Assembly: GCA_030295235.1 (NCBI GenBank)
Contig: AP026130.1
Location: 62,001 to 126,000, forward strand
Source of the DNA: Fistulifera solaris
Taxonomy: Eukaryota
DNA length: 64,000 bases
Reading direction: 5' to 3'
The notes under the pieces: model-generated
Told to the model about the DNA's origin: nothing
Seen by the model: the letters and a program-made list of their open reading frames with translations, nothing else
Database searches by the model: none
Translations under genes and position numbers: made by a program
Part shown: piece by piece, positions 1-64,000 of the stretch
Layout of the letters: every line of letters starts with the position of its first letter
Position numbering within the stretch: position 1 is the first letter of the stretch

Positions 1-360
1 AGGGTGCTGTTTCCGGCACAAAAGGTTCAAGCGAATGAGGAAGTGAGTGGTGTTGCCGATGCGAACGTACAAAATCAGGATGATCATTTGTAATATATAG
101 TACGTTAAGAACAGAGAGACATAAAATAGATTTTCATAAAAATGAATAATAATAGAAAAATATTTTTGTCGACTTGCACCATAATGATGCAGTCCATTAT
201 GACGAAAAGAGAGTCGGCTCTTGATAGAATGAATCACTCAATTGATCGCCGAGAAAACTGAACTTTGATACTACGATTCTCTTTAGCATGTAGTATAAAT
301 GATCAAAAAATTTACAATAGCCTTATTTAACGCTGTAATGATCTTTCTCTAGTGACTTCA

Positions 361-2681
361 CTAGTCGTCGCTTTCCTCGGGCCCGTGGTAAAAATTCCAC
401 GGCCGAGGACTCAAAACACGGACGCGACCCTGTTTGGTGCCGTACACAAAGCCGTGTCCCGAATCAGGATGGAAGCGAGCAATGTTGACATCATCCATGT
501 CCGAAAGCATGGTGGATACATGCTGCATGCCACCGCGGATGCGGTACAAGGCACTCACCGGATGATGTGTTCCTTCGGGTTCACGAACACCATATCCTAT
601 CAAACAAAAATCCGTGGAAGGAGAGTATTTCACGCATGTGACGGCGGAAGCTTTGGCGGGGTCCAATGGACAAGCTTCCAACAGTTGACCCAAACGGGGT
701 GAATAACCACACGCCACGGCACCGGGATGTTTGCCACGAAGACTGCCGCCCAATTCAACACTTTCGGGAAAAGGGGTTGTATCCAAACTGATTTTTACCA
801 CGTGAGGGACATAACGGCCAATACCGCGTTGCAAAACTTCTTGAACTCCCGATACACCTGCCGCGACAACCGACAAGGGATGAGGCGGCCGAGCACCACC
901 CGGTGCCGGCGGCGGCGGAGGAGGGGGTGGCGGCGGAGGTGTTGACATGGTTCGATCCATAGTATCAACCAACACTTCCCGACCCTCCGATTGATGCAAG
1001 CCACCGGCGAAACGACGCCCTGGAGGACTCGGAGGAGATAATTGTTGGGGTTGATCTCGTAAAACTGGAGGCGTCCGCGGTGCAAAATCAGCTGTTTCCG
1101 GTGGTGGCAAGGGAAAAGCAGGGACGGTAGCAACAGATAGAGTTGGTGCCGATGGTGTGCTCAAAACCATCTCGTCACGAAAGGAAGGTGAACGATTGGG
1201 GGATTGTCGCTGAACGGATGAGGAATGGCTTATTAACAAATCGCTCACCCGCACACGCTCACCCATCGCCATGGAAGAAGCATCGGCATCACCGAACGGC
1301 ATGTCTTCATCCGCTTCTTCTTGTACCAACAGATCCATGGCATTGTCGACTCCTTCCGGCAACCAATACTCGGCACATGCACACAACGTCTTTCCATCGG
1401 GCGATACGTCAAATCCTCCATCATTGTACAACAAGGCTCGCGGCACAAACGTTCGAGGCTGCGAAATGCAAGAATGAGTGACGCACACACAACTTCATAT
1501 CGATCTCAACTCGTACGTACATTGGAAATGGCCCGCCGCAACGCTTGCGCTTCCAACGCGACAGTTATATCAAAATCCCACAATCGCAAATAAAAACTCA
1601 TCGTCCCACCACTGCTCAATGCCCGCGCCCGTCGTCGAGGATCTTCATTGGAAGGATTGACTCCACCCACGATAATGGTACGGCCATCCGGTGGGAAGTG
1701 GACGCATCGTAACATGTGTCGCTGATCCATTTCCGTCAATCGATTCGAAGAAGAAGTTGTTTCCTGTGCTTCATTACTAGTACTGTCTTCCTCAAAAGGA
1801 TCCAATCCCCAAAAATGCAATCGCGTCCCGTTCGCAATCGCCAACAACTGTCCCGTGGGATGAAAACTGATACTAATGATGGCATAATCGAGTCGCACCA
1901 TTTGGAGACAAACATGTTTGCGCCAATCCCACAATCGTACTTGATGCCCCAAACAGCCACTGGCGACAATATTCGCGTGTCGGGGATGATATTTGACGGT
2001 CCAGGGGGTCCGGGGATGTCCTTCGAGGGTTTGGAGACACCGTCCCGTATGACAACAGGTGATTTTGACGGTATGATCGCCGTGCGTCGACGCCATGGTC
2101 TGTGCATCGGGAGAAAAGGCAATGGAAATGGTACTGACGGCAGTGGAACTTTCGGGACGCTGTCCGTGTGTGTCGCAGACATCCTGACCGCCCAAGTGAT
2201 TGAGAAAACTGGAGTGATAATGAACTGTTGAACAGTATTCCGCAAAGTAGGTGATTTCGTCAACGATGCGGATGGGGTACACGGTACATCGCGCCCGTTG
2301 TTCGTGCAATTGTTGCGTCAGAACTCGTTTCTGTTCGGTCAAGTCTTCTTCTTCGTAAACGCGACTGGTGGTGCTGTTGGGAGAAGGCATTCCGGAAGAC
2401 GGTACTTTGGGGAGAAACGGCGGTGCATTCGTTCGACACTGTCCTCGTTCACGATCATAGAGAATGTGTACAATATTGCGTCCTCCGTACGAATGAGGAT
2501 GAATGCGACGACGCGGAGGTTGTAATATTTCGTCTCGAAAGTTCCAGCGGCTTTGCATCGTGTTTGTGTCGGGTCGTTTTCGACGCAATGATGTTGTTGT
2601 TAACGCATCGTTACGTGATAACGGCAAAGGATTCCGTTGAAAGGGATTCCACATGGGATTATTGTTGTTATTACTTGTCAT
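361..2681 (-). CDS. AMBRA1-like WD40-repeat protein (2 exons)
   Basis: WD40 motifs (ISIAFSPDAQTMASTHGDHTVKI, LEGHPRTPWTVKYHP, ASGCLG, DVNIARFHP...GTKQG). A 62-bp GT..AG intron (1520-1459) joins AISN|PRTF in frame. Start taken at MTSNNNN. Confidence 0.8.
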
Positions 2682-3379
2682 ACTTTGAGAATTGTTGACT
2701 AGTAAGGAAAAGAAAAAAAGAGATGATAACGGACGACAGCGATGATGATGATTCTTCAAGGTAAACTGTAGATTCCCTTTTCACTTGAAATTTTTTTAGT
2801 GCCGCACCGATTAATCAATGCTTTTCGTTTGATTTTCACCCGTCCCGCAAACTAGCAATTCGCAAAACGGAGTAACATGCAACAAGAACAGCACAAGAAG
2901 ACGCAATTGGAGACGGTTTGCTTGACATGGTCGAACTGCAAAAGACCCGCCGCAGAGAGCGTTCTCCTGTTTTTCGACTTCCGTGTCTTGACGCCGGCCT
3001 GTCTTCCGGGTATTCAAATCGTGTGTCCGATAGGTATGTTTGGTATGAGTTGTTCCTGTTTTCTATTTAGGACATTTGAGCAATGCGGTACTTAGACTCA
3101 TTACTGTAGGGCTAAGTAGTAGTCGTGTCCGTTCTTCCGTCCGTTTACGAAACGAAACAATGATGCGCGTGATGCGGACGCAGTAATAGGACGAGATGTT
3201 GATGAAGATGCCGTTGTGAAGCAAAAGAAGAAGAATTTGTTCAATCAATTAAAATTGATTTGTTTACTACAATTTGCTTCGCCTTTGTGTCTTGCATTAT
3301 TTCTTCAAGCTTCATTCGTTTACCAACAGCTCGCAGACTCGCGTTTCTTTTCCTTAAAAACGAACAGGAAAAAAGAAAA

Positions 3380-4444
3380 ATGAGTAGCAGTTCCCCGGAA
3401 GCTTCCACCTCTCCTCCGCTGATGAATAATCGTTCTAACAAACAATCTCCCTCTAACAAAATCAGCAATAACAACACGCTGATCCGCCGCAGTAGTGATC
3501 ACAGTCAGAATAGTTCCCACACGAACGATAATCAAAACGACAATGCAGCAGCAACACAACAAAATTTAACCAACGAATCTTCATCTTCACCATCGTCGCC
3601 TCAAACTCAGTCCACGCAACAACTCGGTTCCATGCTCACTCAGTTGTCGCTTTCCGCAATTACTGTCACGCTCTACATTCCCACCAGTGCCGTAGGAGCT
3701 GTCATTGGTCGTCGGGGACAGACGATTGCCCAGGTACAAAAAACCGCCGCACAAGCGTCATCGAATCCCAAAGTACCCGTACGGATTTCCGTACGGGAAC
3801 CCGAGACGCCCACGTACACTCCATTGGATGCGTCCGATGAATTGTGGACACCCGTCGTCGTCAAGGCGGATCCTCTCGCGGCATGGTCCGCTTGTGAACA
3901 AATTCAGGCACTCGTCGAAGCCGGAGGCTTTGTCGAACACGAAGACATTATTGTCGATATTCCGTTGCATCGCAACAAACACGCCACGGTGGTCGGCAAA
4001 CGCGGTTGGACGGTTGCTACATTATCGGCCGATCACGCCGTGCGCATCCTTGTGCCACACAAGGAATTACGGCACGATATTGTGCAATTGGAGGGTCCGT
4101 TCTCGAATGTGCGGGCCTGCTTTGCGGCGTTGTTGCAAGTGCTGGTCGCGCCCGCCACACTCATTGTGCCGGTCTTGCCGTCGCAAACGAAATTACGACA
4201 CATTGGTCGCAAGACAGATACCATGTTGCGCAAAACCAAGTTGGACGACGGGACGTGGCAATTGACGGTGACGGGAGCGGGACATGTACCAGCGGCGATG
4301 GCCATGTTGCAGAAATGGAAAGAGGAGCTACAATATCCGTCATCGTCAACGAAGCCGTCCGCGGGACCGGTTCGAAAATCGAGGAACCAGACATCGGTAA
4401 AAATGTCAGCACGGAATAAGGAAGTGCCGGCGAGTGGACAGTGA
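3380..4444 (+). CDS. KH-domain RNA-binding protein
   Basis: Two KH GxxG loops (VGAVIGRRGQTI, HATVVGKRGWTV) after a low-complexity S/N-rich N-terminus. Confidence 0.8.
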   Translation: MSSSSPEASTSPPLMNNRSNKQSPSNKISNNNTLIRRSSDHSQNSSHTNDNQNDNAAATQQNLTNESSSSPSSPQTQSTQQLGSMLTQLSLSAITVTLYIPTSAVGAVIGRRGQTIAQVQKTAAQASSNPKVPVRISVREPETPTYTPLDASDELWTPVVVKADPLAAWSACEQIQALVEAGGFVEHEDIIVDIPLHRNKHATVVGKRGWTVATLSADHAVRILVPHKELRHDIVQLEGPFSNVRACFAALLQVLVAPATLIVPVLPSQTKLRHIGRKTDTMLRKTKLDDGTWQLTVTGAGHVPAAMAMLQKWKEELQYPSSSTKPSAGPVRKSRNQTSVKMSARNKEVPASGQ

Positions 4445-4726
4445 TGCTTGATTGCGTAATTCTTTTTTATGTCAAGTACAGACGATGATTCGACTGCCCG
4501 TGAAAGTTAGCGAGGTGAGATTTCTTCATTCTATTACCATCACTTTTCCTATACATTGTACGAACTGGGACTATCAACGATTAGTTCATTTGGGTAATTT
4601 GAAAGTAAAGGATTTCGTAATTAGTTTTTTTTGTACAAGTGGGATAAGCAAGATAAACGGGGCTCCTTTATTTAGATCAATACGTGAAGTGCAAACCTAG
4701 CTTTTCTAGACGACTTGGGAAAGAGT

Positions 4727-6060
4727 TTCTTTACGGAGGTCTACGTGTTTTCTACGCGTGGACAATACAAACGTTTCATTAGTGCTTCTTTTGGATGTTT
4801 TGCACGAAAAAGCACTCGCATATCGTTGTGTGATGCACAATAACAACGATGGAGAAGTCGAAAATGATGCCGTTGCCCAAAAACCCCAAAAAATGGAAGC
4901 AATCAAATTGTTCTATGTCCGGGTACCCCCTCTGTCGTTAAATTTCCTTACGGAGGTCTACGTGGTTTCTACGCGTGGACACTACAACCGTTTCATTAGT
5001 GCTCCTTTTGGATGTTTTGCACGAAAAAGCACTCGCATATTGTTGTGTGATGCGCAATAACAACGATGGAGAAGTCGAAAATGATGCCGTTGCCCAAAAA
5101 CCCCAAAAAATGGAAGCAATCAAATTGTTGTGTATCCGGGTACCCCCTCTGTCGTTAAATTTCCTTACGGAGGTCTACGTGTTTTCTACGCGTGGACAAT
5201 ACAAACGTTTCATTAGTGCTCCTTTGGGATGTTTTGCACGAAAAAGCACTCGCATATCGTTGTGTGATGCACAATAACAACGTTGGAGAAGTCGAAAATG
5301 ATGCCGTTGCCCAAAAACCCCAAAAAATGGAAGCAATCAAATTGTTGTATGTCCGGGTACCCCCTCTGTCGTTAAATTTCCTTACGGAGGTCTACGTGTT
5401 TTCTACGCGTGGACAATACAAACGTTTCATTAGTGCTTCTTTTGGATGTTTTGCACGAAAAAGCACTCGCATATCGTTGTGTGATGCACAATAACAACGA
5501 TGGAGAAGTCGAAAATGATGCCGTTGCCCAAAAACCCCAAAAAATGGAAGCAATCAAATTGTTCTATGTCCGGGTACCCCCTCTGTCGTTAAATTTCCTT
5601 ACGGAGGTCTACGTGTTTTCTACGCGTGGACACTACAACCGTTTCATTAGTGCTCCTTTGGGATGTTTTGCACGAAAAAGCACTCGCATATTGTTGTGTG
5701 ATGCGCAATAACAACGATGGAGAAGTCGAAAATGATGCCGTTGCCCAAATACCCAAAAAATGGAAGCAATCAAATTGTTGTGTATCCGGGTACCCCCTCT
5801 GTCGATAAATTTCTTTACGGAGCTCTACGTGGTTTCTACGCGTGGACACTACAACCGTTTCATTAGTGCTCCTTTGGGATGTTTTGCACGAAAAAGCACT
5901 CGCATATTGTTGTGTGATGCACAATAACAACGTTGGAGAAGTCGAAAATGATGCCGTTGCCCAAAAACCCCAAAAAATGGAAGCAATCAAATTGTTGTGT
6001 ATCCGGGTACCCCCTCTGTCGATAAATTTCTTTACGGAGCTCGACGTGGTTTCTACGCGT
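4727..6060. repeat. Tandem satellite, 217-bp monomer, about 6.1 copies
   Basis: Near-identical units; equivalent ORF starts at 4758, 4975, 5192, 5409, 5626 and 5842. Confidence 0.97.
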
Positions 6061-6657
6061 TGACATTGTAAGCGTTGCATCAATTCTCTTGTAGGATATT
6101 TTGGCTGAAACAGTCAATTGTCATGTTCAATCGACTTTTTCTGTAGGTCGAACTAATGATGATGACAGAAAATAATATAGAGGATACTTCTCATTATTTT
6201 TTTTTAATAAAAAAATTATTGACCTATTTTGACACGGGACCGATAGCAAACCTGAATGATTCTTCTTTGACATCATCCGAATACGTCCAACGTCCAACGT
6301 CCAACGCACAGTTGCTAAAAATTTATTTAGTCGAACATTTTTCTCAACGCATTTCTTTTGTACTGTTTTGTATCTACAACGTCTTGTCAGTGCGCCAAGG
6401 AGAGTGAATTGGCGCTGCTTCCATTTCACCCCAAAGTTTGCACCGCGCAGCCGTTGAGAGGCAAGAAAGGTGCCTCGATAATACACTCTAAGTGAAAGCA
6501 TTCCTTTGAATAGGTGCGCTGTGCGTCCTTTTTGACACAAACGAACGTGAGAGGTGCTTTGCCTCGAATCTTTCTTTCTGGGGTGGAAATAATAGAAAAG
6601 AAAGCTCTTTTTGTATTCGTTCTCAGCTCATTCACTTCATTTATCGTCAACACAACA

Positions 6658-9600
6658 ATGTTTCGTACACAGCAAATGCCTGCAATTCGCGTTTATCAGG
6701 AGGAAGAAGAGGAACCCTGGGATCAGCGGAAATCGACGCCGAAGCGATCCTTGTATGAAGAAGAAATCAATCAAATGGAGGACGGAGAATTACCATCTTT
6801 ATCGTCCTCGAAAAAGGCAACACCACAAAAAGGAGATTTAGAACAACGCAAGTTTTGGGGACAGCTGGACGTTAATTCATGTGATGATGATGAAGACGAC
6901 GAAGAAGATGCTGTGAGTCGAGATGAGTCGATTCGGCGTCGCGCTGACGAAGAGGACATGCCCGATGATGAACTCATGTCGTCGGCATCACGCAACAACC
7001 CCTCGAAACATCGAGCCCGGCATAATGCGCCGCGTCAAAGTGATGAACTTTATCAAGCCGACTCGTACGAAGCTCAAAAATCAAGTGCTGGCTTCGGGGT
7101 TTTGCGACACAACTTTGACGGCATTAGGTGATATGTGCGGCGCCTACACGGGTACTGCCAAACGCGTCACACTCAGTCCGCGAATTCATTCTGATGTGCA
7201 AGAAGAACATACGGCTATTGAAGTAGAGTTTGTTGAAGAAGAAACAGAACCCGCACGACACCATCCGGAGATGAGTGTTGCGTCTAAAAATGCGTACTTG
7301 TCAGCCATGGCGGCACAAGCGAAGGAGGAATTTCAAAGCAAGACAAAAAAAGGAGTTGATCAGTACGAGGATGGCATGGATGACCATACGCAAGGACGCT
7401 CGGTAAATACGAGCTTGGCCACCTCCCTGGATGATGCAGATGCATATGAAACCTTTAATGCGGCCGAGAAAAGGAAATTCATCCGTCTAATCAATACAGG
7501 AGCGAATCCACGAGAAGCGACTCAAATTATTTTACAAGAGCGCAGTACCTTAAAACCAGAGCCACCGCGAAAAGCGACGCTACCAACTCCGGAAAGCGCC
7601 CTGCCGAAACGATCTATGAGTGACGGAAAGCGGTCTCATCGATCGCACCGGTCCGCCGTATTGAATTGGAAAAGAGTAAATACACCCAGCAGCAACAGCG
7701 ATCTGTCAATGCCGAGCCAATTCGTCCCACTATTTCAGAAGACGATCACGACGACCTGAGTAGTCCGCTTCCTCCCTTGAAAGACAAGACTGCTGCCTTG
7801 ACAGATGATGACGGTGGTGGACCAATTGGTGGAGAGTTTTCCAAGAGTGGTATTAACTTTTATGACGCCGAACGAAAAGAGGACCAGGAAGATGAAATGG
7901 CGGTTGAACAGTCACCCAGCACTCCCACTTCGGTAAAAGGCTCTCGTAGCGAACAAATGCGAAAAGTCGGTTTCAAATCACTCGCGGTACGCAGGACCAA
8001 GAAATCTCCCAAGGCGACGTCCGCGATCACAAGCGACGACTTGCAGAGACCGGGGGAACTGTCTAGAAGCGAAACCGCAGCTCGCTATTCGCCCCAAATT
8101 GGCAATGATTCTATGGAAGACTATGAGAATATTCTGAACACTGCTGAAGAAGCTAGCTCGTTTAGCAAAAATGCTAGCTTTGACCCAGAGCTAACACTAG
8201 ATGATAACAACGCAGCAGAACTTCGATACACGGAGGAAAAGACCTCAGCTATTGGAGCAAACAACGACGAACGGAATGCAGCTCTCTATGCAAATGCCAG
8301 AAAACAGTACGCTGGGTTGAGTGTGCCAACGCCAGCTAGTGATGAGTCGGTATACACCGCGCAAACATCTGACACCGGATACACGGGAGTGACTGGAATG
8401 ACAGGGGCGACGACTTATACTCAGTCGTCCCGAGTTCGTCGACCCGGCGCGGCCAAGAAAAAGACTTGCTAGGGAAAAAGAGCTCCAAGAGAAAGCCAAA
8501 GGGACCCAAGGATGGGTGCAAAGTGTCAAGGAAGTGGCGGCTATGTCCAGCCAGAAATGGGATCCATTATTGGGTCTGGTAGATTACTTAGAACCCGTGG
8601 CAGAAGAAGTTCCGGAAAAGGCAAGGCATGAAAGCATACACTTGGATCTGAACACAAAGATTTCGACACCTTCGAAGCGTTCGAAGGTCGGTGATGCAGG
8701 CTCGATCAACACAGCGAAATCTGCCCCAGTCCCTTTCCGCGAGAATGGGAGGAAGAGCGCGAAAGGATGATTAGAGAAACAAAGAGTCTTGAAAAACATG
8801 ATTCATCCGCGACGTCATCACGAAATGGTATTCCGAGCAGCAATGATGGCTCGAGACCAAATAGCTGGATTGAATCCATGAAAGCGGCAAGCGCCACACT
8901 AGTCACAGATGGCAAGCAATGGGATCCCGACAAAGGTTGGATGAATGATGACGGCACCTCCGTTGCTATTTCAACTGATGGAGACTTTACTACTGCGTCG
9001 TCCTTACCGCCTCCGCCACCTTCCTCATTTACGACGGACCACGTGCCGAGGATCAGAAAGACCGACTCTCCGACCGTACACGATCGAATTGGTGCAAGCC
9101 CTATTGCTCAGCCAGAACGCTACATCCAACTAAATGACACGGGGTCTGTTCGTTCCGTGCGTCAAGACTATTCTCCGTATGCCGCTTCTACCAGCTTACC
9201 CGTTACTCAACCGATACCTCCAGTGTACGAGTCGACTTACGTATCGGATGACGAGACGGATGTTGACAGTGCCCCCTTATCCAATGGTGTAGAAGCGTAT
9301 TCCGCACAGGAAAAACCCGTAGCGACATCCGCCGCGAATGTCAACGTTGTGAAAGAGAAAATAAGCAATGATGACATCAAACTTTTTGCTAGTGGGAAAA
9401 ACAAAAACACCGGACATGCGGGCAGGACCGAGAGTTTGGGTAGCGAGGGACTTCCTGAACTGATCGCATCTAGTGATCAAGATAACGCGGAGGAATGGAA
9501 TCCAAACTCTGTTGAAGATGGCACTGGACCACGATCACAGGAACCTACTCAGCAACGTTCAGATGTCGATTTGGATATGGATGGAACCGATGGACTAGAC

Positions 9601-11190
9601 GACAAGCTATCAAAATTATCTAAACGCCGAGGCGGTGGCCCAGTCGATCTTGATGAACTGAGTGCAGGATCGGAAACAAAGTCGACGTTCTCTACAAATA
9701 CCGATGGGCGGTCCATCGCAAGCTTCAAACTTAAAAGTAACATTCGCGATACGTCACCAGTGGCGAAAAGACGACAAGCCGGGAAGGCACTGGTGACACC
9801 GTCTCCAGCGCAAGAAGCAAAAGACAGGACGAAAGTTGAGCGTGATGTTTTTCGCGACAAAAATGTTCAAGGAAAAGAGACCAGACGTATCCGAACCGTA
9901 CCGAGCCACGAATCTTTCGACCAAGAAAGGGTCGGTCATTACCATTCTGCATCCCATGGCGTAATGCGCGAAGATCCTTCGCCAAATTTGTCCCCGAAAA
10001 CCCGGAACACTGTTGCTGAGTGGGAATCGCGGGCAACCAAGACCGACGGTGCACCCTCAAGTCCAAGAAATAGTGCTGAATGGAAGGTTTTTCTTGCTAA
10101 GAAAGTTCGCGCTGAGAGAGACGCTTCGTCAGGAGCGGCTGAATCATTGAATATGCCTCGTCAACTCTTCAAATCATCCCCCGACGACGGAGATGGATAC
10201 GATGACGATTCAATTTTTGATTTCAAAAGCGCAGTCAATGCTCGTAGTGATGCCGATGAAAGCCGAAATCGCGTACATCAAACTGACAATCAGAATCAGC
10301 CGAGAGCTGACAAAGGAATGTCGCAGACAAATACCACCCCCATAAAATCTGACTCTGCACCATTGAAGGACATTTCCCATTTATCTCCAATCAATTCTCG
10401 AGACGAAGGCGATGCTGAGTACGATGACGGAAAATACCTACCTACGTCTAGAGTACATGGCATAGAGACTGCGAAGCGTGTCAATTTCTTCCAGCGTCTA
10501 GCAGAGTGCACGGGGCCGGTTTTATCGGAAAATAAAGGAATTCCATCTTCCCACCTCTCGTTTCTGCAGAATAATATCTGTGGTCGCCCAGGCGATGTAC
10601 ACGATGATACCGCCAGTGATGACGGTATATTGGATAAGGATATTGAGAATCTTGAGAAAGGCGTCGCAATGGATGATGTTGCTAACGTTTCTGTTAACGA
10701 TGGAAACGAAGATACCGACCTTCAGCATAGGGCGGACAACAAAATGGACATCAAACTGGCACGTGCTAAAGCAGGAGCCGGGTTCAGTAGTCGGCGCTCA
10801 TCGACTGGTAGCAGCGTAATATCAGAAGGAAGTTTTGGCGCCAAGACGGCTTATTTGGAAGCAATCGCGATGAAAGCAGCCGTGGCAAAACCAAGGAGTC
10901 GCAGCCGCGCTCGTTCCACTTCAAATTCAAGTGTGGTATCTGCTGCATCGTCCGTTCATTCCGAGAAATGGAAGGCGTTCTTGGAGAGAAAGAAAGCAGG
11001 AACAACACCCAGCGTGATCAGCAGAGCATCCGACGAGAGATACAAGGAGATGCTCGCTAGACTAAAATCTTCCCCACGACAGTTAGAAGCCGACGAAGTT
11101 TCTCAGTCTGCAAAAGACCTGTCTGGTGCCAAAGTAGAAGCATTAATGGCTCAATTGACGGGGTCCAATGTAAGTGAGGCGGAAATATAA
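6658..11190 (+). CDS. Large low-complexity hypothetical protein (one gene split by ~4 frameshifts)
   Basis: Consecutive ORFs 6514-7131, 6923-7759, 7666-8472, 8516-8770 and 8767-11190 share an S/D/E-rich composition. They switch frame at short homopolymers (~7095, ~7670, ~8458, ~8768). Confidence 0.65.
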
Positions 11191-11638
11191 TTGCGGGAAA
11201 GTTTGAAAAGAGGTGACCAACGCGTGACAAAACTACTGTACTAGAGCAACAGTCTTGATATTTCCTAAGTTGACTTTGATCGAGCCACAAATACTGTCTG
11301 CGTAACTATCATTTGCGTGATCGCGATCTAAATGGCTGTTGGTGTTTTGTACGTAATGATGTGTAAGAACCCCACAACATCACACACGCACACCACAACA
11401 TCGATCTGCGACATCTTTCCTGTGAAAATTATTTGTGAAGTCCCAAGAATTTTGTCGAAGACTTCGAATCTCACAAAAAAAATACATTGAAAGAAATAAA
11501 TAATTTGAATGACGATGATTAATTAAGACATAGAAACTCAGTAATAGGTGCCGTAAACTGTAAAGGAGGGCGAAAATTGCTAGAAATTGTGTCCTCGAAA
11601 CACATCGAAATAGTTTGCAACTTTAACTTTCACACTTA

Positions 11639-11889
11639 GCTGGATCATAATCCGGCGTACAAGTGTCCTAGCTAGATATACGCCGGATCGTGCTCCGGAT
11701 ATTTCGTGAATTAGCAGTCCCGGATTCGAAAATCTGGCGCATAATCCGGCGTTCATCTTGCTCTGAGAGCTTCTACGCCGGATCATGCTCCGGTTTATCG
11801 TGAATCAGCAGTCCCGGACTTGGGATTTCCGGATCATGATCCGGCGTTCATCTAGCTCTGATAGCTTGTACGCCGGATCATGCTTCGGC
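11639..11889. repeat. Palindromic ~94-bp repeat cluster (ATCCGGCG...CGCCGGAT), MITE-like or subterminal repeat
   Basis: Three hairpin units. The first (atccggcgtacaag) is the inverse of the last (cttgtacgccggat). Confidence 0.6.
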
Positions 11890-12368
11890 TACAACGTGAC
11901 TTCCGGTAAAAGATAAGAAATTAACTAACTAACTTATCACGCAAATGATATCATTGCGTAGTCAAAGCTTTGGACTTTTGGGGGTCAAGGGTAACTAATT
12001 ATCTGCTAGAGTTCCTTCAGAAAACTAAAAGATGAGTTTGCGATGGTGCATGATGCAGTTGGTGTCAACGTATTCTCCCCTTGCACCCTTACATTCTCCT
12101 CCGACTTGTACAATTTTCTTCAGAAATTTTGTTGCATGGCTCCTTCAACGGAAATTTCCATGCAACGGCAGGCGCGGTACGACGGGTTGTGGACAGACTA
12201 GAGTACCGCTGGTGACCGACATGACATGGCCAGGGGGCTCCTGGTCAAGGGCCAAATGGCACGACTAAAACGAAACGAGTCCCGTACGTTAGGGAAGTGA
12301 GTCGTCGTCGTCGACAGAAATGCTAACCTTAGACACAATCACAACAGCAATCTTACAAATCAAACCTA

Positions 12369-13054
12369 TCAATTATCACTAAAGACTACTTCCCTTCTTC
12401 TTCTGCTTCTCAAATTTGTCGCAGCGAATTGCTTGGCGAACGCGGCCGTGGAAAAAGTCTTCTCAAACTCCATGTACTCCTTGCGCGAAAGGTGAATTTG
12501 TTCGGGGCTTTTTGACTTACCAAGCCCATTCTTGATGTCTTGCCGAAACATCATACCTTTTCTCCTTTGCGGTTGAGTGGTGAACGTGGACAAAGCCGCC
12601 GACTGTTGATAAATGCGACTTCATCTCTAATCGACGCAAGATATTCCTTTTTTACTTGAGCTCTATGATCAGCAAGACGGACTTCAAACTGCTCGAATGG
12701 AACATCCAAAAACTCGTCAAGAAGCAAGTAGACTGACTCTCACGCTTCCTCGGCCGAAAGATCTTCTTTGTCAAGTGGCAAGAAACCCTCATGAAGATCT
12801 TCAATCAATATTGTTCGGGCTTTGCTGTTCTTCCAGTCAACTCGGCTTGCCTGTAATCTGTGGTCTGCTAGACGGGCTTTAAATTGGCTGAAAGGAACAT
12901 GGGCGAATTCAACCATTTTGCCATATTTTGCCCAAGCTTGTTCTGCCGAGCACTCCTTTTCGTCAAGAGGCAACCTTTTTGATTCAAGTTCCGTGATAAT
13001 GATCACGCGAGCCTCACTGTTTCGCCAATCAATTGGTTTCTTACGTTCCGCCAT
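12369..13054 (-). pseudogene. Degenerate protein with internal W-x-x-S-x-A repeats
   Basis: Repeats IDWRNSEARVIII...FSQFKARLADHR and VDWKNSKARTILI...FEQFEVRLADHR, broken by an in-frame stop at 12740 and by frameshifts. Confidence 0.5.
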
Positions 13055-13723
13055 GCTATTACGCTTTGTGTTGATCAACTGACAATTCGCAACAGTCGGC
13101 AGTGTGTTCGATCGATTTTCTTTGCAATAAGCTTTGCTCATCGGGAGATTATGCGGCTTCAAGTGTGTTGAACGAAAGACGGAAGACACCGCGTTTCGAA
13201 TAACAGCCAAATTATTTAGTACTTTACAGCTCATACCTGGTATTCTTGAGTCGACGTTCTGTCATGAGCCAGCAAAATCTGCTGCGACACAGCATTTGCT
13301 GCGCGCACGCAGCATTTGCTGTTGCTGCGCAGCATTTGCTGCGTCCACTAGGCCCAAGGCGTAATCTGCGAGGTGTTGAGTTTTGCATTTAGCGGTATGG
13401 CACTAACTTCAAAACGTGCTCATATCTGCACTCGATTATCTATCAGATATACAGTACGAAAGCATTGGATAAAAGATAAAAGTCTGTACGTTTCTACTCT
13501 AGCTGATAATGTACATTTTAGTGATTCTGAGACAGATGTGTGCCTCGGCAGATTTTTAACGCCGTTTCCGGGAGGCTGTACTTGCGTACCTTGAAGCGCA
13601 GCCAACATGAAAACGATTTCTACCAGTACCAGTAGTGTCAAAGTATGAGAAACTAGCTGCATTGTCGAATTTTAATTATTACTTCCATCTTTATTTGTTC
13701 ATTGACCCATCTATTCGATCGGT

Positions 13724-14826
13724 ATGAGTAGTAGTTGTCTTGTCACCGCAGTTTATTTTTCGCTGCTGTTGTTTTCCGCTATCAAGATAGCGCTCGTGTC
13801 AGCTCAATCGTCATGCAGCGCCGCGCAAAGTATTCAAGCGCAGATTTCGATCCCTCCTGGAAGCATTGAAATGTCAGAAGGCTTCGAAGACATCTTCTTT
13901 TTTATGCGAAAAACCATTGTCTTCAGCTGATTTGATGCCGGGCCTTTGGTTCAGCTACCTTCCTTCAGAAACAACAGTTGCACGTATTGCTACGGATACT
14001 TTAACAGATGAAGAAGGATCCTTCTATGCTTCAGAAATGGCCATCTTTGGGGACTCCTGCGATTCTCTGACCTGCATTGACGACACGTATTGCGATGGTG
14101 CGATACTGTTTCAAGCGGAAGCTGGTATCAAGTACTTCATCCTACTTTACCGTCAAAGGGGATCAACTGAGGATCCCTTGACGCTATCCCTTGATAAAAT
14201 TGTTGCTCCTCCGAACGACAACTGGGAGAACGCCGTCCCATTGACCCATCAAGATCTTCCTTATAAAGGAGACTTCACGACATTTGGTGCACTTTCTGAT
14301 TTTTAATCAAGATGCATGTGGTTTAGAAGCGGCTTATGGAGTCTGGTTTACATATACCACCACTCTTCCTGAAGAAACAGTTTTACTTAAAACCACACAA
14401 AGTACCTTAGCTGATGTCATTGGTATTCAAGCTCGATCAGGCGAAGGCATGGTTTGTGTTGCTATGGGAAACCCACTATCAACTGAGTGGACTGCCGTGG
14501 CCAACACACAGTACTTTATTCTGATCACGGATCACGTTCCGGAATATGGAGCAGCATTTGAATTGTCGTTGCAGTCCCGTACCTTCTTAGGACCACCCAC
14601 ATCGCCCAATCCTGCGCCTGCTCCTAGTGATCAAAGCTCAGCCCCCGTGATACCTCCATCATTGACAATAGGTACTCCGTCGCCAACTATTGTGGTCAGT
14701 GATCCGGGCACAACTTCTCCTGTAACTGCTCCAGAAACACCTCCGTCTGCATCTGGAGCTTACCCTCCAGAGGACTTATTCAAGACTTGTCTTGGTCTTG
14801 TAATCTTGTTGTTATTTGTTTTGTAA
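13724..14826 (+). CDS. Secreted cell-surface protein, probably GPI-anchored (frameshifted)
   Basis: Signal peptide ending ...ALVSA|QSSC, a PPNDNWENA motif, Cys residues, a P/S/T-rich stalk and a hydrophobic C-terminal tail. Frames shift at T-runs (~13900, ~14300). Confidence 0.65.
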
Positions 14827-15532
14827 ACAAGTTGGGTTTCATTCTTTGTGGACCGGCATCTGTTTGCGTACGCAAACAACATTGAAAAACGATGCAGCAA
14901 TCTTCCAAAGCATGTGAGTGATTTACGCGTTTGAATTAGGAAATAATTCCTAATAAAAATGGTAGAGCCAAAAGGGTTAAAAATGAAAACGAAGTATGCG
15001 TGTATCATTATGAATTAAAGTATTAGACTGTTTCCAAATTACAAAACTAGAGTGAACACAAACCGAATGCCTTAGAGAGAGAGAGAGAGAGAGATCCGAC
15101 GTTCGACTAACGTAGGTCCCCGTAGAGAAATGTACAAAGCAGAGGTGGGTCCTTGTGTCTACAGTTTTTCCTAGCCTAAATCGCTTATCCCCTGGTACTG
15201 GTACAGAATCTGAACTATAGAGACTAGAGACGTCATAACCGTTGACCATTAGTTCACTAAGGAAAGTGATTCTCGAAAACGTTAGATGAGTACTTAGACG
15301 AAGTCATCGCTATTTAGGCGCTTAGAGCGCTTCGCGTCCACACTTTACGGGATACTAGCTCAGTTAGTTAGGCAGGATGTCACGAACAAACCACACACAA
15401 ATTTGTCCAACAAATTTAAGTCACTTTCCTCGAAGCCGAAGGAGCACAACAAAGCTCTTTTTCATCGACTTCTTGGGTACAAAGTCACTTGTCACTCCCT
15501 ACAACAGTAATTCGTCGTAATAGCTTAGAATC

Positions 15533-16113
15533 ATGAAATTCTCCGCGATTGTGAAAGGTACGTGAAGCGCGGTTCGAGAACGATCCTTCATGCGTTTTCT
15601 CAATCTCATTGTTCTGCAACAGTTTTGTTGACGACGGGCTTTATTGGACGCAGTTCTGGTCAGGAACGCATGGCGTTGTTTCTCCATAACCACAATGGAT
15701 TCTTTCTTCAACTGAGTGGAGATCCGTCCCATCACGATGACCCGGAAAATCTTCAGGATAGTTTTGGTGCACAAAGGACCAGTTTCGGCCCGTGCGATAC
15801 CTCCATCGGCGCCGGCAAATGCCTGAGTTCAACAGATGCGTTCTATAATTATTGCAAAAAAGATGGTCTAAAACTGGAAGATTGCCAGGCCAGTGTTTCC
15901 AAGCTGTCAGAAGCGGTGGGTTTAGATTATGATAGCGAGACGCGCACTTGCTTTGCCCTGTTTGTTGGTGTCGGGTTGACTGAAGATGATCTGAAAGCGT
16001 TTTGCCCAAAGGCAGATGAAGTCGCCTTCTATTATCCTGAGACTTCTGGATTCCCGGTAGATGCTCAAAGTAACGTGGAATCCTTTGCATGCTTTCAATG
16101 TTCAAGGGGCTAA
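15533..16113 (+). CDS. Small secreted Cys-containing protein (2 exons)
   Basis: ATG at 15533 and a GT..AG intron 15558-15622 give MKFSAIVKVLLTTGFIGRSSG (signal-like). The mature part is Cys-rich. Confidence 0.6.
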
Positions 16114-16231
16114 ACTTTATAAAACATGGGGTAACGGTGATCTAGTAAAAACAATTGCATTCACAAGATCCTACTCTTTGACTACTTCAGTGTCATTCAG
16201 AAGTGTTAGATTAACAAACTGATTTCACTTG

Positions 16232-18587
16232 TCATGATCGAGAAGCTCGCCGGAGTAAAGATTCTGATGAAATTACGAGCGTCCCTTGTGCGAAACGAGG
16301 GATACTGGATTTTAATCCAAACTCCTGCTCTAACCATGCTTGTAAATAGTCACGCAATGATGTCTTGTTGGATTGTTTGCCCACGCCAGTAATGAGGGTA
16401 AGCTCTTGGTTATCCACGTGCTCATAGTGCTTTAACAAATAGCGACATGCTGCACGGGCTACAGAAAATGTTAACCCCGACAAATTAATTTCATTCGACG
16501 AATCCAAGAACCCATTCAGGAGCAACTTTCGCGCCACGGCATACGCTAGAATGCCGTCCACCTGCGTTTGATAGTCTTCTGAATCATCCGCGCCCGCTAA
16601 AGCCCCTATCACTTCCGTAATGGTAATGATATCCGGCAATAAATTCGCTTTCCCCGACGAATATTGCCGTTTTGGTACACCCGCCTCTTCTGTGCGTGTC
16701 AGCATCAATGTCTTCGGTTGCGCTGTACCTTGTTCCAACAATTCATTCCACAACTGCCAAGCTTGTTCGGGCCTGTGCGCCACACGTAACGCGGTAAATA
16801 CCGCATTATAGGCGACCAAATCCGGCTGGATTTTTGTTGCGTTTCATTTGCGCCAACAAATGCAAAGCGTGATCCGCTTGTCCATGCTTGCCACAACTCG
16901 CAATGGCAGCCGTATACACCAATCGATTGGGAGGTTGTGAACTATCTTGCATCTCTTGAATGTATTGGAGTGCCAACTCCCACGGACCATGACAACAACA
17001 CATAATGACAGCATTGTATGTAAATCCGTCTGGTTGTAAATTTTGCTGTTTGATTTCCTCCAGTAAGTTCACGGCATATTGCCAAACGGGAGTAGTCTCA
17101 TTGGCAGAGTTCGTTGTATTGGTAGTTGTGGTCGCAACATGCGGTTCCTTGGCTTGTTGTTTCGCGGTTTGTGCGAGCGCTTGCAAGGCGGCATTGTATG
17201 TTATTAACGGAATGCTCGCATCATCGCTTGTTGCTTTTAATTCATGCAGAAATTCCAATGCCCGATGCGGCGCTGCTTGCATGGCCACACGATACGTGAA
17301 ACTATTGGGAACAATCTTCTGTTGTTTCATTTCGTCCAACAATTGCAAAGCTCGCCCCGATTGTTTCAATGCGACACAAGCTTCCATGGCCGCCGTATAC
17401 AAATAAACATCCAACCGCCCCAATTTATCTTGCGCGACTTCAAACACAACCAACGCCCGTTTCCATTGTCGATCCTGCAGACACGCTCGTACCACGTGTG
17501 TATAAGTAACTGCGTTGGGTGCCAAATTGTATTTTTGCTGCAGTTCTTGCAACAGCTGCAACACCAACGGTACGTTACGTTCCCGTTGCGCCAGGTACAT
17601 GACACGATTGTACGTTTCAATGGTTGGTGATTGCGTGCGTTGCAAATCGCGCAACAAGGATTGCGCTGTCGTCAAGGGCACGTGTCGATGAAATAAAATG
17701 GCATGATAGCAATCGAGTGTCAGTTTGGCCGCATGATGTTGTCGCAGAAATTCCCAAAACGTCCAAACAGTTCTCCACGATTGTTGTGGTGCCGCCATTT
17801 GTAACAGTTCCAGCACATCCGCAGCAGTAAGAATAGCTTCCGCTCCTTGTAAGAGTGACAGGAGGGTCTCGATGGGACAATCTTTCGCATGAATACACAC
17901 ATTCCACAAAGCACGATACGTTTCCGCTTGTGTCGAATCGATTGCAGAGGCGTTGTGACCCGATTCTCGCTGTTGGAATAATTTCCATTCACGCAAAGCC
18001 CATTTCCATTGCCCCCGACGACACAAGACTTGAATGGCATCATTGTGCGTTTGGGACGATTGTCGCAGCAACGACCAAACGTCGTCGTCGTCGTCGCGAC
18101 TCGACATAGAGGAGCAATGATCCAGAATATATTCGACATGCATCCGCGTCGGTTCGACCGTTTGTTTCAAGGCATTCCAAACTTCCACCAAGAGTGAGTT
18201 GTCGGTGCTATTCGTAGAACTACTCGTAGCCTGCAAGCATTTGAGAAACGTCTGTTCTGTCTGTACAAACTCCAGTTGCTGCATGATTCGTAACGTTAGT
18301 AAAACGCCTTCCCAGTCATTGTGGCGTATGTAATCCGACAATTGGTCATCGCATTGTTCGGGTGTTATTGAGGGTAAATCCGTCAAAGTAGTTTCCGAGG
18401 CCATAGAATTGCTTTCGGAACAAGAACGTTGTGTTCTGCAACGAAAAGATATTATTTCTTTCTGTTGATGCGGTATTTTATGCGATAGAAGAATACTAGA
18501 AGGATTGTAGATTGTTGTTGTAAAGGACGTCCAGCCATGACAGGGCGAAAGGAGGAAATGCATTGTTAATAAAAGAAAGAGAATCAT
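16232..18587 (-). CDS. Pentatricopeptide-repeat protein with C-terminal SMR domain, organelle-targeted
   Basis: PPR motifs (PNAVTYTHVVRAC, PDGFTYNAVIMCC, PNRLVYTAAIASCGK) and SMR motif (INLSGL...LITGVG). N-terminal signal-like peptide. One frameshift in an A-run at ~16830. Confidence 0.85.
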
Positions 18588-18811
18588 TTCAGTATACAGC
18601 GAAGCGGAAAGACAGGAAGAAGAACCGAACATTCTTATTATTAGAAAAAGAAGGATTCACAGCGATAGGAATTTTGAAAATAGGGGATGGATAATACAGC
18701 ATAACAACAAAAATGGTTCTGTTGTTGCGAGTTGCGAGATCGCGATCATGCCGAAACTGAAAATAAACGCGTCGCGTGCATTTTTTCAATGCGGTCGACG
18801 CAAGGACATTG

Positions 18812-19251
18812 TTCATGACTGAACAGCAGCCATGGCGAAAACGGACAACGCTTCGCGCCTATAGTGAATTTCGAACACAACAGTCTTCGAGGCTCTTCGA
18901 CATCTTGAATCAAAATGTGCGTTGCAAATGCTTCAGTAGGCTAATGATTTGCATTCACGACAGAAATAAATCAACAATCTTGCAATAGAAATGTAGCTTG
19001 ATCACTCGAAGGAATATCTAACCATGACTGAAATGCAGTCGTGAAAAAGTAACCTTCTCTTTGGGCTACAGTAAATACGAAAGATATCATTTCTCTAGCA
19101 TTGTTGAGCTTGAATCTCTGAAAAGTCTCCAATACAATTTCTAGATTGAAAGGTGATCAGAGTGACTCTAGAATTGCAGACGGAAGCTTCAACTGGGATG
19201 CAAAGGGACCAATCCAAAAATCGGTTGCTCATGACTGAATTCAGTCTTGAA
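18812..19251 (+). repeat. Dispersed ~0.45-kb element, copy 1 (three TCATGACTGAA hairpin motifs)
   Basis: Motif cores at 18814, 19023 and 19230. The first spacer aligns with the copies at 31.3 kb and 61.5-62.0 kb. Confidence 0.75.
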
Positions 19252-19715
19252 AGCGTCAATTAACTAACACTCCGACCTACAGTGCAAGGCAGGTCGTCTT
19301 TGACACGTGTAACGCCGACAACACAGTTGCAGTTTCATTTCGTTGGTTCCCAAACGCGCGTTTCACACGAGATACAAAATAAAAACGCTTCTTACTTCGC
19401 AACGGATACTACTGCCATGTCCGAAGAACAACCCCTATCCCAACTTCCCACCTTGGAATCTCCGAAATTCGTCGCGCAACACGTGATGAAACGAAAAAAC
19501 AACAAACAAACAATTGCGAATGCGCAAGATGCAACAATTGTATGCAAGAATTGAACAATCGCCGTTCATGCGCTTTTTTTCAGTTACAAACGTTCACAAT
19601 CGAAAGCGACCCAAGGATGATTTGTCAAGGCGAAGTTGTCTTTTGTTTCCGATAATATTACAACGACAAACACAAGCAAACAACATTCCTTTGTCATCCT
19701 CTTGAAAATTGAAAA

Positions 19716-21504
19716 ATGACAGCCAATTCCTCTCCATCCTCTTTGCATCAGTCAAACAATGATGAAGATCTTGTCGAAAGAACGCATCCAGCTAGTCATG
19801 ACGGCGAAGATCACGAGAACGAAGTAGAAACGCCCACTTCTTCGCCCTCCGAAGAAGAACCGTCTCAACCAAAATCCTTCTGCGAAACCATTACCAGTCC
19901 AACACTCCGTCCCTTTGTCATTATCAGTACTTCCTATTTACTCTTTACGATCACAGATGGCGCCATTCGCATGATTGTTTTGTTGCATGCGTACAACAAA
20001 TCCTTTTCGGCCCTCCAAGTCGCGTACATGTTCACCTTGTACGAACTCGCCGGGGTCGTGACCAATTTGGCCGCGGGCTTTCTCGGAGCCCAATGGGGCA
20101 TTCGGTACACACTGCTGTGTGGCTTGTTGTTGCAATTGCTGTCGTATGGACTCTTGTTTGGATGGAACGATACATGGTCGCAACAAACGGCCATTGTGTA
20201 CGTGACCATCGCACAAATGTTTGCGGGGATTGCCAAAGATTTGACCAAATTGGGAGGCAAGACCGTCACCAAATTAGTGACACCGGAAGATAAAGAGACA
20301 CAGTTGTTTCGATTGGTGAGTCTGTTGACGGGATGGAAGAATTCATTGAAAGGCGTGGGATATTTCTTAGGGAGTGCCTTGTTGCAAGTCTCCTATGAAC
20401 TGGCGTTGTGTGTCATGATGGGATTGGTTTTGTTGGCCTTGCCTTGGGCGTATCTAGGGTTAGATAACAATTTGGGGACGGCCAAAAAGAGAATGCGACG
20501 TGGCGGTCGGTATTCAAAATGGACAATACAAATTTGAACTGGTTGAGTGCGGCGCGGTTGTTTCTCTTTGCCAGTCGTGATTTTTGGTTCGAAGTACCGT
20601 TGCCCTTCTTTTGCGCAGTCCGGCGTGTGAGGGATTGGGAGAAACGGTGTGTGCTTTGGGAGAAATCAACGATATTTGTCAAGTAGGATCGGTTTGTGTC
20701 AATGAAGTCTGTACGGCTTTGAACAGTGGCGGAGGATGCGGTGGATTGGGCATGAATCGTGTCGTGGTCGGTGCCATGTTGGGAGGGTACATCATCTTGT
20801 ACGGGCAGGTTCAATCTTGGACACCGCAATGGATCACGGGACCGTTGCAACAAACCCCACCGAACAAATGGACCGAAGTATGGTGGGGTGTTATCAATAG
20901 TATACCGACATTGATTGCGGGTTGTTTGTTGCAATTTGCCCCGGCCTTTGAAAACAATGGCGTAGAGGATGCGGAAGAACGGAACGAAGTTGTCATGACG
21001 ATTCTCATGATTGTGATTTTGGTCACATTTGCTTTCGTCTTTGCCGTCAATTCGTCGATTCATTCGTATTTGATTGTGGCGTATGCGAGTATGGACAAAG
21101 TCGCTGTTTCGGTCGGTTTCTATTACATGAGCAATGCCGTGGGACGGCTCTTCGGAACGTTAGGATCGGGATTGTTGTACACGTATGTCGGTGAAACCGA
21201 TTGGGCCACGGCCGCGTCGGGTCATGATGCTGTAGCAGGTTTGGCGGCTTGTTTCTTTGCTGGTACCATCTGTAGTTTACTGGCGGCGTGGATCACGATT
21301 CGCATTGATGACAACAAGAGTGGGCTGAAATGCGGTCCATGTTGGACGATTGTACCGGTGAACGAGGGGTTCGACAAAGACGATGAAGAACAAGCAATAG
21401 TCGAACAGCAGCAGCATTCAGTCGGAGTCGTCGTCAACGACGAAGTCAACCGAGAGGAGGATGGTGGATCAAAGCCCTATAAAGACGCAACACCCAGTCA
21501 ATAG
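19716..21504 (+). CDS. arsJ: ArsJ-like organoarsenical efflux MFS transporter (frameshifted)
   Basis: ArsJ-type motifs FTITDGAIRMIVLLH, YELAGVVTNL, GIAKDLTK, KNSLKGVGYFLG, AARLFLFASRDFW, NSSIHSYLI and GFYYMSNAVGRLFGT. Frameshifts at ~20487 and ~20610. Confidence 0.8.
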
Positions 21505-21614
21505 AAATTATTTCTGTATTTTTTACATATTTCAAGTAAATTTATATAGAAGAAGAATCTTTTGTGCTTCCCTAACAACTACTAATGATGAAGTCTCGCA
21601 GTCGTTGTTCTGTT

Positions 21615-22304
21615 TTAAAAATCATCTTGCAAATCCAACACCAAATGCTCTTCCCCCGCTTTGAAGGCTGGTTTTCCCAAATACGGACAGGACGCACAAC
21701 GAAAGGCATCTCCCAAACCGCATTTTCCACACGAACTGGTCTTTGGTAGTTGCTGTTCGAGCAAGACGGAACTCCCGTCTTTGCGACCGCACGTACAATC
21801 CGCACACGGTTCTCGACCTCCACAATCGTCTCCTTTCGTGGTGACCGCCGACATGGAAGGCGGCGGTGCTAACAAATCACTTTCGAGTAGGGAATTTTCA
21901 TCCAACAGAGGACTCGCCAACAAAGGCTTGGCCTGCATCCGAACATCGGGGGCGCGTTTTTGGGCTTGTACCGTCACCGTGTCGGTTGCTTTCCGTTCTC
22001 CCGTCGCTACCAGACCGGCCAGTAACAAGGATGTTTGAATTGTTGACGAGATTTCCGGTGTCAAGCTGCCCTGCACATGAATTTGTACGTTGGAACAAGA
22101 AGAAAAGGACGACAAATGCATCGGCGAATTCCATACGGTCGCAAATTCATCGGCTTGGACGTAAATATCTAGATTCGCGGTATCTTGCGCTGGCTGTGCA
22201 TCCGTCCAAAGTGCAACACGACGTACAGTTGATTCATCCAGAGACGATGGGATTGTCGCATTCCCCAAAACAATCGTGCACGATGGAGTTGTTGCGGCGG
22301 TCAT
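21615..22304 (-). CDS. DRE2: Anamorsin / Dre2 Fe-S cluster assembly protein
   Basis: C-terminal CADCTCG and [26 protein letters not shown] signature. Confidence 0.92.
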
Positions 22305-22529
22305 TTTGCGTCGTAGTGTGCGGTGTTCTTTGACAGCAATCGCAATGCGAATAATCAATATTGCAAAAGAGAATGAACTCGAAGAGAAAATAATAGTATT
22401 ATTATCTTCTTGAATAGATGGTGCAAATTATAATGTTCGTTTTGTTTTGATAGGAGCGTCGTGTGTGCGCTTCGCGTTTTGTCGCGGTGCAATTCGGATT
22501 GCGTCTCTCCTGCGACCTGCGACTCTCCG

Positions 22530-23140
22530 ATTCCAGAATTTCTGGAACAGTACAAAGTTTCTTCTGAAGGGGACACAGAATTTTTACAGCTAACACAATC
22601 CTTAATAAATTATTCCAAATACCAAGAACACAGTCTCCAACATTTCTGGGACGTCTAGTCTAAATAAGATCTTTATGCTACCAGGTAAACCGCGCGTCTC
22701 CAAAATGAAAGGAACTACCAGGTATAACAACAAGCACCTCTATCTGTATGTGCCTAAAAAACACCTGGTCCAGAATATCTGGACCAATCACACAGAATTT
22801 CTGCAAGTCCATAAGCGATTTCCAGAAATTCTGGAATTGACACGAAATTGTTGGATGACCGAAAATACTCGGTCCAGAATGGTTGGTAATTGGTTGGTTT
22901 CAAAACAAAATTTCGGACCGTTCGACGACAACACTTACTAATTTTTTCCTGAACTACTACAGAGCACATTTATGCCTTAAAAACACCTGGTCCAGAATAT
23001 CTGGACCAATCACACAGAATTTCTGTATGACCCTAATCGATTTCCAGAAATTCTGGAAATTGTCAGGAAATTGCTGGTGGCGACTGGCGACCGAAAATAC
23101 TCGGTCCAGAATTTCTGGACCTTCCACAGAGTTTCTGTAA
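22530..23140. repeat. Degenerate ~220-bp tandem repeat rich in CCAGAWWWTCTGG palindromes
   Basis: aaaaacacctggtccagaatatctggaccaatcacacagaatttctg occurs at ~22758 and ~22979, with a weaker unit at ~22530-22620. Confidence 0.75.
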
Positions 23141-23518
23141 GACCAGAAACGCATTTATCCGGATTTCAAACGCGACGAATGATGCGTTTCTTTTTGTTAT
23201 ATAGATACGATGACTTACCGAATCAAAAGCCACATACAACGAAGTGTCTAGAAGATTGAAAGAACTATGTCAGGGGCGCAAAAGGCAAGAGCGTTCCGGC
23301 CAATCAGATTCCGATTGAAAGTCAGATTGTCTGTTTGATCGAACGCTTTAGGGGCGCAACAATATTCTATCCTGCTGAAACATGTTGTGGGGATGTTTAA
23401 GATTTATCACTTATTTAACCTAGCAGAGCTTGAAGAATTGACTAGAAACCGCAGTGGATGTGATGCTGCTTCAAAAGATCACATTTTTACTTTACTGATT
23501 TACAAAACACACAGCAAT

Positions 23519-25797
23519 TCACGGCACTGCAATTTGTGATTCCAGCCCGTCCGCCTCGTTCAAAATGTCATCAGCTGCTTTTTCGGCCATCATGTACACA
23601 GGAACCATGGGATAGAAGCCAGGTTGATCCGGAAAGACGCTTGCATCGACGATGCGCCAACGTTCAACACCACGAACTCGAAATTGTCCTACCACTGCCA
23701 TCTCATCGGTCCCCATTTTGGCAGTCCCTGTGGGATTTTGCCCCCAACCATTCGATCGGACCCAAGCTTTTACATCCTCAAACGACTCGACAGTATCGCC
23801 TTGAACAGCTTCTTTTCCAACAATTCCCAACCGCTGCAATCGACGATAGCAATTGCGAATTTCTTCTACCACGCGCCCCGTTTTGATCAAATCTTCTTCA
23901 TCGTATCCGTTGAAATCAATCTGCACCGAATCGAAGGGGTTCGCGGACGTCAATCGCACGGTGCCTTTGCTAGGACCAGTGCGGGGTGTGGATGTATTGA
24001 TGGTCAGCGTATCCTCTTCATTTTCATACAAAGCCATATCCACCCAGCCATCATTGTATCCTAGAAATTTGTTGACACCCATTTGAATGTACATGTCCGG
24101 ACGAGACAAGTTTGGATCTGTTTTGCGTTGAATCGCAATTAACGAACCGGGAGATGTGTACAAATTGGGAGATTGGCCATTCATAAATTCCACATAGCAC
24201 GGGTCTTCTTCGGGCGTGGGTTTGAGAAAGGTACAACCTTGTTGAAAGACTTTCCACGTGCTGGGCATTTGCCAATTCATGGTCGCTTCCAATTTGTCGG
24301 CAAGATTTTCGCCCACACCGGGTAAATCCACAAGGACGGGTATATTAAATTCCGTCAAATGTTCCTTGGGACCAATACCACTGAGCATGAGTATTTGCGG
24401 TGTATTGAAGGTCCCACCCGCTAATATGACTTCTTTCCGGGCGAAATAAGTGATTTCATTGTCTTCCTTGGTTTTTGTGCCCGTGGCTACGCTGTAGAGG
24501 GCTGTACCTGGTTGAACTTGAACGCCATACGCCCGGGGTGCCCCGTCATCGGTGACGTTCATTAAGACTTTTGTGACAAAGAGTTTTCTCGAACAATCAA
24601 AGTTCGAAAGGACTGTTCGGTCTAGTAAATCAAATCAGCCACGCTGGATCGCATGCAGCCTTTCGAAGAACGGATTGAGTTGGGTGTCAAATGCGCACCT
24701 TCCCGGAGATTTCCACCCAACGCATTGGCATCAAACAAAAGCAACGGCAACGTATTGCCATTCATGCGACGAAATCGTTGGAAGAATCGAGCGATTGGAT
24801 TCCGTGGCAACTGTGACAGCACAAAGTGACCGATTATAGTGTTGAGCTGGGTATCGAAAAAGGCACGGTCGGTTAAAGGGCCCAGATCGACTAAGCTGGT
24901 GCTCATAAATCCGTCAAAGCCGTGTCCTTTGTCGGAGAATCGACTGTTGCGCTTTGTATATTCACATTTTTCGATGCGCTGAAAACGTTCTCGCATTTTG
25001 GTTTCGGCAAATTCGTCATCGCCCGTGATTTTCTGCAGATTTGTGAAGAATTCTGGAAATGGATACATGGCCAGCATGGCGTTGTGTAGGGCCGATCCAC
25101 CAATGGCGGACGATCGTGGATATAACACAGAGTCACGACTAGTGATTGGACTCGACTCGACTCGTGAGGACCAACCAAATCGGAGCCGGGTTTTCTGCCA
25201 ACCGGGTCGGGTCGAGTTATGGCTCGGTTACGTCATGAGAATACATTAGTACTATAAGCGCTACAGTCAGTGTCGCAGCGACATCACATATACGACGCTG
25301 CGACATGACAAACGTACTGAATGTACATTCCAAGGCCAACTCGGTTCAACCGAGTTCATGAAAAATCAAAGCGAGCCGGGTCAAACTTGGTTCAACTCGG
25401 TTAACCCGGGTCAAAATATTGACTCGAGTCCAATCACTAGTCACGACCGGGATCAACGGCCGAGTTGGAGGGTCGAAATCGCCATTCAATCTCGGTGTCT
25501 TCGGTGGAAAGAGGCCACATGAGCGGCACTGTAGTGACCGGTTGGTCTGGATAACGAGGCCCAGCATCCAACAAGAGTGTCGAATAACCCGCTTCTGCCA
25601 ATCGGGATGCCAGTACACCACCACCCGCTCCTGCTCCGACTACGATATAATCATATGTGTTGTCATGACTCGAACGGCTTCGGTGGTTGTTGGGATCGGC
25701 ATCTGTTTGGTTTGATGCTGTTTTGTCCTTGGACGGTCGCGCCAGACTGCGGTACATGCAATGCGTAGCTAGTAATAAGAGTAATAAAGAGTCTCAT
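23519..25797 (-). pseudogene. Secreted GMC oxidoreductase, interrupted by a MITE, probably a pseudogene
   Basis: YDYIVVGAGAGG, LYPRSSAIGGSALHNAM, EVILAGGTFNTPQILMLSGIGP and VDASVFP motifs. It carries a MITE at 25140-25439, an in-frame TAG at 24622 and frameshifts. The usual catalytic His region reads WGQNPTGT. Confidence 0.75.
25140..25439. mobile_element. hAT-type MITE, 300 bp
   Basis: Perfect TIR TAGTGATTGGACTCGA and 8-bp TSD GTCACGAC (25132-25139 and 25440-25447). Removing the element plus one TSD restores VDPGRDSVLYPR. Confidence 0.92.
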
Positions 25798-26572
25798 TCT
25801 TTTGTGTTTGTTTCGTAATGTTGAAAATGATGATGGGTTTTCTTTTGCGTTGTGATGGATGAAAGATCGTCCTCGTTTTTTTTGTGGCCGGTCGTCGCGC
25901 ATCGGCCATACTTGTACTAGCTGGTACCTACTAATGAACGATACCAAAGTATCTTTTATGGGTGGTCAGTACTATCTTTTGTATAGAACAAAAATCGTTT
26001 CTGACCTAATAGAGAAATGAAGCATCTGCGTGACGTTTTCGTTACCGCTAAGACAAATGTAGGAAAGAGTTCGATGACGTATGTCAAGACGTTTTGTGCA
26101 TCACTACGCGTCGGGAACTTTGCCAGCCAGAAAAGCAGAAAGTCTTCGTTGGAATTCGCGACCGTTTTGTTGCAGAACGGCAAGTGTGTCACTTTTTCAC
26201 CAAACTTCCGAAGTCGAACGACAGAACTTCATCGCATTGTCTCATAACTTCGTATTAGAGCTCCTTCACTTTCTTACGTCAATTACCTTTCTTCACGGCA
26301 TTTTCCAGCTCAAAGCTCACAGACAACTCAGAGCCCGACTCACAGCTTCAATCTCTGACGGATAAAAAGTGTAGATGAGCAAGAGCTAACTTCAATGACG
26401 TAGACGCCATGTGCCGATTGCCATCTCGGAACTTGTTATTTCTCCACTTCTCCGCCTGACGGCTTTTTTTCTGATCGTTCCATCCTTCGATCTTTGTGGA
26501 ACATCTTTCAAAGATCTCATTCTTTTTCGTTTTTGATTTTGTGTTGGCATTCAACAAGTTTTTGTCTTCTTC

Positions 26573-29124
26573 ATGAAACTGACGGCTCATTGGGGATCCG
26601 TCTTGTATTTGTCTTGCTCATTGTTCTTGTTGCATCCGATTGCGGCCGCTCTTTGTGAAACTACTACCGAAGGACTCACTGGACTGGGAGAAGAATTTAC
26701 CTTTCCGTCGAAACTATCGATTGTCGATTTCTCGGCATCGGTGACTTACACTACTTTGGCACAAGGTAAGAGTATATGAATGAATTTAGTGTCTTGTTTT
26801 TTTATTGTAAGCTCGTTCTCTTACTCATCCTTGTTTTGCTTTTAGGCGCAACACCCTTTGTCAAAATCATCGCCGCGTCGGAACAGCCGGTCGTTTCTCT
26901 CGGCGAAGACGGTACACTGACGATTGCCCCCGAAGGCTGCAGCGTAGAAGGAGCTCCTGTTGAAGGCGTTCCCTCGGCCCCATCGCCTGTACAAGCTCCT
27001 GTCGAAGGAGGAACCGACGGAGGTGCTCCAGCCGTTGCACCGGAAACTCCGACCGCCAGTAGTGCCGCAACAACCGCTACACTCTTTTCTCTTCCGTTCT
27101 TTTGCCCGTCAACAAGATGACTTCGTTGTTCACGACGTTGACGCTGCTCTCTACCTTTGCCTACGTGCAGGGTTCGAATCATGAAGGCTCATGCATTCCG
27201 ACTTTGACCATTGAGATTGGTGTGCCGGAAACGGCACCTGTTCGACAGAACTTTGGTGAAACCGACCACTACTTGGCCGCGACGGTCGACACTGTGACGT
27301 GGGGATACTACGATCCGACGGCGACGGCCGAGACGGCGGCCTTGACGATGGCCTCGGGTGAGACGGTAACTGTAGAAGTCATTACGCATCATTCGAGTCA
27401 TGATTACGCAAAGATGATTCGTGGTGATCCGGCGATTGAAGAAATCTTTTACTGGTCGGACAACCAAACAGAAGCCACGAAGAATGAACCCAAACTCCCC
27501 GGAACGGGTGTCCATTTGGTGACGGGCCCGATCAACGTAGAAGGTGCCATGCCCGGTGATATTCTTCAAGTCGACATCCTTGAGTTGGATCCTCGTTACA
27601 ATGTAAGTCGTGTGTAACCGTGAAATCACTTGTCGCTGGTTCGTTCGTCTCATTTGTTGTTCTTTTGTATATCATATTGTTTCCTTCAAAAGCCCGTTAC
27701 TGGACGCTGCTACGGAACCAATTCTCAAAAGTTTGCCGGATACCAGTATCGCGTTGGCGAAAAGCGTGATGGAACTCCCTACGTTCGTACGGGTGGAACG
27801 GAAGCAATCACGGTGTTTGAATTCATTGAAGACGATGCTTCCAACATGTTGTACGGGGCGCCTGTTTACATGTAAGTCATTCTCTCTTGATGGATTGTCG
27901 TATTGCTTGTCGTGTCTATCGTGCTCACAGAAATGTCCTCTATTCAGGTATCGTTTCCCCAACATGACGGATCTGGACGGAAACAACCGCACGATTGATA
28001 ACAATCCCTCGGTCACTGTTCCACATGAATTCAACCACGGCTACAATGGAACACTTTTGGAAGAAGATCCCATTGTCTACCCTCCCGGATACGATGCGAC
28101 TTTTGTAAGTACAAAAAGGCAACAACGATGGTCATGGTCGATGAGATAGCAAATAATAATTGTCACTCACACTTGTTTCCCGTTCACATAGGTCACGGAC
28201 GAAGGCGGCATCTTGTATTTGAGCCCGGAACAAGCCCAATTGGACTGGAAAATCCCATTGCGTCCCCACATTGGTACACTGGCGGTCATGCCCAACAATA
28301 CCGGCAATTACTTGGACGAAGAAGCGCAAGGCGGTGCCAGTACCATTCCTCCGTCCCGCTTCGGTGGCAACATTGATGATTGGCGCATTGGCAAGGGTGG
28401 CACCATGTATTATAAAGTGGAAGTACCCGGAGCATTGTTGTTGGTCGGAGACACGCACGCGGCGCAGGGTGATTCGGAATTGGCCGGGACGGCCATGGAA
28501 ACCAGCATGACGGCCAAGTTGCGTGTGACGTTGCACAAGGCGGATAGTTTGCCCAAGATTGTGTCGACCGTCGAATGGCCGTTGTTGGAAACGTCCGACA
28601 AATTTGTTGTGCACGGATTCGCGTTTGCGAATTATTTGGATGAATTGGAAGATCCGTCGACGATCTTTGATGAAGGTGCTAGTTTGGATCAGGCCATGCA
28701 AGACTGTTTTGTCAAGACGCGTGATTGGTTGATGGATGTGTACGACCTGTTGGAAGAGGAAACGATTGCGCTGATGACAACTTCAGTGGATTTCGGTATT
28801 ACGCAAGTTGTAGATGGTAACTGGGGTGTGCATGCGGACATTCCGAAATGGGTCTTTGATGATTCTGGAGCTCCCTACGATTATTCTTGCACAACTTCTC
28901 AAGGACCTGGTCGTCGTCGTCGTCGTGGCCTCTTGAATCATCGTGAACGTCGTTCTTTGTTTGCCAAGATGGTGGGTGATGATGTCGAAATGGATGTTTA
29001 TGCTTCTCAGTTGTACAACAAAGTGACCGCCTCTTGCGCCGCCTGTGGAGATCATCACATGCGTGAATTGTTGGCGGAGAAGTTGGTTCATGCCAAGTTG
29101 GATTTCGCTCATGCGCGTGCTTAA
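26573..29124 (+). CDS. Acetamidase/formamidase family protein with secretory N-terminal extension (5 exons)
   Basis: HLVTGPINVEGAMPGDIL, PPSRFGGNIDDW and GDTHAAQGDSELAGTAME motifs. GT..AG introns at 26766-26845, ~27603-27691, ~27872-27947 and ~28105-28191. Probable frameshift at ~27100. Confidence 0.8.
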
Positions 29125-29595
29125 AAGTCAGTTTCAATGACATGATAATTATAAACCAAACAAATAAAGGTCTGGAATGGTTGAAAGTATAGTAACATAG
29201 TTGCTCTGTTTGCTCTTGTTTCGACTTTTTACCATTCCGTTGGAAATGCAGAGTACTGTTTCACTGAGCCTACAACACTTGCCTCTTGTCGTACCAGGGC
29301 ACACGCGCGCGCACCCTCGAACACTCTGCACCGTTTACCTTTTGGTTGGCCTTTTGAGATGAACGACAATAATAGAGCAACAGAGACAATGATCATTGAT
29401 CTTTCCTCCGCATTTCGTGTTCTTCGGTCTCTCATTCTGAAATAAATAACTTGAGCTGCTAGTCGGCTTCAGTAATCGCTGATTCATTCGTTTCGCAAAT
29501 ATTCGCTGGATAGGAAAAGAGCTAGAAAAGCAACTACTATATTGCTATCATCCGTTGTCGCGAAGAGGAAATTATTATTATCATTATTTTTCAAC

Positions 29596-31166
29596 ATGAA
29601 CCCTTCATTTCCTTATTTCCTATTCTGGATAATAACAGCGACTCCTGCGACGGCGTTTCCTTTTGCCGTGAAAACACACGGCCCAAAAGCTGTCTTTACA
29701 ACCCTACAATTATCCTCCTCATCGAGCATGACTTCGTTAGACGCAAGAGCGGAACAATTGATGCAGGAAAGTCAAAAACGGTTGGGAAATAAAGTCAAAA
29801 TTGGCCCTACAACAACACATCGCTTGGGATTGATTGCCACAGAACGTATTGCGAAAGGACAAGTGATCTTGTCGTTGCCCTGTGAGAACAACAACGACGA
29901 CACATTCCCCGTCTTGACGGTTATGACAGCGAAACAAGTCTTTCAAGATGTTCTGCCGGATTCGTTTGATAGCTGGACCGGCGATGCGGGATTGTTGGCC
30001 ATGTTATTGTTGCATCATGTGGCACACGATGCCAACACGCCTATGCCCTTCCGCACCGCGTGGTTGCAGGCGTTGCCGACCATGGAAGAAATGACGCATC
30101 ATCCGTATTTTTGGTCCGAAGCCGATCAAGAAGTATTGCAAATGTCTTCCACGAACAAAATATATCAACGACTCGATGATATGGAAGAAGATTTCGCGTG
30201 GTGGAAGAAACAAGTCCTCGATGTGAATCGGCAACGATTTCGGAGTCCGTCCACGACCAGCCGTGCTTTTCGTGGACCGGCTTTCAATGGGCCATGGCCG
30301 TGATTCAATCGCGGAGTTTCTTTTTGGATGGTGCTTTGCGATGCATTCCGTTGTTGGATATGTGCAATCATGACGATGCCGCGGAAGAAATTCAGACGGC
30401 GAGTGCGGGTGGATTCTTTGGCAGTGGTGGCAACAAGAACGCGCAATTGATTGCCGATCGCAATTACGAAGTAGGACAAGAAGTGTTTTGCTCGTACGGT
30501 CCGAAAAGTGCGGCCGATTACTTGTTGGAGCACGGGTTTTGTCCCGAGCAGTGTTGGAAGACGGCCGTCTCGGAATTGACCTTTGAGCTCGATCCGAACG
30601 ATCGTTTCCGTGACGACAAATTAGATATTTTGGAATTTGAAACGTACGATCAGGCACCAATGGATCCGGTACAAACCTTTGATGTCGTCAGTAGTACGAG
30701 TACAGGAACTACGCAGACCGATGGATCGCCCGATCCCGCCATGATGCAATTTCTGCGTCTATGCAAGTTGGGCAGCACCGATGCTTTCTTGTTGGAAAGC
30801 ATTTTCCGTAAAGACGTTTGGGGATTCATGGCGTTGCCCGTGAGTGAATCAAATGAATTGGCTGTCGTGAATACCATTGCTGAAACGTGTCAACGGGCGC
30901 TGGATGAATTCAATGAATGTGCCGATGATCGAGGTCCTGAAGTGTGTAAGAAACTGCGACAAGCGGAGACGTGGGCCTTGAGCAAGACGATTGCCTTCGT
31001 GCAAAGAGAAAAGGAAGCTTTGGATTTGAAAGAGTACTATCAGGAACGACGATTAAAAGACCTGGGATTGGATTCCGAGTGGTCACCCGAAGATGACGAT
31101 ATGGTGGGGGATGATCTAAGTTTTGGGCAAACTAGAGCACCCGGTGGTGCCGATTACGATTGGTAA
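29596..31166 (+). CDS. Plastid-targeted SET-domain lysine methyltransferase (Rubisco LSMT-like)
   Basis: Signal peptide plus ATAF motif; GLIATERI, PLLDMCNH and SYGPKS..YLLEHGF. Frameshift at ~30240. Confidence 0.85.
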
Positions 31167-31312
31167 TCAGTGTAGTTAGCTATGCACATCTTAATATGTG
31201 ATATAAGTCGTCTAGTAGGAAAATGTGTACTGTGAAATTTTTCAAATGGGCTATGGTTGGCTTTTAGCTATTACTCCATTTTCTCGAGAAGCAGATACTC
31301 AGATACTCATGA

Positions 31313-31766
31313 TTCATGACTGAAACGCAGTCATGGTGAAAAACTGAGTACACTTAGCACCTATAATAGACACTTGACACAGCGACCTCCGAGTCGTCTG
31401 TTCCATATCTTGATTAAAAAACGCATTGCAAATGTTGCGGTCGGCTATTGTTTTGTATTGAAGACAAAAGTACTTTCATGATCTTGTAAAGGGAACAAAG
31501 GTTGTAAGTCACAATGGTAGGTGTTCATGACTGAAAAGCAGTAATGGTGAAAAACGTCGTCTACGCTACTGGTCTATATTGGTAACTAATACCCCTTTAT
31601 CTTCCGTAAGGAATCGATTCACGGGGTAATAAATGCTACGGAGTATTTGAATTTATTTCTGTATCATTAAAAAGCTCGAAGCTTGTTCCATCGCGCAGGA
31701 TGGACGAAAGGCATGATTTTAGAGTGAGGATCCAAAATGTGATTCAGGACTGGAATTTAGTCGTGG
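31313..31766 (+). repeat. Dispersed ~0.45-kb element, copy 2
   Basis: Motif cores at 31315, 31526 and 31745. Spacers align with copy 3 (e.g. ggatggacg..aggca.tgatt). Confidence 0.75.
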
Positions 31767-31933
31767 TACGTTTGGAGACGCGCAACGACATGATCACGAA
31801 ATCCCAACCATCGAACATAAATGAAAACAAGGAAATAATGATGTGACGACAAATAATAATAATAATAACAGAGTTTCATAAGTGAGAGGGTTGCAGAAGA
31901 GATAACAGGTAAATATTATAATTGATCAGAATT

Positions 31934-33310
31934 ATGCTTCTTCTTCCTTTTCTTCTTATGGGAATGAGAGTGGCGTCGGGCAGGGCTTTTGTCCTTCCGC
32001 AAAGGCGTATAGCGGCGCCATTGCCGCGTCCTCCATCAACACGTCTTTACAATCTCTTGACACCAACAACAACGGCAGCCGCTGCATTGACGACTTCTGC
32101 CTTGACAGGAATGTGGATGGAACGTCGGAAACCGAATTCCGGGATTTTGACGTCTTTGATGGTTTCTTCTGTCGTCTTTTCTCGGATGGCTCCGACCACG
32201 CATTTTCTGTATGATCGATGTTGGGATACGTTTTTACCCGCTTCTTTGGCTTTGTTGTTAATGGGAATGCCACAAAGCAATCAAGACATCAATCAACGAG
32301 AGGAAATTGTTGATACTTCATATTTGAAGGCTCATTCGATTCGTGCCGTGGTTGGTCGTTTGGCTGGGCCGTTTGCGGTGGCTTCGATGGGATCGTTAAT
32401 TGGTTGTACTACGGCGTTTTTCGTGTGTCGCGGTATTTTCCGCCCAGTCGATGCCGCTTGGGCCGGTGCTTGTTTGTCAGCTTCGTTTGTGGGCGGATCG
32501 GTCAATTTCTTGGCCACGGCAGCTTGGATTGCTTCACAAAGAGGAGGAAGAACGGCTACCACTTTGGTGAGTGCCATGACGGCGGCCGATCTCATTGTCA
32601 TGGCGATTTATTTTGCCATTATGGCCGCTGCAACACAGTCGGTGTCGTTGGAACGTTGGTTTCAGCGAACGCAAAAACAGGATGGTCAGGTGGATCCAAC
32701 ACGCACAACAACTTCTTCCGCAAGTGACACCAATATCTCGTCCTCTTCGGTTCCATCGGCAATATCCACATTTCACGTTCCTACTGCCTTGCTCATTACC
32801 ACTATCGCGCTAACATTGGTTCGGGTCGGACAAACAGTAGAGCGAATCTGTTCCGCTTACATTCCTGGCATGGCGTGTGCCTTTTTAGCGGCCGTCACTC
32901 CGGGAATTCGACGGTATTTGCCCGCACGAGTGACGGCAACGGCACCACCGTTATCGCAATTCTGTTTCTTCTTGTTGTTTGCCGCCGTGGGAGTGACCGC
33001 CGATTTGCAAGCGGCACTACAATCGGGGCCCGCGTGTCTCATCTTTGCGGCCGTGGCCCTTCTTCTGCATGGTGTTGTATTAATGGTAGGAGGAAAATAT
33101 TGTCTCACGGGGCGTTCGAAATTCATGGATTGTCTTATTGCGTCGAATGCGGCCATTGGTGGACCGGCTACGGCAGCGACATTTTGTGGAACCTTGCCGG
33201 ACAATACTCAGGCGCTTACCATTGCTGCCACAATATGGGGCGTGTTTGGGTACGCCATTGGAACTACCGTGGGAGTCGGAATGTATCGATTCCTTTCGAT
33301 GTTTGTATGA
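31934..33310 (+). CDS. DUF819-family multi-pass membrane protein, probably plastid-targeted
   Basis: ASFVGGSVNF, IASNAAIGGPATA and GVFGYAIGT motifs; signal peptide plus RAF. Confidence 0.75.
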   Translation: MLLLPFLLMGMRVASGRAFVLPQRRIAAPLPRPPSTRLYNLLTPTTTAAAALTTSALTGMWMERRKPNSGILTSLMVSSVVFSRMAPTTHFLYDRCWDTFLPASLALLLMGMPQSNQDINQREEIVDTSYLKAHSIRAVVGRLAGPFAVASMGSLIGCTTAFFVCRGIFRPVDAAWAGACLSASFVGGSVNFLATAAWIASQRGGRTATTLVSAMTAADLIVMAIYFAIMAAATQSVSLERWFQRTQKQDGQVDPTRTTTSSASDTNISSSSVPSAISTFHVPTALLITTIALTLVRVGQTVERICSAYIPGMACAFLAAVTPGIRRYLPARVTATAPPLSQFCFFLLFAAVGVTADLQAALQSGPACLIFAAVALLLHGVVLMVGGKYCLTGRSKFMDCLIASNAAIGGPATAATFCGTLPDNTQALTIAATIWGVFGYAIGTTVGVGMYRFLSMFV

Positions 33311-33380
33311 AAACGTCTCGAAAGGAATAAAAACGGCACAGAGCGGTATGAAATTGCCTAATTATTATTGGACGCTAGTC

Positions 33381-35883
33381 TTAAAACGGCACATCGCGAA
33401 AACTATCGGGATGAGGCACTTGAACTTTCGAGCCCGCGGACCATCGCGAGTTCGCTGCAGCTGGGCGTCGTGTACGTTTGACTCCTTCCAATCGCGCCGT
33501 GAAACGCTGTTTCAAATCACGAAACCCCATTTCGTCATAAAAAGCTATAATTCGATTTTCATTCATGGGTTCCATCCGTAGCTCACTCACTTGATTTTGA
33601 CCTTCCGGGAAGGTCATGTCCTCTACAGGCAAGTCACCAATAAGGGTCACCAATGCCTTGGAAAGTCGCGCTTGTTCCAAATGCTGCTCTAGTTTCGACC
33701 GCCGCGCCTTTTGCTGCACATCTTCGACATGGTCCAACAGGTACTCCAATGACCCGAATTCTCGGATCAAATCGGCAGCAATTTTCGGGCCAATACCCGG
33801 TACGCCCGGAACATTGTCCGCCACATCGCCTGCCAAAGCCAAAACATCACCCAGCTGCTCGGGCGTAACATTCCACTTTTCCATGACCTGAGTCGAGGTC
33901 ACGCGCTCCATTTTCATCGGATCAATCATATGAACGACCGTCGGACCATCATCTCGAATCAGTTGCATCAAATCCTTGTCACCCGAAAGGATGTGCACGT
34001 CCAGACCTTCGCGTTGCGCCATTCCTGCCAGTGTTGCAATGACATCATCCGCTTCGTAATTCGGTGCTTCAATCATGGGCATACCGTAGGCCAGTCCAGC
34101 TTGTCGAATGAGGCTAAATTGCGGAATCAAATCCATAGGCGCCTCCGCTCGATGTGCCTTGTATTCATTGTAGAGTTCGTGTCGAAAGGTTTTCCCTTTG
34201 GCGTCAAAGACCAATACAATGCGGGGTTGTACTCCTTGTACCATGCGATTCAATATCAATCGGTTTAACATGTTACAGAAACCCATGACAGCACCCGTTG
34301 GCATTCCATCGGATCGATGAATGGGTGGCATGGAATAGTACGCACGGTAGATGTACGCTGAGGCATCAACCAGTAACAGTGGATCACCACTAGCGGGTTT
34401 ACTGAGCTGTTTCTGTCGTCACGGATGACGACGATGAGGGTGGTTTCGCCTGCATTGCGCTTTTCACGCGTGTCCCTTTCACCACGGCTTGTTGTTTCGA
34501 CGATAGATTTCCGAATCTTTTGTTGCAAGCGCCGATATTGCAAAATCAAATCCGCCATGCGATTGCCACTCGCCGCCTTGGCTTCCAAGGCTTCCTTGTT
34601 GGTGGACTCTCCCGGAATCCCAAAGACCGCCAGAGAAACTTGAGAAAGTGAATTGATGTTGAAAGGCTCATTGTTGTTTTGTTGATAAATTTGCTCCGTG
34701 ATTTGTTGCAGTTCCATTTCCAGTACATCCGCAGGAGAACGGGTACCCGTTCCCAAAGAGGCTTGAGCCAATACAGCGCGCTTCTCAGGATCGTTTTTGA
34801 GAAATGTTGATGGTGGAGGCGGAGGTCTTTTTCCAGAAAAGGGAGAAGGTGATGCTGGTATATACGCTGATGGAGTTTGTTTGGAAAAAGTCGGTGGATA
34901 TGAAGCATCTTCGGTTGAAGCGTCAGGTAAAGGGTCACAGCAGCCGGTGTTGGTGACTCCACGACACCTGGCGACTCTGTTGTACTCGTTGCTGTTGTTG
35001 CAGTATTTCTTGCTAATCTATCGATAGTATAGTCATCGCTTTTGTGGTTGTTGCTGTCCTCTAAAGTCATTTGTGCTCCCAAATCATGTAAAAAATCTAG
35101 CAAATCGATAGGTTCGTTGGGTATTTGAATCGGTTTCGGTGGCTGAGAGGATTGCAATTGCGTTTGATTATCGACAGATGGTGTGTTGCCACTCATCGTC
35201 GACCCATCCGAATGAGACTGTTGTTGCTCTGGTAATGTTAATGGCTCTTCGTATTGCGAAGACTCGACGGATGTATTTTCTTTTTCGTTTTGTGCCCGAA
35301 AAGTGAAAAAGTCATAGACAGGAAGATTGTTGATTGTGGATGACGACTGTAGATTCGCTGGCTTTGACTGTGAATTCGTTAACGCTGTAGACGACTGCGG
35401 TGACGAAATAGTACGGATCACAGGAGAGGGTCGCGGAGCTGATACTCGTGATGAAGATTCTCGTGACGGAGCACTCCTTGGTGTCCCTGACGATGATGCG
35501 CTGCTCGTCATCGATGAAATGGGTCTTCCAACGGATTGTTGTTCGTTGGTTGTTTTAACCTTGGGAACCGCTCTTTGTTGCGATTGCCTTTGATTTCGAT
35601 TGTATTCTTCTTCTTGTCGCATCATTTCTTCCATTTCCGCTACATCCGGTTCGTAGTCGTACGCACCACTCAAACCAACTTCCTCTCCATAGCTGTCCCA
35701 TTCGAATGCTGGTCGTCGACGACCTCCGGGCGGAGAAGCAGCAAGAAATGATATTGTTGCTTTGGATCGAAAAGGACGCCTTTTTGTGAAAGAAAAAGCG
35801 AAAGCTCCCTTCGTACTTAACGCAGCAGCAATCATGACATAGAAACAAAAATACAATGAAGAACCACGAAGCAACACTATCAT
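33381..35883 (-). CDS. Organellar 5'-3' exonuclease (Pol I N-terminal / FEN-like) with long N-terminal extension (frameshifted)
   Basis: LLLVDASAYIYRAYY, FRHELYNEYKAHR, YEADDVIATLA, SGDKDLMQL and GDVADNVPGVPGIGPK. N-terminal signal plus AFSF. No polymerase catalytic domain follows. Confidence 0.85.
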
Positions 35884-36020
35884 GGCCGTGTTTAACAGAC
35901 AAACGATATTGTTATTGCATTCAGCAACGCTGACAATAAAGAAAGTTGCGATTACATGCAACAATGAGCAATGAGCTTCTTTTTCTTGCCGCCACATAAA
36001 AACAGAGAACAGCCTCATCA

Positions 36021-36259
36021 CTCGTGTCTGCAATCCAGTCTTGTTGAAAACGAAGTACACGTTGGAGTATAGTAAACAGGACAGTGCAACATGCAGTTCA
36101 GTTTCAACGTAACATAGTGAATGGTTCCCTTACAATGCATCGAACACTAATGTTTAGTGATTTTGGACAACCTGCCCGACGAAATGAAAGTTTCGACAGA
36201 AGCAACCGTTCCAATAATGAAACAATCCTACCTCATGACTAAAAAACATCGAGTCTTGA
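36021..36259 (+). repeat. Dispersed element, degenerate partial copy 4
   Basis: ctcgtgtctgcaatccagtcttgttgaaaa at 36021 and tcatgactaaa at 36233; the cores are 211 bp apart. Confidence 0.45.
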
Positions 36260-36491
36260 AGAAATACGGACAAGACTTTTGTTGATAGTAAACTGGAGTA
36301 GGTCTATACTTTTTACTGCAGTGTATGTTTGTCCCGCAAGATGATCCAATCACATTTCATTCTTCACCAGAATAATTCCAACAACAACACACTTGTCCAC
36401 CATCGCAACGCTTCCACATTTACCTGCTACCATAAAAACACAATTGAAAGCAGCATTTCTATTCATCACTCTCTTTGTTGTATTTCTCTCG

Positions 36492-36820
36492 ATGATGAAG
36501 TCCTTCGCGTTTCTTTTCCGGCAACAACGATTCTCGTGGCCATCGCTGGTAGCAGTCTGGCCGTGGCGAAGGAGGAACAGTCGTACCTATCGGCTCTCGG
36601 ACCGGATCGCGAGTTAGGACTTTATTTTCAGAACTGTGACACCTTTCTTTCTTGTGGAAGGAATGAAGGAGCATACCAAGTTTGCTACTACGGCATGACA
36701 CTCGACGCGGAGCCTCGGACACTGTGCTGGGTAAACACGCCCGCTCGTAACTTTGTGGCGAATACCCTCCGTCTGGTTCGTCGCCTCCGTTGTGGTGGCT
36801 GTGATAGTGTGAGTATTTAA
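36492..36820 (+). CDS. Small secreted Cys-rich protein (frameshifted near start)
   Basis: MMKSFAFLF joined to PATTILVAIAGSSLAVA across a T-run gives a signal peptide. The mature region has 6 Cys. Confidence 0.45.
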
Positions 36821-37255
36821 TGGAACAATTTATAGTATTGATTCTGTTATTCAATAAGGAAGCGCTCTCAATCAGCATTTATTGTCAACTCTCTCATTCC
36901 TCTAGAGCCGATGTTGCTTATAGAGATGAAACAAATGAAAGCAGAGTCGATTGTGGATTTGTAGTCGGCTTCCCATATGTGTCGCGTCTGGCTGGTTCTT
37001 AATAGCCGTACAGAGCCACGAAACATCGGCCGTGTGTTGAAATGCTTCTTCAAAGGTACAAAGAGTATTTAGCATCAAGCGTGTTGCACTGAACTCATAC
37101 ACAAAACTATCCTTCGTTGCAAGATACCAACATAGGAAATCAACAAAACTTTGGGAGTCAACAACTGATCTTCTGCACCTTTCCTGGCATTTGTTGTTAG
37201 CCAACAAGCTCTGGAATGCAGATCCGCCTTGTTTTGTCTTCTCGTTGTTGGGTTT

Positions 37256-38004
37256 CTACCGCTGCAAAAGCGTTTGTAATATTTGCTGCTGCTCAAGAAT
37301 CATTATCTCTATCTGTAGTTCCTCTTCTTTGGTCCATTTACAATAACTGCTGTTTCCTGGTGTCTTTCGTCGTCGTTTCTGTAGATCGGAATCATCATCG
37401 CTGGCCATAGCGGGCCGTTTCTTTTTCATTTTGGACGAAGACAAGCGACTTCGCAAAGCATGGCTAACCTTTTCACGCGCAAACTCCATATCGACTTCAC
37501 GATACAAATGGGTTTCGGTGTCTTTGATGAGAAAGCTAGCGAGAGAAAAAGAAATTTGGGTGAGAGTTGCGACGCACATAGTTATCAGACAGTACTCAAA
37601 TCAGTATGCGAGAACACCTACCGAGAAGGACAGGGCCCGTTACACAATGCTTGCACAACTTCGGCCGTGATGCGTGCCTTGTCGTCCCGCTTGACGGTGC
37701 TTTGATATTCCTCTCGACGCGCCAAAATCATGCGACGGAATTTCTGATTCCCCGCGTGTGCGCAAATGCTTTTGCCACGTCCGCAGACGATATCGTGCTC
37801 GCTGGGCTGCGAGAACCACATTTGTGGGTCCGTTCTTGTCGGTTCGATGGTGGTTGATGTCGATGATGGGTGCGAAAGAATTGTCGATGGTCGAGCCGTC
37901 GAAATGAAAGTAGATGAGGATGCGGTCGGAAGTTTCTCTTGCAAATGAGACGACGACGTCGATGAAACTGACAAATAACTTGTCGACGAGTCGGTATCTT
38001 CCAT
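37256..38004 (-). CDS. DUF6824-type diatom protein (2 exons)
   Basis: DIVCGRGK...HAGNQKFRRMI...RFL...AREKVSHALRS. Intron 37621-37536 (GTAGGT..TAG) joins in frame. Confidence 0.8.
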
Positions 38005-38159
38005 GCTTAGTTGATTCTAATAATGATTGCCGACAATATTGTGGCTTTTTTTTTGACGTGTTTGTTTTTGATTTTTATTGTTGCGTCGTTTCGTTTTGAA
38101 CCACTTTGACGGACTATTATGTGGAGTGTACAATGCCTTTCGTGACGGTTTCATTCACG

Positions 38160-38335
38160 ACTCCAGATAGTCTGGGGGACGTTGTTTTCACGTCTCCAGA
38201 TAATCTGGGGGTGAGGAGTTTTCAACTGTCCAGATAATCTTGGGGCGCGTTGTTTTACGTCTCCAGTTAATCTGGGGAAGCGACGTATTGACCTGTCCAG
38301 ATAATCTGGGCGTGCGGTTTTTTCACATCTGGGGT
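38160..38335. repeat. Array of five CCAGATAATCTGG palindromes at ~33-36-bp spacing
   Basis: Copies at ~38163, 38196, 38229, 38263 and 38296. Confidence 0.75.
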
Positions 38336-38490
38336 TTCATGCATTTTTCCCTCCGCTTATTATTCGCTTTATTATTTGACCGAGCGCAGCTCTTCATTTT
38401 TACAGTCTACATCAAGACGCGGCTGTCTCATTTAATTATTAATGTGAATGTATAGAAACTAATGTTAAATTTCGGGCCAGCGGCGTGGAC

Positions 38491-39927
38491 TCAGAGATTA
38501 TATAGATGAAGTTGGGCATACAGTTTGGGTGCGTCAATGCTGCCTCGGAGAAAAGGAATACCCATAAAGACACCGACACCTGCGGCCATCGTGAATGACG
38601 TGCAAACCATCAAAAGACTGAGGACAGCAATATAAGCCAAAAGCCACCAAACCGATCCAAGGAGGCGCGACAAGACACCATTTCGGGGGGCAGCAAGAAC
38701 TTCTTCAGTAGCCGTATCATTGCTGTCAAATACATCCATGTCTCGCGGAAGATGCGGAATACTTGTCACACGCAGAGGAAGACGCATATGATTTGGATCA
38801 AACTGGAAATTCAACGCGTGCAGACACAAGTAGCGTTTCGTCGGGAGTCGTCCGTGGTAACCTTTCACTGGTATGATGAATGTTGTGAGCAACGAAAAAA
38901 CATAAACAATAACAACACATCACTTACTCCGCTGTCGCTCAACCCATTTTCCGAATTCAGTATCGACAGGAACACGTGTATGTCCGTGTACTTGGTGAAA
39001 ACGGAACAACAAAGTCATGTTTTTCTCCCAAGTCTCGTCCGAGTCGTCTTCTTTTTGAATTTGAAGTGAGCTTTCAACAAAACATTAATCTTGGCTGTCG
39101 ACATCAGGTCATCCTCGAAATCCGCTAAGAAATGGGAGACGTGAGCATCATGGGGGCTGTCGTGGGCTGCTTTAATAAGAAGTTCACTTACTTTTCTGAC
39201 GCAAGACTCATTCACCGAGTTCGGAGTCGCTTTCTTTTATAGTTTTGAGATCCAGCGGACCGCGAGCTTCAACCATTTTGTAAAAGCGTTCGAGCAGGTC
39301 ATTCCAAGTCCTATTCTCGCCCACCTCGGACAAGAAGATGTTGTCTTGTGGAAAACCTGGTTGAGTGTCAGAGCGTGACGGCACCATCGATCGCGACGAC
39401 GCCTCGGACACGGAACCTTGATTGTTTGACGCTGTCTGGTGACCAACAGATTCACGCCGGAACGACTCTGGGATGTCGATTTGGTTTGGAACCATCCCGT
39501 CGTCACGGTTTACTCGACTTGGTGCTCCCGATCGTACACTGGTTTTCTCCTCTTCGGCGTGGAGCTGTGCATCTTGGATCTCATTCTCGTTGTTTTCGTG
39601 GCTTGCCGGCTCTACATCCTGTAGCTGATGGACAACGCTCTTGCTCTCTTCATGCTCTTCTTTTCCAGCATCTCCGCTTTGAGACTCTTCGCACAAATCG
39701 ATGACTGGGCTACCTTCTGCGGGAGGTGAGCTTTTGCGTTTCTTTGGAGGCGAGTCGTCGTCATCGGAAACTCCCAAAAGAATTCGACGACGACGTTTGA
39801 TTGGCCGGGATGGTGGGAATGATGAAATGCTGACATCCTCGTCTTCGTCTGAGTTGTAGGAACGGATAGACTTATTCATTGCCTCCTCTTGCTCCGTGAG
39901 TGTTTTGCTTCTCGGTTTGCGAGACAT
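38491..39927 (-). pseudogene. Hypothetical protein with a degenerate helicase-associated (HA)-like repeat
   Basis: 239-aa low-complexity ORF ending WNDLLERF...LGE*VLRQK, where TGA replaces the conserved W of LGxWVxxQ. Broken downstream ORFs. The 3' end is uncertain. Confidence 0.4.
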
Positions 39928-40304
39928 TCTATCTGCGGTTGATGGTAGACAAAGACAAACAAGCCGTCAGTTGCATCAAAGCAAATGAATGAGACCTGTT
40001 CTCAAACACCCCAATGAGGAAGAGAACCACAAAATCGTTGCACCAAAACGCCTCGCACGAAAATCCTACGGCTACGTACAATGTAGTATAAAAAATAAAA
40101 GAGTATCGTTAACTCTCTCTCTAGAGCTAGCAGAGAGCTCTCTAGAGTATTTGACGACGCAGTGGTAACGAATATTGGAAGGTATATATCGCGATCGCGA
40201 AATGCTCGATGCACGCAGCAGCCAAACTGTGAAATGATGAACTGCTGAAAAGAATATGGTATCTTTTTCTTATTATTACTTCATCACTTCATTCTACGAA
40301 AAAT

Positions 40305-43300
40305 TTACTTTGATTTGGTGCCGTATTTCTTGTGCGCGGCTTCGACCATGCCAGCGACGACTTCCATGCCGCGCGATTCCCATTCCTGACGGTTCTTTTC
40401 CGCATAATTCAAATATTCATCGCTGGAAACCCCAAAGACACCGCACTCGCGCAACTTCTTCGCCAAGGGAATAATGTAAAAGTCAAAGAAGCCGATTTCT
40501 CCCTTATACCAGTTGTCTGATGGATCGGTGGCGGAGCGACCTTGAATGTAGGCGCTGTACAATTCTTCGAACAATCGTTCATTCCATTTGCGGTAAATGT
40601 GCCAGTGTTGCATTGTGTGCGAGACATCTGAGGCTTGAATCAAGTGCTCAATGACAATGGTTGCCTTGCGATCGACGGCGTCTTTCAGTGACTCTTCGAC
40701 GTTGTCCCCAGCAAAAGCCTTTTCCCAGCGTTTGTTGCGAAGGCACTTCAGGTCCTTGTCCATAATGTCAGTGGCCATGACCGAGTTGACCACCAGTTGA
40801 CGGAAACGCACGCGCTCATATTCTGTAGGACAGATCGCCAGTCGCAAGTCGTTGAAATTGTTGTCTTGGAGCAACTCCCACGATAAATCGACCGAGTTCT
40901 GTTCGGCAATACTCTTCTCGCGGTAGTATTTGGCGAGCTGAGGATTTTCAACAATCAACTGTGTGTTGGGGACACCGACGTGGTCGACATCATGAATCAA
41001 AGCCGAAAAGACACAGGCAAACTGCGTGAGCGGATCCGATGTAATACCGTACGTGTAATCGTGAAGAGTCGATTCCAAGTCGCTGTTTGTCGCGTCGACA
41101 TCGGGAGTTACAATTCGAGAAAGGAGCTTGACGACCGACATGGTCACATGTGACGCATGTTCAAAGTTGTGGAATGGGTTGTTACGATACATGGAAGCAA
41201 TCGCCGAAACGTATTCGCGGAGTTGATCCATGACGACCTTGCTGAGTTCTTCTTCTTTGCTTTCGTTGTTCTTGCATTTCTTGAAGACAGGCATGCGGAT
41301 GATCTCTTGTACTTCGTCCAAAGGCGTCGTTGCTATTTTGGAGAAACTCATATGGCGGATAGATTCCTGAGTGCTCAAGATATCCTTGCGACGCGCAATG
41401 ATGTTCTTCAGCAAGGACGCGAGAACTTCGACATTCCATTTAACAAGACGATCTGTTTTCTCATCCAAAACGGGGGCCATGGCGTCATGAGGTGCGCCAT
41501 CAATGTGGTTTTCATCGTATTCTCCAGACCCGTCGGTTTCGCTGGACGCGTTTTCACTTCGAGCTTGGTTCGATGCTTTGGTTGTGACGAGCCAGTATGT
41601 CTGCAGCTCGCCCTTTCCTTTGCGACAACAGTCTCTTCGCGCGGAGCCACCCAGTGTTCTTTGCCTGCCGCTATCAACAATCTGGCAGTTTCTTGAGACA
41701 TGTGAATCTTTCCAGGGAGTCCATTCGATTCCATTCTGCTGGCTGTGTTCATCGTGTCACCAAACAGCTGGAATCGAGAACGCTCGCCACGAAGAACACC
41801 GGCCGTCACCGGACCGCTGTGCAAGCCGACACGCATTTGCAGTTCGGTCGTATCAGGACCAAGAAGCACTTCTAGTTTGCGCGTCAATATATCCATCTTT
41901 TGAACGCAATCCAACGCAAAGCGACACATTGCCACTGCGTGGTCTTTTCGAGGATCTGGCAGCCCGGTCACAGCGACATAACAATCACCCACGGTCTCGA
42001 CCTTGAAAACGCGACGAGCCTTGGCGATATCGTCCATTGCCTTGTAAATGGTTTCCAACAAGATAAAGACTTGCGTTGGTTCTCGCATGGAACTCCAGGC
42101 AGTGAAACCTGACAAAAAAGAAAGCAAACAGCAGCAATGGAAGGTTAAATAAAGGAATACTGTAAGACCTGTAGCTCGCTCGTATCACTTCGCTTTCGCA
42201 TTTGGTACCTACCTGCCAGATCTAAGGTTTGATATGACATCAAAAGATGAAACAAGGAGTTAAAGATGCGCATGATGGACAACGACTCGCTCTTCGCAAG
42301 CTCTTCAGTATTTTTAGTGCTTACCTGCGAAGAGAACTGTGGTTTCTGGAAAAAGATCAGCAATAGGCTTGGTCTTGTACATGTACTGGTCGTTTTCATC
42401 ACCGCCACCAGCCGCTTCGTTGTCTTCGTCATTTCCAGTTGATAGATACGATTTCAAACGACTTTTTCCGTTGAGCGCCTTCTTTTCGTCGCTTTCATCT
42501 TTGGCTTGGGCAAAGATGCGGTCGCGCACGTTGGAAGGAAAAAGGGATGATACAATTCGCGTTGGTTTGGGTCATTGCAACTAGCATTTTACGATTTCGT
42601 CGACCGACAAAGCGGTCAAACATAAGAAAAGCCGTTATCATGAACGCAAAGGCAAACACAAGCATTGTCGTTGCTTGGACAGGATTCGATGAGTGGTACC
42701 GTTCTGCAAACGCTGCGGTTGGATACACGTGAAGGTAAAGAGACAGTGACCTTCGACAGATGCAAACTCCTCTTCGGTCAAACCATCTTCGAGTTCAAAA
42801 AGGGGATGATCTCTTCCATGTGATTGTAATGGGTATCATGCAGATCACCCGGACCTATATATGTGACCTGAAGCAGAGTGGTGCGTCAGTGCAATTTTTC
42901 ATCCTATGCAGGCCACACTTCTATTGATAGCAACTTACCGATGTTCCTTGTAGAGTGTATGTGAACGACTGATTGCAGCTGTTCTTTAGAACCGCAATAA
43001 TGTCGGAAGCTCCTTCGGGTAGTAGATTCACCATGTTTGAATCCCAAAAAAATATGCTGTATACTTTCCCGGCAATCTTTGCAGTGTCTAGGTCTAACAA
43101 GCTGTCAAACACGGGATGGCCAATGGCACAGACTGGGGGGAAATTTTCAGTTCCGGGCAGTGGTTCAAGTACTTCCGACATGACGGCCCGTCGGAATGTT
43201 TCAATTGCATTATTACTCGTGTTCGCCCCATATCCATAGCTATCAAAGTTGATCTCATAAGTGGAACGCACTGGAGGAGAGGCTTGCCAACGTGGACCCC

Positions 43301-44036
43301 ATGGCCCTTCACTTGTGGGGAGAAATGGCAATGGACTTTTGATTGAATAATCGGTACTTGAATGGTTGAACCATTCTTCCGTGAAATTGTGGCCGGGTTC
43401 AGCGAGGAAGAGTGCGATCGAGTCGTTGTACCAACCGATGTTTTCAGTTGCGTACGCATTGAATGCGTCACGCTGTTCCACCCTCAACCGTTGGACTCCA
43501 AACAACCTCAAGGATACCTGACATCTCCCTGGCTTGCCCGCCGATGACTTCGAATAAGTCAACCGTGACGAATGGGAAGGTTTCATTTTTTTCGACGGCG
43601 GCTTTCGTGACCTGTCCTGCAACCAGTGCGCCCGCATTGAAAACATCATGAACTTGAGATTCAACAGCGTTTCGGATTGCTGCGACAAAGAATTCGTACT
43701 GCCAGACAATTTGTTGGTTACAAAGCGACGACAAAACTTAACAGTGGGGGCGAAAGTGAAAAACGCCTTACTTACGCTGTCTTCAAATTCGTCAATGTCC
43801 TGGGCTTGTAGGAGGCGAAAAGTGATCGTCGACACTGCTACAGACACTGCAACAAGGATTAGGAGGGTGAAAATTCGCCACATTTGGACACCCCTCGTCT
43901 CACGACGGGTCAGCTCCGCGATTGCTTCTTCTTCGGCTTTTTCCTGGTCGTTTGTGTCCATGCCAGAGGATTGAAGATCATCGTCGGATGATTCACCGCC
44001 GTCAACGCTCCATGAATGATCACTGTCTTCGATCAT
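40305..44036 (-). CDS. Membrane adenylate/guanylate cyclase fused to an HD-type phosphodiesterase domain (multi-exon, frameshifted)
   Basis: TM - extracellular region - TM; cyclase motifs (FPETTVLFA, FKVETVGDCYVAVTG, GLHSGPVTAGV, FGDTMNTASRMES); PDE motifs (FHNFEHASHV, HDVDH, QASDVSH). Introns near 43.7, 42.9 and 42.1-42.3 kb. Confidence 0.9.
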
Positions 44037-44297
44037 TGTCGATGTTCTTGTTATTCGTATTTGTTGCCCTGTTGCAAATCAATTTTGCTCGAAAATGAGC
44101 ACAATTTTGTGGTTGGACCAAGTCGCTTGTGCCCTGGCCTCATCGTGACCGGGTTTGGCTGCGGACGAGTGCGGATTTGTTTGGGCTTTTTGATGACTGT
44201 CATAATTCGCCATAATTCTGGCTTATATCGGCTACAAATTATGTAGAAGAATATGTAGAAGACAGTGATATTCCGGAAAAGTCGGGATGAGGCCGAA

Positions 44298-45808
44298 TTC
44301 TGAGTTCTGAGAGCTGGATCTGAGATCTGAGAGACAGTTCACAGTTCTTGAAGTCGCAAGTCGCAAGGTTTACTCCTACTCCGTATTGTTTATTGTTTAT
44401 TGTCAAATGGTCCATGCCACGTTTGGGTATTTCGTTTACAGTTACCCGTTACAAATTACGGAGTACAGCATTGCAGCTTACAGCTTAGAGCTGACGTGTA
44501 CATAGTTCCTCCGAAATCTGGAGTAATTTACTGTACAGAATCCTAACCGGCCGATCGACAATCGACAAGCGGTGATGAGTGATAAGTGATGAGTGATGAG
44601 CTCATCAGTGATGAGTGATGAGTAATGAGTAATGACTCTCTTTGGGCCTTGGGCCATTGATAGGGTGGAGGGTGGCATTGGCCCTCGAGCTGCGACTGTC
44701 CGCGAGACTCATAGTTTTTTTTATTAAAAGTGAATACCTGGTAGCTGGTAGTGACGCGCGTAACTCGTAACGGACATGAAAAGGGAAGCTTGAAGCTTCG
44801 TGCGTAGCGCGTTAGCGCTTAGCTTGCCCTCGAAGCTCGAAGCATGAACCTATTATTTTTAAAAATAAAGAGTAAATAATAAAGAATGAGGAAACGTGGC
44901 ACGTGCTGGGAGTTTTTTGTCTTCTTGTCTTGCGGCGAAAAGGCGAAGTCGAAACAAAAAAGCATTAAGTAAGACGTAAGACTGACTCAGGATTACTAAA
45001 AGGTCTTTTGGCAATTTCCATGAAACTACTCTGACCTCTGACTGTGGGCCGTGAACCGTGAACCGTGAACAGACAACAGACGGGCAATGCGGAGAGTGCG
45101 GAGTGCGGAGAAGTCCGATTGATTGATTGACAATCTTTGAAACTTGTAATCTGAGCTGGGAGCTGGGAGTTTTTAGTCGCTATTCGCCAGATTCCCGATC
45201 TCACCTTATCACCTATCAGTAGGGTTCCGGCCGGGTTGAACCCTTCCAGGCCCGACCCCTATCTGGACGGGTCGGATGGGTTTAGCGGAAGGGTTCGTCT
45301 CCAGAAACCTTCCTCGGACGGGTATTCATAACCTATTGATTTAGTGTTTCTCTGAGTGCCACGTGGATTTAGATGATGTTCTAGACGGCGCTACAAGCGT
45401 GAATTTAATGATAAATAGCATTGGAGTACCAAATCATCACTTATTTATTATAGGTTGATGACTTGGGATGACAGCATTGTGAAAAAGTTGCCTGAAACTG
45501 GCAAAATAAATTAAACATCGATGGAATTGTCATATTCTTGGGCATCGCAATATTTAGTCATGAAAAACGAGAGGCTTTATCTTTCCGCTATATGGTATAA
45601 ATTAACGTTGATTTCTCATTGAAAATCGAGTGTTTGAGGGCCGTCCACAAAATTTTCGCCAGCCCGCCGGAAGTCGGACTGAACCCTTCCGGCGGATGGG
45701 TCCGGAAGGGTCGAAGAGGGCCTTCGGCCCCTTCCAGTGGACGGGTCCAAAAGTCGAACCCGGCCGGAACCCTACCTATCAGCCGTAAGCCGTAACTATC
45801 ACCTATCA
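44298..45808. repeat. Tract of about 20 different 7-bp tandem duplications
   Basis: For example ttctgag x2, acagttc x2, aagtcgc x2, cagctta x2, gtgatga xn, ttgggcc x2, ccgtgaa x3, gccgtaa x2. Confidence 0.85.
45220..45774. mobile_element. hAT-type MITE, 555 bp
   Basis: Perfect 18-bp TIR TAGGGTTCCGGCCGGGTT, 8-bp TSD CCTATCAG (45212-45219 and 45775-45782), and subterminal ACCCTTCC/GGACGGGT repeats. Confidence 0.93.
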
Positions 45809-46459
45809 AAAGGCTGTTATTGAAAAATGAGTTAAGAGTATAAGGAAGACGTTGCACAATAGACATCAGACTAGTCGATTTTCCAATTGACAGCATAAAT
45901 TTCCTTTATTTCGAAAATCTAACATCGTCGTTTCTCTTTTATTGGCGTCGTGCTATTCGCGGTTGATAGAACTTAGACCGATTTGGCCTTTTGCCTTTCA
46001 TCATTTCCCTTTCCCTTCCGGCTTGCATGGACTATGAACCGGGAATGATGAACGATGAACGACCAGGCAAAGATTTATGGTACGCCTGCTTTTTAGTCTC
46101 TAGTCTTTCCAGCGTTTTCAGAACATTGTGTCGTTTATCGCTTTCTTCTTTTTCAAGATCTGATCTGTTAGAATTGTGCAACTATTCTTGACGTGATTCG
46201 AGCCGTTTCTAAACCAAGGGGAAATTCCCAACACTCGTCACTCGTTCTTTCTTTCGTGAAAGACGCGCCCGACGGGACTGAAGACATAAATGACGCAGCG
46301 GTAAAGAATAATATGGCGGCATAATAGCGCACATCGCGCAAAACCGAAACGCAACGACAGCATCAAAAAAAATGCGATGTGCTTCATTGTTCTTTTCCCT
46401 GAAAAGATCTTCTTTTGCCATTATTCCTCATTTGTTTATTTCAATAAAAGATTGAACCT

Positions 46460-47602
46460 ATGACAGCGATTTCGGACTCGCAAAAGTTTGACCGCGAACG
46501 TCAAATTGCCTACTTTTCGGCCTGCTTACGAGAATTGCCGGCGCCGTACTGCAAATTGGACACCAATCGACTGACCATGGTGCATTTTTGTGTACACGCG
46601 CTAGATTTACTCGGTGTTTGGGATGAGATGAGAGAAAAGGGCAACACGTATCCGTCGTTTGTCAAGGCAAACGACGTTGTCGAGTGGATATTGTCGTCAC
46701 TTTTGCACACCGACAACAACAATCCGCCAGACGCCGGCTTCATCGGCGGAACATTTCTTCCCCCGCAACACAAATATCATCACAGTCACATTGCCATGAC
46801 TTATACGGCTTTATGTATCTTACAAACACTGGGTGTGAACGTTCGCGACGATCCCCGGATTCCCCAAACTGCTATCCTTCGTACCTTGCGACGATTGCAA
46901 CAACCCGATGGGAGTTTTGCTTCCACTCTTCAAGGAGATGGTGAACACGATTTGCGCTTTTTATACTGTGCCTGTTGTATTTCTTATTTGCTGGACGACT
47001 GGAGTGGTATCGACATACGCCGCGCCGTTGCGTACGTTCGAAATTGTCGATCGTTCGACGGTGCATTGGCGTTAGTTCCGCACGGCGGAGAAGGACACGG
47101 CGGATCGACGTTTTGTGGTGTCGCCAGTTTAGTCTTGATGAACCAGTTGCATGTGATTGTGGAAGATGCAGACTGGAAGGCGAGTTTGCTGTATTGGTGT
47201 GTCACACGACAACAGAAACAGGGACTACAAGGTCGTCCGAACAAGGATGAAGATACATGCTATTCGTACTGGATTGGTGCTACCTTGAGACTGTTGGGAC
47301 ATGATGCTGGTACCGGTAACGAAGACGATGTGCTATGCTTTTTGGATCATGCCGAGCTGCGGTCCTTTGTTTTGTCGTGTCAGCATCCTCTGTTGGGAGG
47401 ATTCTCTAAAGTACGAAATACCCATCCGGACGTTTTGCATTCGTATTATAGTTTGGCGTATTTGAGCTTATCACAAAAGTACCGACAAGATACACAAATT
47501 GAAAACGATTTAGAGGGCGTGTCTTTGAAGGCATTGAATTGTACTATGGGAATCGGTCAAGCAAGTATTTCGGCAGATCAGGGATTTCTACCTCTCCCTT
47601 GA
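46460..47602 (+). CDS. PGGT1B: Geranylgeranyltransferase type I beta subunit
   Basis: LDTNRLT, HIAMTYTAL, EHDLRFLYCA, EGHGGSTFC, GRPNKDEDTCYSYW and PDVLHSY. Confidence 0.88.
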   Translation: MTAISDSQKFDRERQIAYFSACLRELPAPYCKLDTNRLTMVHFCVHALDLLGVWDEMREKGNTYPSFVKANDVVEWILSSLLHTDNNNPPDAGFIGGTFLPPQHKYHHSHIAMTYTALCILQTLGVNVRDDPRIPQTAILRTLRRLQQPDGSFASTLQGDGEHDLRFLYCACCISYLLDDWSGIDIRRAVAYVRNCRSFDGALALVPHGGEGHGGSTFCGVASLVLMNQLHVIVEDADWKASLLYWCVTRQQKQGLQGRPNKDEDTCYSYWIGATLRLLGHDAGTGNEDDVLCFLDHAELRSFVLSCQHPLLGGFSKVRNTHPDVLHSYYSLAYLSLSQKYRQDTQIENDLEGVSLKALNCTMGIGQASISADQGFLPLP

Positions 47603-47646
47603 TAGTAATTTTATTGCCTTGTTGTTTAAAGCAGATTAAAGTGTTG

Positions 47647-48687
47647 CTACATTTCTTCAGCTGCATCTACAATTTCGTTCTTCTTAGATAGCAAACTGCC
47701 GCCCCATTTCATTGCAAAACTAGAATGATCTCGCAAGCATTCCCATTGCGGTCGCGTCGTTGATGCGCTAGTCGTCGCCCAAGTTTCCTCATTCTTCGTA
47801 TACTCTTCCAGTAGGCCATGCAGTTGCCAATGCTGTACATAGTGCCGCAAAACAGTTCCTGCTCTTGACAGACGTGTCCATCGTGTAAGATCATCGAAGT
47901 CGCATCGAATTGTCGTCCATTGAGCGGAATGGGATGCACGGCCATTTCTTCCTGTGACGGAATAATTTTTCCATCGAATCATCCATTAGCAGTGTATTGT
48001 GGCGATTCCACAAGGGATACTGAATCCAGACCTTTTGTAAATCCTTTTGAAACAGGGGACTCGCGTTATTGTTCATTGACAAGTCATCGTGGGTGGCCAG
48101 GCATTGATCTTGTCCCCACACAAACAAAAAGGTCGATACCGGAATCTGTAGCTGTTCTAACAAAGCATGTACCGTTTTTCGTTTCGCCGAGGTCCACAAG
48201 GCCAAACACACGTTGGAAGATTGCCAGTGTTGCAAAAAGGCGTGCAAGTGCGGACGGGCAATCACCGGTGTTTGCGCGACATGAGCATCGATCGGTCGGT
48301 ATTCGATGGTCCTATTTGCAGTTTCTATTCTTTCCTTTGATTTTCGTATCCGATGACATAATATTCCGTTCAAGTCAAGTATTAACAGCGGCTTGATGTG
48401 AATGTGACAATTTTGATGACTATCGGCAGGAGATGAGGCTGTCGTCGTCACAACACGAATTATATTCTCGTCCTTCTCGGGTAAATGTAAAAGAGTCGCT
48501 CCTAAAGAACATTGTTCGGCACATTGAATGAGTCGATTGATAGCTGGACGTGCTTTCGCTTCTTGAAGTGCTGCAGCGCGCTTTTCGGAACGGCTCCAAC
48601 GTTGCTTCTTCTTTTCGTGGTGGCTGAGGTCGTTGCATTCGTTAAAGCGTTAATGCTACAAATCACACTCGAAGATGAAGAAGACAT
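47647..48687 (-). CDS. NIF/FCP1-like HAD phosphatase-domain protein (frameshifted)
   Basis: LLILDLNGILCHR, RPHLHAFL, LWTSA, VWGQDQC, KDLQKVW and NTLLMDDS. Start codon uncertain. Confidence 0.7.
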
Positions 48688-49165
48688 GAGAGAGTAGATA
48701 GATTGTTGAAACTTTTTCCTTCTACACAATCTTGTTCGAAGGAAATGCATGTTATGTACAAGTATGTTGGGTTGGCGGCCATTGTCATTATTATTTCGTG
48801 GTACTATGTGCGAGCACAATCCTTCAGCATTTCTGTCTGGGCACGGCGTTAAATTATCCCAGAAAGGGACTTGCGCGCACGCCGGTAACTTTAGTGTCGT
48901 AAATCTCTACATCCCGGACAGGCGAGATAGCCGTTGCTTTATGTATAAAACTGGATCAGACCCGCGATACTAAATTTGAGTACAGTGAAAACCGTTCAGA
49001 CTCGTCCGATGTCTCAACGGCTCTGTTGTAGATTATCTGGTCGCTAAAAGCCGCAACCTGTTTTCTTGCAAGCAGATTGCACACTAACTTACAAACAGCA
49101 ACACAAGAAACTTCTATGTGCACAATACCCTGGTAATGTGCAATGCATGTGCTACAAGAAATCTT

Positions 49166-49790
49166 CCAGCAAGTTATCGCGGACTCGCGATAAATATCCC
49201 GAGCTCGCGATAATTATCGCGGATATTTATCGCCTATCCGGGATATTTATCCCCGGCACGCGATATTTCTTTTGAATTCCAAATTCCATTTCTGCCCTAT
49301 TGCCTCGAAAATGAAATTCAGCGCACAGAACGCATTAGAGTTTTGCGAATAGCCTAGAAAAAACGAAGACACGCTTGCAACTTGCAACTGCAACCGATCA
49401 AGCACTTTCAAATATCGACCACTCTTGTTCTTGTCACTTGTCGTTCATCTGAAAAAGCTCCTACTCGCTCCAAGAAAAGTCACCAGCAACAATCTTACGC
49501 GCCTCAGTCACTCGGCATTAGATATACTTCTTGCGCACAGCCATGACAAGGTGATGCTCGTGTTGCAGTTGTTGTTAATAAACCTTACGAAGTACGCAGT
49601 CGTTTGATAACCTTACTGCAGAACGTTTAAGGTTGCGAGGGCCTTGATTGGCGATGGAATTTCATGCAGCGCCAGACGGAATCTTACTTATCATCTCCGG
49701 GCGATAATTATCGTGGATAATTATCGCGTATCCGCGATAAATATCCCCGATCCGGGATAATTATCGCCGGTTGAGATAATTAAACGCTGC
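49166..49790. mobile_element. Degenerate MITE-like element with GATA(A/T)(A/T)TATC subterminal arrays at both ends
   Basis: Clusters of gcgataattatcgc / gataaatatccc at 49170-49257 and 49688-49782. Imperfect CAGC...GCTG ends; no TSD seen. Confidence 0.5.
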
Positions 49791-50727
49791 TGCCGAGAAA
49801 CATCGCTTGAAAGACAATCATATTTTTCAGTTACGTCAATGTGATCTACTCCTAAATCCTGAAAATCGCTAAAACACCCAAAATTGAAGCTCTTTAGGCC
49901 ATTTCTACTGAGTACTATTTATCAGAGATATGTATAAGTCTTTTCTTCCTTGATGTTTCCATTCAGTCGATTCGGATCGTATCGGTTACCAAGAGCTACA
50001 GACTGTTGATAGTGTTTTCCCCATTGCTGTTCGCCACATATAGACGTACTGTTGAAAGGTCAGTCCGATGACGGTGAATGACGGATAATCGTCTTCGCGA
50101 TAATTTAACGCCGTGCCCTGTATCAAAATAAATACTATGGTGGATAGTGTAGACTCACTTATCCACGACTGCACTTCAGTCATGAATCCATTTTCTTTCG
50201 AGCTTATTATCGAGCGACAATGCTGCCTACAATTGTTTGTCAAAAAAGTTCTTGAGCTTCATTTGTTGCTATTGCAATGAGATAGGCTTAAGCAGCGTTG
50301 TTCCAGTCAATCTCATCGAAATGAAGCGGACCCGCAGTACTGTAACTTTTAAAACGGAACATTCTCTCCTTCTTGCTCAGTCACGCGAAATGCCTTTACT
50401 GTAACAGTTTTTTGAAAGCAGATGATCAGAGTGAATCAGAGAAATTAACACTTCCGAAAGTCTTTCAAGATTAAAGTTGCTTTTTCTTAGGTCGGTTTAA
50501 TTTTGGAAGCGTTAACGCTTAACATCACACTCGAAGATGGAGTAGACACGAGAAAACTGGTTGTTGAAACTGTTTCATTCTACAGCTAACAAGCTTGTTC
50601 GAATTCAATGCAAAGCGCCTGCGCATGAAAAGCAAAGGGTAATAAAGAAAAACGACCAAAGCAAAAGTAAAAAGGCAGGTCCACTCAGGAACTGCGGAAT
50701 CAATTAGATTAATTCATTCCTTCTTTG

Positions 50728-53236
50728 CTACAATTTTGCGGAGAGCAGGCGCAACCCCTCGAAACCAAAGTACATTCCCTTGAAGAGATGATATTTCTGT
50801 CGATGTTTGATTGCTTCTGCTAATGCTTCCTCGTATCCAAGCTTTTCAATGGAGAAATGCGTCTGATCTTCTGTCGATGCAGTTGACCCGTAAGGTGTAT
50901 AAACACGAACCGATGCCACCCAAAAAGCCCACTTTTTCTTGTCATGACTGCGCTTACGATACACGCCAACAATCGAACCATCCTCGCGTTTTCCTTCGTG
51001 GTTAATCTTCCGATTGTTTGCCTGGAAGAGCTTATGTCGCGGAAGAAGATTACCAATTTTGTTGTTCGATCGGTTGTGATCTTTATGATCGCATGTTTCT
51101 TTCTCCGTCAACGGACGACCGATAAAGCATCCTGCGAGAAACCGACTGAAATCAACTGTTTTCTTCCCGGCCGCATACGGAATGCTGATCCTATACTTCA
51201 CGAAACCATTCTTGTATTCCTTCTTCTGGATATCGATATGCTTCCCAGTGCGCGTGTTGATGACATGCGTCCCATCTCCGCTCGCAAAGATAAAGTCACA
51301 TTCGGGGTCTTTGTAGTAGTCGCATTTGAGAAGTTTATAATGGTCTTCATCGATATCAAGATTGGACAGCTCGTAGTTCTTATGCGGGGCGCTTGAAGTG
51401 TTAGAAAAAGAAACAACTTGTCGTTAGTTTCATTTGTCTCTTTCCTGTTCAAGATAGCCAGCAAAACTTACTTTTGATCTTGATCGATATTCTCCTTTTG
51501 ACTATTCTCAGAGCGAGGTATCCAGCGTAGGAAATAAATGCTATTGTTGGACCGCGCACCAATGTGATCACCGACGTAGCCCTGTGGGCGTTTCCCTTCA
51601 AATGTAATCAAGCTCATGTGGTGAACGAAGAATTTCTTGCTGGTTTTGTTGCACGCAGCACTGTAGAGAGTTGCCCGGAGATACCCTTCAAGGTCAGGCT
51701 GGGCGCTGAGAATGGTATACGATCTGGTGAATAATCGAGAACCTTCACGCTTGCCTAACAGCTCCATCATTCCTGCTGCAATGTCCGCCTTGTTCCGCAT
51801 GCCATGCTCCCCGACTCCCTGCGACCAACCGACTCTGCAACACACAATGAAGCCGTCTTCGTGCATGTAGTAAACTCGGGGATGAAAGTAATGAACATTC
51901 CCATCCTTGTATCTCTTCACCGCAACTAGCACATGTCCATTCACATCAACTTCGTAATAAATGTCTCCATTCTTCTCGGGAATTACTTCGGGATTCTCCA
52001 CAAAGTCCGTGTTGGTCCCTAGCAGAAACTTCTTGCTCTTTTCTTCGTCTTCGTCATCGGCATTTTCTTTCTTCGGTTTGGCCTTGGTAGGTTTTAGAAT
52101 GGCGGGCTTCGTTTCGCCTTTTGAACGTCCAGGATCGATGCCGTATTCGTCATCTGTGTCGTAATCCGGTGCATCCTGTGTGCGTTCGGCAGACTTATCA
52201 CATCCGTTCAGATAGAAGAGATCAGGGGGAATCTTTTTCAACTTGCCAGCTCGCAACCAGGTATTTACAAACTTTGCCGGAAGATCGGATTCCACTGATA
52301 GTATCTGATTGCTGTACACGTTTTCGAAAATTGCCATTTCCTCGTCAGTCGCATATTTAGGGACATACTCGGTTCGCCATCCTCGACGGACAACAGAAGA
52401 ATCTTTCGGAATTGTATCACTCGAAACTGGAGAGAAAACTTTCCCAGTTTTGATGCTTTTCTTCCGCCATTGTCCCTTTTCTTTCTTCCGACTATTCCGC
52501 TTTCGCTTCCGACTTTCCACACCGGAGGCCTTGGGACTGTATGCTTTGTCCTCCGACGTGACAGCGGAGGACTTCGGACTGTATTCTATGTCCTCCGACT
52601 TGAGTTTGCCCCTGGTACTTTCGACGGTACGTTTGACAGTGCATTCGACGGTGCTGTCATCAAGGAAAGTCAGGTCAACCACGTCGCTTTTTTCGAAATC
52701 GGTCAAGAAACTGTCGCAAATCTCGACATTATCATCGCCGGTAGAGTCGCCAACAATGCTGTCATCGTCTAAAGTCATATCAACCGCGTTGTCGCTAGAA
52801 GATCCAACAGGACTGGTGGCGTTATGATCTGAGTCACCAGCAGCGTAGCTTTCTCCAGCGGAGATTACCTCATCGGCGACAGGAGCTTTCGAAGCCAAAT
52901 CCTTGTGTAAGCCAAACGATAGAACTGTTTGGACGAACTTCTTTCGAGGCGAAGGCTTAGAGCTCGGAGGTAAAACGGCAAAATTCTGGCGCAATTGAGC
53001 TACGCCTAGCTTTATTGACGACGCGTTGCACTCCTCTGGACTGATTTTGAGCAGCTTGTTCGACGTCGAAACGGCGGGTAAATCACCAGAGGGTTGATTT
53101 TTGCATGAGCATTCTTTTTCCGAGACATTGCCTTTCCAAAGCTCTTCATCATTTCAAGCACGCGCTCCGTACGGGAGGCATTCGACCTTGACGAGCTGTC
53201 GGAGTCGGAGCAGTTTTCGAATTCGTTGAGGTCCAT
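50728..53236 (-). CDS. Protein with two HNH endonuclease motifs and a C-terminal AP2-like domain (2 exons)
   Basis: HNH1 VGDHIGARSNNS..LRWIPRSEN; HNH2 CDHKDHNRSNNKIGNL...NNR; AP2 GVYRK...WVASVR...FSIEKLGYEEALAEAIKHR. An 80-bp intron (51471-51392, GTAAGT..AAG) joins in frame. One frameshift at ~53155. Confidence 0.75.
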
Positions 53237-53745
53237 TGTCAAGACGTGGGAGATTAGTAGAGACGGTAAAATATCAAACTCAAGTCCGGTAAAAGTGTGT
53301 GCTTTTCCTGCTAAGCAAACAACTTCTGTTGTCCGTGCCTGTTGCCCGAGCGAGCATACGGGAACAGATCATCTTGGGTGTGTCTGGTAAACGTAAACAT
53401 CAAAGGTCATCAGACATTCGATTAGAATGCTGGCAGGGTAGTGGTTTTTTTTTGACACATTGTTGCTATTGTATCCCTCCCCGTTTCCCGTATATTGTTC
53501 ACCGAGTGACTTAGTCTAGACACGAGGATTCTTGCGGTTTTTTGTCAACATTTCTGAGCAGCGACAAAACAACTGGGTCTCATGTCGAAATAATCATCAT
53601 CTCCGATCTGCCGATCCGATCTGTGATCTTTTTTTATTTTTTACAGCCGCGCAGTGCGCCAAAAAACGACACGTCGTTTGTCTTCAAAGAAACGTGCCAG
53701 TGCGACAAAGATCAAAATTACCAAAAGTCGTCAAAGAAAACGAAC

Positions 53746-53843
53746 GGTCCACTCCGGGAATCGAACCCGGGACCACAACCAAGACTGGCTCAATCACTGA
53801 TTGAACTCCCTAAAGTTGTATCATACCACTAGACCAAGTGGAC
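53746..53843 (-). tRNA. trnP: tRNA-Pro(AGG) with a 26-nt intron
   Basis: Acceptor stem GTCCACT/AGTGGAC, D-arm TGGTCTAGTGGTATGAT, anticodon arm CAACT-TT-AGG-G, intron after position 37, T-arm CCGGGTTCGATTCCCGG, and a downstream T-run. Confidence 0.9.
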
Positions 53844-54050
53844 GCTTGTTGCTTCTAGGGGGTACTTTGACTATTTAAAGACTGCCAATATTGAAACCAA
53901 AATATTGACGACAAAAAGCCGATAGAAAATTATTGCAATGGTTGCCACAGAAATAGGATGCTCTTGCTGTCATAAACCAAGGTTACGCTTTGTTTATCCT
54001 CCCTCTAACACATCGAATAACGGCAGCGTACGCCGTTGTGTCGATCGAAT

Positions 54051-55154
54051 ATGCAACATGCGCTCGACAACAGCAGCAACTCTACCATTTTCGGATTACC
54101 ACTCCTCTTGTCTTGCTTGGCCGGAGGATCGACTTGCTTGGGAGCGGCCGTCGTCTTTTGCTGCCACACCGTTTCATCGTCTCAATTGGCCTTTGCTTTG
54201 AGTTTAGCGGGGAGTGTCATGATGACAGTGTCTTTCTGTTCGATATTACCCGAATGCTTTCGTGTCGAAAACGACGAAGATGAATTGTCATCTATGTCTT
54301 CTCAATATTTGAGTATCACAAACATTCTTTTCTGGCAGCGGTGTTTCGGTTTGGCTTTGGGAGCTTTGTCTTATTTCTGTTTAGCCAAATGCGCCTTTCC
54401 CGAACCCAACGAGATCATGTTCGGGTCCGAACACGACGACAGTTGTGACAATGAACTTGAACTATTCGACAACAATCAACAAGAGCAAGATATAGAAATA
54501 AGGAACACTCAATCACAGGAAAAGGAACTATTGCTTTCCACACAAATCATTGCTAGAACGCCTCAACAACGCCTGACGTCCTCTTTGCAACCCCAATCGT
54601 CATCTACAGAGGACACCATTTTGTACAACAAACAATCCAAACCGCTCACAGCATCCTTTTGGCACGGCACCGATTTGACCCATGCGCACGCCCAACGTGC
54701 TTGGCGTGTCGCTCTCTTATTGTTTCTGTCCTTGTTGGTACACAACTTCCCCGAAGGACTGGCGGTCGCAGCTTCCACTCTCCATTCGCCCCAATTGGGG
54801 ATCACCACCACCATTGCGATTGCCTTGCACAATATTCCGGAAGGGATTGCGGTAGCTGTCCCATGTTTGGCGGCACGACCGAGTGCACCGTGGATGGCCT
54901 TTGTGTTGGCGAGTGCGTCCGGATTGGCAGAACCCGCGGGTGCTGTGGTGGCGTTGTGGTGGTTGCCGCTCCACACGGATTGGATGAAGAATGTACTGGC
55001 CTATGTAGCAGGTATTATGATCATGGTAGCTTTGCGCGAACTATATCCCGAAGCCTGGGAAAATGTAAAGCATCAAACGAGCAAAGCACCGCTCATTTGG
55101 GGGTCTGTTGTTGGTGTATTCATCATGTTGGGGTCAGAAGCTGTATTAGAGTAG
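54051..55154 (+). CDS. ZIP family (ZupT/GufA-like) metal transporter
   Basis: HNFPEGLAV, HNIPEGIAV, SGLAEPAGA and AGIM...ELYPEA. Confidence 0.9.
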   Translation: MQHALDNSSNSTIFGLPLLLSCLAGGSTCLGAAVVFCCHTVSSSQLAFALSLAGSVMMTVSFCSILPECFRVENDEDELSSMSSQYLSITNILFWQRCFGLALGALSYFCLAKCAFPEPNEIMFGSEHDDSCDNELELFDNNQQEQDIEIRNTQSQEKELLLSTQIIARTPQQRLTSSLQPQSSSTEDTILYNKQSKPLTASFWHGTDLTHAHAQRAWRVALLLFLSLLVHNFPEGLAVAASTLHSPQLGITTTIAIALHNIPEGIAVAVPCLAARPSAPWMAFVLASASGLAEPAGAVVALWWLPLHTDWMKNVLAYVAGIMIMVALRELYPEAWENVKHQTSKAPLIWGSVVGVFIMLGSEAVLE

Positions 55155-55168
55155 CTGTTATTAACTAA

Positions 55169-57092
55169 TCATTGTTGTAATTCTTTGGCCATTTCAAACC
55201 CTTCCCTTTTGTGATACTTGCCAAAGACATGCGTGCCAATGTATATATCCCACAAGGACCGCCATAGCCATTTGGAGAGATTCTTGCTTGCCTCACTGTT
55301 CCGCTGATGGCCACCACCTTTCTCTTCCCAACGTCCCAGACAAAAGGCCGCATCACTCAACAACTGTAAAATCACGTATTCGATCAACAGTTGACGAATG
55401 CTGTCATCGTTATCAAACAGTTCCGACATTAGACGATCCAACACCGTTTCAAAGACATGGTCCAGGTACGGAACTAACGTTTGCGTTTCTTGGGTCAAAA
55501 CCAACTTTTCGTCATGAATCAGAAATCGCAACACCCACGAGCCAGTTGTCAAATCTTCTTCCATGCCAGCCGTGTGGAAGAAACTCATCAAGAATTTTGT
55601 AAGAAAGGCAGGTTGTGGCATGGATTTCGCTGGACCTAAATCAAACAACTCCAGTCCACGATCTTGAGAATAAAAGGTATTGTGCAATCCGGCATCGGTC
55701 AAACCACATGTCCATATGCATTCGGTAGCGGGCCCGGATTGAAACGAAAGAGCGTGTTCCAATATTAATAACCAGCAACCATCCAATCGATCCAAGCAAC
55801 AGTTCGTATGTGGATTTTGAAAATCGGTCATTCCAAAAACATCCGTAAGGAGCGTCCCGCGCAACAAGAGTTGACCCAGAAATTGTGCTGGCATAACTTC
55901 ATCGTCCATCAATGTTAGCGCCTGCGGATCCCGAAATTTCGCTCCAAAGTCTCGCATTTGGGCAAAACGACCCTTGGTCGGATGAAAGTTTTTCCGAATC
56001 GCCGATCCTACCATCAAATCCGCCATTTTGGAAACTTTGGTGACATCTGGATGCAGTTTCAGCGCTTCAATCTCTACTCGCACTTGTTCCATACTATTCC
56101 GTTCTTCCGGTAAGGTAATTTCGGACAAATCGCGCATGACTGTCACAAATTCATCAATCAGCCCTTGTAACAAATCACCTTGCAATTGTCGTGACAACAA
56201 CAAGGCCGCACTGTTTTTCGGAAATGGTCCGCCAATCGTTCTTTGTGCTAAGGTCACTTTCCAATGTTCCTCTTCCTGCAATTCGGCCAACTGCTGTTCC
56301 AATTGACTCAAAAAGGCGTGACCATCGCGAATCGTCGACGCATCGGCCCACCAGTATTTGGGAATTTCCAAATTGACGGTTTGCAATCCCACACTCAAAT
56401 CAATCGTCGCATCGTCTGCGGATGCAGTTTTACGAATCCGAATCCGACGCATCCCTTGTTGTCCGGCCTGTTCTCGGGTATGCGGTGTGAGCAAATTCAG
56501 CGAACGCAACGACATGAGAAAGGAGGTGCGTCGTCCTCCTTCATCACTTTTGCGTCGATCCGTTAGATGCTTGGTACTACCGAAATAATGCGGCCCGTGG
56601 GCCCAAAAGTTCCCCCCGCAACGACGTCCACAATTCGTGCGCCCGATCACGTAAATGATACGGACTAATGTAGACTAACGAAAAGGCCGGAATGCGATTT
56701 TGCATGTTCTGTGCCGCATTCGAAGGCGACGACATAAGTCTCAAATGCCGTTGACACAATTCTTGTTGTATTTTCGTCAAGGAAAGAACTTCGTGTGTAT
56801 CTTTGGCATTCGCGTGTTTCATGACGAGCGATCCCCATTGCGGCGTATAGCCGTGAAAGACGGCCGTCCCACTGCCTCCGCCGTGCAACAATCGGACATC
56901 CTGTAGAGCCGCCGGAGCATAACAATTCGAGTGAATACAAGTATAATGATGATCCGGGACGGCTTCCATTGTCACAGTGCCGTTGGTGGGATGATATTGC
57001 AGTACTAAACCGTATCCGGCCGGAACTTCAAACGTGTCACCGTATTCGGCTTGAAAGTCTTGTAACGACAGTGCGCGGGATTGCGGAGCCAT
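55169..57092 (-). CDS. Hypothetical protein with possible atypical kinase-like fold (frameshifted)
   Basis: GGGSGTAVF...LVMKH, then TDAGLHN...LFDLG. Frameshift at ~56605. Confidence 0.55.
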
Positions 57093-57722
57093 TGTAGTGA
57101 GTGCTTAAGATGATGAGCGAATGTAGCTAGCAAGAATGTGTTTGACCTAATAAATAAATGAATGAATGCAACGATGATTTATTAGAAGGAATGAATGAAT
57201 CATCAAGAATTCATTTTTGCGTCTCGTGCATTTTGTCGTGTTGCGCGCAAACAGAAAAATATCCAATCCGCACCCGACTACTATTCACCTCACACTAGTA
57301 GCTTCCTACAATAATTTTGACAAAACCAGATTCCACCGTCCGCTCGTCCATCCGTTTAGTCATGAGTCCCCGGGACACCACCGACGTAGCACTGCGATCT
57401 TTGCAACCTCAACGAAGCACGCGCGCGGCGTATTTTCTCAATGGCAGTGTGTTTTTTTACGCAGCAAGACAGAGATTGTTTGGATCCTTGAAAAGGTATG
57501 TCGAATGACGAGCTGCTTTCTTAGTCTACTGATCATTGCGTTTGATGTATTTTTGGAAGGCAAAGGATGCATTGCGGTGGCTCGCCGACGGGGACGGGCA
57601 GAGCATTCTCGTTGCGAGTGACAAGAAATCCTTTTTCGAGTGCTTGATTACTCCGTACACGACATTATTCACTTTCGCTCCTTTCTCATCCTGTCTTTTG
57701 ACTACTCGCAGTTTGTTTAAAA

Positions 57723-58125
57723 ATGTCTAAACTTAGTTTCGTAATTGTATCTTTGGTGGTGGCCATGAGCCAGGCCTTTGTTCCGGCCTCGCAAGTCCGT
57801 ACTCCGGCAACCGCGTTCGTCAACTCGTCTCCCTTGGTCATGAACATGGCCGAAGACATGTACTGGGAAGGCGAATACCCTCCGTCCAAAGTCTTGGGAC
57901 CCATCATGTCCAAAATGCCGTCCGGAGTTTTGGGAGTCCTTTCCTTGTTCTTTTTTGGGAGCGTGCGCGTACTCGGTCGGACAGAGCAGTGTGTTGGTGC
58001 AGGAACCGGGAGCCTTTGAGAATGGTACTTGGGTCAAATGGTACTACGTCTTGGGCAGCTTCGGTGGACCCTTGGCGTGGGGCACGCACGTGGCCTCGTG
58101 GATCCAGCGCAAGAATGGCATGTAA
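57723..58125 (+). CDS. psaR: Photosystem I subunit PsaR (Psa28)-like, nucleus-encoded
   Basis: Bipartite presequence (SQAFVP). Mature sequence EDMYWEGEYPPSKVLGPIMSKMPSG...WVKWYYVLGSFGGPLAWGTHVASWIQRKNGM, recognised from memory of the diatom PSI subunit. Frameshift in a T-run at ~57950. Confidence 0.75.
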
Positions 58126-58358
58126 AGCATTCTAGGTTGATCTAACATACTAACGAATATTGTAGCATTGCGCTGAATACAACAGTTCTTGTCGTTTTTC
58201 TTTCAGCTAGTCTAAACTATTCAAGACGCTTTCTCATTGTCCGCTAGAATAGAGTCAAGAATTACTATCTTATTCGTGATGCTGAAGGAATAAAGACAAA
58301 GTCATGTGTTCGTGCTCCATGCTAAGGTTATGAATTATGCAGCTGGTAGACTATAATC

Positions 58359-60104
58359 TAGTGGTTATACGTGTTGATAGCATTTTGAACCCTAATATGC
58401 TACCTAAAATGCTATCCAAAAGTACATTTTTGCGCAACTCGTATTCTGTTCAATTTAAGTCCGTTGATGCTAAGCAAAGAACTAGAAGCTTGTTTTGATC
58501 CATAAGAACAATCGTATACCCCCAGGTCAACGTTGAAAATGACCTGCTCGCGACCTGGAGGAAGTTTCGTCCGCACGTTTTGTTGAAAATTTTCACATCT
58601 GAATCCGGTACCCAAAATACATTTTATCTCTGACTAGCTGTCTATCCGGTTTCGATAAAACGTGATTTTATCGCAAAAATATGAAAATGACCGAAAGCAC
58701 ACGTGAGCCGACCAGCGTCAAAACAGCACCTTGCGGCCATGAAGACGACGGTTGTGAGCAGCAGCGTGTCCCTTTGATCACAGGAAGACTCTGAATTCTT
58801 TCATATCACACGAAAACAAATAAATAATTGTTACAGTCGCTGAGCGATAGCAGCGTTGACGCCTTGACCACGTCGCCGTGGCATCGCCAGCATAAAGGCC
58901 AACAGAATGAATTTGTGTGTCACAGTCAAAGCCTACAGTTTATTGCAACATTTGCTGTAATGAGAATAACCGGTATACAAGATCTGACTGTGAAAATGAA
59001 AGCAGAAGACGGTGAGACGAGTCCACACGGCGCAAATGATACTCGCTCAGCGCAATTCGTATTATAAAGAACGTCTTGACTTCCTTTACACCTTGAATCA
59101 ACGCAACTGCTTCCGTCTCATCAGCTTTTCTTACGGTTACTCTATGCTTCGACAAAAAGTAAGCGAGATCTATGTGATTGTGGATAAAAGAAGTCGGCAA
59201 TTTACTTCTCGTAGGTGAGACCGAAGCACTCGTGAAATATCTCATTTCATCATCCAGCGCTCATAAGAAGAAACAATTGCCGTGGTTCGTTTGCACATTC
59301 AAACCGTTTAAACACGGTTAAACTAACTCATAGAATAATTTGTAGGAAAAGAGGTGGTAGCAACATGAGAGTCGGCTTAAACTGAAGTAGCAATTTTCAG
59401 CGGCACGTCGCGCAGCTTTTCGAGTATGAATGTCGCGCTTTTTCGTCGGAAGTACATGATGTATTACTAAAAAAGCATTTTAGCCATTAACAATAAATCT
59501 ATGGCCTTAAAAGCAGTGTGATGGCGCCAAGCGCATGAAGTCAAAGTAGCCTTCACTCGGAAAAACCGATTAATAGTAGATGAGAGCGGAATTGTGCCGT
59601 TAACATTCTTCCCCAAGCAAGGACTGCGTATTTCATAAGTTCATCAGTAGTAAGAACAGAATTGGCGAGCGATCTGGACAGGAGTTAACTCGTCTCAAGA
59701 GCCACGACCTAGGAAATTTGATAGCATTTGAAAATTGAATCGTTTCTTTGATACGAAAGCCACGATTTCCTGTCCCGTGAATAGCCCAGGTTTGCCTTTG
59801 CACCCAACAGGCTTAGACAGAGAGTTTCCTGTCCTTATAGCCTTTACATTCTTGCTTTATGTCATTTTCAACGCAAGTTTTAGCTAATATGCTATCCCAT
59901 ATGCTATCCCTTTCGGGGCACCTCAACTTTTGACACCGACGTCGTATCGAGCCTATTCTTGTTTCTATAAATCAATCTCAATAAGATGTTTTATTACATT
60001 GAAAAACGAAAGCAATCCGACATGTTTTCGAAAAGTTATGGTATCGCAAAAATAGTGAAAATGGATAGCATATGATATTCTACTACCAACACGTATAACC
60101 ACTA
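58359..60104. mobile_element. Non-autonomous TIR element (~1.75 kb), hAT-like ends
   Basis: TIR TAGTGGTTATACGTGTTG (58359) / CAACACGTATAACCACTA (60104) and subterminal ATGCTA(T)CC repeats. No clean TSD and no transposase ORF. Confidence 0.7.
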
Positions 60105-60129
60105 GACTACTTTCTAGATCGAAAAGTTT

Positions 60130-61337
60130 TTAGCGTTTGCTGGCTCGAAGAAGGCTTTTTCCTTCGTTTTGCAGCATGGCTTCCTTCTCAAGATCGCTCA
60201 TCACATGAACAGTCATGATCCCCACGCGCTCTTTGAACCTAAAGTTGATACAACGAAAAAGGTAAGTAAGTTGACATCTGATGTGCTACTCTTTGACTAG
60301 AGAGAATCTTACCATACTCCATTCAATGTCGGACAGGCCTCTAGTCGTTGAATGGTGTCTATGCCCCAAATGATGCGGCCGAAACAGGGATCCCCTATGT
60401 GAAGTTCGGTATTGTCCGCCGTATTGATGTAAAAACTTGGACTGCCGTCCGCAGCGAATGCTATTGTGTATGGCTGGTGTGGGTATTCGGGACTGTATTC
60501 TTTGAATGCCACGGTTTCCAGGTTCGCGTCCGAAAACTGCCGTGCCTTATCTTTGGCGGACGTCCGATCGTAGGGTAGAGGAGCTGCTTTGATGACTTGC
60601 AAAGCATTCAAGATGAAAGAACAATTATCCCACAAATGATTTGTTACCATGGCTAAGAACGTTTGAATGGAATGCGGCATCAGTTCGGTAGGTGCTAGCT
60701 CTACCACAAACTTATCCGGTCCGGGTCGACCATCGGGGAATACTAACACGAACAGGACATGAATCGGCGCTTTTCCGTATATTCGTCTCACTTCTTCAAT
60801 GCTGTCTTTTTGTACACGCTGCTTCAGCGTCAAAGCTTTCGAAGTATGTTTATCGACACGCTGCTGCAATTTTTTCATTTCCGTCAAAGCGCGCAAATTG
60901 GCTACTTTCATTTGTTGTTGAGAATCCATGCCAGTAGTCACTTGCAGCATTTTATCAACGGCATCCAATTCTCGCTTTAGTTTATTCAACTCTGTTTCAG
61001 CTTTCCCCATCAGTTCTTCTAGCGTTTGTCGATTGTTTTGCATGTAAACGACTTGTTGGGATGTGTAACTCACGGCCGTTCGAGACATTTGTACCACAAA
61101 CAAGCCCGATGCTACGCAAGCGACAAAGAACCACGATATTCGAGATTTCTGTCTCGCCTCCTTCTTATTGATGGGCTGCGATTTAAGAGGAATGCCAGAG
61201 AGCGCTACTCGCTCGCCTCTGGATGAAAATGAATCATCCAGAGAACTAGAACTAAGCTGGAGCTTTGAGCTTGGCTTACATGTAAGTTTTAACAGCCGAG
61301 GGTCTAACTCCACGTCGTCTTTCGACGCATCGTTCAT
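60130..61337 (-). CDS. Type II membrane cyclophilin-like protein, paralog 1 (2 exons)
   Basis: TM, coiled coil, then VELAPTELMPHS..., FKEYSPEYPH, FYINTADN and DPCFGRI. Intron ~60311-60239. Confidence 0.75.
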
Positions 61338-61539
61338 GATTCACTATTGATGGCTCGTAGTGTTTTGCAGGTTAACATAATTGCAATGTAATTGCACGGA
61401 AACAGCTGGGATTATATAAAGAAAAAGGCAAAAACAAAATGTCTTCTTGCGTCGCCCACACAGGCGTCGCCAACAATTTGGTGAGAATGTCGCTGCGCGT
61501 CTCACGGTTGTATAGAGCCAAATGTTAAATGTTAGTTCA

Positions 61540-62030
61540 CCTTTACCACGACTAACAAGCTTCAGTCATGAATCGAATATATATCCTTCTCAGAATCATT
61601 GCCTACCGTCCATCCGGCGTGCTCGGGAAAGAATGCAGCTTCTTACGGTGAAACCTAAAATACAGCAGCATTTTTAAGCCATGAATCTATTTTTTACGAT
61701 TAAATGAGGGCGTCCTACTATTGATATATAACCTAGAGTGTAGAGTACCTTTTTCGCCACGACTGCTTTTCAGTCATGAATCAATACGCTTGCGACTTAT
61801 CATCTTCGTTCATTTTGCAAGCTAAATGAATATTTTTAGTCTTTATTGCAGTGCGATAGCCAACCGCAATAATCGCAAAATATATTTTAATTCAAGACGT
61901 CGAACAGCCTCAGAGACTGCAGTATCATGGATTTACTATAGGCGCAATAAAATCTTGTCCGCTTTTCGCCACGACTGCTTTTCAGTCATGAATCCATATC
62001 CTTGTGACTTCTTATCTTCGTTCATTTTGT
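61540..62030 (-). repeat. Dispersed ~0.45-kb element, copy 3 (reverse orientation)
   Basis: ttttcgccacgactgcttttcagtcatgaa at ~61751 and ~61963, with a variant ending at 61572. Confidence 0.75.
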
Positions 62031-62316
62031 AACTTCATTTTTTAGCTATTTATGCTTGTCTTGAATGCACAAGTGCGATGAATTGTCTTACTCTAGAAAT
62101 GTTTCTTATACTCCGAGTAAATGCTACGCCGTTAATTCAGTATTTACATTTATGTACATGCTTTCTTACAATATACGTCTCCACTCTTAGCTAAATCGCC
62201 CACCGGACAAGTCATTTCGTGTGTGCAACCTGCTTCATCAGTGTCTTACTCATGAGGCTCGATGAATAATAAGTGTTCATGCATTGTCTCCGGGAACCAA
62301 AACGACTGAGATACGA

Positions 62317-63427
62317 TTAAGCACGTGTCTTGAACCGTTTCTTTGGGTCAACACCGGAGTTGTCAAGGATTGTAGCCGATTGGATGCCCACACGTTGCGT
62401 GAACCAAACCCCGTTGCGGGTGGGAAAAGACTCGAGACGATGAATGGTATCGAAACCCTGAACCACGGTTCCGAAACATGGATCTCCTTCGTGGGCGAAC
62501 GTATTATCGGCTGTATTGAGAAAAAAGTTGGGACTCCCGTCGGCCGTGAAACCCATCGTGTACTTTTGATGCGGGAATTGCGGATGGTATTCTTTGAAGG
62601 CGAGCTGATCGAGACCCAAGTCGGCAAACGATTGCGCTTTCACTTTGGCGGAACTGCCATCGTAGGGTAGCGGAGACGCTTTGATGACATTCAAGGCACT
62701 CATAATAAACGAACAACCATCAATCAGCTGGTTGGATACCATATCCAGGAACGCTTCGACTGCATGGGGCATGAGTTCACTCGGAGCGAGTTCCATTACG
62801 AACTGGTGGGTCCTTTTTGCCATCGGCAAACACCAGTTCGAATTCCACACGATGAACTCCGGTTCCGTACTTTTGGTAAATGCCGGCGAGACTCGCCGCT
62901 TGTATTTTCTTCCGCAGTCCGTCGGCTTGCTTTTCAAACTGATCGACGCGGTCTTGCGCTCTCATCATCTGATGCATGGCACGAATGTTCGAGACCTTCA
63001 TGATTTCGTTGCTCGGTGCCGTTTCGGACATCATGTTGATCGCATGGATTTGCCGCTTCAAGCGATTGAGCTCACTTTCCACACTGACCGACTTTTCGTA
63101 GAGCAGTTTCCGGGTGTGTTCCATGGCCAACACTTGTTCGCGGGTGTTTCCTACTACTTGTCGGGAAATATAACCGAAGGCGCATCCTAGGATCAGGCAT
63201 GTCGCAAAGACCCATGAGACTCGCGGACCGGTTTTACGCCGGTAAGGATTCTTGTAGTTTTCGGATGGAGATATTATTGGGACGAAAGGGAGGACTGTTT
63301 CGGCGCTGGGGGATTGTGGATTTGCCATGAAACGAATTTGAGCTGGACTGATGATTCGCTGTGATGCTTCCTCGCAGTCGTGGAAATGCGAATGCAACTC
63401 GAAGGAATCGCTGTCATCGTCGCTCAT
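62317..63427 (-). CDS. Type II membrane cyclophilin-like protein, paralog 2 (frameshifted)
   Basis: Same architecture as paralog 1 (MELAPSELMPHA, FKEYHPQFPH, GDPCFGTV). Frameshift at ~62820. Confidence 0.75.
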
Positions 63428-63815
63428 TATTGTGAATGTTTCTTCAAGAACTGATGTGCATTAGGCAATTGATGCACATTTCGATAATAAATCGTTTGTG
63501 AATGAAGTATAGTTGCAGCAAAGCTATTCTCATTTTGCTTCTTTTGTTGGTTGCGTGTGTTGCGTGAGATGTGATGCGCGCGTTTTCGTCGTTGCGTTTT
63601 TGGTCTTGGTCATAATGACTGTATTATGAGCTTCAGTGTAGCATGAATGACCCTTTACCGTGTACGGAAGCTGACAAAACTATAACGCCATCATCACGAC
63701 TTGCAATACCTCTCTTTAATTTAGTTTATAACATTTCCTAACTAAAGATTGTTATTTGAATTCTAAGATACAGACTATGTACAAAAACATGCGCGCAACA
63801 CCATAAACTGGGCGC

Positions 63816-64000
63816 TTAAGCTCGACGACTCTTTTGTCGAAGCTTGGCCGGTTCATCGTTCATGCGGTTCGCTTCTATGATTCGGGCGGACTTGATGCCC
63901 ACACGCTGTGTGAACCAAATTCCATTGCGTGTTGGAGTCAATTCTAGACGTTTTACGGCATCAAAGCCCTGTATGACTTTGGCAAAACACGGGTCTCCTT
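63816..64000 (-). CDS. Cyclophilin-like paralog 3, C-terminal part (runs off the window)
   Basis: GDPCFAKVIQGFDAVKRLELTPTRNGIWFTQRVGIKSA, stop at 63816. Confidence 0.7.
   Translation of the reverse strand, partial: GDPCFAKVIQGFDAVKRLELTPTRNGIWFTQRVGIKSARIIEANRMNDEPAKLRQKSRRA

What the first reader, a model, noticed from the sequence alone, without database searches (positions are those of the whole stretch)
18812..19251. Dispersed non-coding element with a hairpin motif every ~210 bp, four copies, each 5' of a gene
Seen: the consensus TTCATGACTGAAAAGCAGTCGTGGYGAAAA (stem CATGACTG/CAGTCGTG) recurs at 18814/19023/19230 (+), 31315/31526/31745 (+), 61990/61778/61570 (-) and, degenerate, 36023/36234 (+). 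Spacings are 207-219 bp. Spacers are homologous between loci (gcgcctatagt.aat...gaggct.ttcgac.tcttgaat.aaaat) but much more diverged than the motifs. Each copy points toward a start codon ~170-470 bp downstream. Inference: preferential retention of motif and spacing suggests a protein-bound, nucleosome-phased cis-element or an old exapted transposon. Four copies in 64 kb would imply a large family.
Basis: partly seen in the sequence, partly recalled or inferred. Interest (0 to 1): 0.8.

Follow-up and report, generated by a model that had tools for sequence, protein, structure and literature searches.

The report
Dispersed diatom repeat with conserved palindrome
A hybrid diatom carries many short runs of a 220-base non-coding repeat between its genes; its small palindrome seems to decay more slowly than the rest and the repeat avoids the region around a probable centromere, but it does not point at genes as first suggested.

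Summary
The motif (CRTGACTG-N5-CAGTCRYG) heads a ~220-bp monomer that forms arrays of 1-10 units, always between genes, in a 52-Mb two-subgenome diatom: 927 exact motif hits (control 0), very roughly 2,400 loci. Arrays still amplify and move (units up to 99.6% alike; 96% between contigs), yet most loci examined predate the subgenome split. Between subgenomes the palindrome arms are kept better than the spacer (232/244 against 335/416 sites; 8 of 13 pairs usable). There is no stem covariation, so a dimeric protein site is likelier than an RNA hairpin. Refuted: orientation to genes (17 toward, 21 away; 19 nearer a start, 19 nearer an end). No terminal repeats, target duplication or autonomous partner was found. 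New here: 34 loci in ~375 kb and none in the next ~378 kb, a zone that surrounds a candidate centromere; ~400-kb gaps recur on other contigs (P about 0.01). Best reading: a mobile euchromatic satellite-like family with a constrained protein-binding box. This scan apparently noted the same family on other DNA before.

The parts
18801..19284 (+). Array of three motif modules (18814, 19023, 19230) with two spacers, between a PPR gene (-) and an MFS gene (+); all three modules are present at the homoeologous site
31299..31770 (+). Array of three modules (31315, 31526, 31745) between a Rubisco-LSMT-type gene and a DUF819 gene; the homoeolog keeps modules 1 and 3 and has the middle one partly deleted
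36012..36296 (+). Degenerate two-module array (36023, 36234); the first module is shared with the homoeolog
50110..50299 (-).
61527..62007 (-). Array of three modules (61990, 61778, 61570) between two cyclophilin-type genes; the homoeolog has unrelated sequence of similar length here
18814..18834 (+). Example of the 21-bp dyad: 8-bp arms around a 5-nt asymmetric spacer
18848..18870 (+). Example of the moderately conserved second box (ACACTT..CTATAGTAAA type) at about +34 to +55 from the motif start

Best explanation
A dispersed, euchromatic, satellite-like repeat family. Shown: one ~220-bp monomer (21-bp dyad, second box, ~160-bp spacer) forms short head-to-tail arrays in intergenic gaps; arrays expand and homogenise locally, and short pieces move between chromosomes without fixed ends or target duplications, often fused to other palindrome arrays; after insertion the dyad arms decay more slowly than the spacer; the family is missing from a ~350-kb zone around a candidate centromere. 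Inferred: local expansion is by unequal exchange or slippage; dispersal is by recombinational repair (interlocus gene conversion or reinsertion of small circles); the dyad is bound as double-stranded DNA by a dimeric sequence-specific protein, in the manner of a CENP-B-type box, which keeps it under constraint whatever its orientation to genes; the empty zone reflects low recombination or special chromatin near the centromere.
For: Single monomer family with 41 adjacent spacings of 177-238 bp, most at 215-222. Within-array identity 70-99.6%; 96% over 269 bp between C4 and C6 with unrelated flanks, and 92% between C2 and C22, above the ~80-85% of homoeologs. No shared termini or target duplication in the loci examined. 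Upstream flanks shared with other palindrome arrays at about 9 of 85 loci. Consensus-matching sites kept in the other subgenome: arms 232/244, spacer 335/416; four-fold sites 78.3% of 17,836; P 7e-4 against an assumed 11% per-lineage rate. Spacer 5 nt in 117 of 151 motifs and almost no two-sided stem changes in 97 motifs. 0 of 85 loci overlap a called exon; orientation random. 34 loci against 0 across the domain border, the empty side holding the lowest-GC and highest N_box32 site in both homoeologs.
Against: No long classical satellite array was seen (longest 10 units). A subfamily (12 of 85 loci) has a fixed 3' end motif, 23 exact hits in the genome, which is more like a transposon end. Array ends cluster near the module (21 of 35 starts at -24 to +4). 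The conservation test used 8 of 13 syntenic pairs, the pairs were chosen where a profile detected the module, and 8 more loci had no partner, so slower decay may be overstated or caused by gene conversion. Of 22 motif slots beside spacer-found units only 10 were intact (0-1 mismatch). No binding protein was identified. The centromere is a prediction from GC content, on one chromosome pair.
Confidence: 0.55

Rival explanations
1. Central tandem repeats of a non-autonomous rolling-circle transposon (Helentron/HINE or DINE-1 type), or subterminal repeats of a DNA transposon, now mostly eroded; the dyad is conserved because the transposase needs it.
For: Variable numbers of internal repeats, a distinct last unit and a fixed 3' motif in 12 of 85 loci; no target duplication; the unit strand folds the hairpin better than the other strand in the common variant (-6.1 against -3.6 kcal/mol); HINEs carry central repeats (PMC4067079, passages).
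Against: No inverted partner of the 3' motif within 1.5-2.6 kb upstream of 8 termini, and no T-run flanks; the hairpin is in every unit, not only at the 3' end; Helitron_like_N found nothing, though that search is uninformative; a mobility signal would not be conserved after insertion.
Confidence: 0.22
2. A host cis-regulatory module (enhancer-like or snRNA-type promoter: dyad plus TATA-like box) duplicated to tune neighbouring genes.
For: 60 of 63 loci with both neighbours called lie in gaps that hold a gene start; arms are constrained; fixed dyad-to-box distance.
Against: No orientation or distance bias; convergent gaps are rare and short anyway (9 of 74 in C11); the whole 220-bp unit is what multiplies; the family is absent from ~378 kb with comparable intergenic DNA, and the 61.9k copy is replaced by unrelated DNA in the homoeolog.
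Confidence: 0.13
3. A neutrally decaying repeat: apparent motif retention comes from ascertainment and from gene conversion seeded at the most similar stretch, and the empty zone is a generally repeat-poor region.
For: Some young units have broken motifs; 5 of 13 pairs were too diverged to align; other palindromic repeats are also scarcer in the empty zone of C11 (9 against 2 blocks; 105 against 41 short inverted repeats).
Against: Loci whose spacers score only ~20 bits keep motifs with 0-1 mismatches; arms 95% against box 84% and spacer 80% in the same alignments; in C12 the other repeats hardly differ between zones (72 against 64).
Confidence: 0.1

Closest known systems
Euchromatic short-array satellites of Drosophila (1.688 and Rsp-like; PMC7403614, passages read)
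   Same: Small clusters near genes, homogenised within a locus and diverged between loci, fused to unrelated satellites, turnover at orthologous sites, spread without fixed ends
   Different: No large heterochromatic block seen here; a strongly conserved dyad in each monomer; missing around a candidate centromere; unrelated sequence
Bivalve satellites BIV160/Cg170/phBglII400 and nematode satellites with CENP-B-box-like motifs (PMC5139131 passages; PMC3694981 abstract)
   Same: Diverged monomers that keep two conserved boxes; junctions grouped near a palindrome or box; short arrays and single monomers dispersed
   Different: Cg170 arrays sit inside recognisable Helitron elements, which were not found here; no likeness to the CENP-B box was tested
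Helentron-associated HINE / DINE-1 elements (PMC4067079, passages read)
   Same: Non-coding, high copy, internal tandem repeats, no target duplication
   Different: No subterminal inverted repeats, no single 3' stem-loop and no TT flanks found
Centromere/ARS consensus motifs of Fistulifera solaris (bioRxiv 10.1101/2021.11.10.468027, sections 6 and 7 and passages read; supplements closed)
   Same: Same kind of genome; dispersed motif family; shares only a short word (GACTGAA) by eye
   Different: Separate family: 117 hits, not detected by the unit profile, interspersed with this family on C1, and present inside the zone that lacks this family on C11

Membership tests
Dispersed euchromatic satellite DNA | Head-to-tail monomers of one family | tested here: met
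Dispersed euchromatic satellite DNA | Local homogenisation with divergence between loci | tested here: met
   70-99.6% within arrays
Dispersed euchromatic satellite DNA | No fixed termini or target duplication | tested here: inconclusive
   none in most loci, but 12 of 85 share a 3' end motif
Classical satellite DNA | Long (many kb) heterochromatic arrays | tested here: not met
   longest array seen has 10 units; only the first 100 of 927 hits were listed
Helentron/HINE (DINE-1-like) | 12-15 bp subterminal inverted repeats | tested here: not met
   no inverted partner upstream of 8 termini; flanks limited to 1.5-2.6 kb
Helentron/HINE (DINE-1-like) | 3' stem-loop and TT flanks | tested here: not met
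   letters after the 3' motif are not T-runs
Helentron/HINE (DINE-1-like) | Autonomous Rep/helicase partner | tested here: inconclusive
   PF14214 found nothing, but rang in no control genome either
MITE / cut-and-paste transposon | [quoted passage not shown] | tested here: not met
Core promoter element | Fixed orientation and distance to a gene start | tested here: not met
   17 toward and 21 away; 19 nearer start and 19 nearer end; gene calls are model-based
Structured RNA family | Rfam match or compensatory stem changes | tested here: not met
   0 Rfam hits in the window; 2 two-sided changes among 97 motifs
Nucleosome-phasing element | Positioned nucleosomes at the array period | not testable with these tools
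   no MNase data available
F. solaris centromere/ARS motif family | Match to the published motifs | tested here: not met

The most novel reading that the evidence does not exclude
The dyad is the binding site of an unknown diatom chromatin protein, and a self-spreading 220-bp repeat has seeded it at thousands of places along chromosome arms while one ~400-kb centromere-containing domain per chromosome stays free of it: a sequence code that marks arms as against pericentromeres (for recombination, replication timing or chromosome folding), the reverse of ordinary satellites. If so, the gaps would predict the unmapped centromeres of this genus.
Probability: 0.12. Interest if true: 0.8.

Novelty: new variant of a known kind. 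Interest (0 to 1): 0.45.

Why it matters
Diatom regulatory and structural DNA is poorly charted, and centromeres of this oil-producing species were predicted for only 8 of 22 chromosome pairs (bioRxiv 10.1101/2021.11.10.468027, section 6). A very abundant, partly constrained dyad gives a concrete bait for finding its binding protein, and its exclusion zones could serve as centromere or recombination markers. If both points fail, it is an ordinary unannotated repeat that should be masked.

Tried and rejected
Gene-pointing promoter element: rejected. RNA family: no Rfam hit, no tRNA called in the window. Tandem 7-8 kb repeats on C17 that carry the motif are gene duplications with no recognisable transposase reading frame by inspection. 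The neighbouring HNH-AP2 nuclease gene as partner: its 16 other matches do not lie next to listed motif hits, including on C1 where the list is complete. Site-specific integration at the dyad: array ends vary. TRIM/LTR-like structure: no conserved TG..CA ends or target duplication seen. A CRESS-virus-like origin nonamer in the second box was considered from recall; only a 3-bp stem, dropped. Anti-correlation with the published ARS motif: 10 of 31 hits in the largest gaps, 7.7 expected. The 217-bp array at 4726-6065 and the 222-bp pair at 22.7 kb are unrelated to the unit. Expression: no RNA holder on record; two runs guessed to be RNA cover nearby genes and not the arrays, which shows nothing about silence. 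No exact 23-mer in the metagenome or viral collections, with near genomes possibly left out. A first end-mapping run used too lax scores and was discarded (redone in 58). An apparent second gap on C11 (907-1331 kb) was broken by a later hit. Literature: a five-term search for diatom dispersed palindromic satellites gave 0 papers; searches listed nothing on this family by title or abstract start; subscription papers and bioRxiv supplements were not visible.

Full report
Setting. The window is G000:C11:62001-126000 of a 51.7-Mb eukaryotic assembly. Window proteins match a second contig, C12, in the same order at about 85% DNA identity, so the genome has two subgenomes. It carries a motif published for the allopolyploid diatom Fistulifera solaris 117 times; earlier scan notes give the same name.

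Observation. A fifth copy lies at 50.1-50.3 kb on the minus strand. Genome-wide, one 24-mer has 178 hits at one mismatch and the degenerate 21-mer has 927 exact hits, some counted on both strands, with 0 for the reversed control. In 754 kb read contiguously, 13 exact hits correspond to 34 profile-detected loci, which extrapolates very roughly to 2,400 loci.

Anatomy. Motif-to-motif units from 32 non-redundant examples align over their whole length: one monomer of about 219 bp. It holds a 21-bp dyad, a weaker second box about 34-55 bp from the dyad start, and a spacer. Of 44 neighbour distances below 700 bp, 41 are 177-238 bp and three are 417-538 bp. The '210-bp spacing' is therefore the monomer length. 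The dyad spacer is 5 nt in 117 of 151 motifs; among 97 distinct motifs the arm positions are nearly invariant, changes are one-sided, and two-sided changes number 2. The common variant folds better on the unit strand, but nothing shows selection for pairing.

Mobility. Arrays range from 70% to 99.6% unit identity; a 269-bp piece is 96% identical between C4 and C6 with unrelated flanks, so copies moved after the subgenomes split. Of the five window copies, three are shared with C12, the 61.9k copy is replaced there by unrelated DNA, and the 50.2k copy lies in a stretch missing from C12. A wetland metagenome holds the 18.8k and 31.3k regions nearly unchanged. No common 5' end, inverted termini or target duplication was found. 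Twelve of 85 loci end in a shared 16-bp motif that resembles a neighbouring palindrome family, and about nine have such arrays upstream; this fits fused satellites moving together, as described for Drosophila 1.688 and Rsp-like (PMC7403614, passages), and leaves a transposon origin open.

Position relative to genes. Genes were called with a codon model that agrees with Pfam strands in the window. None of 85 loci overlaps a called exon; 34 come from the contiguous C11/C12 pieces (homoeologs not independent) and 51 from loci picked by searches. Of 63 with both neighbours called, 22 are in divergent, 38 in tandem and 3 in convergent gaps; in tandem gaps 17 point toward the gene start and 21 away, and 19 lie nearer the start and 19 nearer the end. 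The gene-pointing claim fails.

Constraint. Four-fold sites are 78.3% identical between subgenomes and element flanks 78-80%, arms 93.7% where aligned. Counting sites that match the family consensus in one subgenome, the other keeps 232 of 244 in arms, 290 of 346 in the box and 335 of 416 in the spacer. Against an assumed 11% change per lineage this gives P 7e-4. Limits: 8 of 13 pairs were usable, 8 loci had no partner, and pairs were profile-selected. Units found by spacer alone (11 hits, 0 in the control) have intact motifs in 10 of 22 slots, including beside very diverged spacers, and broken ones beside some young spacers. I read this as moderate evidence for about two-fold slower decay at a subset of loci.

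Chromosomal pattern. There are 34 loci in C11 52-250 kb plus C12 50-228 kb and none in C11 250-446 kb plus C12 228-410 kb, with similar amounts of intergenic DNA. The empty zone holds the lowest-GC 2 kb and the highest N_box32 count of both pieces (C11 394-397 kb, C12 362 kb), with stacked published centromere/ARS motifs on C11. These are the criteria that the paper used to predict centromeres (section 6); its supplementary coordinates were not visible. The next listed hits are at 600 kb on C11 and 723 kb on C12. Position lists for 12 contigs (complete for C1, partial for the rest) show largest gaps of 376-632 kb on nine, combined P 0.009, with homoeologs not independent. Other palindromic repeats are also scarcer in the C11 zone but not clearly in C12.

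Mechanism. Shown: monomer structure, local amplification, dispersal, intergenic location, random orientation, slower decay of arms, one large empty zone. Inferred: spread by recombinational repair or small circles, a dimeric protein on the dyad, exclusion through pericentromeric chromatin or low recombination. It works like a euchromatic satellite with a conserved box (PMC5139131 passages; PMC3694981 abstract). It fails the tested HINE and MITE criteria (PMC4067079 passages).

Verdict. Real, abundant, not found in the papers searched, and apparently noted before by this scan on other contigs (letters of those notes are hidden, so identity rests on their descriptions). A new variant of a known kind; interest 0.45.

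Noticed in passing
window 4726-6065: Unrelated young tandem array, 6.2 copies of 217 bp at 96% identity; nearly the same period as the studied family but no sequence match
   Followed up: partly
window 22530-23140: Another palindrome family (CCAGAA.TTCTGG / CAGAATTTCTG type) with a 222-bp duplication; very abundant in the laid DNA runs and often fused to the 5' side of the studied arrays elsewhere
   Followed up: partly
window 38154-38330: 34-bp tandem repeats related to that palindrome family
   Followed up: no
window 11637-11902: 95-bp tandem units with CCGGATCATG.TCCGG palindromes
   Followed up: no
window 49154-49268 and 49701-49767: GCGATAATTATCGC-type palindrome clusters inside the ~5-kb stretch that is absent from the homoeolog and also holds the HNH-AP2 gene and the fifth copy
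   Followed up: partly
window 48624-48726 and 50486-50584: Diverged direct repeat (76-80%) that looks like a duplicated gene 3' end
   Followed up: no
G000 C11 394-397 kb and C12 about 362 kb (L094-L095, L111): Candidate centromere pair: lowest GC, N_box32 peak, stacked published motifs
   Followed up: partly
G000 C17 802-841 kb (L031-L035): Five tandem 7-8 kb duplications with a 117-bp coding repeat, each carrying two motif modules
   Followed up: partly
window 20483, 20608, 27099-27345, 30240: Single-base insertions in laid contigs relative to the assembly suggest assembly frameshift errors in genes
   Followed up: no
window 44240-45070: Cluster of 7-bp tandem duplications, already noted by the scan
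   Followed up: no

Follow-up and report, generated by a model that had tools for sequence, protein, structure and literature searches.

A 2.4-kb spacer between two divergent diatom genes carries a dense field of short tandem duplications in which unrelated heptamers are each doubled, head to tail. The field was found in a 64-kb stretch of DNA, the whole of which was analyzed and is referred to here as the window. Between positions 44298 and 45171, 21 exact tandem duplication tracts with a period of 7 cover 321 of 874 bases. The doubled heptamers are real. We read them, with a probability of roughly 40%, as insert-free scars that resemble TSDs and would have been left by breaks of fixed stagger, filled in and rejoined.

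The doubled heptamers and their genomic setting

The tracts of the main field start at positions 44298, 44317, 44334, 44351, 44384, 44474, 44554, 44585, 44607, 44618, 44642, 44662, 44738, 44785, 44829, 44969, 45029, 45049, 45068, 45094, and 45153. Most of them consist of two copies, the exceptions being TATTGTT (44384; 2.9 copies), CCGTGAA (45049; 3.1 copies), and a GTGATGA/GTAATGA array of ~9 copies. Over the whole window, the copy number is below three in 32 of the 37 period-7 tracts. The heptamer units are mutually unrelated and have no motif in common, and inspection by eye for palindromes, for GAA/TTC content, and for regular 10-bp steps between the first four sites gave nothing convincing. 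Directly to the right of the resident MITE (45781 to 45809), AGCCGTA is exactly doubled and is followed by the imperfect pair CTATCAC/CTATCAA (6 of 7 identical). Two further exact period-7 tracts, GATGAAC (46047; 2.3 copies) and CACTCGT (46232; 2 copies), are located upstream of the right-hand gene (46047 to 46245). The left edge of the field (44201 to 44262) has two small duplications of other lengths, CATAATTC at offset 10 and TATGTAGAAGAA in 1.9 copies with period 12, and the spacer as a whole carries duplications of periods 10, 12, and 27.

The initial annotation of this region had listed 21 doubled heptamers, and 16 of these are exact 7+7 pairs just where they had been placed. Three others are exact after a 1-nt phase shift or inside the array (GTAAGAC at 44969, GAGTGCG at 45094, and the GTGATGA array at 44585 and 44607), and two are only 6/7 identical (CGTAACT/CGTAACG at 44759 and the CTATCAC/CTATCAA pair at 45796). 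The doubled AACAGAC (45068) was absent from that list, and the GATGAAC and CACTCGT tracts are located past its end coordinate.

The 5' part of the left flanking gene (42921 to 44036, minus strand) is an ORF without a Pfam match that has its first in-frame ATG at 44036. ORFs with guanylate cyclase and phosphodiesterase domains follow on the minus strand, further downstream of this gene. The right flanking gene (46460 to 47602, plus strand) encodes a geranylgeranyl transferase type-1 beta subunit (Pfam PF00432; E = 9e-93); its ATG is at residue 5 of the ORF, and its best named relative is from Fistulifera solaris (88% identity). None of the 50 ORFs scanned in the window belongs to a transposase family, no element with a 7-bp TSD was identified among the 18 pairs listed in a TIR scan of the window, and neither Rfam families nor tRNA genes were found in it. 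Self-BLAST of the window gave few dispersed repeats. The idea that the field is a gene riddled with 7-bp insertions was rejected, as collapsing all doubled heptamers yields no long ORF (the longest changes from 125 to 138 aa).

Length specificity, age, and reproducibility of the field

Exact primitive tandem duplications were counted over the whole window and compared with first-order Markov shuffles. Period 7 was observed 37 times against 3.8 in the shuffles, whereas the numbers were 56 and 52.4 for period 5, 36 and 13.6 for period 6, 1 and 1.4 for period 8, and 0 and 0 for period 9. Thus, within this 64-kb window, the enrichment for which the initial annotation had proposed a check is found for period 7 and not for periods 5, 8, and 9, with period 6 also above its shuffled count; the constancy of the period under changing sequence, which ordinary slippage explains poorly, is likewise borne out. 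The events are clustered: 22 of the 37 fall between 44200 and 45900, a density for which the Poisson probability is ~1e-22 at the background rate of non-ORF DNA (22 events in 1.7 kb), and the share of period 7 in the field differs from that in the remainder of the window (Fisher p = 3e-6). Exact duplications in the field number 22 at period 7, one each at periods 5 and 6, and none at period 8. Counted as recurrences of 6-mers in the spacer without the MITE (1,704 bp), there are 30 at offset 7, 5 at offset 8, and 1 each at offsets 6 and 9, against 0.2 to 0.3 at each of offsets 6 to 9 in the shuffled spacer. The duplications are length specific: of the 36 near-range recurrences of 6-mers, at offsets from 6 to 8, 30 (~83%) are at exactly 7. 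In non-ORF DNA outside the field, the enrichment still has its mode at period 7: the counts for periods 4 to 8 were 65, 13, 11, 11, and 1, compared with 64, 16, 4.2, 0.4, and 0.4 in the shuffles.

The duplications are also independent of microhomology. Zero flanking microhomology was seen in 17 of the 37 events, as expected for microhomology-independent events, and run lengths of 7, 8, and 9 occurred 17, 8, and 4 times, compared with 20.8, 10.0, and 3.9 expected when random heptamers were duplicated in silico. Runs of at least 10 were found in 8 tracts (2.3 expected), and four of the eight have a 3-nt extension, which would fit a contribution from microhomology or slippage. Neighboring tracts overlap twice (44607/44618 and 45049/45068), with ~4 such pairs expected in the zone, and the duplications look to be placed roughly at random over ~0.9 kb. 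The ratio of 22 exact tracts to five further clusters with one mismatch corresponds to ~0.015 substitutions per site. Because most tracts are still perfect, the duplication events are young, at ~1.5% sequence divergence. If each duplication is a scar, scars would have formed locally at an estimated ~0.029 per bp, about twice the rate of point substitution (~0.015 per site).

The field was compared with Logan contigs (not raw reads) of two public runs from separate studies, X1 and X2, the latter being a wetland metagenome. The X1 contig spanning 41978 to 44948 has no substitutions and the X2 contig spanning 43663 to 45248 has two, and the length of each contig equals that of the span. Six positions at which the window lacks one A or T relative to both read sets (36513, 41618, 45648, 46148, 47848, and 47965) suggest long-read homopolymer errors and might be taken to favor an artefact of long-read assembly or polishing as the source of the field. 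However, the contigs of two independent runs reproduce the field base for base and with their overall length unchanged, so that the field does not stem from faulty assembly; we give that explanation almost no credence, and the concern on this point raised in the initial annotation can be set aside. No heptamer was single in one and double in another of X1, X2, and the window, a comparison of low power between strains that differ by 2 substitutions in 1.6 kb, and neither in the X1 and X2 contigs nor in the window was an element seen to separate the two copies of a heptamer. Elsewhere, one X2 contig skips 1,067 bp (52136 to 53204), with no TIR or TSD at the ends of the skip.

A metagenome scan with the flanking protein provided 48 comparison loci (240 kb) from diatoms and other protists, the best of them 53% identical for that protein; none of the 48 was a second-strain or sister-species version of the spacer. 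In the noncoding DNA of these related contigs, periods 4 to 8 were observed 253, 107, 41, 21, and 3 times, against 172, 47, 11, 3.6, and 0.2 in the shuffles. The share of period 7 outside the field exceeds that in the 48 loci (Fisher p = 0.0099). Its density outside the field, 0.56 per kb of non-ORF DNA, is little above that of the 48 loci (0.39 per kb), and therefore a genome-wide, organism-specific period-7 process is only weakly shown. A cluster of unrelated doubled heptamers was not present in any of the 48 loci, the clusters that do occur (in L013, L033, and L012) being arrays of one unit. Doubled heptamers are located ~30 to 250 bp upstream of the orthologous gene in seven loci (L001, L011, L013, L016, L021, L024, and L033).

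The resident MITE and possible hAT excision

The spacer that holds the field also contains a 555-bp noncoding element (45220 to 45774), the sole clear TIR element of the window in a scan for TIRs and TSDs. Its TIRs (TAGGGTTCCGGCCGGGTT) start with TAGGG and are perfect over 18 to 19 nt, and an 8-bp TSD, CCTATCAG, is present at 45212 to 45219 on the left and at 45775 to 45782 on the right. Its boundary can be shifted by 1 nt: with a TIR of 19 nt the TSD is 6 bp, and counting the last A lengthens the direct repeat to 9 nt. Both ends carry subterminal repeats, CGGAWGGGT in five copies and TGGACGGGTC in two. TIRs of the hAT type are short, begin with YARNG, and are accompanied by short subterminal repeats. 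Judged by its 8-bp TSD, TIR start, and subterminal repeats, the element appears to be a hAT-like MITE, in agreement with its earlier assignment. No second copy was found in the window or in the 48 loci; X2 contigs break ~30 nt inside both MITE ends and the X1 depth roughly doubles there, which hints at further copies. The 18-mer of the TIR had no match in viral contigs. Six single matches in prokaryote MAGs were ascribed to chance, since an 18-mer should occur ~17 times across the two strands of 596 Gb. The interior of the MITE is empty of exact period-7 events, with 7.1 to 10.7 expected from the density in the flanks (P ≤ 8e-4).

The initial annotation had interpreted the scars as hAT excision footprints, each consisting of two 8-bp TSD copies minus exactly one junction base (15 bp, with a period of 7), for which the source would be local hops of the resident MITE family or the arrival of many copies in the spacer. 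We regard this origin as doubtful: its arithmetic is possible, but the heterogeneity and the complementary junction bases of known hAT footprints are missing. As to the arithmetic, ABCDEFG+ABCDEFGH and ABCDEFGH+BCDEFGH are both exact period-7 pairs, and a period of 7 can be reconciled with an 8-bp TSD only where every event has cost exactly one base at the junction. Zhou et al. (2004) are said to have placed the hAT nick 1 nt into the flank. The flanks left by hAT transposases are hairpinned (PMC5499845), and the hairpin apex is the base adjoining the element (PMC5873905); if the apex of each hairpin were nicked open and the resulting 1-nt 5' overhangs were ligated over each other, the product would always be 15 bp. 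In Candida, two predominant Ds footprints, distinguished by a single base at the fusion site, made up 53 of 128 (PMC5873905). The window's only clear TIR element, with its 8-bp TSD, lies inside the window's only field, a co-location with an estimated chance of ~8% (1.7 of 21.3 kb of non-ORF DNA), and the scars stop at its interior. This association is one of a single MITE in a single window, and period-7 pairs also occur in spacers without a TIR element (11 in 19.6 kb).

The uniformity of the field, which has no exact period-8 pair and one period-6 pair, speaks against hAT excision. Published hAT footprints are diverse: 28 types were recorded among 128 Ds excisions, all of them short deletions or palindromic insertions with the base complementary to the flanking one at their center (PMC5873905), and those of TcBuster are similarly heterogeneous (PMC3499496). 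In the field, the center base is the complement of a flanking base in none of the five imperfect offset-7 events. Repeats at offset 8 are mildly enriched (5 versus 0.3), and one of them, TTGTCTTc TTGTCTTg at 44917 to 44932, has the classic form of a hAT footprint, two 8-nt copies in which the base at the junction has become its complement. This single case is the sole local repeat that fits a classical footprint; the other three of the four offset-8 events do not, and a fifth offset-8 repeat is a period-4 repeat. The target consensus of Hermes/Ac-type hAT elements is nTnnnnAn. It was matched by 1 of the 11 unique-phase events of the field, against ~1.5 expected, and by 5 of 17 such events over the whole window, against 2.4 expected (p = 0.076). 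Moreover, ~25 consecutive hops of a single MITE within 2 kb seem implausible. Compared with the footprints of Ac/Ds, TcBuster, and Hermes, the field is alike in consisting of short scars of two TSD copies in gene-proximal DNA, but it has one dominant length, the original junction base, and a period of 7, whereas known hAT footprints are heterogeneous and have P-nucleotides and a period of 8.

Candidate origins of the duplications

A second alternative, to which we give the same low weight as to hAT excision, takes each doubled heptamer for a newly born heptanucleotide proto-microsatellite that replication slippage or template switching produced in a duplication-prone spacer. It would account for the enrichment of all short periods (4 to 8) in the noncoding DNA of the related contigs, for the tracts that have grown to 3 to 9 copies (44384, 45049, and the GTGATGA array), for the excess of runs of at least 10, and for the duplications with periods 10, 12, and 27 in the same spacer; the last two observations also speak against staggered breaks. 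In prokaryotes, there is an unexplained excess of heptamer repeats, which offers a parallel: the heptanucleotide SSRs of prokaryotes (STRR and others) are likewise intergenic with a period of 7, but they are bacterial arrays in which units of one family recur in many copies, whereas the field belongs to a eukaryote and consists of ~20 unrelated units, each in two copies. Yet slippage gives no reason for 7, a period at more than 100 times chance in the field, where periods 5, 6, and 8 are at or near chance. The many events with zero flanking microhomology argue against it as well, as do the halt of the copy number mostly at 2, the equal copy numbers in X1, X2, and the window (with the low power noted above), and the restriction of clusters in the related loci to one-unit arrays. 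A microsatellite would have one unit in at least 3 copies and a copy number that varies between strains; most tracts here fall short of three copies. It is very unlikely that the heptamers are selected cis-regulatory direct repeats of a bidirectional promoter. Their position between divergently oriented genes and the doubled heptamers upstream of the orthologous gene in seven related contigs would suit such a role, but the heptamers share no motif, selection would not force an exact 7-nt head-to-tail spacing on ~20 different words, and near-perfect identity indicates young events rather than conservation.

For the staggered-break reading, the field would represent at least 22 independent mutations of one kind, which look like insert-free TSDs. 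DNA would have been broken with a fixed stagger, the single-stranded overhangs filled, and the ends rejoined, so that one heptamer became two. Because the duplication length is fixed, the candidate would be an enzyme with an invariant geometry, for instance a DDE transposase or a nuclease of that kind; it may have inserted an element that was later lost cleanly, or it may have cut without insertion. The hits would have fallen roughly at random across a ~0.9-kb zone of the spacer in a fairly recent burst, ~1.5% divergence ago, either before the resident MITE arrived or without touching it. Both the staggered-break chemistry and the enzyme class are candidates only. This is essentially the alternative of length-specific staggered-nick repair that had been mentioned in passing at the outset, and it is the best reading: the duplications have a fixed length, affect any sequence, require no microhomology, and resemble TSDs, as insert-free TSD scars should. 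An element or enzyme with a 7-nt stagger was not found in the 64-kb window. More tentatively, the field may reflect an undescribed length-specific mutational process, present or recent in this diatom lineage, in which a transposase or transposon-derived nuclease repeatedly cuts a limited zone near promoters with a 7-nt stagger and insert-free TSDs remain.

Duplications from staggered ends are familiar at other lengths, 1 nt from Cas9 and 4 nt from topoisomerase II. To our knowledge, none of the nucleases described so far cuts a variety of sequences within 1 kb with a 7-nt stagger, and we know of no eukaryotic transposon superfamily that leaves uniform, perfect scars of two TSD copies. Once its gaps are filled and its ends joined, a break with protruding ends can leave a small tandem duplication, as set out in the discussion of PMC11685606; for such breaks, as for the proposed scars, duplication length equals overhang length and microhomology is not needed. 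For rice DNA transposons, "perfect excision" footprints of exactly two TSD copies are recognized but rare (8 of 94; PMC4423477). They resemble the field in being exact fixed-length tandem duplications of arbitrary sequence with no element residue. The rice scars described there are rare and scattered, whereas the field has 21 within 874 bp and the window has no element with a 7-bp TSD. When P elements excise, portions of their termini stay behind, and the insertion targets of Dada are genes for small RNAs. TSDs of 7 bp are made by the P superfamily (Galileo) and by Dada (PMC2775673 and PMC8869645); the length is common to both and to the field, but the window contains no such element or transposase. 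Literature searches found no published field of 7-bp duplications in diatoms or elsewhere.

If slippage were the cause instead, the field would be a eukaryotic counterpart of the unexplained bacterial heptamer repeat bias. If the staggered-break reading is true, the field would be a clean imprint, made in nature, of an enzyme that cuts with a constant 7-base stagger, and the action of transposases or nucleases on chromatin could be read from such fields. It would also be a mutational hotspot at which one class of small insertions outpaces point substitutions. The question would then be which diatom enzyme and repair route make uniform insert-free footprints. For diatom genomics, such fields would offer a new way to trace the past activity of mobile elements or nucleases, and they would be a source from which promoters change rapidly.

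Doubled heptamers in the geranylgeranyl transferase-1 beta spacer

The window consists of eukaryotic DNA densely packed with genes, and its long ORFs encode PPR, cyclase/phosphodiesterase, ZIP, DUF819, GMC oxidoreductase, cyclophilin, and other proteins. No Rfam families or tRNAs were identified in the window, and none of the 50 ORFs scanned matched a transposase family. A 2.4-kb spacer lies between a minus-strand ORF (first in-frame ATG at 44036) and, to the right, a plus-strand geranylgeranyl transferase-1 beta gene (ATG at 46460; PF00432, E = 9e-93), indicating a divergent promoter region. The best named relative of the transferase is that of the raphid diatom Fistulifera solaris (88% identity), and the next named matches (47 to 51% identity) are likewise from diatoms.

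Direct reading of positions 43800 to 46400 revealed that 44298 to 45171 is densely set with unrelated heptamers, each repeated head to tail (here called the field). Sixteen of the 21 doubled heptamers listed in the initial annotation are exact 7+7 pairs exactly where they were placed, three are exact only after a 1-nt phase shift or within an array (GTAAGAC at 44969, GAGTGCG at 45094, and a GTGATGA array with exact pairs at 44585 and 44607), and two, at 44759 and 45796, are imperfect (6 of 7 positions match). The heptamer doubling as such was thereby confirmed. An AACAGAC pair at 45068 was absent from that list, and further pairs were found beyond it at 46047 and 46232. Fifteen period-7 rows between 44299 and 46062 were reported independently by Tandem Repeats Finder.

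Exact primitive tandem duplications in the whole window were counted against Markov shuffles. Period 7 was observed 37 times (3.8 in shuffles), with 22 of these events in 44200 to 45900, whereas the counts were 56 (52.4) for period 5, 36 (13.6) for period 6, 1 (1.4) for period 8, and 0 (0) for period 9. When one mismatch was allowed, 108 period-7 clusters were obtained versus 55 in shuffles, 27 of the 108 being in the field. In the spacer minus its MITE (1,704 bp), 6-mers recurred 30 times at offset 7, 5 times at offset 8, and once each at offsets 6 and 9, compared with a shuffle expectation of 0.2 to 0.3 per offset.

This MITE, a noncoding TIR element of 555 bp (45220 to 45774), was the only convincing TIR element in a scan of the window for TIRs and target-site duplications (TSDs). 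It has perfect 18- to 19-nt terminal inverted repeats starting with TAGGG and subterminal repeats CGGAWGGGT and TGGACGGGTC, and it is flanked on each side by the 8-bp direct repeat CCTATCAG. The TIRs of hAT elements follow the rule YARNG, and the TIRs, subterminal repeats, and direct repeat suggest that the MITE is hAT-like. The 12-mer TATCACCTATCA flanks the insertion site (45207 to 45218 and 45797 to 45808); its copies are 27 bp apart with the MITE taken out, suggesting that an older 27-bp partial tandem duplication underlies the MITE target.

The window was also compared with assembled contigs, not raw reads, from two public sequencing runs of different studies, X1 and X2 (a wetland metagenome). 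In 42500 to 47500, 88 to 90% of sampled words were present in the two runs. One X1 contig spans 41978 to 44948 with no substitutions, and one X2 contig spans 43663 to 45248 with two (44186 and 44442). Both contigs have the length of the span covered, so no heptamer copy was gained or lost; the doubled heptamers were reproduced in both, and an artefact is scarcely credible. A single A or T present in X1 and X2 is missing from the window after 36513, 41618, 45648, 46148, 47848, and 47965, which fits long-read homopolymer error and leaves the field unaffected. These probable homopolymer deletions could produce false frameshifts in the window genes.

Local density and anatomy of the tracts

Outside the field, the non-ORF DNA of the window (19.6 kb) contained 65, 13, 11, 11, and 1 duplications of periods 4 to 8, respectively, versus 64, 16, 4.2, 0.4, and 0.4 in shuffles, making period 7 the mode there as well relative to shuffles. 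The comparison set consisted of 48 metagenome loci (240 kb) encoding relatives of the right-hand flanking protein (closest, 53% identity). Their non-ORF DNA (53.7 kb) gave 253, 107, 41, 21, and 3 duplications versus 172, 47, 11, 3.6, and 0.2 in shuffles, falling smoothly with no spike at 7. Among duplications of periods 5 to 8, period 7 made up a larger fraction in the window background than in the 48 loci (Fisher p = 0.0099), and its fraction in the field greatly exceeded that in the window background (Fisher p = 3e-6). The background density of period-7 duplications (0.56 per kb) is barely above that of the 48 loci (0.39 per kb), so that what stands out is the field, in which 22 events occur although the background rate predicts 0.95 (Poisson P ~1e-22). 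Clusters of unrelated doubled heptamers were found in none of the 48 loci, where clusters are one-unit arrays.

The doubled words are constant in length and arbitrary in sequence. Random window heptamers duplicated in silico gave runs of 7, 8, and 9 matching bases in 56, 27, and 10% of cases, and the observed numbers were 17, 8, and 4 versus 20.8, 10.0, and 3.9 expected; microhomology is not required for heptamer doubling. The sole deviation was an excess of runs of at least 10 (8 versus 2.3 expected), in tracts that carry a partial or full third copy. The majority of tracts end at two copies. Within 44298 to 45171, 21 tracts occupy 321 of 874 bases, and their spacing looks random (two overlapping neighbouring pairs versus ~4 expected). 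The 22 exact tracts versus 5 additional one-mismatch clusters correspond to ~0.015 substitutions per site. The doubled heptamers are thus young, and despite this they are fixed in both sampled strains. Collapsing the heptamer pairs restored no ORF. No period-7 duplications occur in the MITE interior versus 7 to 11 expected from the flank density (P at most 8e-4); the MITE either postdates the burst or is not a target.

Other repeats and variants in the window

The 20-nt palindromic motif GACTGCNNTTCAGTCATGAA (stem CATGACTG/CAGTCATG) occurs seven times in the window and not at all in shuffles, on the minus strand at 18812 to 18831, 19021 to 19040, 31313 to 31332, and 31524 to 31543 and on the plus strand at 50167 to 50186, 61761 to 61780, and 61973 to 61992. 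Three pairs are ~211 bp apart within a ~250-bp unit that is 70 to 75% alike across loci. At one site (50157 to 50203), read depth is ~10 times that of the neighbouring sequence and many contigs diverge on each side. The unit has the look of an element in high copy number or of a shared promoter/terminator module. Palindromic repeats resembling GATAATTATCGC form two clusters (49170 to 49260 and 49695 to 49775) that bracket ~430 bp, within which lie two period-7 pairs that are exact (49275 and 49374) and two that are nearly so. The read contigs are joined here in several different ways (48859 to 49720; 49739 to 49215). A foldback or MITE-like element is one possible identity of the bracketed stretch, and a structural variant is another.

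Units of 217 bp are repeated in tandem at 4726 to 6065 (6.2 copies, 96% matches), a short distance upstream of a long gene on the plus strand that is split across several ORFs (6514 to 11190). Local repeats are also present at 11679 to 11899 (95-nt unit, 2.3 copies, internal palindromes) and at 38154 to 38330 (34/67-nt unit, 5.3/2.2 copies), where X1 and X2 both carry a variant of the latter that skips 81 bp and has 14 other letters. In one X2 contig, 52136 is followed by 4 other letters and then by 53204, so that 1,067 bp (52137 to 53203) are skipped inside a 561-amino-acid ORF with no Pfam match; a second X2 contig covers the stretch, and the ends of the skip have no TIR or TSD.

Origin of the field

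Fixed length together with a lack of microhomology is the hallmark of TSDs, and a burst of insert-free scars resembling TSDs is therefore our tentative best explanation of the field (probability, about 0.4). A DNA break with staggered ends would occur at the target, and its overhangs would be filled in and the ends then joined, doubling a heptamer; many such events would make up the burst. The principle of fill-in and joining at protruding-end breaks is stated in the discussion of PMC11685606. Both the chemistry of the staggered break and the class of enzyme are inferred.

The initial annotation had proposed hAT excision footprints, with length-specific staggered-nick repair as the alternative. 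This interpretation was supported in part, the alternative being close to our tentative best explanation. The arithmetic of the hAT version is sound, as removal of one junction base from two joined 8-bp TSD copies leaves an exact period-7 pair, and the only MITE in the window is co-located with the only field, a suggestive single case that we estimate to have a probability of ~8% by chance. The tests of the hAT version did not support it. There are no exact period-8 pairs in the field, the centre is the complement of a flanking base in none of five imperfect offset-7 events, and only one of four offset-8 events is a textbook hAT footprint (TTGTCTTc/TTGTCTTg at 44917). The hAT target consensus was matched by 1 of 11 unique-phase field events versus ~1.5 expected, and ~25 successive hops of one element within 2 kb seem implausible. 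In work attributed to Zhou et al. in 2004, hAT elements reportedly nick one base into the flank. Published work describes hairpinned flanks left by hAT transposases (PMC5499845), with the apex at the base adjoining the element (PMC5873905). Opening of both hairpins at the apex and ligation of the two 1-nt overhangs over each other could be a route and would always yield a 15-bp footprint. However, published hAT footprints are diverse, unlike the field: 128 Ds excisions gave 28 footprint types, every one with deletions or with palindromic insertions that have the complement of the flanking base at their centre (PMC5873905), and TcBuster left complementary-base insertions as well as deletions reaching 50 bp (PMC3499496). 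We consider hAT excision an unlikely source of the field.

Slippage, which we likewise regard as improbable, would account for the small number of longer arrays, for the surplus of long runs, and for the duplications of periods 10, 12, and 27 that this spacer also contains. It leaves the chance-level periods 5, 6, and 8 in the field and the lack of microhomology unexplained. Selected regulatory repeats are very improbable, since ~20 unrelated words have only their spacing in common. Noted for such a regulatory reading is a doubled or arrayed heptamer ~30 to 250 bp upstream of geranylgeranyl transferase orthologues in several distantly related diatom/protist contigs of the comparison set (L001, 9891; L011, 123; L013, 2346; L016, 2313; L021, 711; L024, 369; L033, 2784 to 2806).

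Among the closest known systems are staggered-break fill-in duplications, hAT excision footprints, and the Galileo (P superfamily) and Dada elements with their 7-bp TSDs. Bacterial heptanucleotide repeats are also close, but these are one-unit arrays, whereas the field consists of unrelated words. The "perfect excision" footprints of rice transposons are comparable as well and rare (8 of 94; PMC4423477). We found no description of such heptamer fields in the literature, in diatoms or elsewhere, and the main text of the Fistulifera solaris assembly preprint does not mention them. We class the field with transposon or target-site-type scars.

Follow-up and report, generated by a model that had tools for sequence, protein, structure and literature searches.

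HNH-AP2 homing endonucleases, which join an HNH nuclease to an AP2 domain at the C-terminus, are the proposed ancestors of the AP2 transcription factors. Work by Magnani and by Wuitschick, both from 2004, is said to have described such enzymes, including that of the Tetrahymena Tlr elements. To our knowledge, the known examples come from phages, bacteria and germline-limited ciliate DNA, and each of the described proteins carries a single HNH module. Passages of one source place them in phages, cyanobacteria and the germline-limited Tlr elements of Tetrahymena (PMC4117751).

For the nuclease part alone, the closest described system is I-HmuI (PDB 1U3E) with the phage HNH_3 proteins, which have an N-terminal beta-sheet and a beta-beta-alpha-metal core (residues 1-106) with a His/Asn motif. 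In I-HmuI, the base is His75 and the metal ligand is an Asn (PMC3384342). Doubled versions are found among the tandem NUMOD4-HNH_3 endonucleases (such as P0024, P0034 and P0036), where two HNH_3 modules are followed by a DNA-binding tail. Two further systems bear on the case from different sides: the AP2/ERF transcription factors of plants and algae, which have a three-strand plus helix signature, and the shintrons of mirusviruses, which comprise 171 HNH genes inside spliceosomal introns in the part of the source that treats them (PMC12768974).

Here we describe a gene that shares features with each of these. It lies in a 64,000-nucleotide stretch of Fistulifera solaris DNA, referred to as the window in the following, and we tentatively read it, with a probability of about 0.45, as the descendant of a homing endonuclease with tandem HNH modules of the I-HmuI type and an AP2 tail for DNA binding, and as a member of a family that has become resident in eukaryotic chromosomes. 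Both of its modules share the beta-sheet, core and His/Asn motif of I-HmuI. Unlike I-HmuI, it has two modules per chain, some 190 additional conserved residues ahead of module 1, and a probable AP2 tail in place of the helical/NUMOD tail, and it is a chromosomal eukaryotic gene with an intron. Its best tblastn match to phage proteins reaches E 1e-4 and covers the HNH part only. With the HNH-AP2 enzymes it shares the fusion of HNH to a C-terminal domain that is probably AP2, and the Tetrahymena case, as far as the passages cited above describe it, is likewise eukaryotic and nuclear; the differences are the doubled nuclease, the conserved intron, the family-specific N-terminal domain and the surroundings of ordinary genes. 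The tandem NUMOD4-HNH_3 proteins match it in module order, but have HTH or NUMOD1 tails instead of AP2, a NUMOD4 recognized by Pfam, no added N-terminal domain and uninterrupted reading frames. In shintrons, going by the same part of their description, HNH homing endonucleases likewise act in protist nuclei alongside the spliceosome; there, however, the endonuclease gene sits inside the intron of a viral gene, whereas here the endonuclease-like gene is itself interrupted and chromosomal. Finally, AP2/ERF factors share the AP2-like signature but are devoid of nuclease modules, and the AP2 part of the present gene stays below the Pfam cut-off and carries a hairpin insertion. The features of the locus, all on the minus strand, are as follows.

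53843-53746, minus: gene for tRNA-Pro(AGG), split by an intron of 26 nt (Rfam RF00005, 46.5 bits, E 1.2e-7)
53237..53745, minus: spacer of 509 nt from the tRNA 3' end to the ATG, presumed promoter and 5' UTR
51472..53236, minus: exon 1, 588 codons plus 2 nt counting the missing A (open reading frames, P0001)
53093..53098, minus: A-run short of one base in this assembly (contigs of X1 and X2; P0001 in frame)
about 53236-52365, minus: acidic low-complexity N-terminal region (translation)
52458..52511, minus: basic NLS-like tract of 18 residues inside the acidic region (translation)
52185..52364, minus: family-specific small alpha/beta domain, model residues 1-60 (AlphaFold2, conservation)
51474..52067, minus: beta-rich extension and predicted I-HmuI-like HNH module 1 (AlphaFold2, Foldseek, VIA, PHROGs)
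about 51626-51501, minus: HNH_3 motif of module 1
51392..51471, minus: GT-AG intron, 80 nt, phase 2 (sequence, relatives)
50714..51391, minus: exon 2 including the corrected stop at 50716-50714 (open reading frame, contigs)
50730-50728, minus: stop of exon 2 in the frame of the window (open reading frame)
50968..51336, minus: predicted I-HmuI-like HNH module 2, exon 2 residues 19-141 (VIA, Foldseek, PHROGs)
50758..50940, minus: probable AP2-like domain, exon 2 residues 151-211 (Pfam, relatives, profile search)

The gene thus consists of two exons and starts with the ATG at 53236-53234. In the window as assembled, it appears as two open frames, 53153-51468 (561 aa) and 51423-50728 (231 aa), and its product comprises about 814 residues once both frame corrections discussed below are made. 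This layout bears out the first-pass annotation, which had proposed a two-exon gene about 510 bp 3' of a same-strand tRNA, a protein of some 800 residues after splicing and frame correction, and an acidic N-terminus with a basic NLS-like tract; both of the latter are present in the translation. The tract is a putative nuclear import signal, and P0002 carries a comparable one at the equivalent place. Ordinary host genes (NIF, prenyltransferase and ZIP) flank the nuclease gene at less than 3 kb, and its G+C content resembles that of its surroundings.

The same annotation had reported a frameshift in an A-run, and the window indeed has only five A near 53097, which breaks the frame of exon 1. This is a homopolymer error of the assembly and not a lesion, since the run is one base longer in contigs from two public sequencing runs: an extra T follows 53097, at a depth of 16.8 of 16.8 in X1 and of 8.9 of 8.9 in X2. 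Likewise, the protein P0001 (589 aa) starts at the same ATG, reads through the A-run and matches residues 240-561 of the window frame at 100% identity. A second single-nucleotide loss lies behind 50754, in a C-run near the stop; the C is present in X1 and in one X2 contig, and restoring it turns the last 8 residues into 13 and moves the stop to 50716-50714. The nuclease gene is therefore intact. We accordingly consider it very unlikely that the locus is a decaying relic, that is, a frameshifted pseudogene. The two shifts seen in the window, together with a related copy that has clearly decayed, would speak for such a relic, but both shifts are missing from the contigs of the two runs, the frame is otherwise open over about 814 codons, and a third loss of the same kind at 53857, outside the nuclease gene, points to assembly error.

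The 80-nt intron (51471-51392), as annotated earlier, starts with GTAAGT, contains a CTAAC branch-like site and ends with AG; the first exon breaks off in phase 2, and the frame continues into exon 2 once the intron is removed. Comparison with relatives agrees with this. Twenty family members reach the intron site, of which 13 stop exactly there and three continue in frame, while another two show a shared four-residue run-on, RYVS, which would correspond to GTATGT read in frame. Beyond the site, P0015 and P0040 go on in a stretch that aligns with exon 2. On these sequence grounds, the intron appears to be of spliceosomal type, with a position conserved in the family, and the family would have gained it at one set position separating its two nuclease modules. 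Four runs match the locus as contigs (X1, X2, X6 and X7), and those that span it keep the intron and are DNA. X1 had been guessed to be RNA, but one of its contigs holds the intron, the spacer and the tRNA in one piece, so that it behaves as DNA. X6 and X7 contribute short identical contigs over 51550-51725, uninformative on expression.

The annotation had also called two HNH motifs, and both structure and profile comparisons sustain this. Against Pfam HNH_3 (PF13392), module 1 (E 0.02, 14.9 bits) and module 2 (E 0.001, 19.1 bits) score below the curated cut-off of 24.8 bits, which two relatives exceed, P0015 with 31.9 bits and P0040 with 53.8 bits over two stretches. In PHROGs, module 1 matches phrog_1492 (E 1.8e-7) and module 2 phrog_959 (E 6.9e-8); the NCBIfam profiles gave no match on the gene product. 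The AlphaFold2 model that includes module 1 (pLDDT 82.9, pTM 0.81) has I-HmuI (1u3e_M) as its top-ranking Foldseek match (E 8.9e-4, probability 1.00), and VIA superimposes the module on residues 1-106 of 1u3e_M with a Z of 9.8 (rmsd 2.6, 104 aligned), the next match having a Z of 3.9. For module 2, I-HmuI again ranks first in Foldseek (E 4.9e-3, probability 0.99) and VIA gives a Z of 7.0 on the same residues (rmsd 3.3, 102 aligned; next match Z 3.1). A single-sequence search of the PDB with exon 2 returned a Rab as its sole match, which we dismissed as chance.

In a profile search, the catalytic columns of the family align with the HNH motif of I-HmuI. Degenerate catalytic His residues in a single-copy syntenic orthologue across diatoms had been named as the mark of an ordinary transcription factor. 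Across relatives of 23-48% identity, the His of module 1 (His558) is invariant in 17/17 sequences, the first Asn of this module is kept in 12/15 (Asp in the other three) and the last Asn in 14/15. In module 2, all 28 aligned rows carry H102, N110 and N125 unchanged, and the His and both Asn are kept in all three full-length members. Together, these alignments and models support the view that both halves are I-HmuI-like HNH modules with retained catalytic residues, and that the product is a predicted nuclease. In each module, the His would serve as the general base and the conserved Asn would hold one divalent metal. With such a pair in each module, a single polypeptide could cut both strands, while a single module would only nick.

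This retention also bears on the alternative that the protein is an ordinary AP2-type transcription factor, with HNH modules that no longer cleave and act only in DNA binding or as a scaffold, which we regard as improbable. AP2/ERF proteins have been catalogued as transcription factors in diatoms and other algae; in P. tricornutum, for instance, Table 3 of one such survey has two ERF-type proteins (PMC4827209). Moreover, module 1 has features that would suit a loss of cleavage: an Asp precedes the catalytic His in only 4/17 sequences (Gln in eight, His in four, Asn in one), so that module 1 could be weakened in many members, and the window protein has Phe where the usual Asn-Leu pair has its Asn. 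Phage-type HNH_3 rows, however, vary just as much in the residue that precedes the His, and throughout the family both modules retain the His and two Asn, which would not be expected once cleavage was lost. Some of the 'AP2/ERF transcription factors' in algal catalogues may, conversely, be nucleases.

The tail itself is probably an AP2-like DNA-binding domain, as had been proposed from its sequence. It matches Pfam AP2 (PF00847) with E 3.5e-4 and 21.2 bits, and the homologous part of P0015 does so with E 2.4e-6 and 28.2 bits; a five-row profile of the family finds the AP2/ERF domain of TEM1 as its best PDB match (E 0.019). Since both scores lie under the Pfam cut-off of 33.3 bits, we call the domain AP2-like and not a certified member of the Pfam family. 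The tail has an insertion of about 12 residues in its second hairpin. Over this part, the AlphaFold2 model is helical and unreliable (pLDDT 45-70), probably misled by HTH rows in the alignment. If the assignment is correct, the AP2 domain and the small beta-sheets of both modules would together read a long, asymmetric DNA site.

At the other end of the conserved part, AlphaFold2 predicts a small alpha/beta domain with pLDDT 77-97 over residues 1-60, which is conserved in relatives. Searched as parts of the larger model, neither this domain nor the beta extension before module 1 gave a convincing structural match in Foldseek or VIA. The family would have gained this domain along with the long acidic N-terminal region and its basic import tract, and the latter would direct the protein into the nucleus.

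The family comprises about 24 clusters, with 70 matches at E<=1e-3, seven of them at E<=1e-30. Its conserved part corresponds to residues about 300-589 of P0001, and the N-terminal regions are hypervariable among members. Among the 20 members extending as far as the intron site, three show the whole double-HNH plus AP2 layout; P0015 and P0040 both have the two modules and the AP2-like tail. The doubling had been taken, together with the intron, to suggest a domesticated or still-mobile endonuclease, but tandem HNH_3 modules occur in 18/45 scanned phage-type matches outside the family (HNH_3/NUMOD4), and are thus not new in themselves. The novelty lies in a family that is nuclear, bears an intron and has acquired an N-terminal domain and a basic tract. 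The earlier description of an HNH-AP2 homing-endonuclease architecture holds in that the gene is an HNH-AP2 derivative, nuclear and with an apparently spliceosomal-type intron; the gene is, however, not a lone insertion but one of a family with a conserved intron position. Word-index protein searches returned only P0001 and the fragment P0003, and a search of this kind with exon 2 among proteins of near length gave no match. With the family alignment and P0001 as queries, no related loci were found in metagenome contigs, and a full-text literature search returned no paper describing such a family in diatoms or other stramenopiles.

That the gene belongs to an integrated viral genome or some larger mobile element, for instance a giant-virus or polinton-like insertion, is extremely unlikely. 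The idea draws on P0015, whose nearest feature-space neighbours are viral HNH_3/AP2/NUMOD4 clusters, some of them from Nucleocytoviricota. Yet no other viral or mobile-element genes were found around the nuclease gene in the window, the flanks within 3 kb are of the host, and no terminal repeats beyond chance flank the gene. A search of IMG/VR viral contigs with the family alignment and P0015 as queries found no relative, and a conserved intron of apparent spliceosomal type also argues against a viral insertion.

With respect to its present role, we slightly prefer to see a selfish or dispensable endonuclease gene, homing now or formerly, over a co-opted nuclease, and hold this at a little short of even odds. 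It is supported by a close relative that is a pseudogene: X2 contigs that are 90-95% alike have R501 changed to a stop, a 48-nt deletion and small indels, and P0003, a fragment derived from NCBI, has four substitutions in common with this decayed copy and ends at the same codon. The decay of so close a relative means that a family member is dispensable. The hypervariable N-terminal regions point the same way.

A homing endonuclease can be taken into service by its host, as in the case of HO, which derives from one. By analogy, the family could act as a site-specific host nuclease, perhaps in repair, recombination or programmed rearrangement, or as a defence against viruses of the nucleus, a possibility that we rate as unlikely but consider seriously. 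It would account for an intron position conserved at 23-48% identity, for a confidently folded, family-specific N-terminal domain next to a basic tract, for the retention of the catalytic residues and for the setting among ordinary host genes. Run X1 holds one copy at a likeness of at least 90% (1 record of 215,296), and between near-identical alleles, the N-terminal region has six synonymous against three non-synonymous codon changes, which are tiny counts; those for the diverged copy cover the listed differences only, with 90 more present. Against it stand the dispensability shown by the pseudogene (stop, 48-nt deletion, indels) and the hypervariable N-terminal regions. The conserved intron, the added domain and the single copy in X1 are as compatible with long vertical residence and co-option as with selfishness. 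The family looks like a stage on the way from a mobile nuclease to a DNA-binding protein of the host, and, if active, its members would be compact, single-chain double-strand cutters for long sites from a eukaryote.

The position next to a tRNA invites a more specific version of the selfish role. Free-standing endonucleases of phages home without introns in tRNA clusters, as does T4 SegB, and a tRNA-targeted homing of the present gene would resemble this. By that analogy, the gene could be a nuclear gene drive that is still homing in a sexual diploid alga: its target would lie in or beside tRNA-Pro, and empty alleles would be cut and receive the gene with its tRNA flank by copying. We consider this quite improbable. 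The tRNA itself is well recognized by Rfam (RF00005 gathering 29), with a match over model positions 1-71. Its anticodon loop reads AGG, and 26 nt are inserted where tRNA introns canonically lie; in bacterial mode, ARAGORN detected no tRNA anywhere in the window. A tRNA-3'-like stretch at 50669-50689 raised the possibility of a second copy of the tRNA 3' end beyond the gene, but its score of 21 is within chance, being reached by 4.6% of 1947 random window segments, and we rejected this candidate. With one locus examined, the tRNA association suggested earlier is not borne out, and the tRNA-Pro gene is most likely a mere neighbour. Were homing nevertheless true, the intact and decayed copies in one metagenome would represent stages of a homing cycle.

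Separately from these copies, the X2 contigs contain a joint, 52136>53204, which skips 1067 nt and has four other letters in between; it may represent a deleted copy or a metagenome chimera.

The minus-strand nuclease gene appears to be intact and to carry an intron, and it belongs to a family resident in eukaryotes that joins tandem I-HmuI-type HNH modules to a C-terminal AP2 domain. The overall observation of the first-pass annotation, an intron-containing double-HNH and AP2 gene, is confirmed. The following features define the locus:

53843-53746, minus strand: tRNA-Pro(AGG), Rfam 46.5 bits (gathering 29)
53236-53234, minus strand: first ATG of the nuclease gene, 509 nt downstream of the tRNA
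53153-51468, minus strand: stop-to-stop frame on the exon 1 side, 561 aa
51471-51392, minus strand: putative intron, 80 nt, with GTAAGT at its start, CTAAC ~30 nt before its end and a terminal AG
51423-50728, minus strand: stop-to-stop frame on the exon 2 side, 231 aa

Exon 1 ends two bases into a codon and, as read from the sequence, the frame is restored once the 80 nt are removed, in line with the single 80-bp GT-AG intron proposed earlier. The intact product comprises ~814 residues (588 codons in exon 1, 225 in exon 2 and the codon split between them), matching the roughly 800 aa expected after splicing and correction of an A-run. The same-strand tRNA placed ~510 bp upstream is likewise supported by its Rfam score; AGG (Pro) was read from the anticodon loop, and 26 extra bases lie where tRNA introns normally occur. 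A run of ARAGORN with bacterial settings did not detect a tRNA at 53843-53746.

The A-run frameshift is present in the window, where the frame of the ATG is offset by one base from the long frame near 53097, but not in the gene: it is a base missing from the assembly. A contig of 3922 letters from sequencing run X1 (coded organism A) spans 50600-53900 with no other letters and one extra base at the A-run, a contig from the wetland metagenome X2 over this place likewise carries one extra base there, and P0001, a near-identical exon 1 product (589 aa) from a JGI metagenome, crosses the run in frame. Of the two runs, X2 is independent of the window's source, to which X1 may be related. Since both also have an additional base after 50754 and another after 53857, the window assembly loses bases in homopolymers; the correction at 50754 swaps the last 8 residues for 13 and moves the stop to 50716-50714. 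The three homopolymers that lack a base fall within 3.3 kb, and base loss of this kind may underlie other apparent frameshifts of the window, for example in a phosphodiesterase/cyclase-like gene whose minus-strand frames 40305-41756 and 41408-42184 overlap.

In Pfam, pieces of the window matched HNH_3 (PF13392) twice (E 0.02 and 0.001) and AP2 (PF00847) once (E 3.5e-4), all below curated cut-offs, while 'HNH endonuclease' families of PHROGs matched both halves (E 1.8e-7 and 6.9e-8). Folding was done on two pieces with alignments of relatives, a module-1 piece (297 aa, 24 rows) and exon 2 (220 aa, 28 rows). The module-1 model (pLDDT 82.9, pTM 0.81) matched the homing endonuclease I-HmuI in Foldseek (E 8.9e-4, probability 1.00) and in VIA structure comparison (Z 9.8, rmsd 2.6, 104 aligned residues), where the next chain, I-PpoI, reached Z 3.9. 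For the exon 2 model (pLDDT 65.4 overall, 72-87 across the nuclease part), I-HmuI was again the top match (Foldseek E 4.9e-3; VIA Z 7.0 vs 3.1 for the next). Both matches cover I-HmuI residues 1-106, its catalytic domain. The AP2 stretch was modeled poorly and as helical, probably an effect of helix-turn-helix rows in this part of the alignment. The homologous part of the relative P0015 gave a stronger AP2 match (Pfam E 2.4e-6, 28.2 bits), still below the cut-off of 33.3, and the best match of a five-row profile among 177,635 PDB sequences was the TEM1 AP2/ERF domain (E 0.019). Profiles, folds and relatives thus bear out the domain reading of the first-pass annotation, with AP2 as the probable identity of the C-terminal domain.

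The acidic N-terminus and basic tract described earlier are also present: the N-terminal 300 residues are acidic, of low complexity and unconserved except for the basic tract and short acidic motifs. Their coding region contains a 42-nt tandem duplication (52519-52602, 86% alike) and a 33-nt repeat (52652-52789) with copies 105 nt apart. The product of the latter repeat is a short hydrophobic-Asp-Leu/Met-Thr motif with acidic residues after it; the motif is also found in the relatives P0002 and P0005 and resembles SUMO-interaction motifs.

An exhaustive protein search with P0001 returned 70 proteins at E<=1e-3, seven of them at E<=1e-30. About 24 including P0001 are true relatives, sharing P0001 residues ~300-589 at 23-48% identity, and the remainder are ordinary HNH_3 proteins. 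In the shared part, model residues 1-60 form a small alpha/beta domain (block pLDDT 77-97); the other pieces are a disordered insert and a beta-rich extension that leads into the I-HmuI-like core. Exon 2 aligned with P0015 (E 1e-17, 35% over 125 residues across the second HNH and AP2) and P0040 (E 2e-14), in each case over the C-terminal half, so that the whole double-HNH and AP2 layout is found in three members. By these alignments, the nuclease gene is a family member rather than a lone gene.

The relatives are plain ORF calls, 20 of which reach the end of module 1. Thirteen end 38-41 residues past a conserved Arg-Pro anchor, exactly at the intron start of the window; two run on with the identical residues RYVS, which would be GTATGT read in frame; one departs from its close relative there, one is ambiguous, and three (P0005, P0015 and P0040) continue in frame into sequence matching the start of exon 2. 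This pattern lends indirect but strong support to a real, old phase 2 intron, and its conserved position appears to be the best sign of long family residence in eukaryotic nuclei.

The module-1 His is invariant (17/17 aligned sequences), the first Asn is found in 12/15 (Asp in three) and the last in 14/15. In module 2, the 28-row alignment with phage-type proteins shows no variation at H102, N110 and N125 (exon 2 numbering), and all three full-length family members keep these residues. A profile of this alignment matched I-HmuI with the motifs in register (E 2.6e-33, a value that reflects the phage rows and serves for mapping only). I-HmuI is a monomeric enzyme in which His75 serves as general base and an Asn holds the one metal ion (PMC3384342). 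The Asp before the module-1 His occurs in just 4/17 sequences, which counts against full activity; this position also varies in phage-type rows. Most likely, the product is still a site-specific nuclease.

Two HNH_3 stretches occurred in 18 of 45 non-family matches in a Pfam scan, where the 45 combined one set picked for showing two stretches in the P0001 search with 25 showing one each; the doubled HNH is not special in itself. In the usual tandem layout, two NUMOD4-HNH_3 units precede a tail of HTH or NUMOD1 type, and one of the 45, P0046, combines HNH_3 with AP2. The likely ancestor is therefore a viral or phage endonuclease with tandem HNH_3 modules. In feature space, P0015 lies nearest to viral HNH_3/AP2/NUMOD4 clusters; direct matches to phage sequences are weak, with 13 records, a best E of 1e-4 and coverage of the HNH part only. 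HNH-AP2 homing endonucleases were reportedly described by Magnani and by Wuitschick in 2004. A tie of AP2 to homing endonucleases or integrases of mobile elements is established, including a ciliate case (PMC4117751). In mirusviruses of protists, 171 genes for HNH endonucleases are located within spliceosomal introns (PMC12768974), so HNH homing enzymes do function in protist nuclei. A transcription factor catalogue lists two ERF-type AP2 proteins in P. tricornutum, with nucleases unmentioned in the portion concerned (PMC4827209), and a full-text literature search turned up no paper on a family of this type from diatoms or other stramenopiles.

X2 contains contigs 99% alike to the window and others 90-95% alike (over 50770-51875). 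The latter carry R501>stop in the module-1 region, among the 20 differences listed, an in-frame 48-nt deletion in exon 2 (51218-51265) and several small indels near the AP2 part; their likeness to the window ends at 50687, ~30 nt past the corrected stop. P0003, an 88-aa fragment encoded on a 52,887-bp NCBI genome contig, shares the four substitutions and stops at the R501 codon as well; a close relative of the nuclease gene is therefore a pseudogene. Synonymous and non-synonymous codon changes, small in number, were 6 vs 3 in the N-terminal region of the near-identical alleles and 11 vs 9 among the differences listed for the diverged copy. X1 holds a single record at >=90% likeness to the locus, and no second copy was found in the 64-kb window. 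One X2 contig joins 52136 to 53204, leaving out 1067 nt of N-terminal coding sequence and placing four other letters at the joint; it would be a copy with a deletion or else a chimera of the assembly.

The neighbours of the nuclease gene, whose G+C matches its surroundings, are by their matches ordinary genes:

NIF phosphatase gene, E 5.1e-12
prenyltransferase gene, E 9.3e-93
ZIP transporter gene, E 2.3e-31
phosphodiesterase and cyclophilin genes

Two adjacent paralogs, 60309-61340 and 62317-63460 (minus strand), each end in a cyclophilin-like domain; the first matches Pfam Pro_isomerase at E 2.9e-9. A MITE-like structure (49174-49768) separates the nuclease gene from the NIF gene. Its arms measure 40-61 nt, lie 450-525 nt from each other and are 74-83% complementary; they consist of short palindromic units rich in AT, and internal direct copies are present. 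A SNORD19-like C/D-box match at 49955-50029 (minus strand; 24.6 bits vs gathering 35, E 0.53) is probably due to chance. A 21-nt stretch past the nuclease gene resembles the tRNA 3' end, but is taken as a chance likeness, since 4.6% of 1947 random window segments score as high. At this single locus, no observation supports an association of the nuclease gene with the tRNA. At the tRNA itself, one X2 contig matches the exons and differs at 9 places within the intron (53782-53807), and others have only the 5' half in common, with loose ends at 53808, 53843 and 53852, a sign of additional tRNA-Pro copies whose introns and flanking sequences differ.
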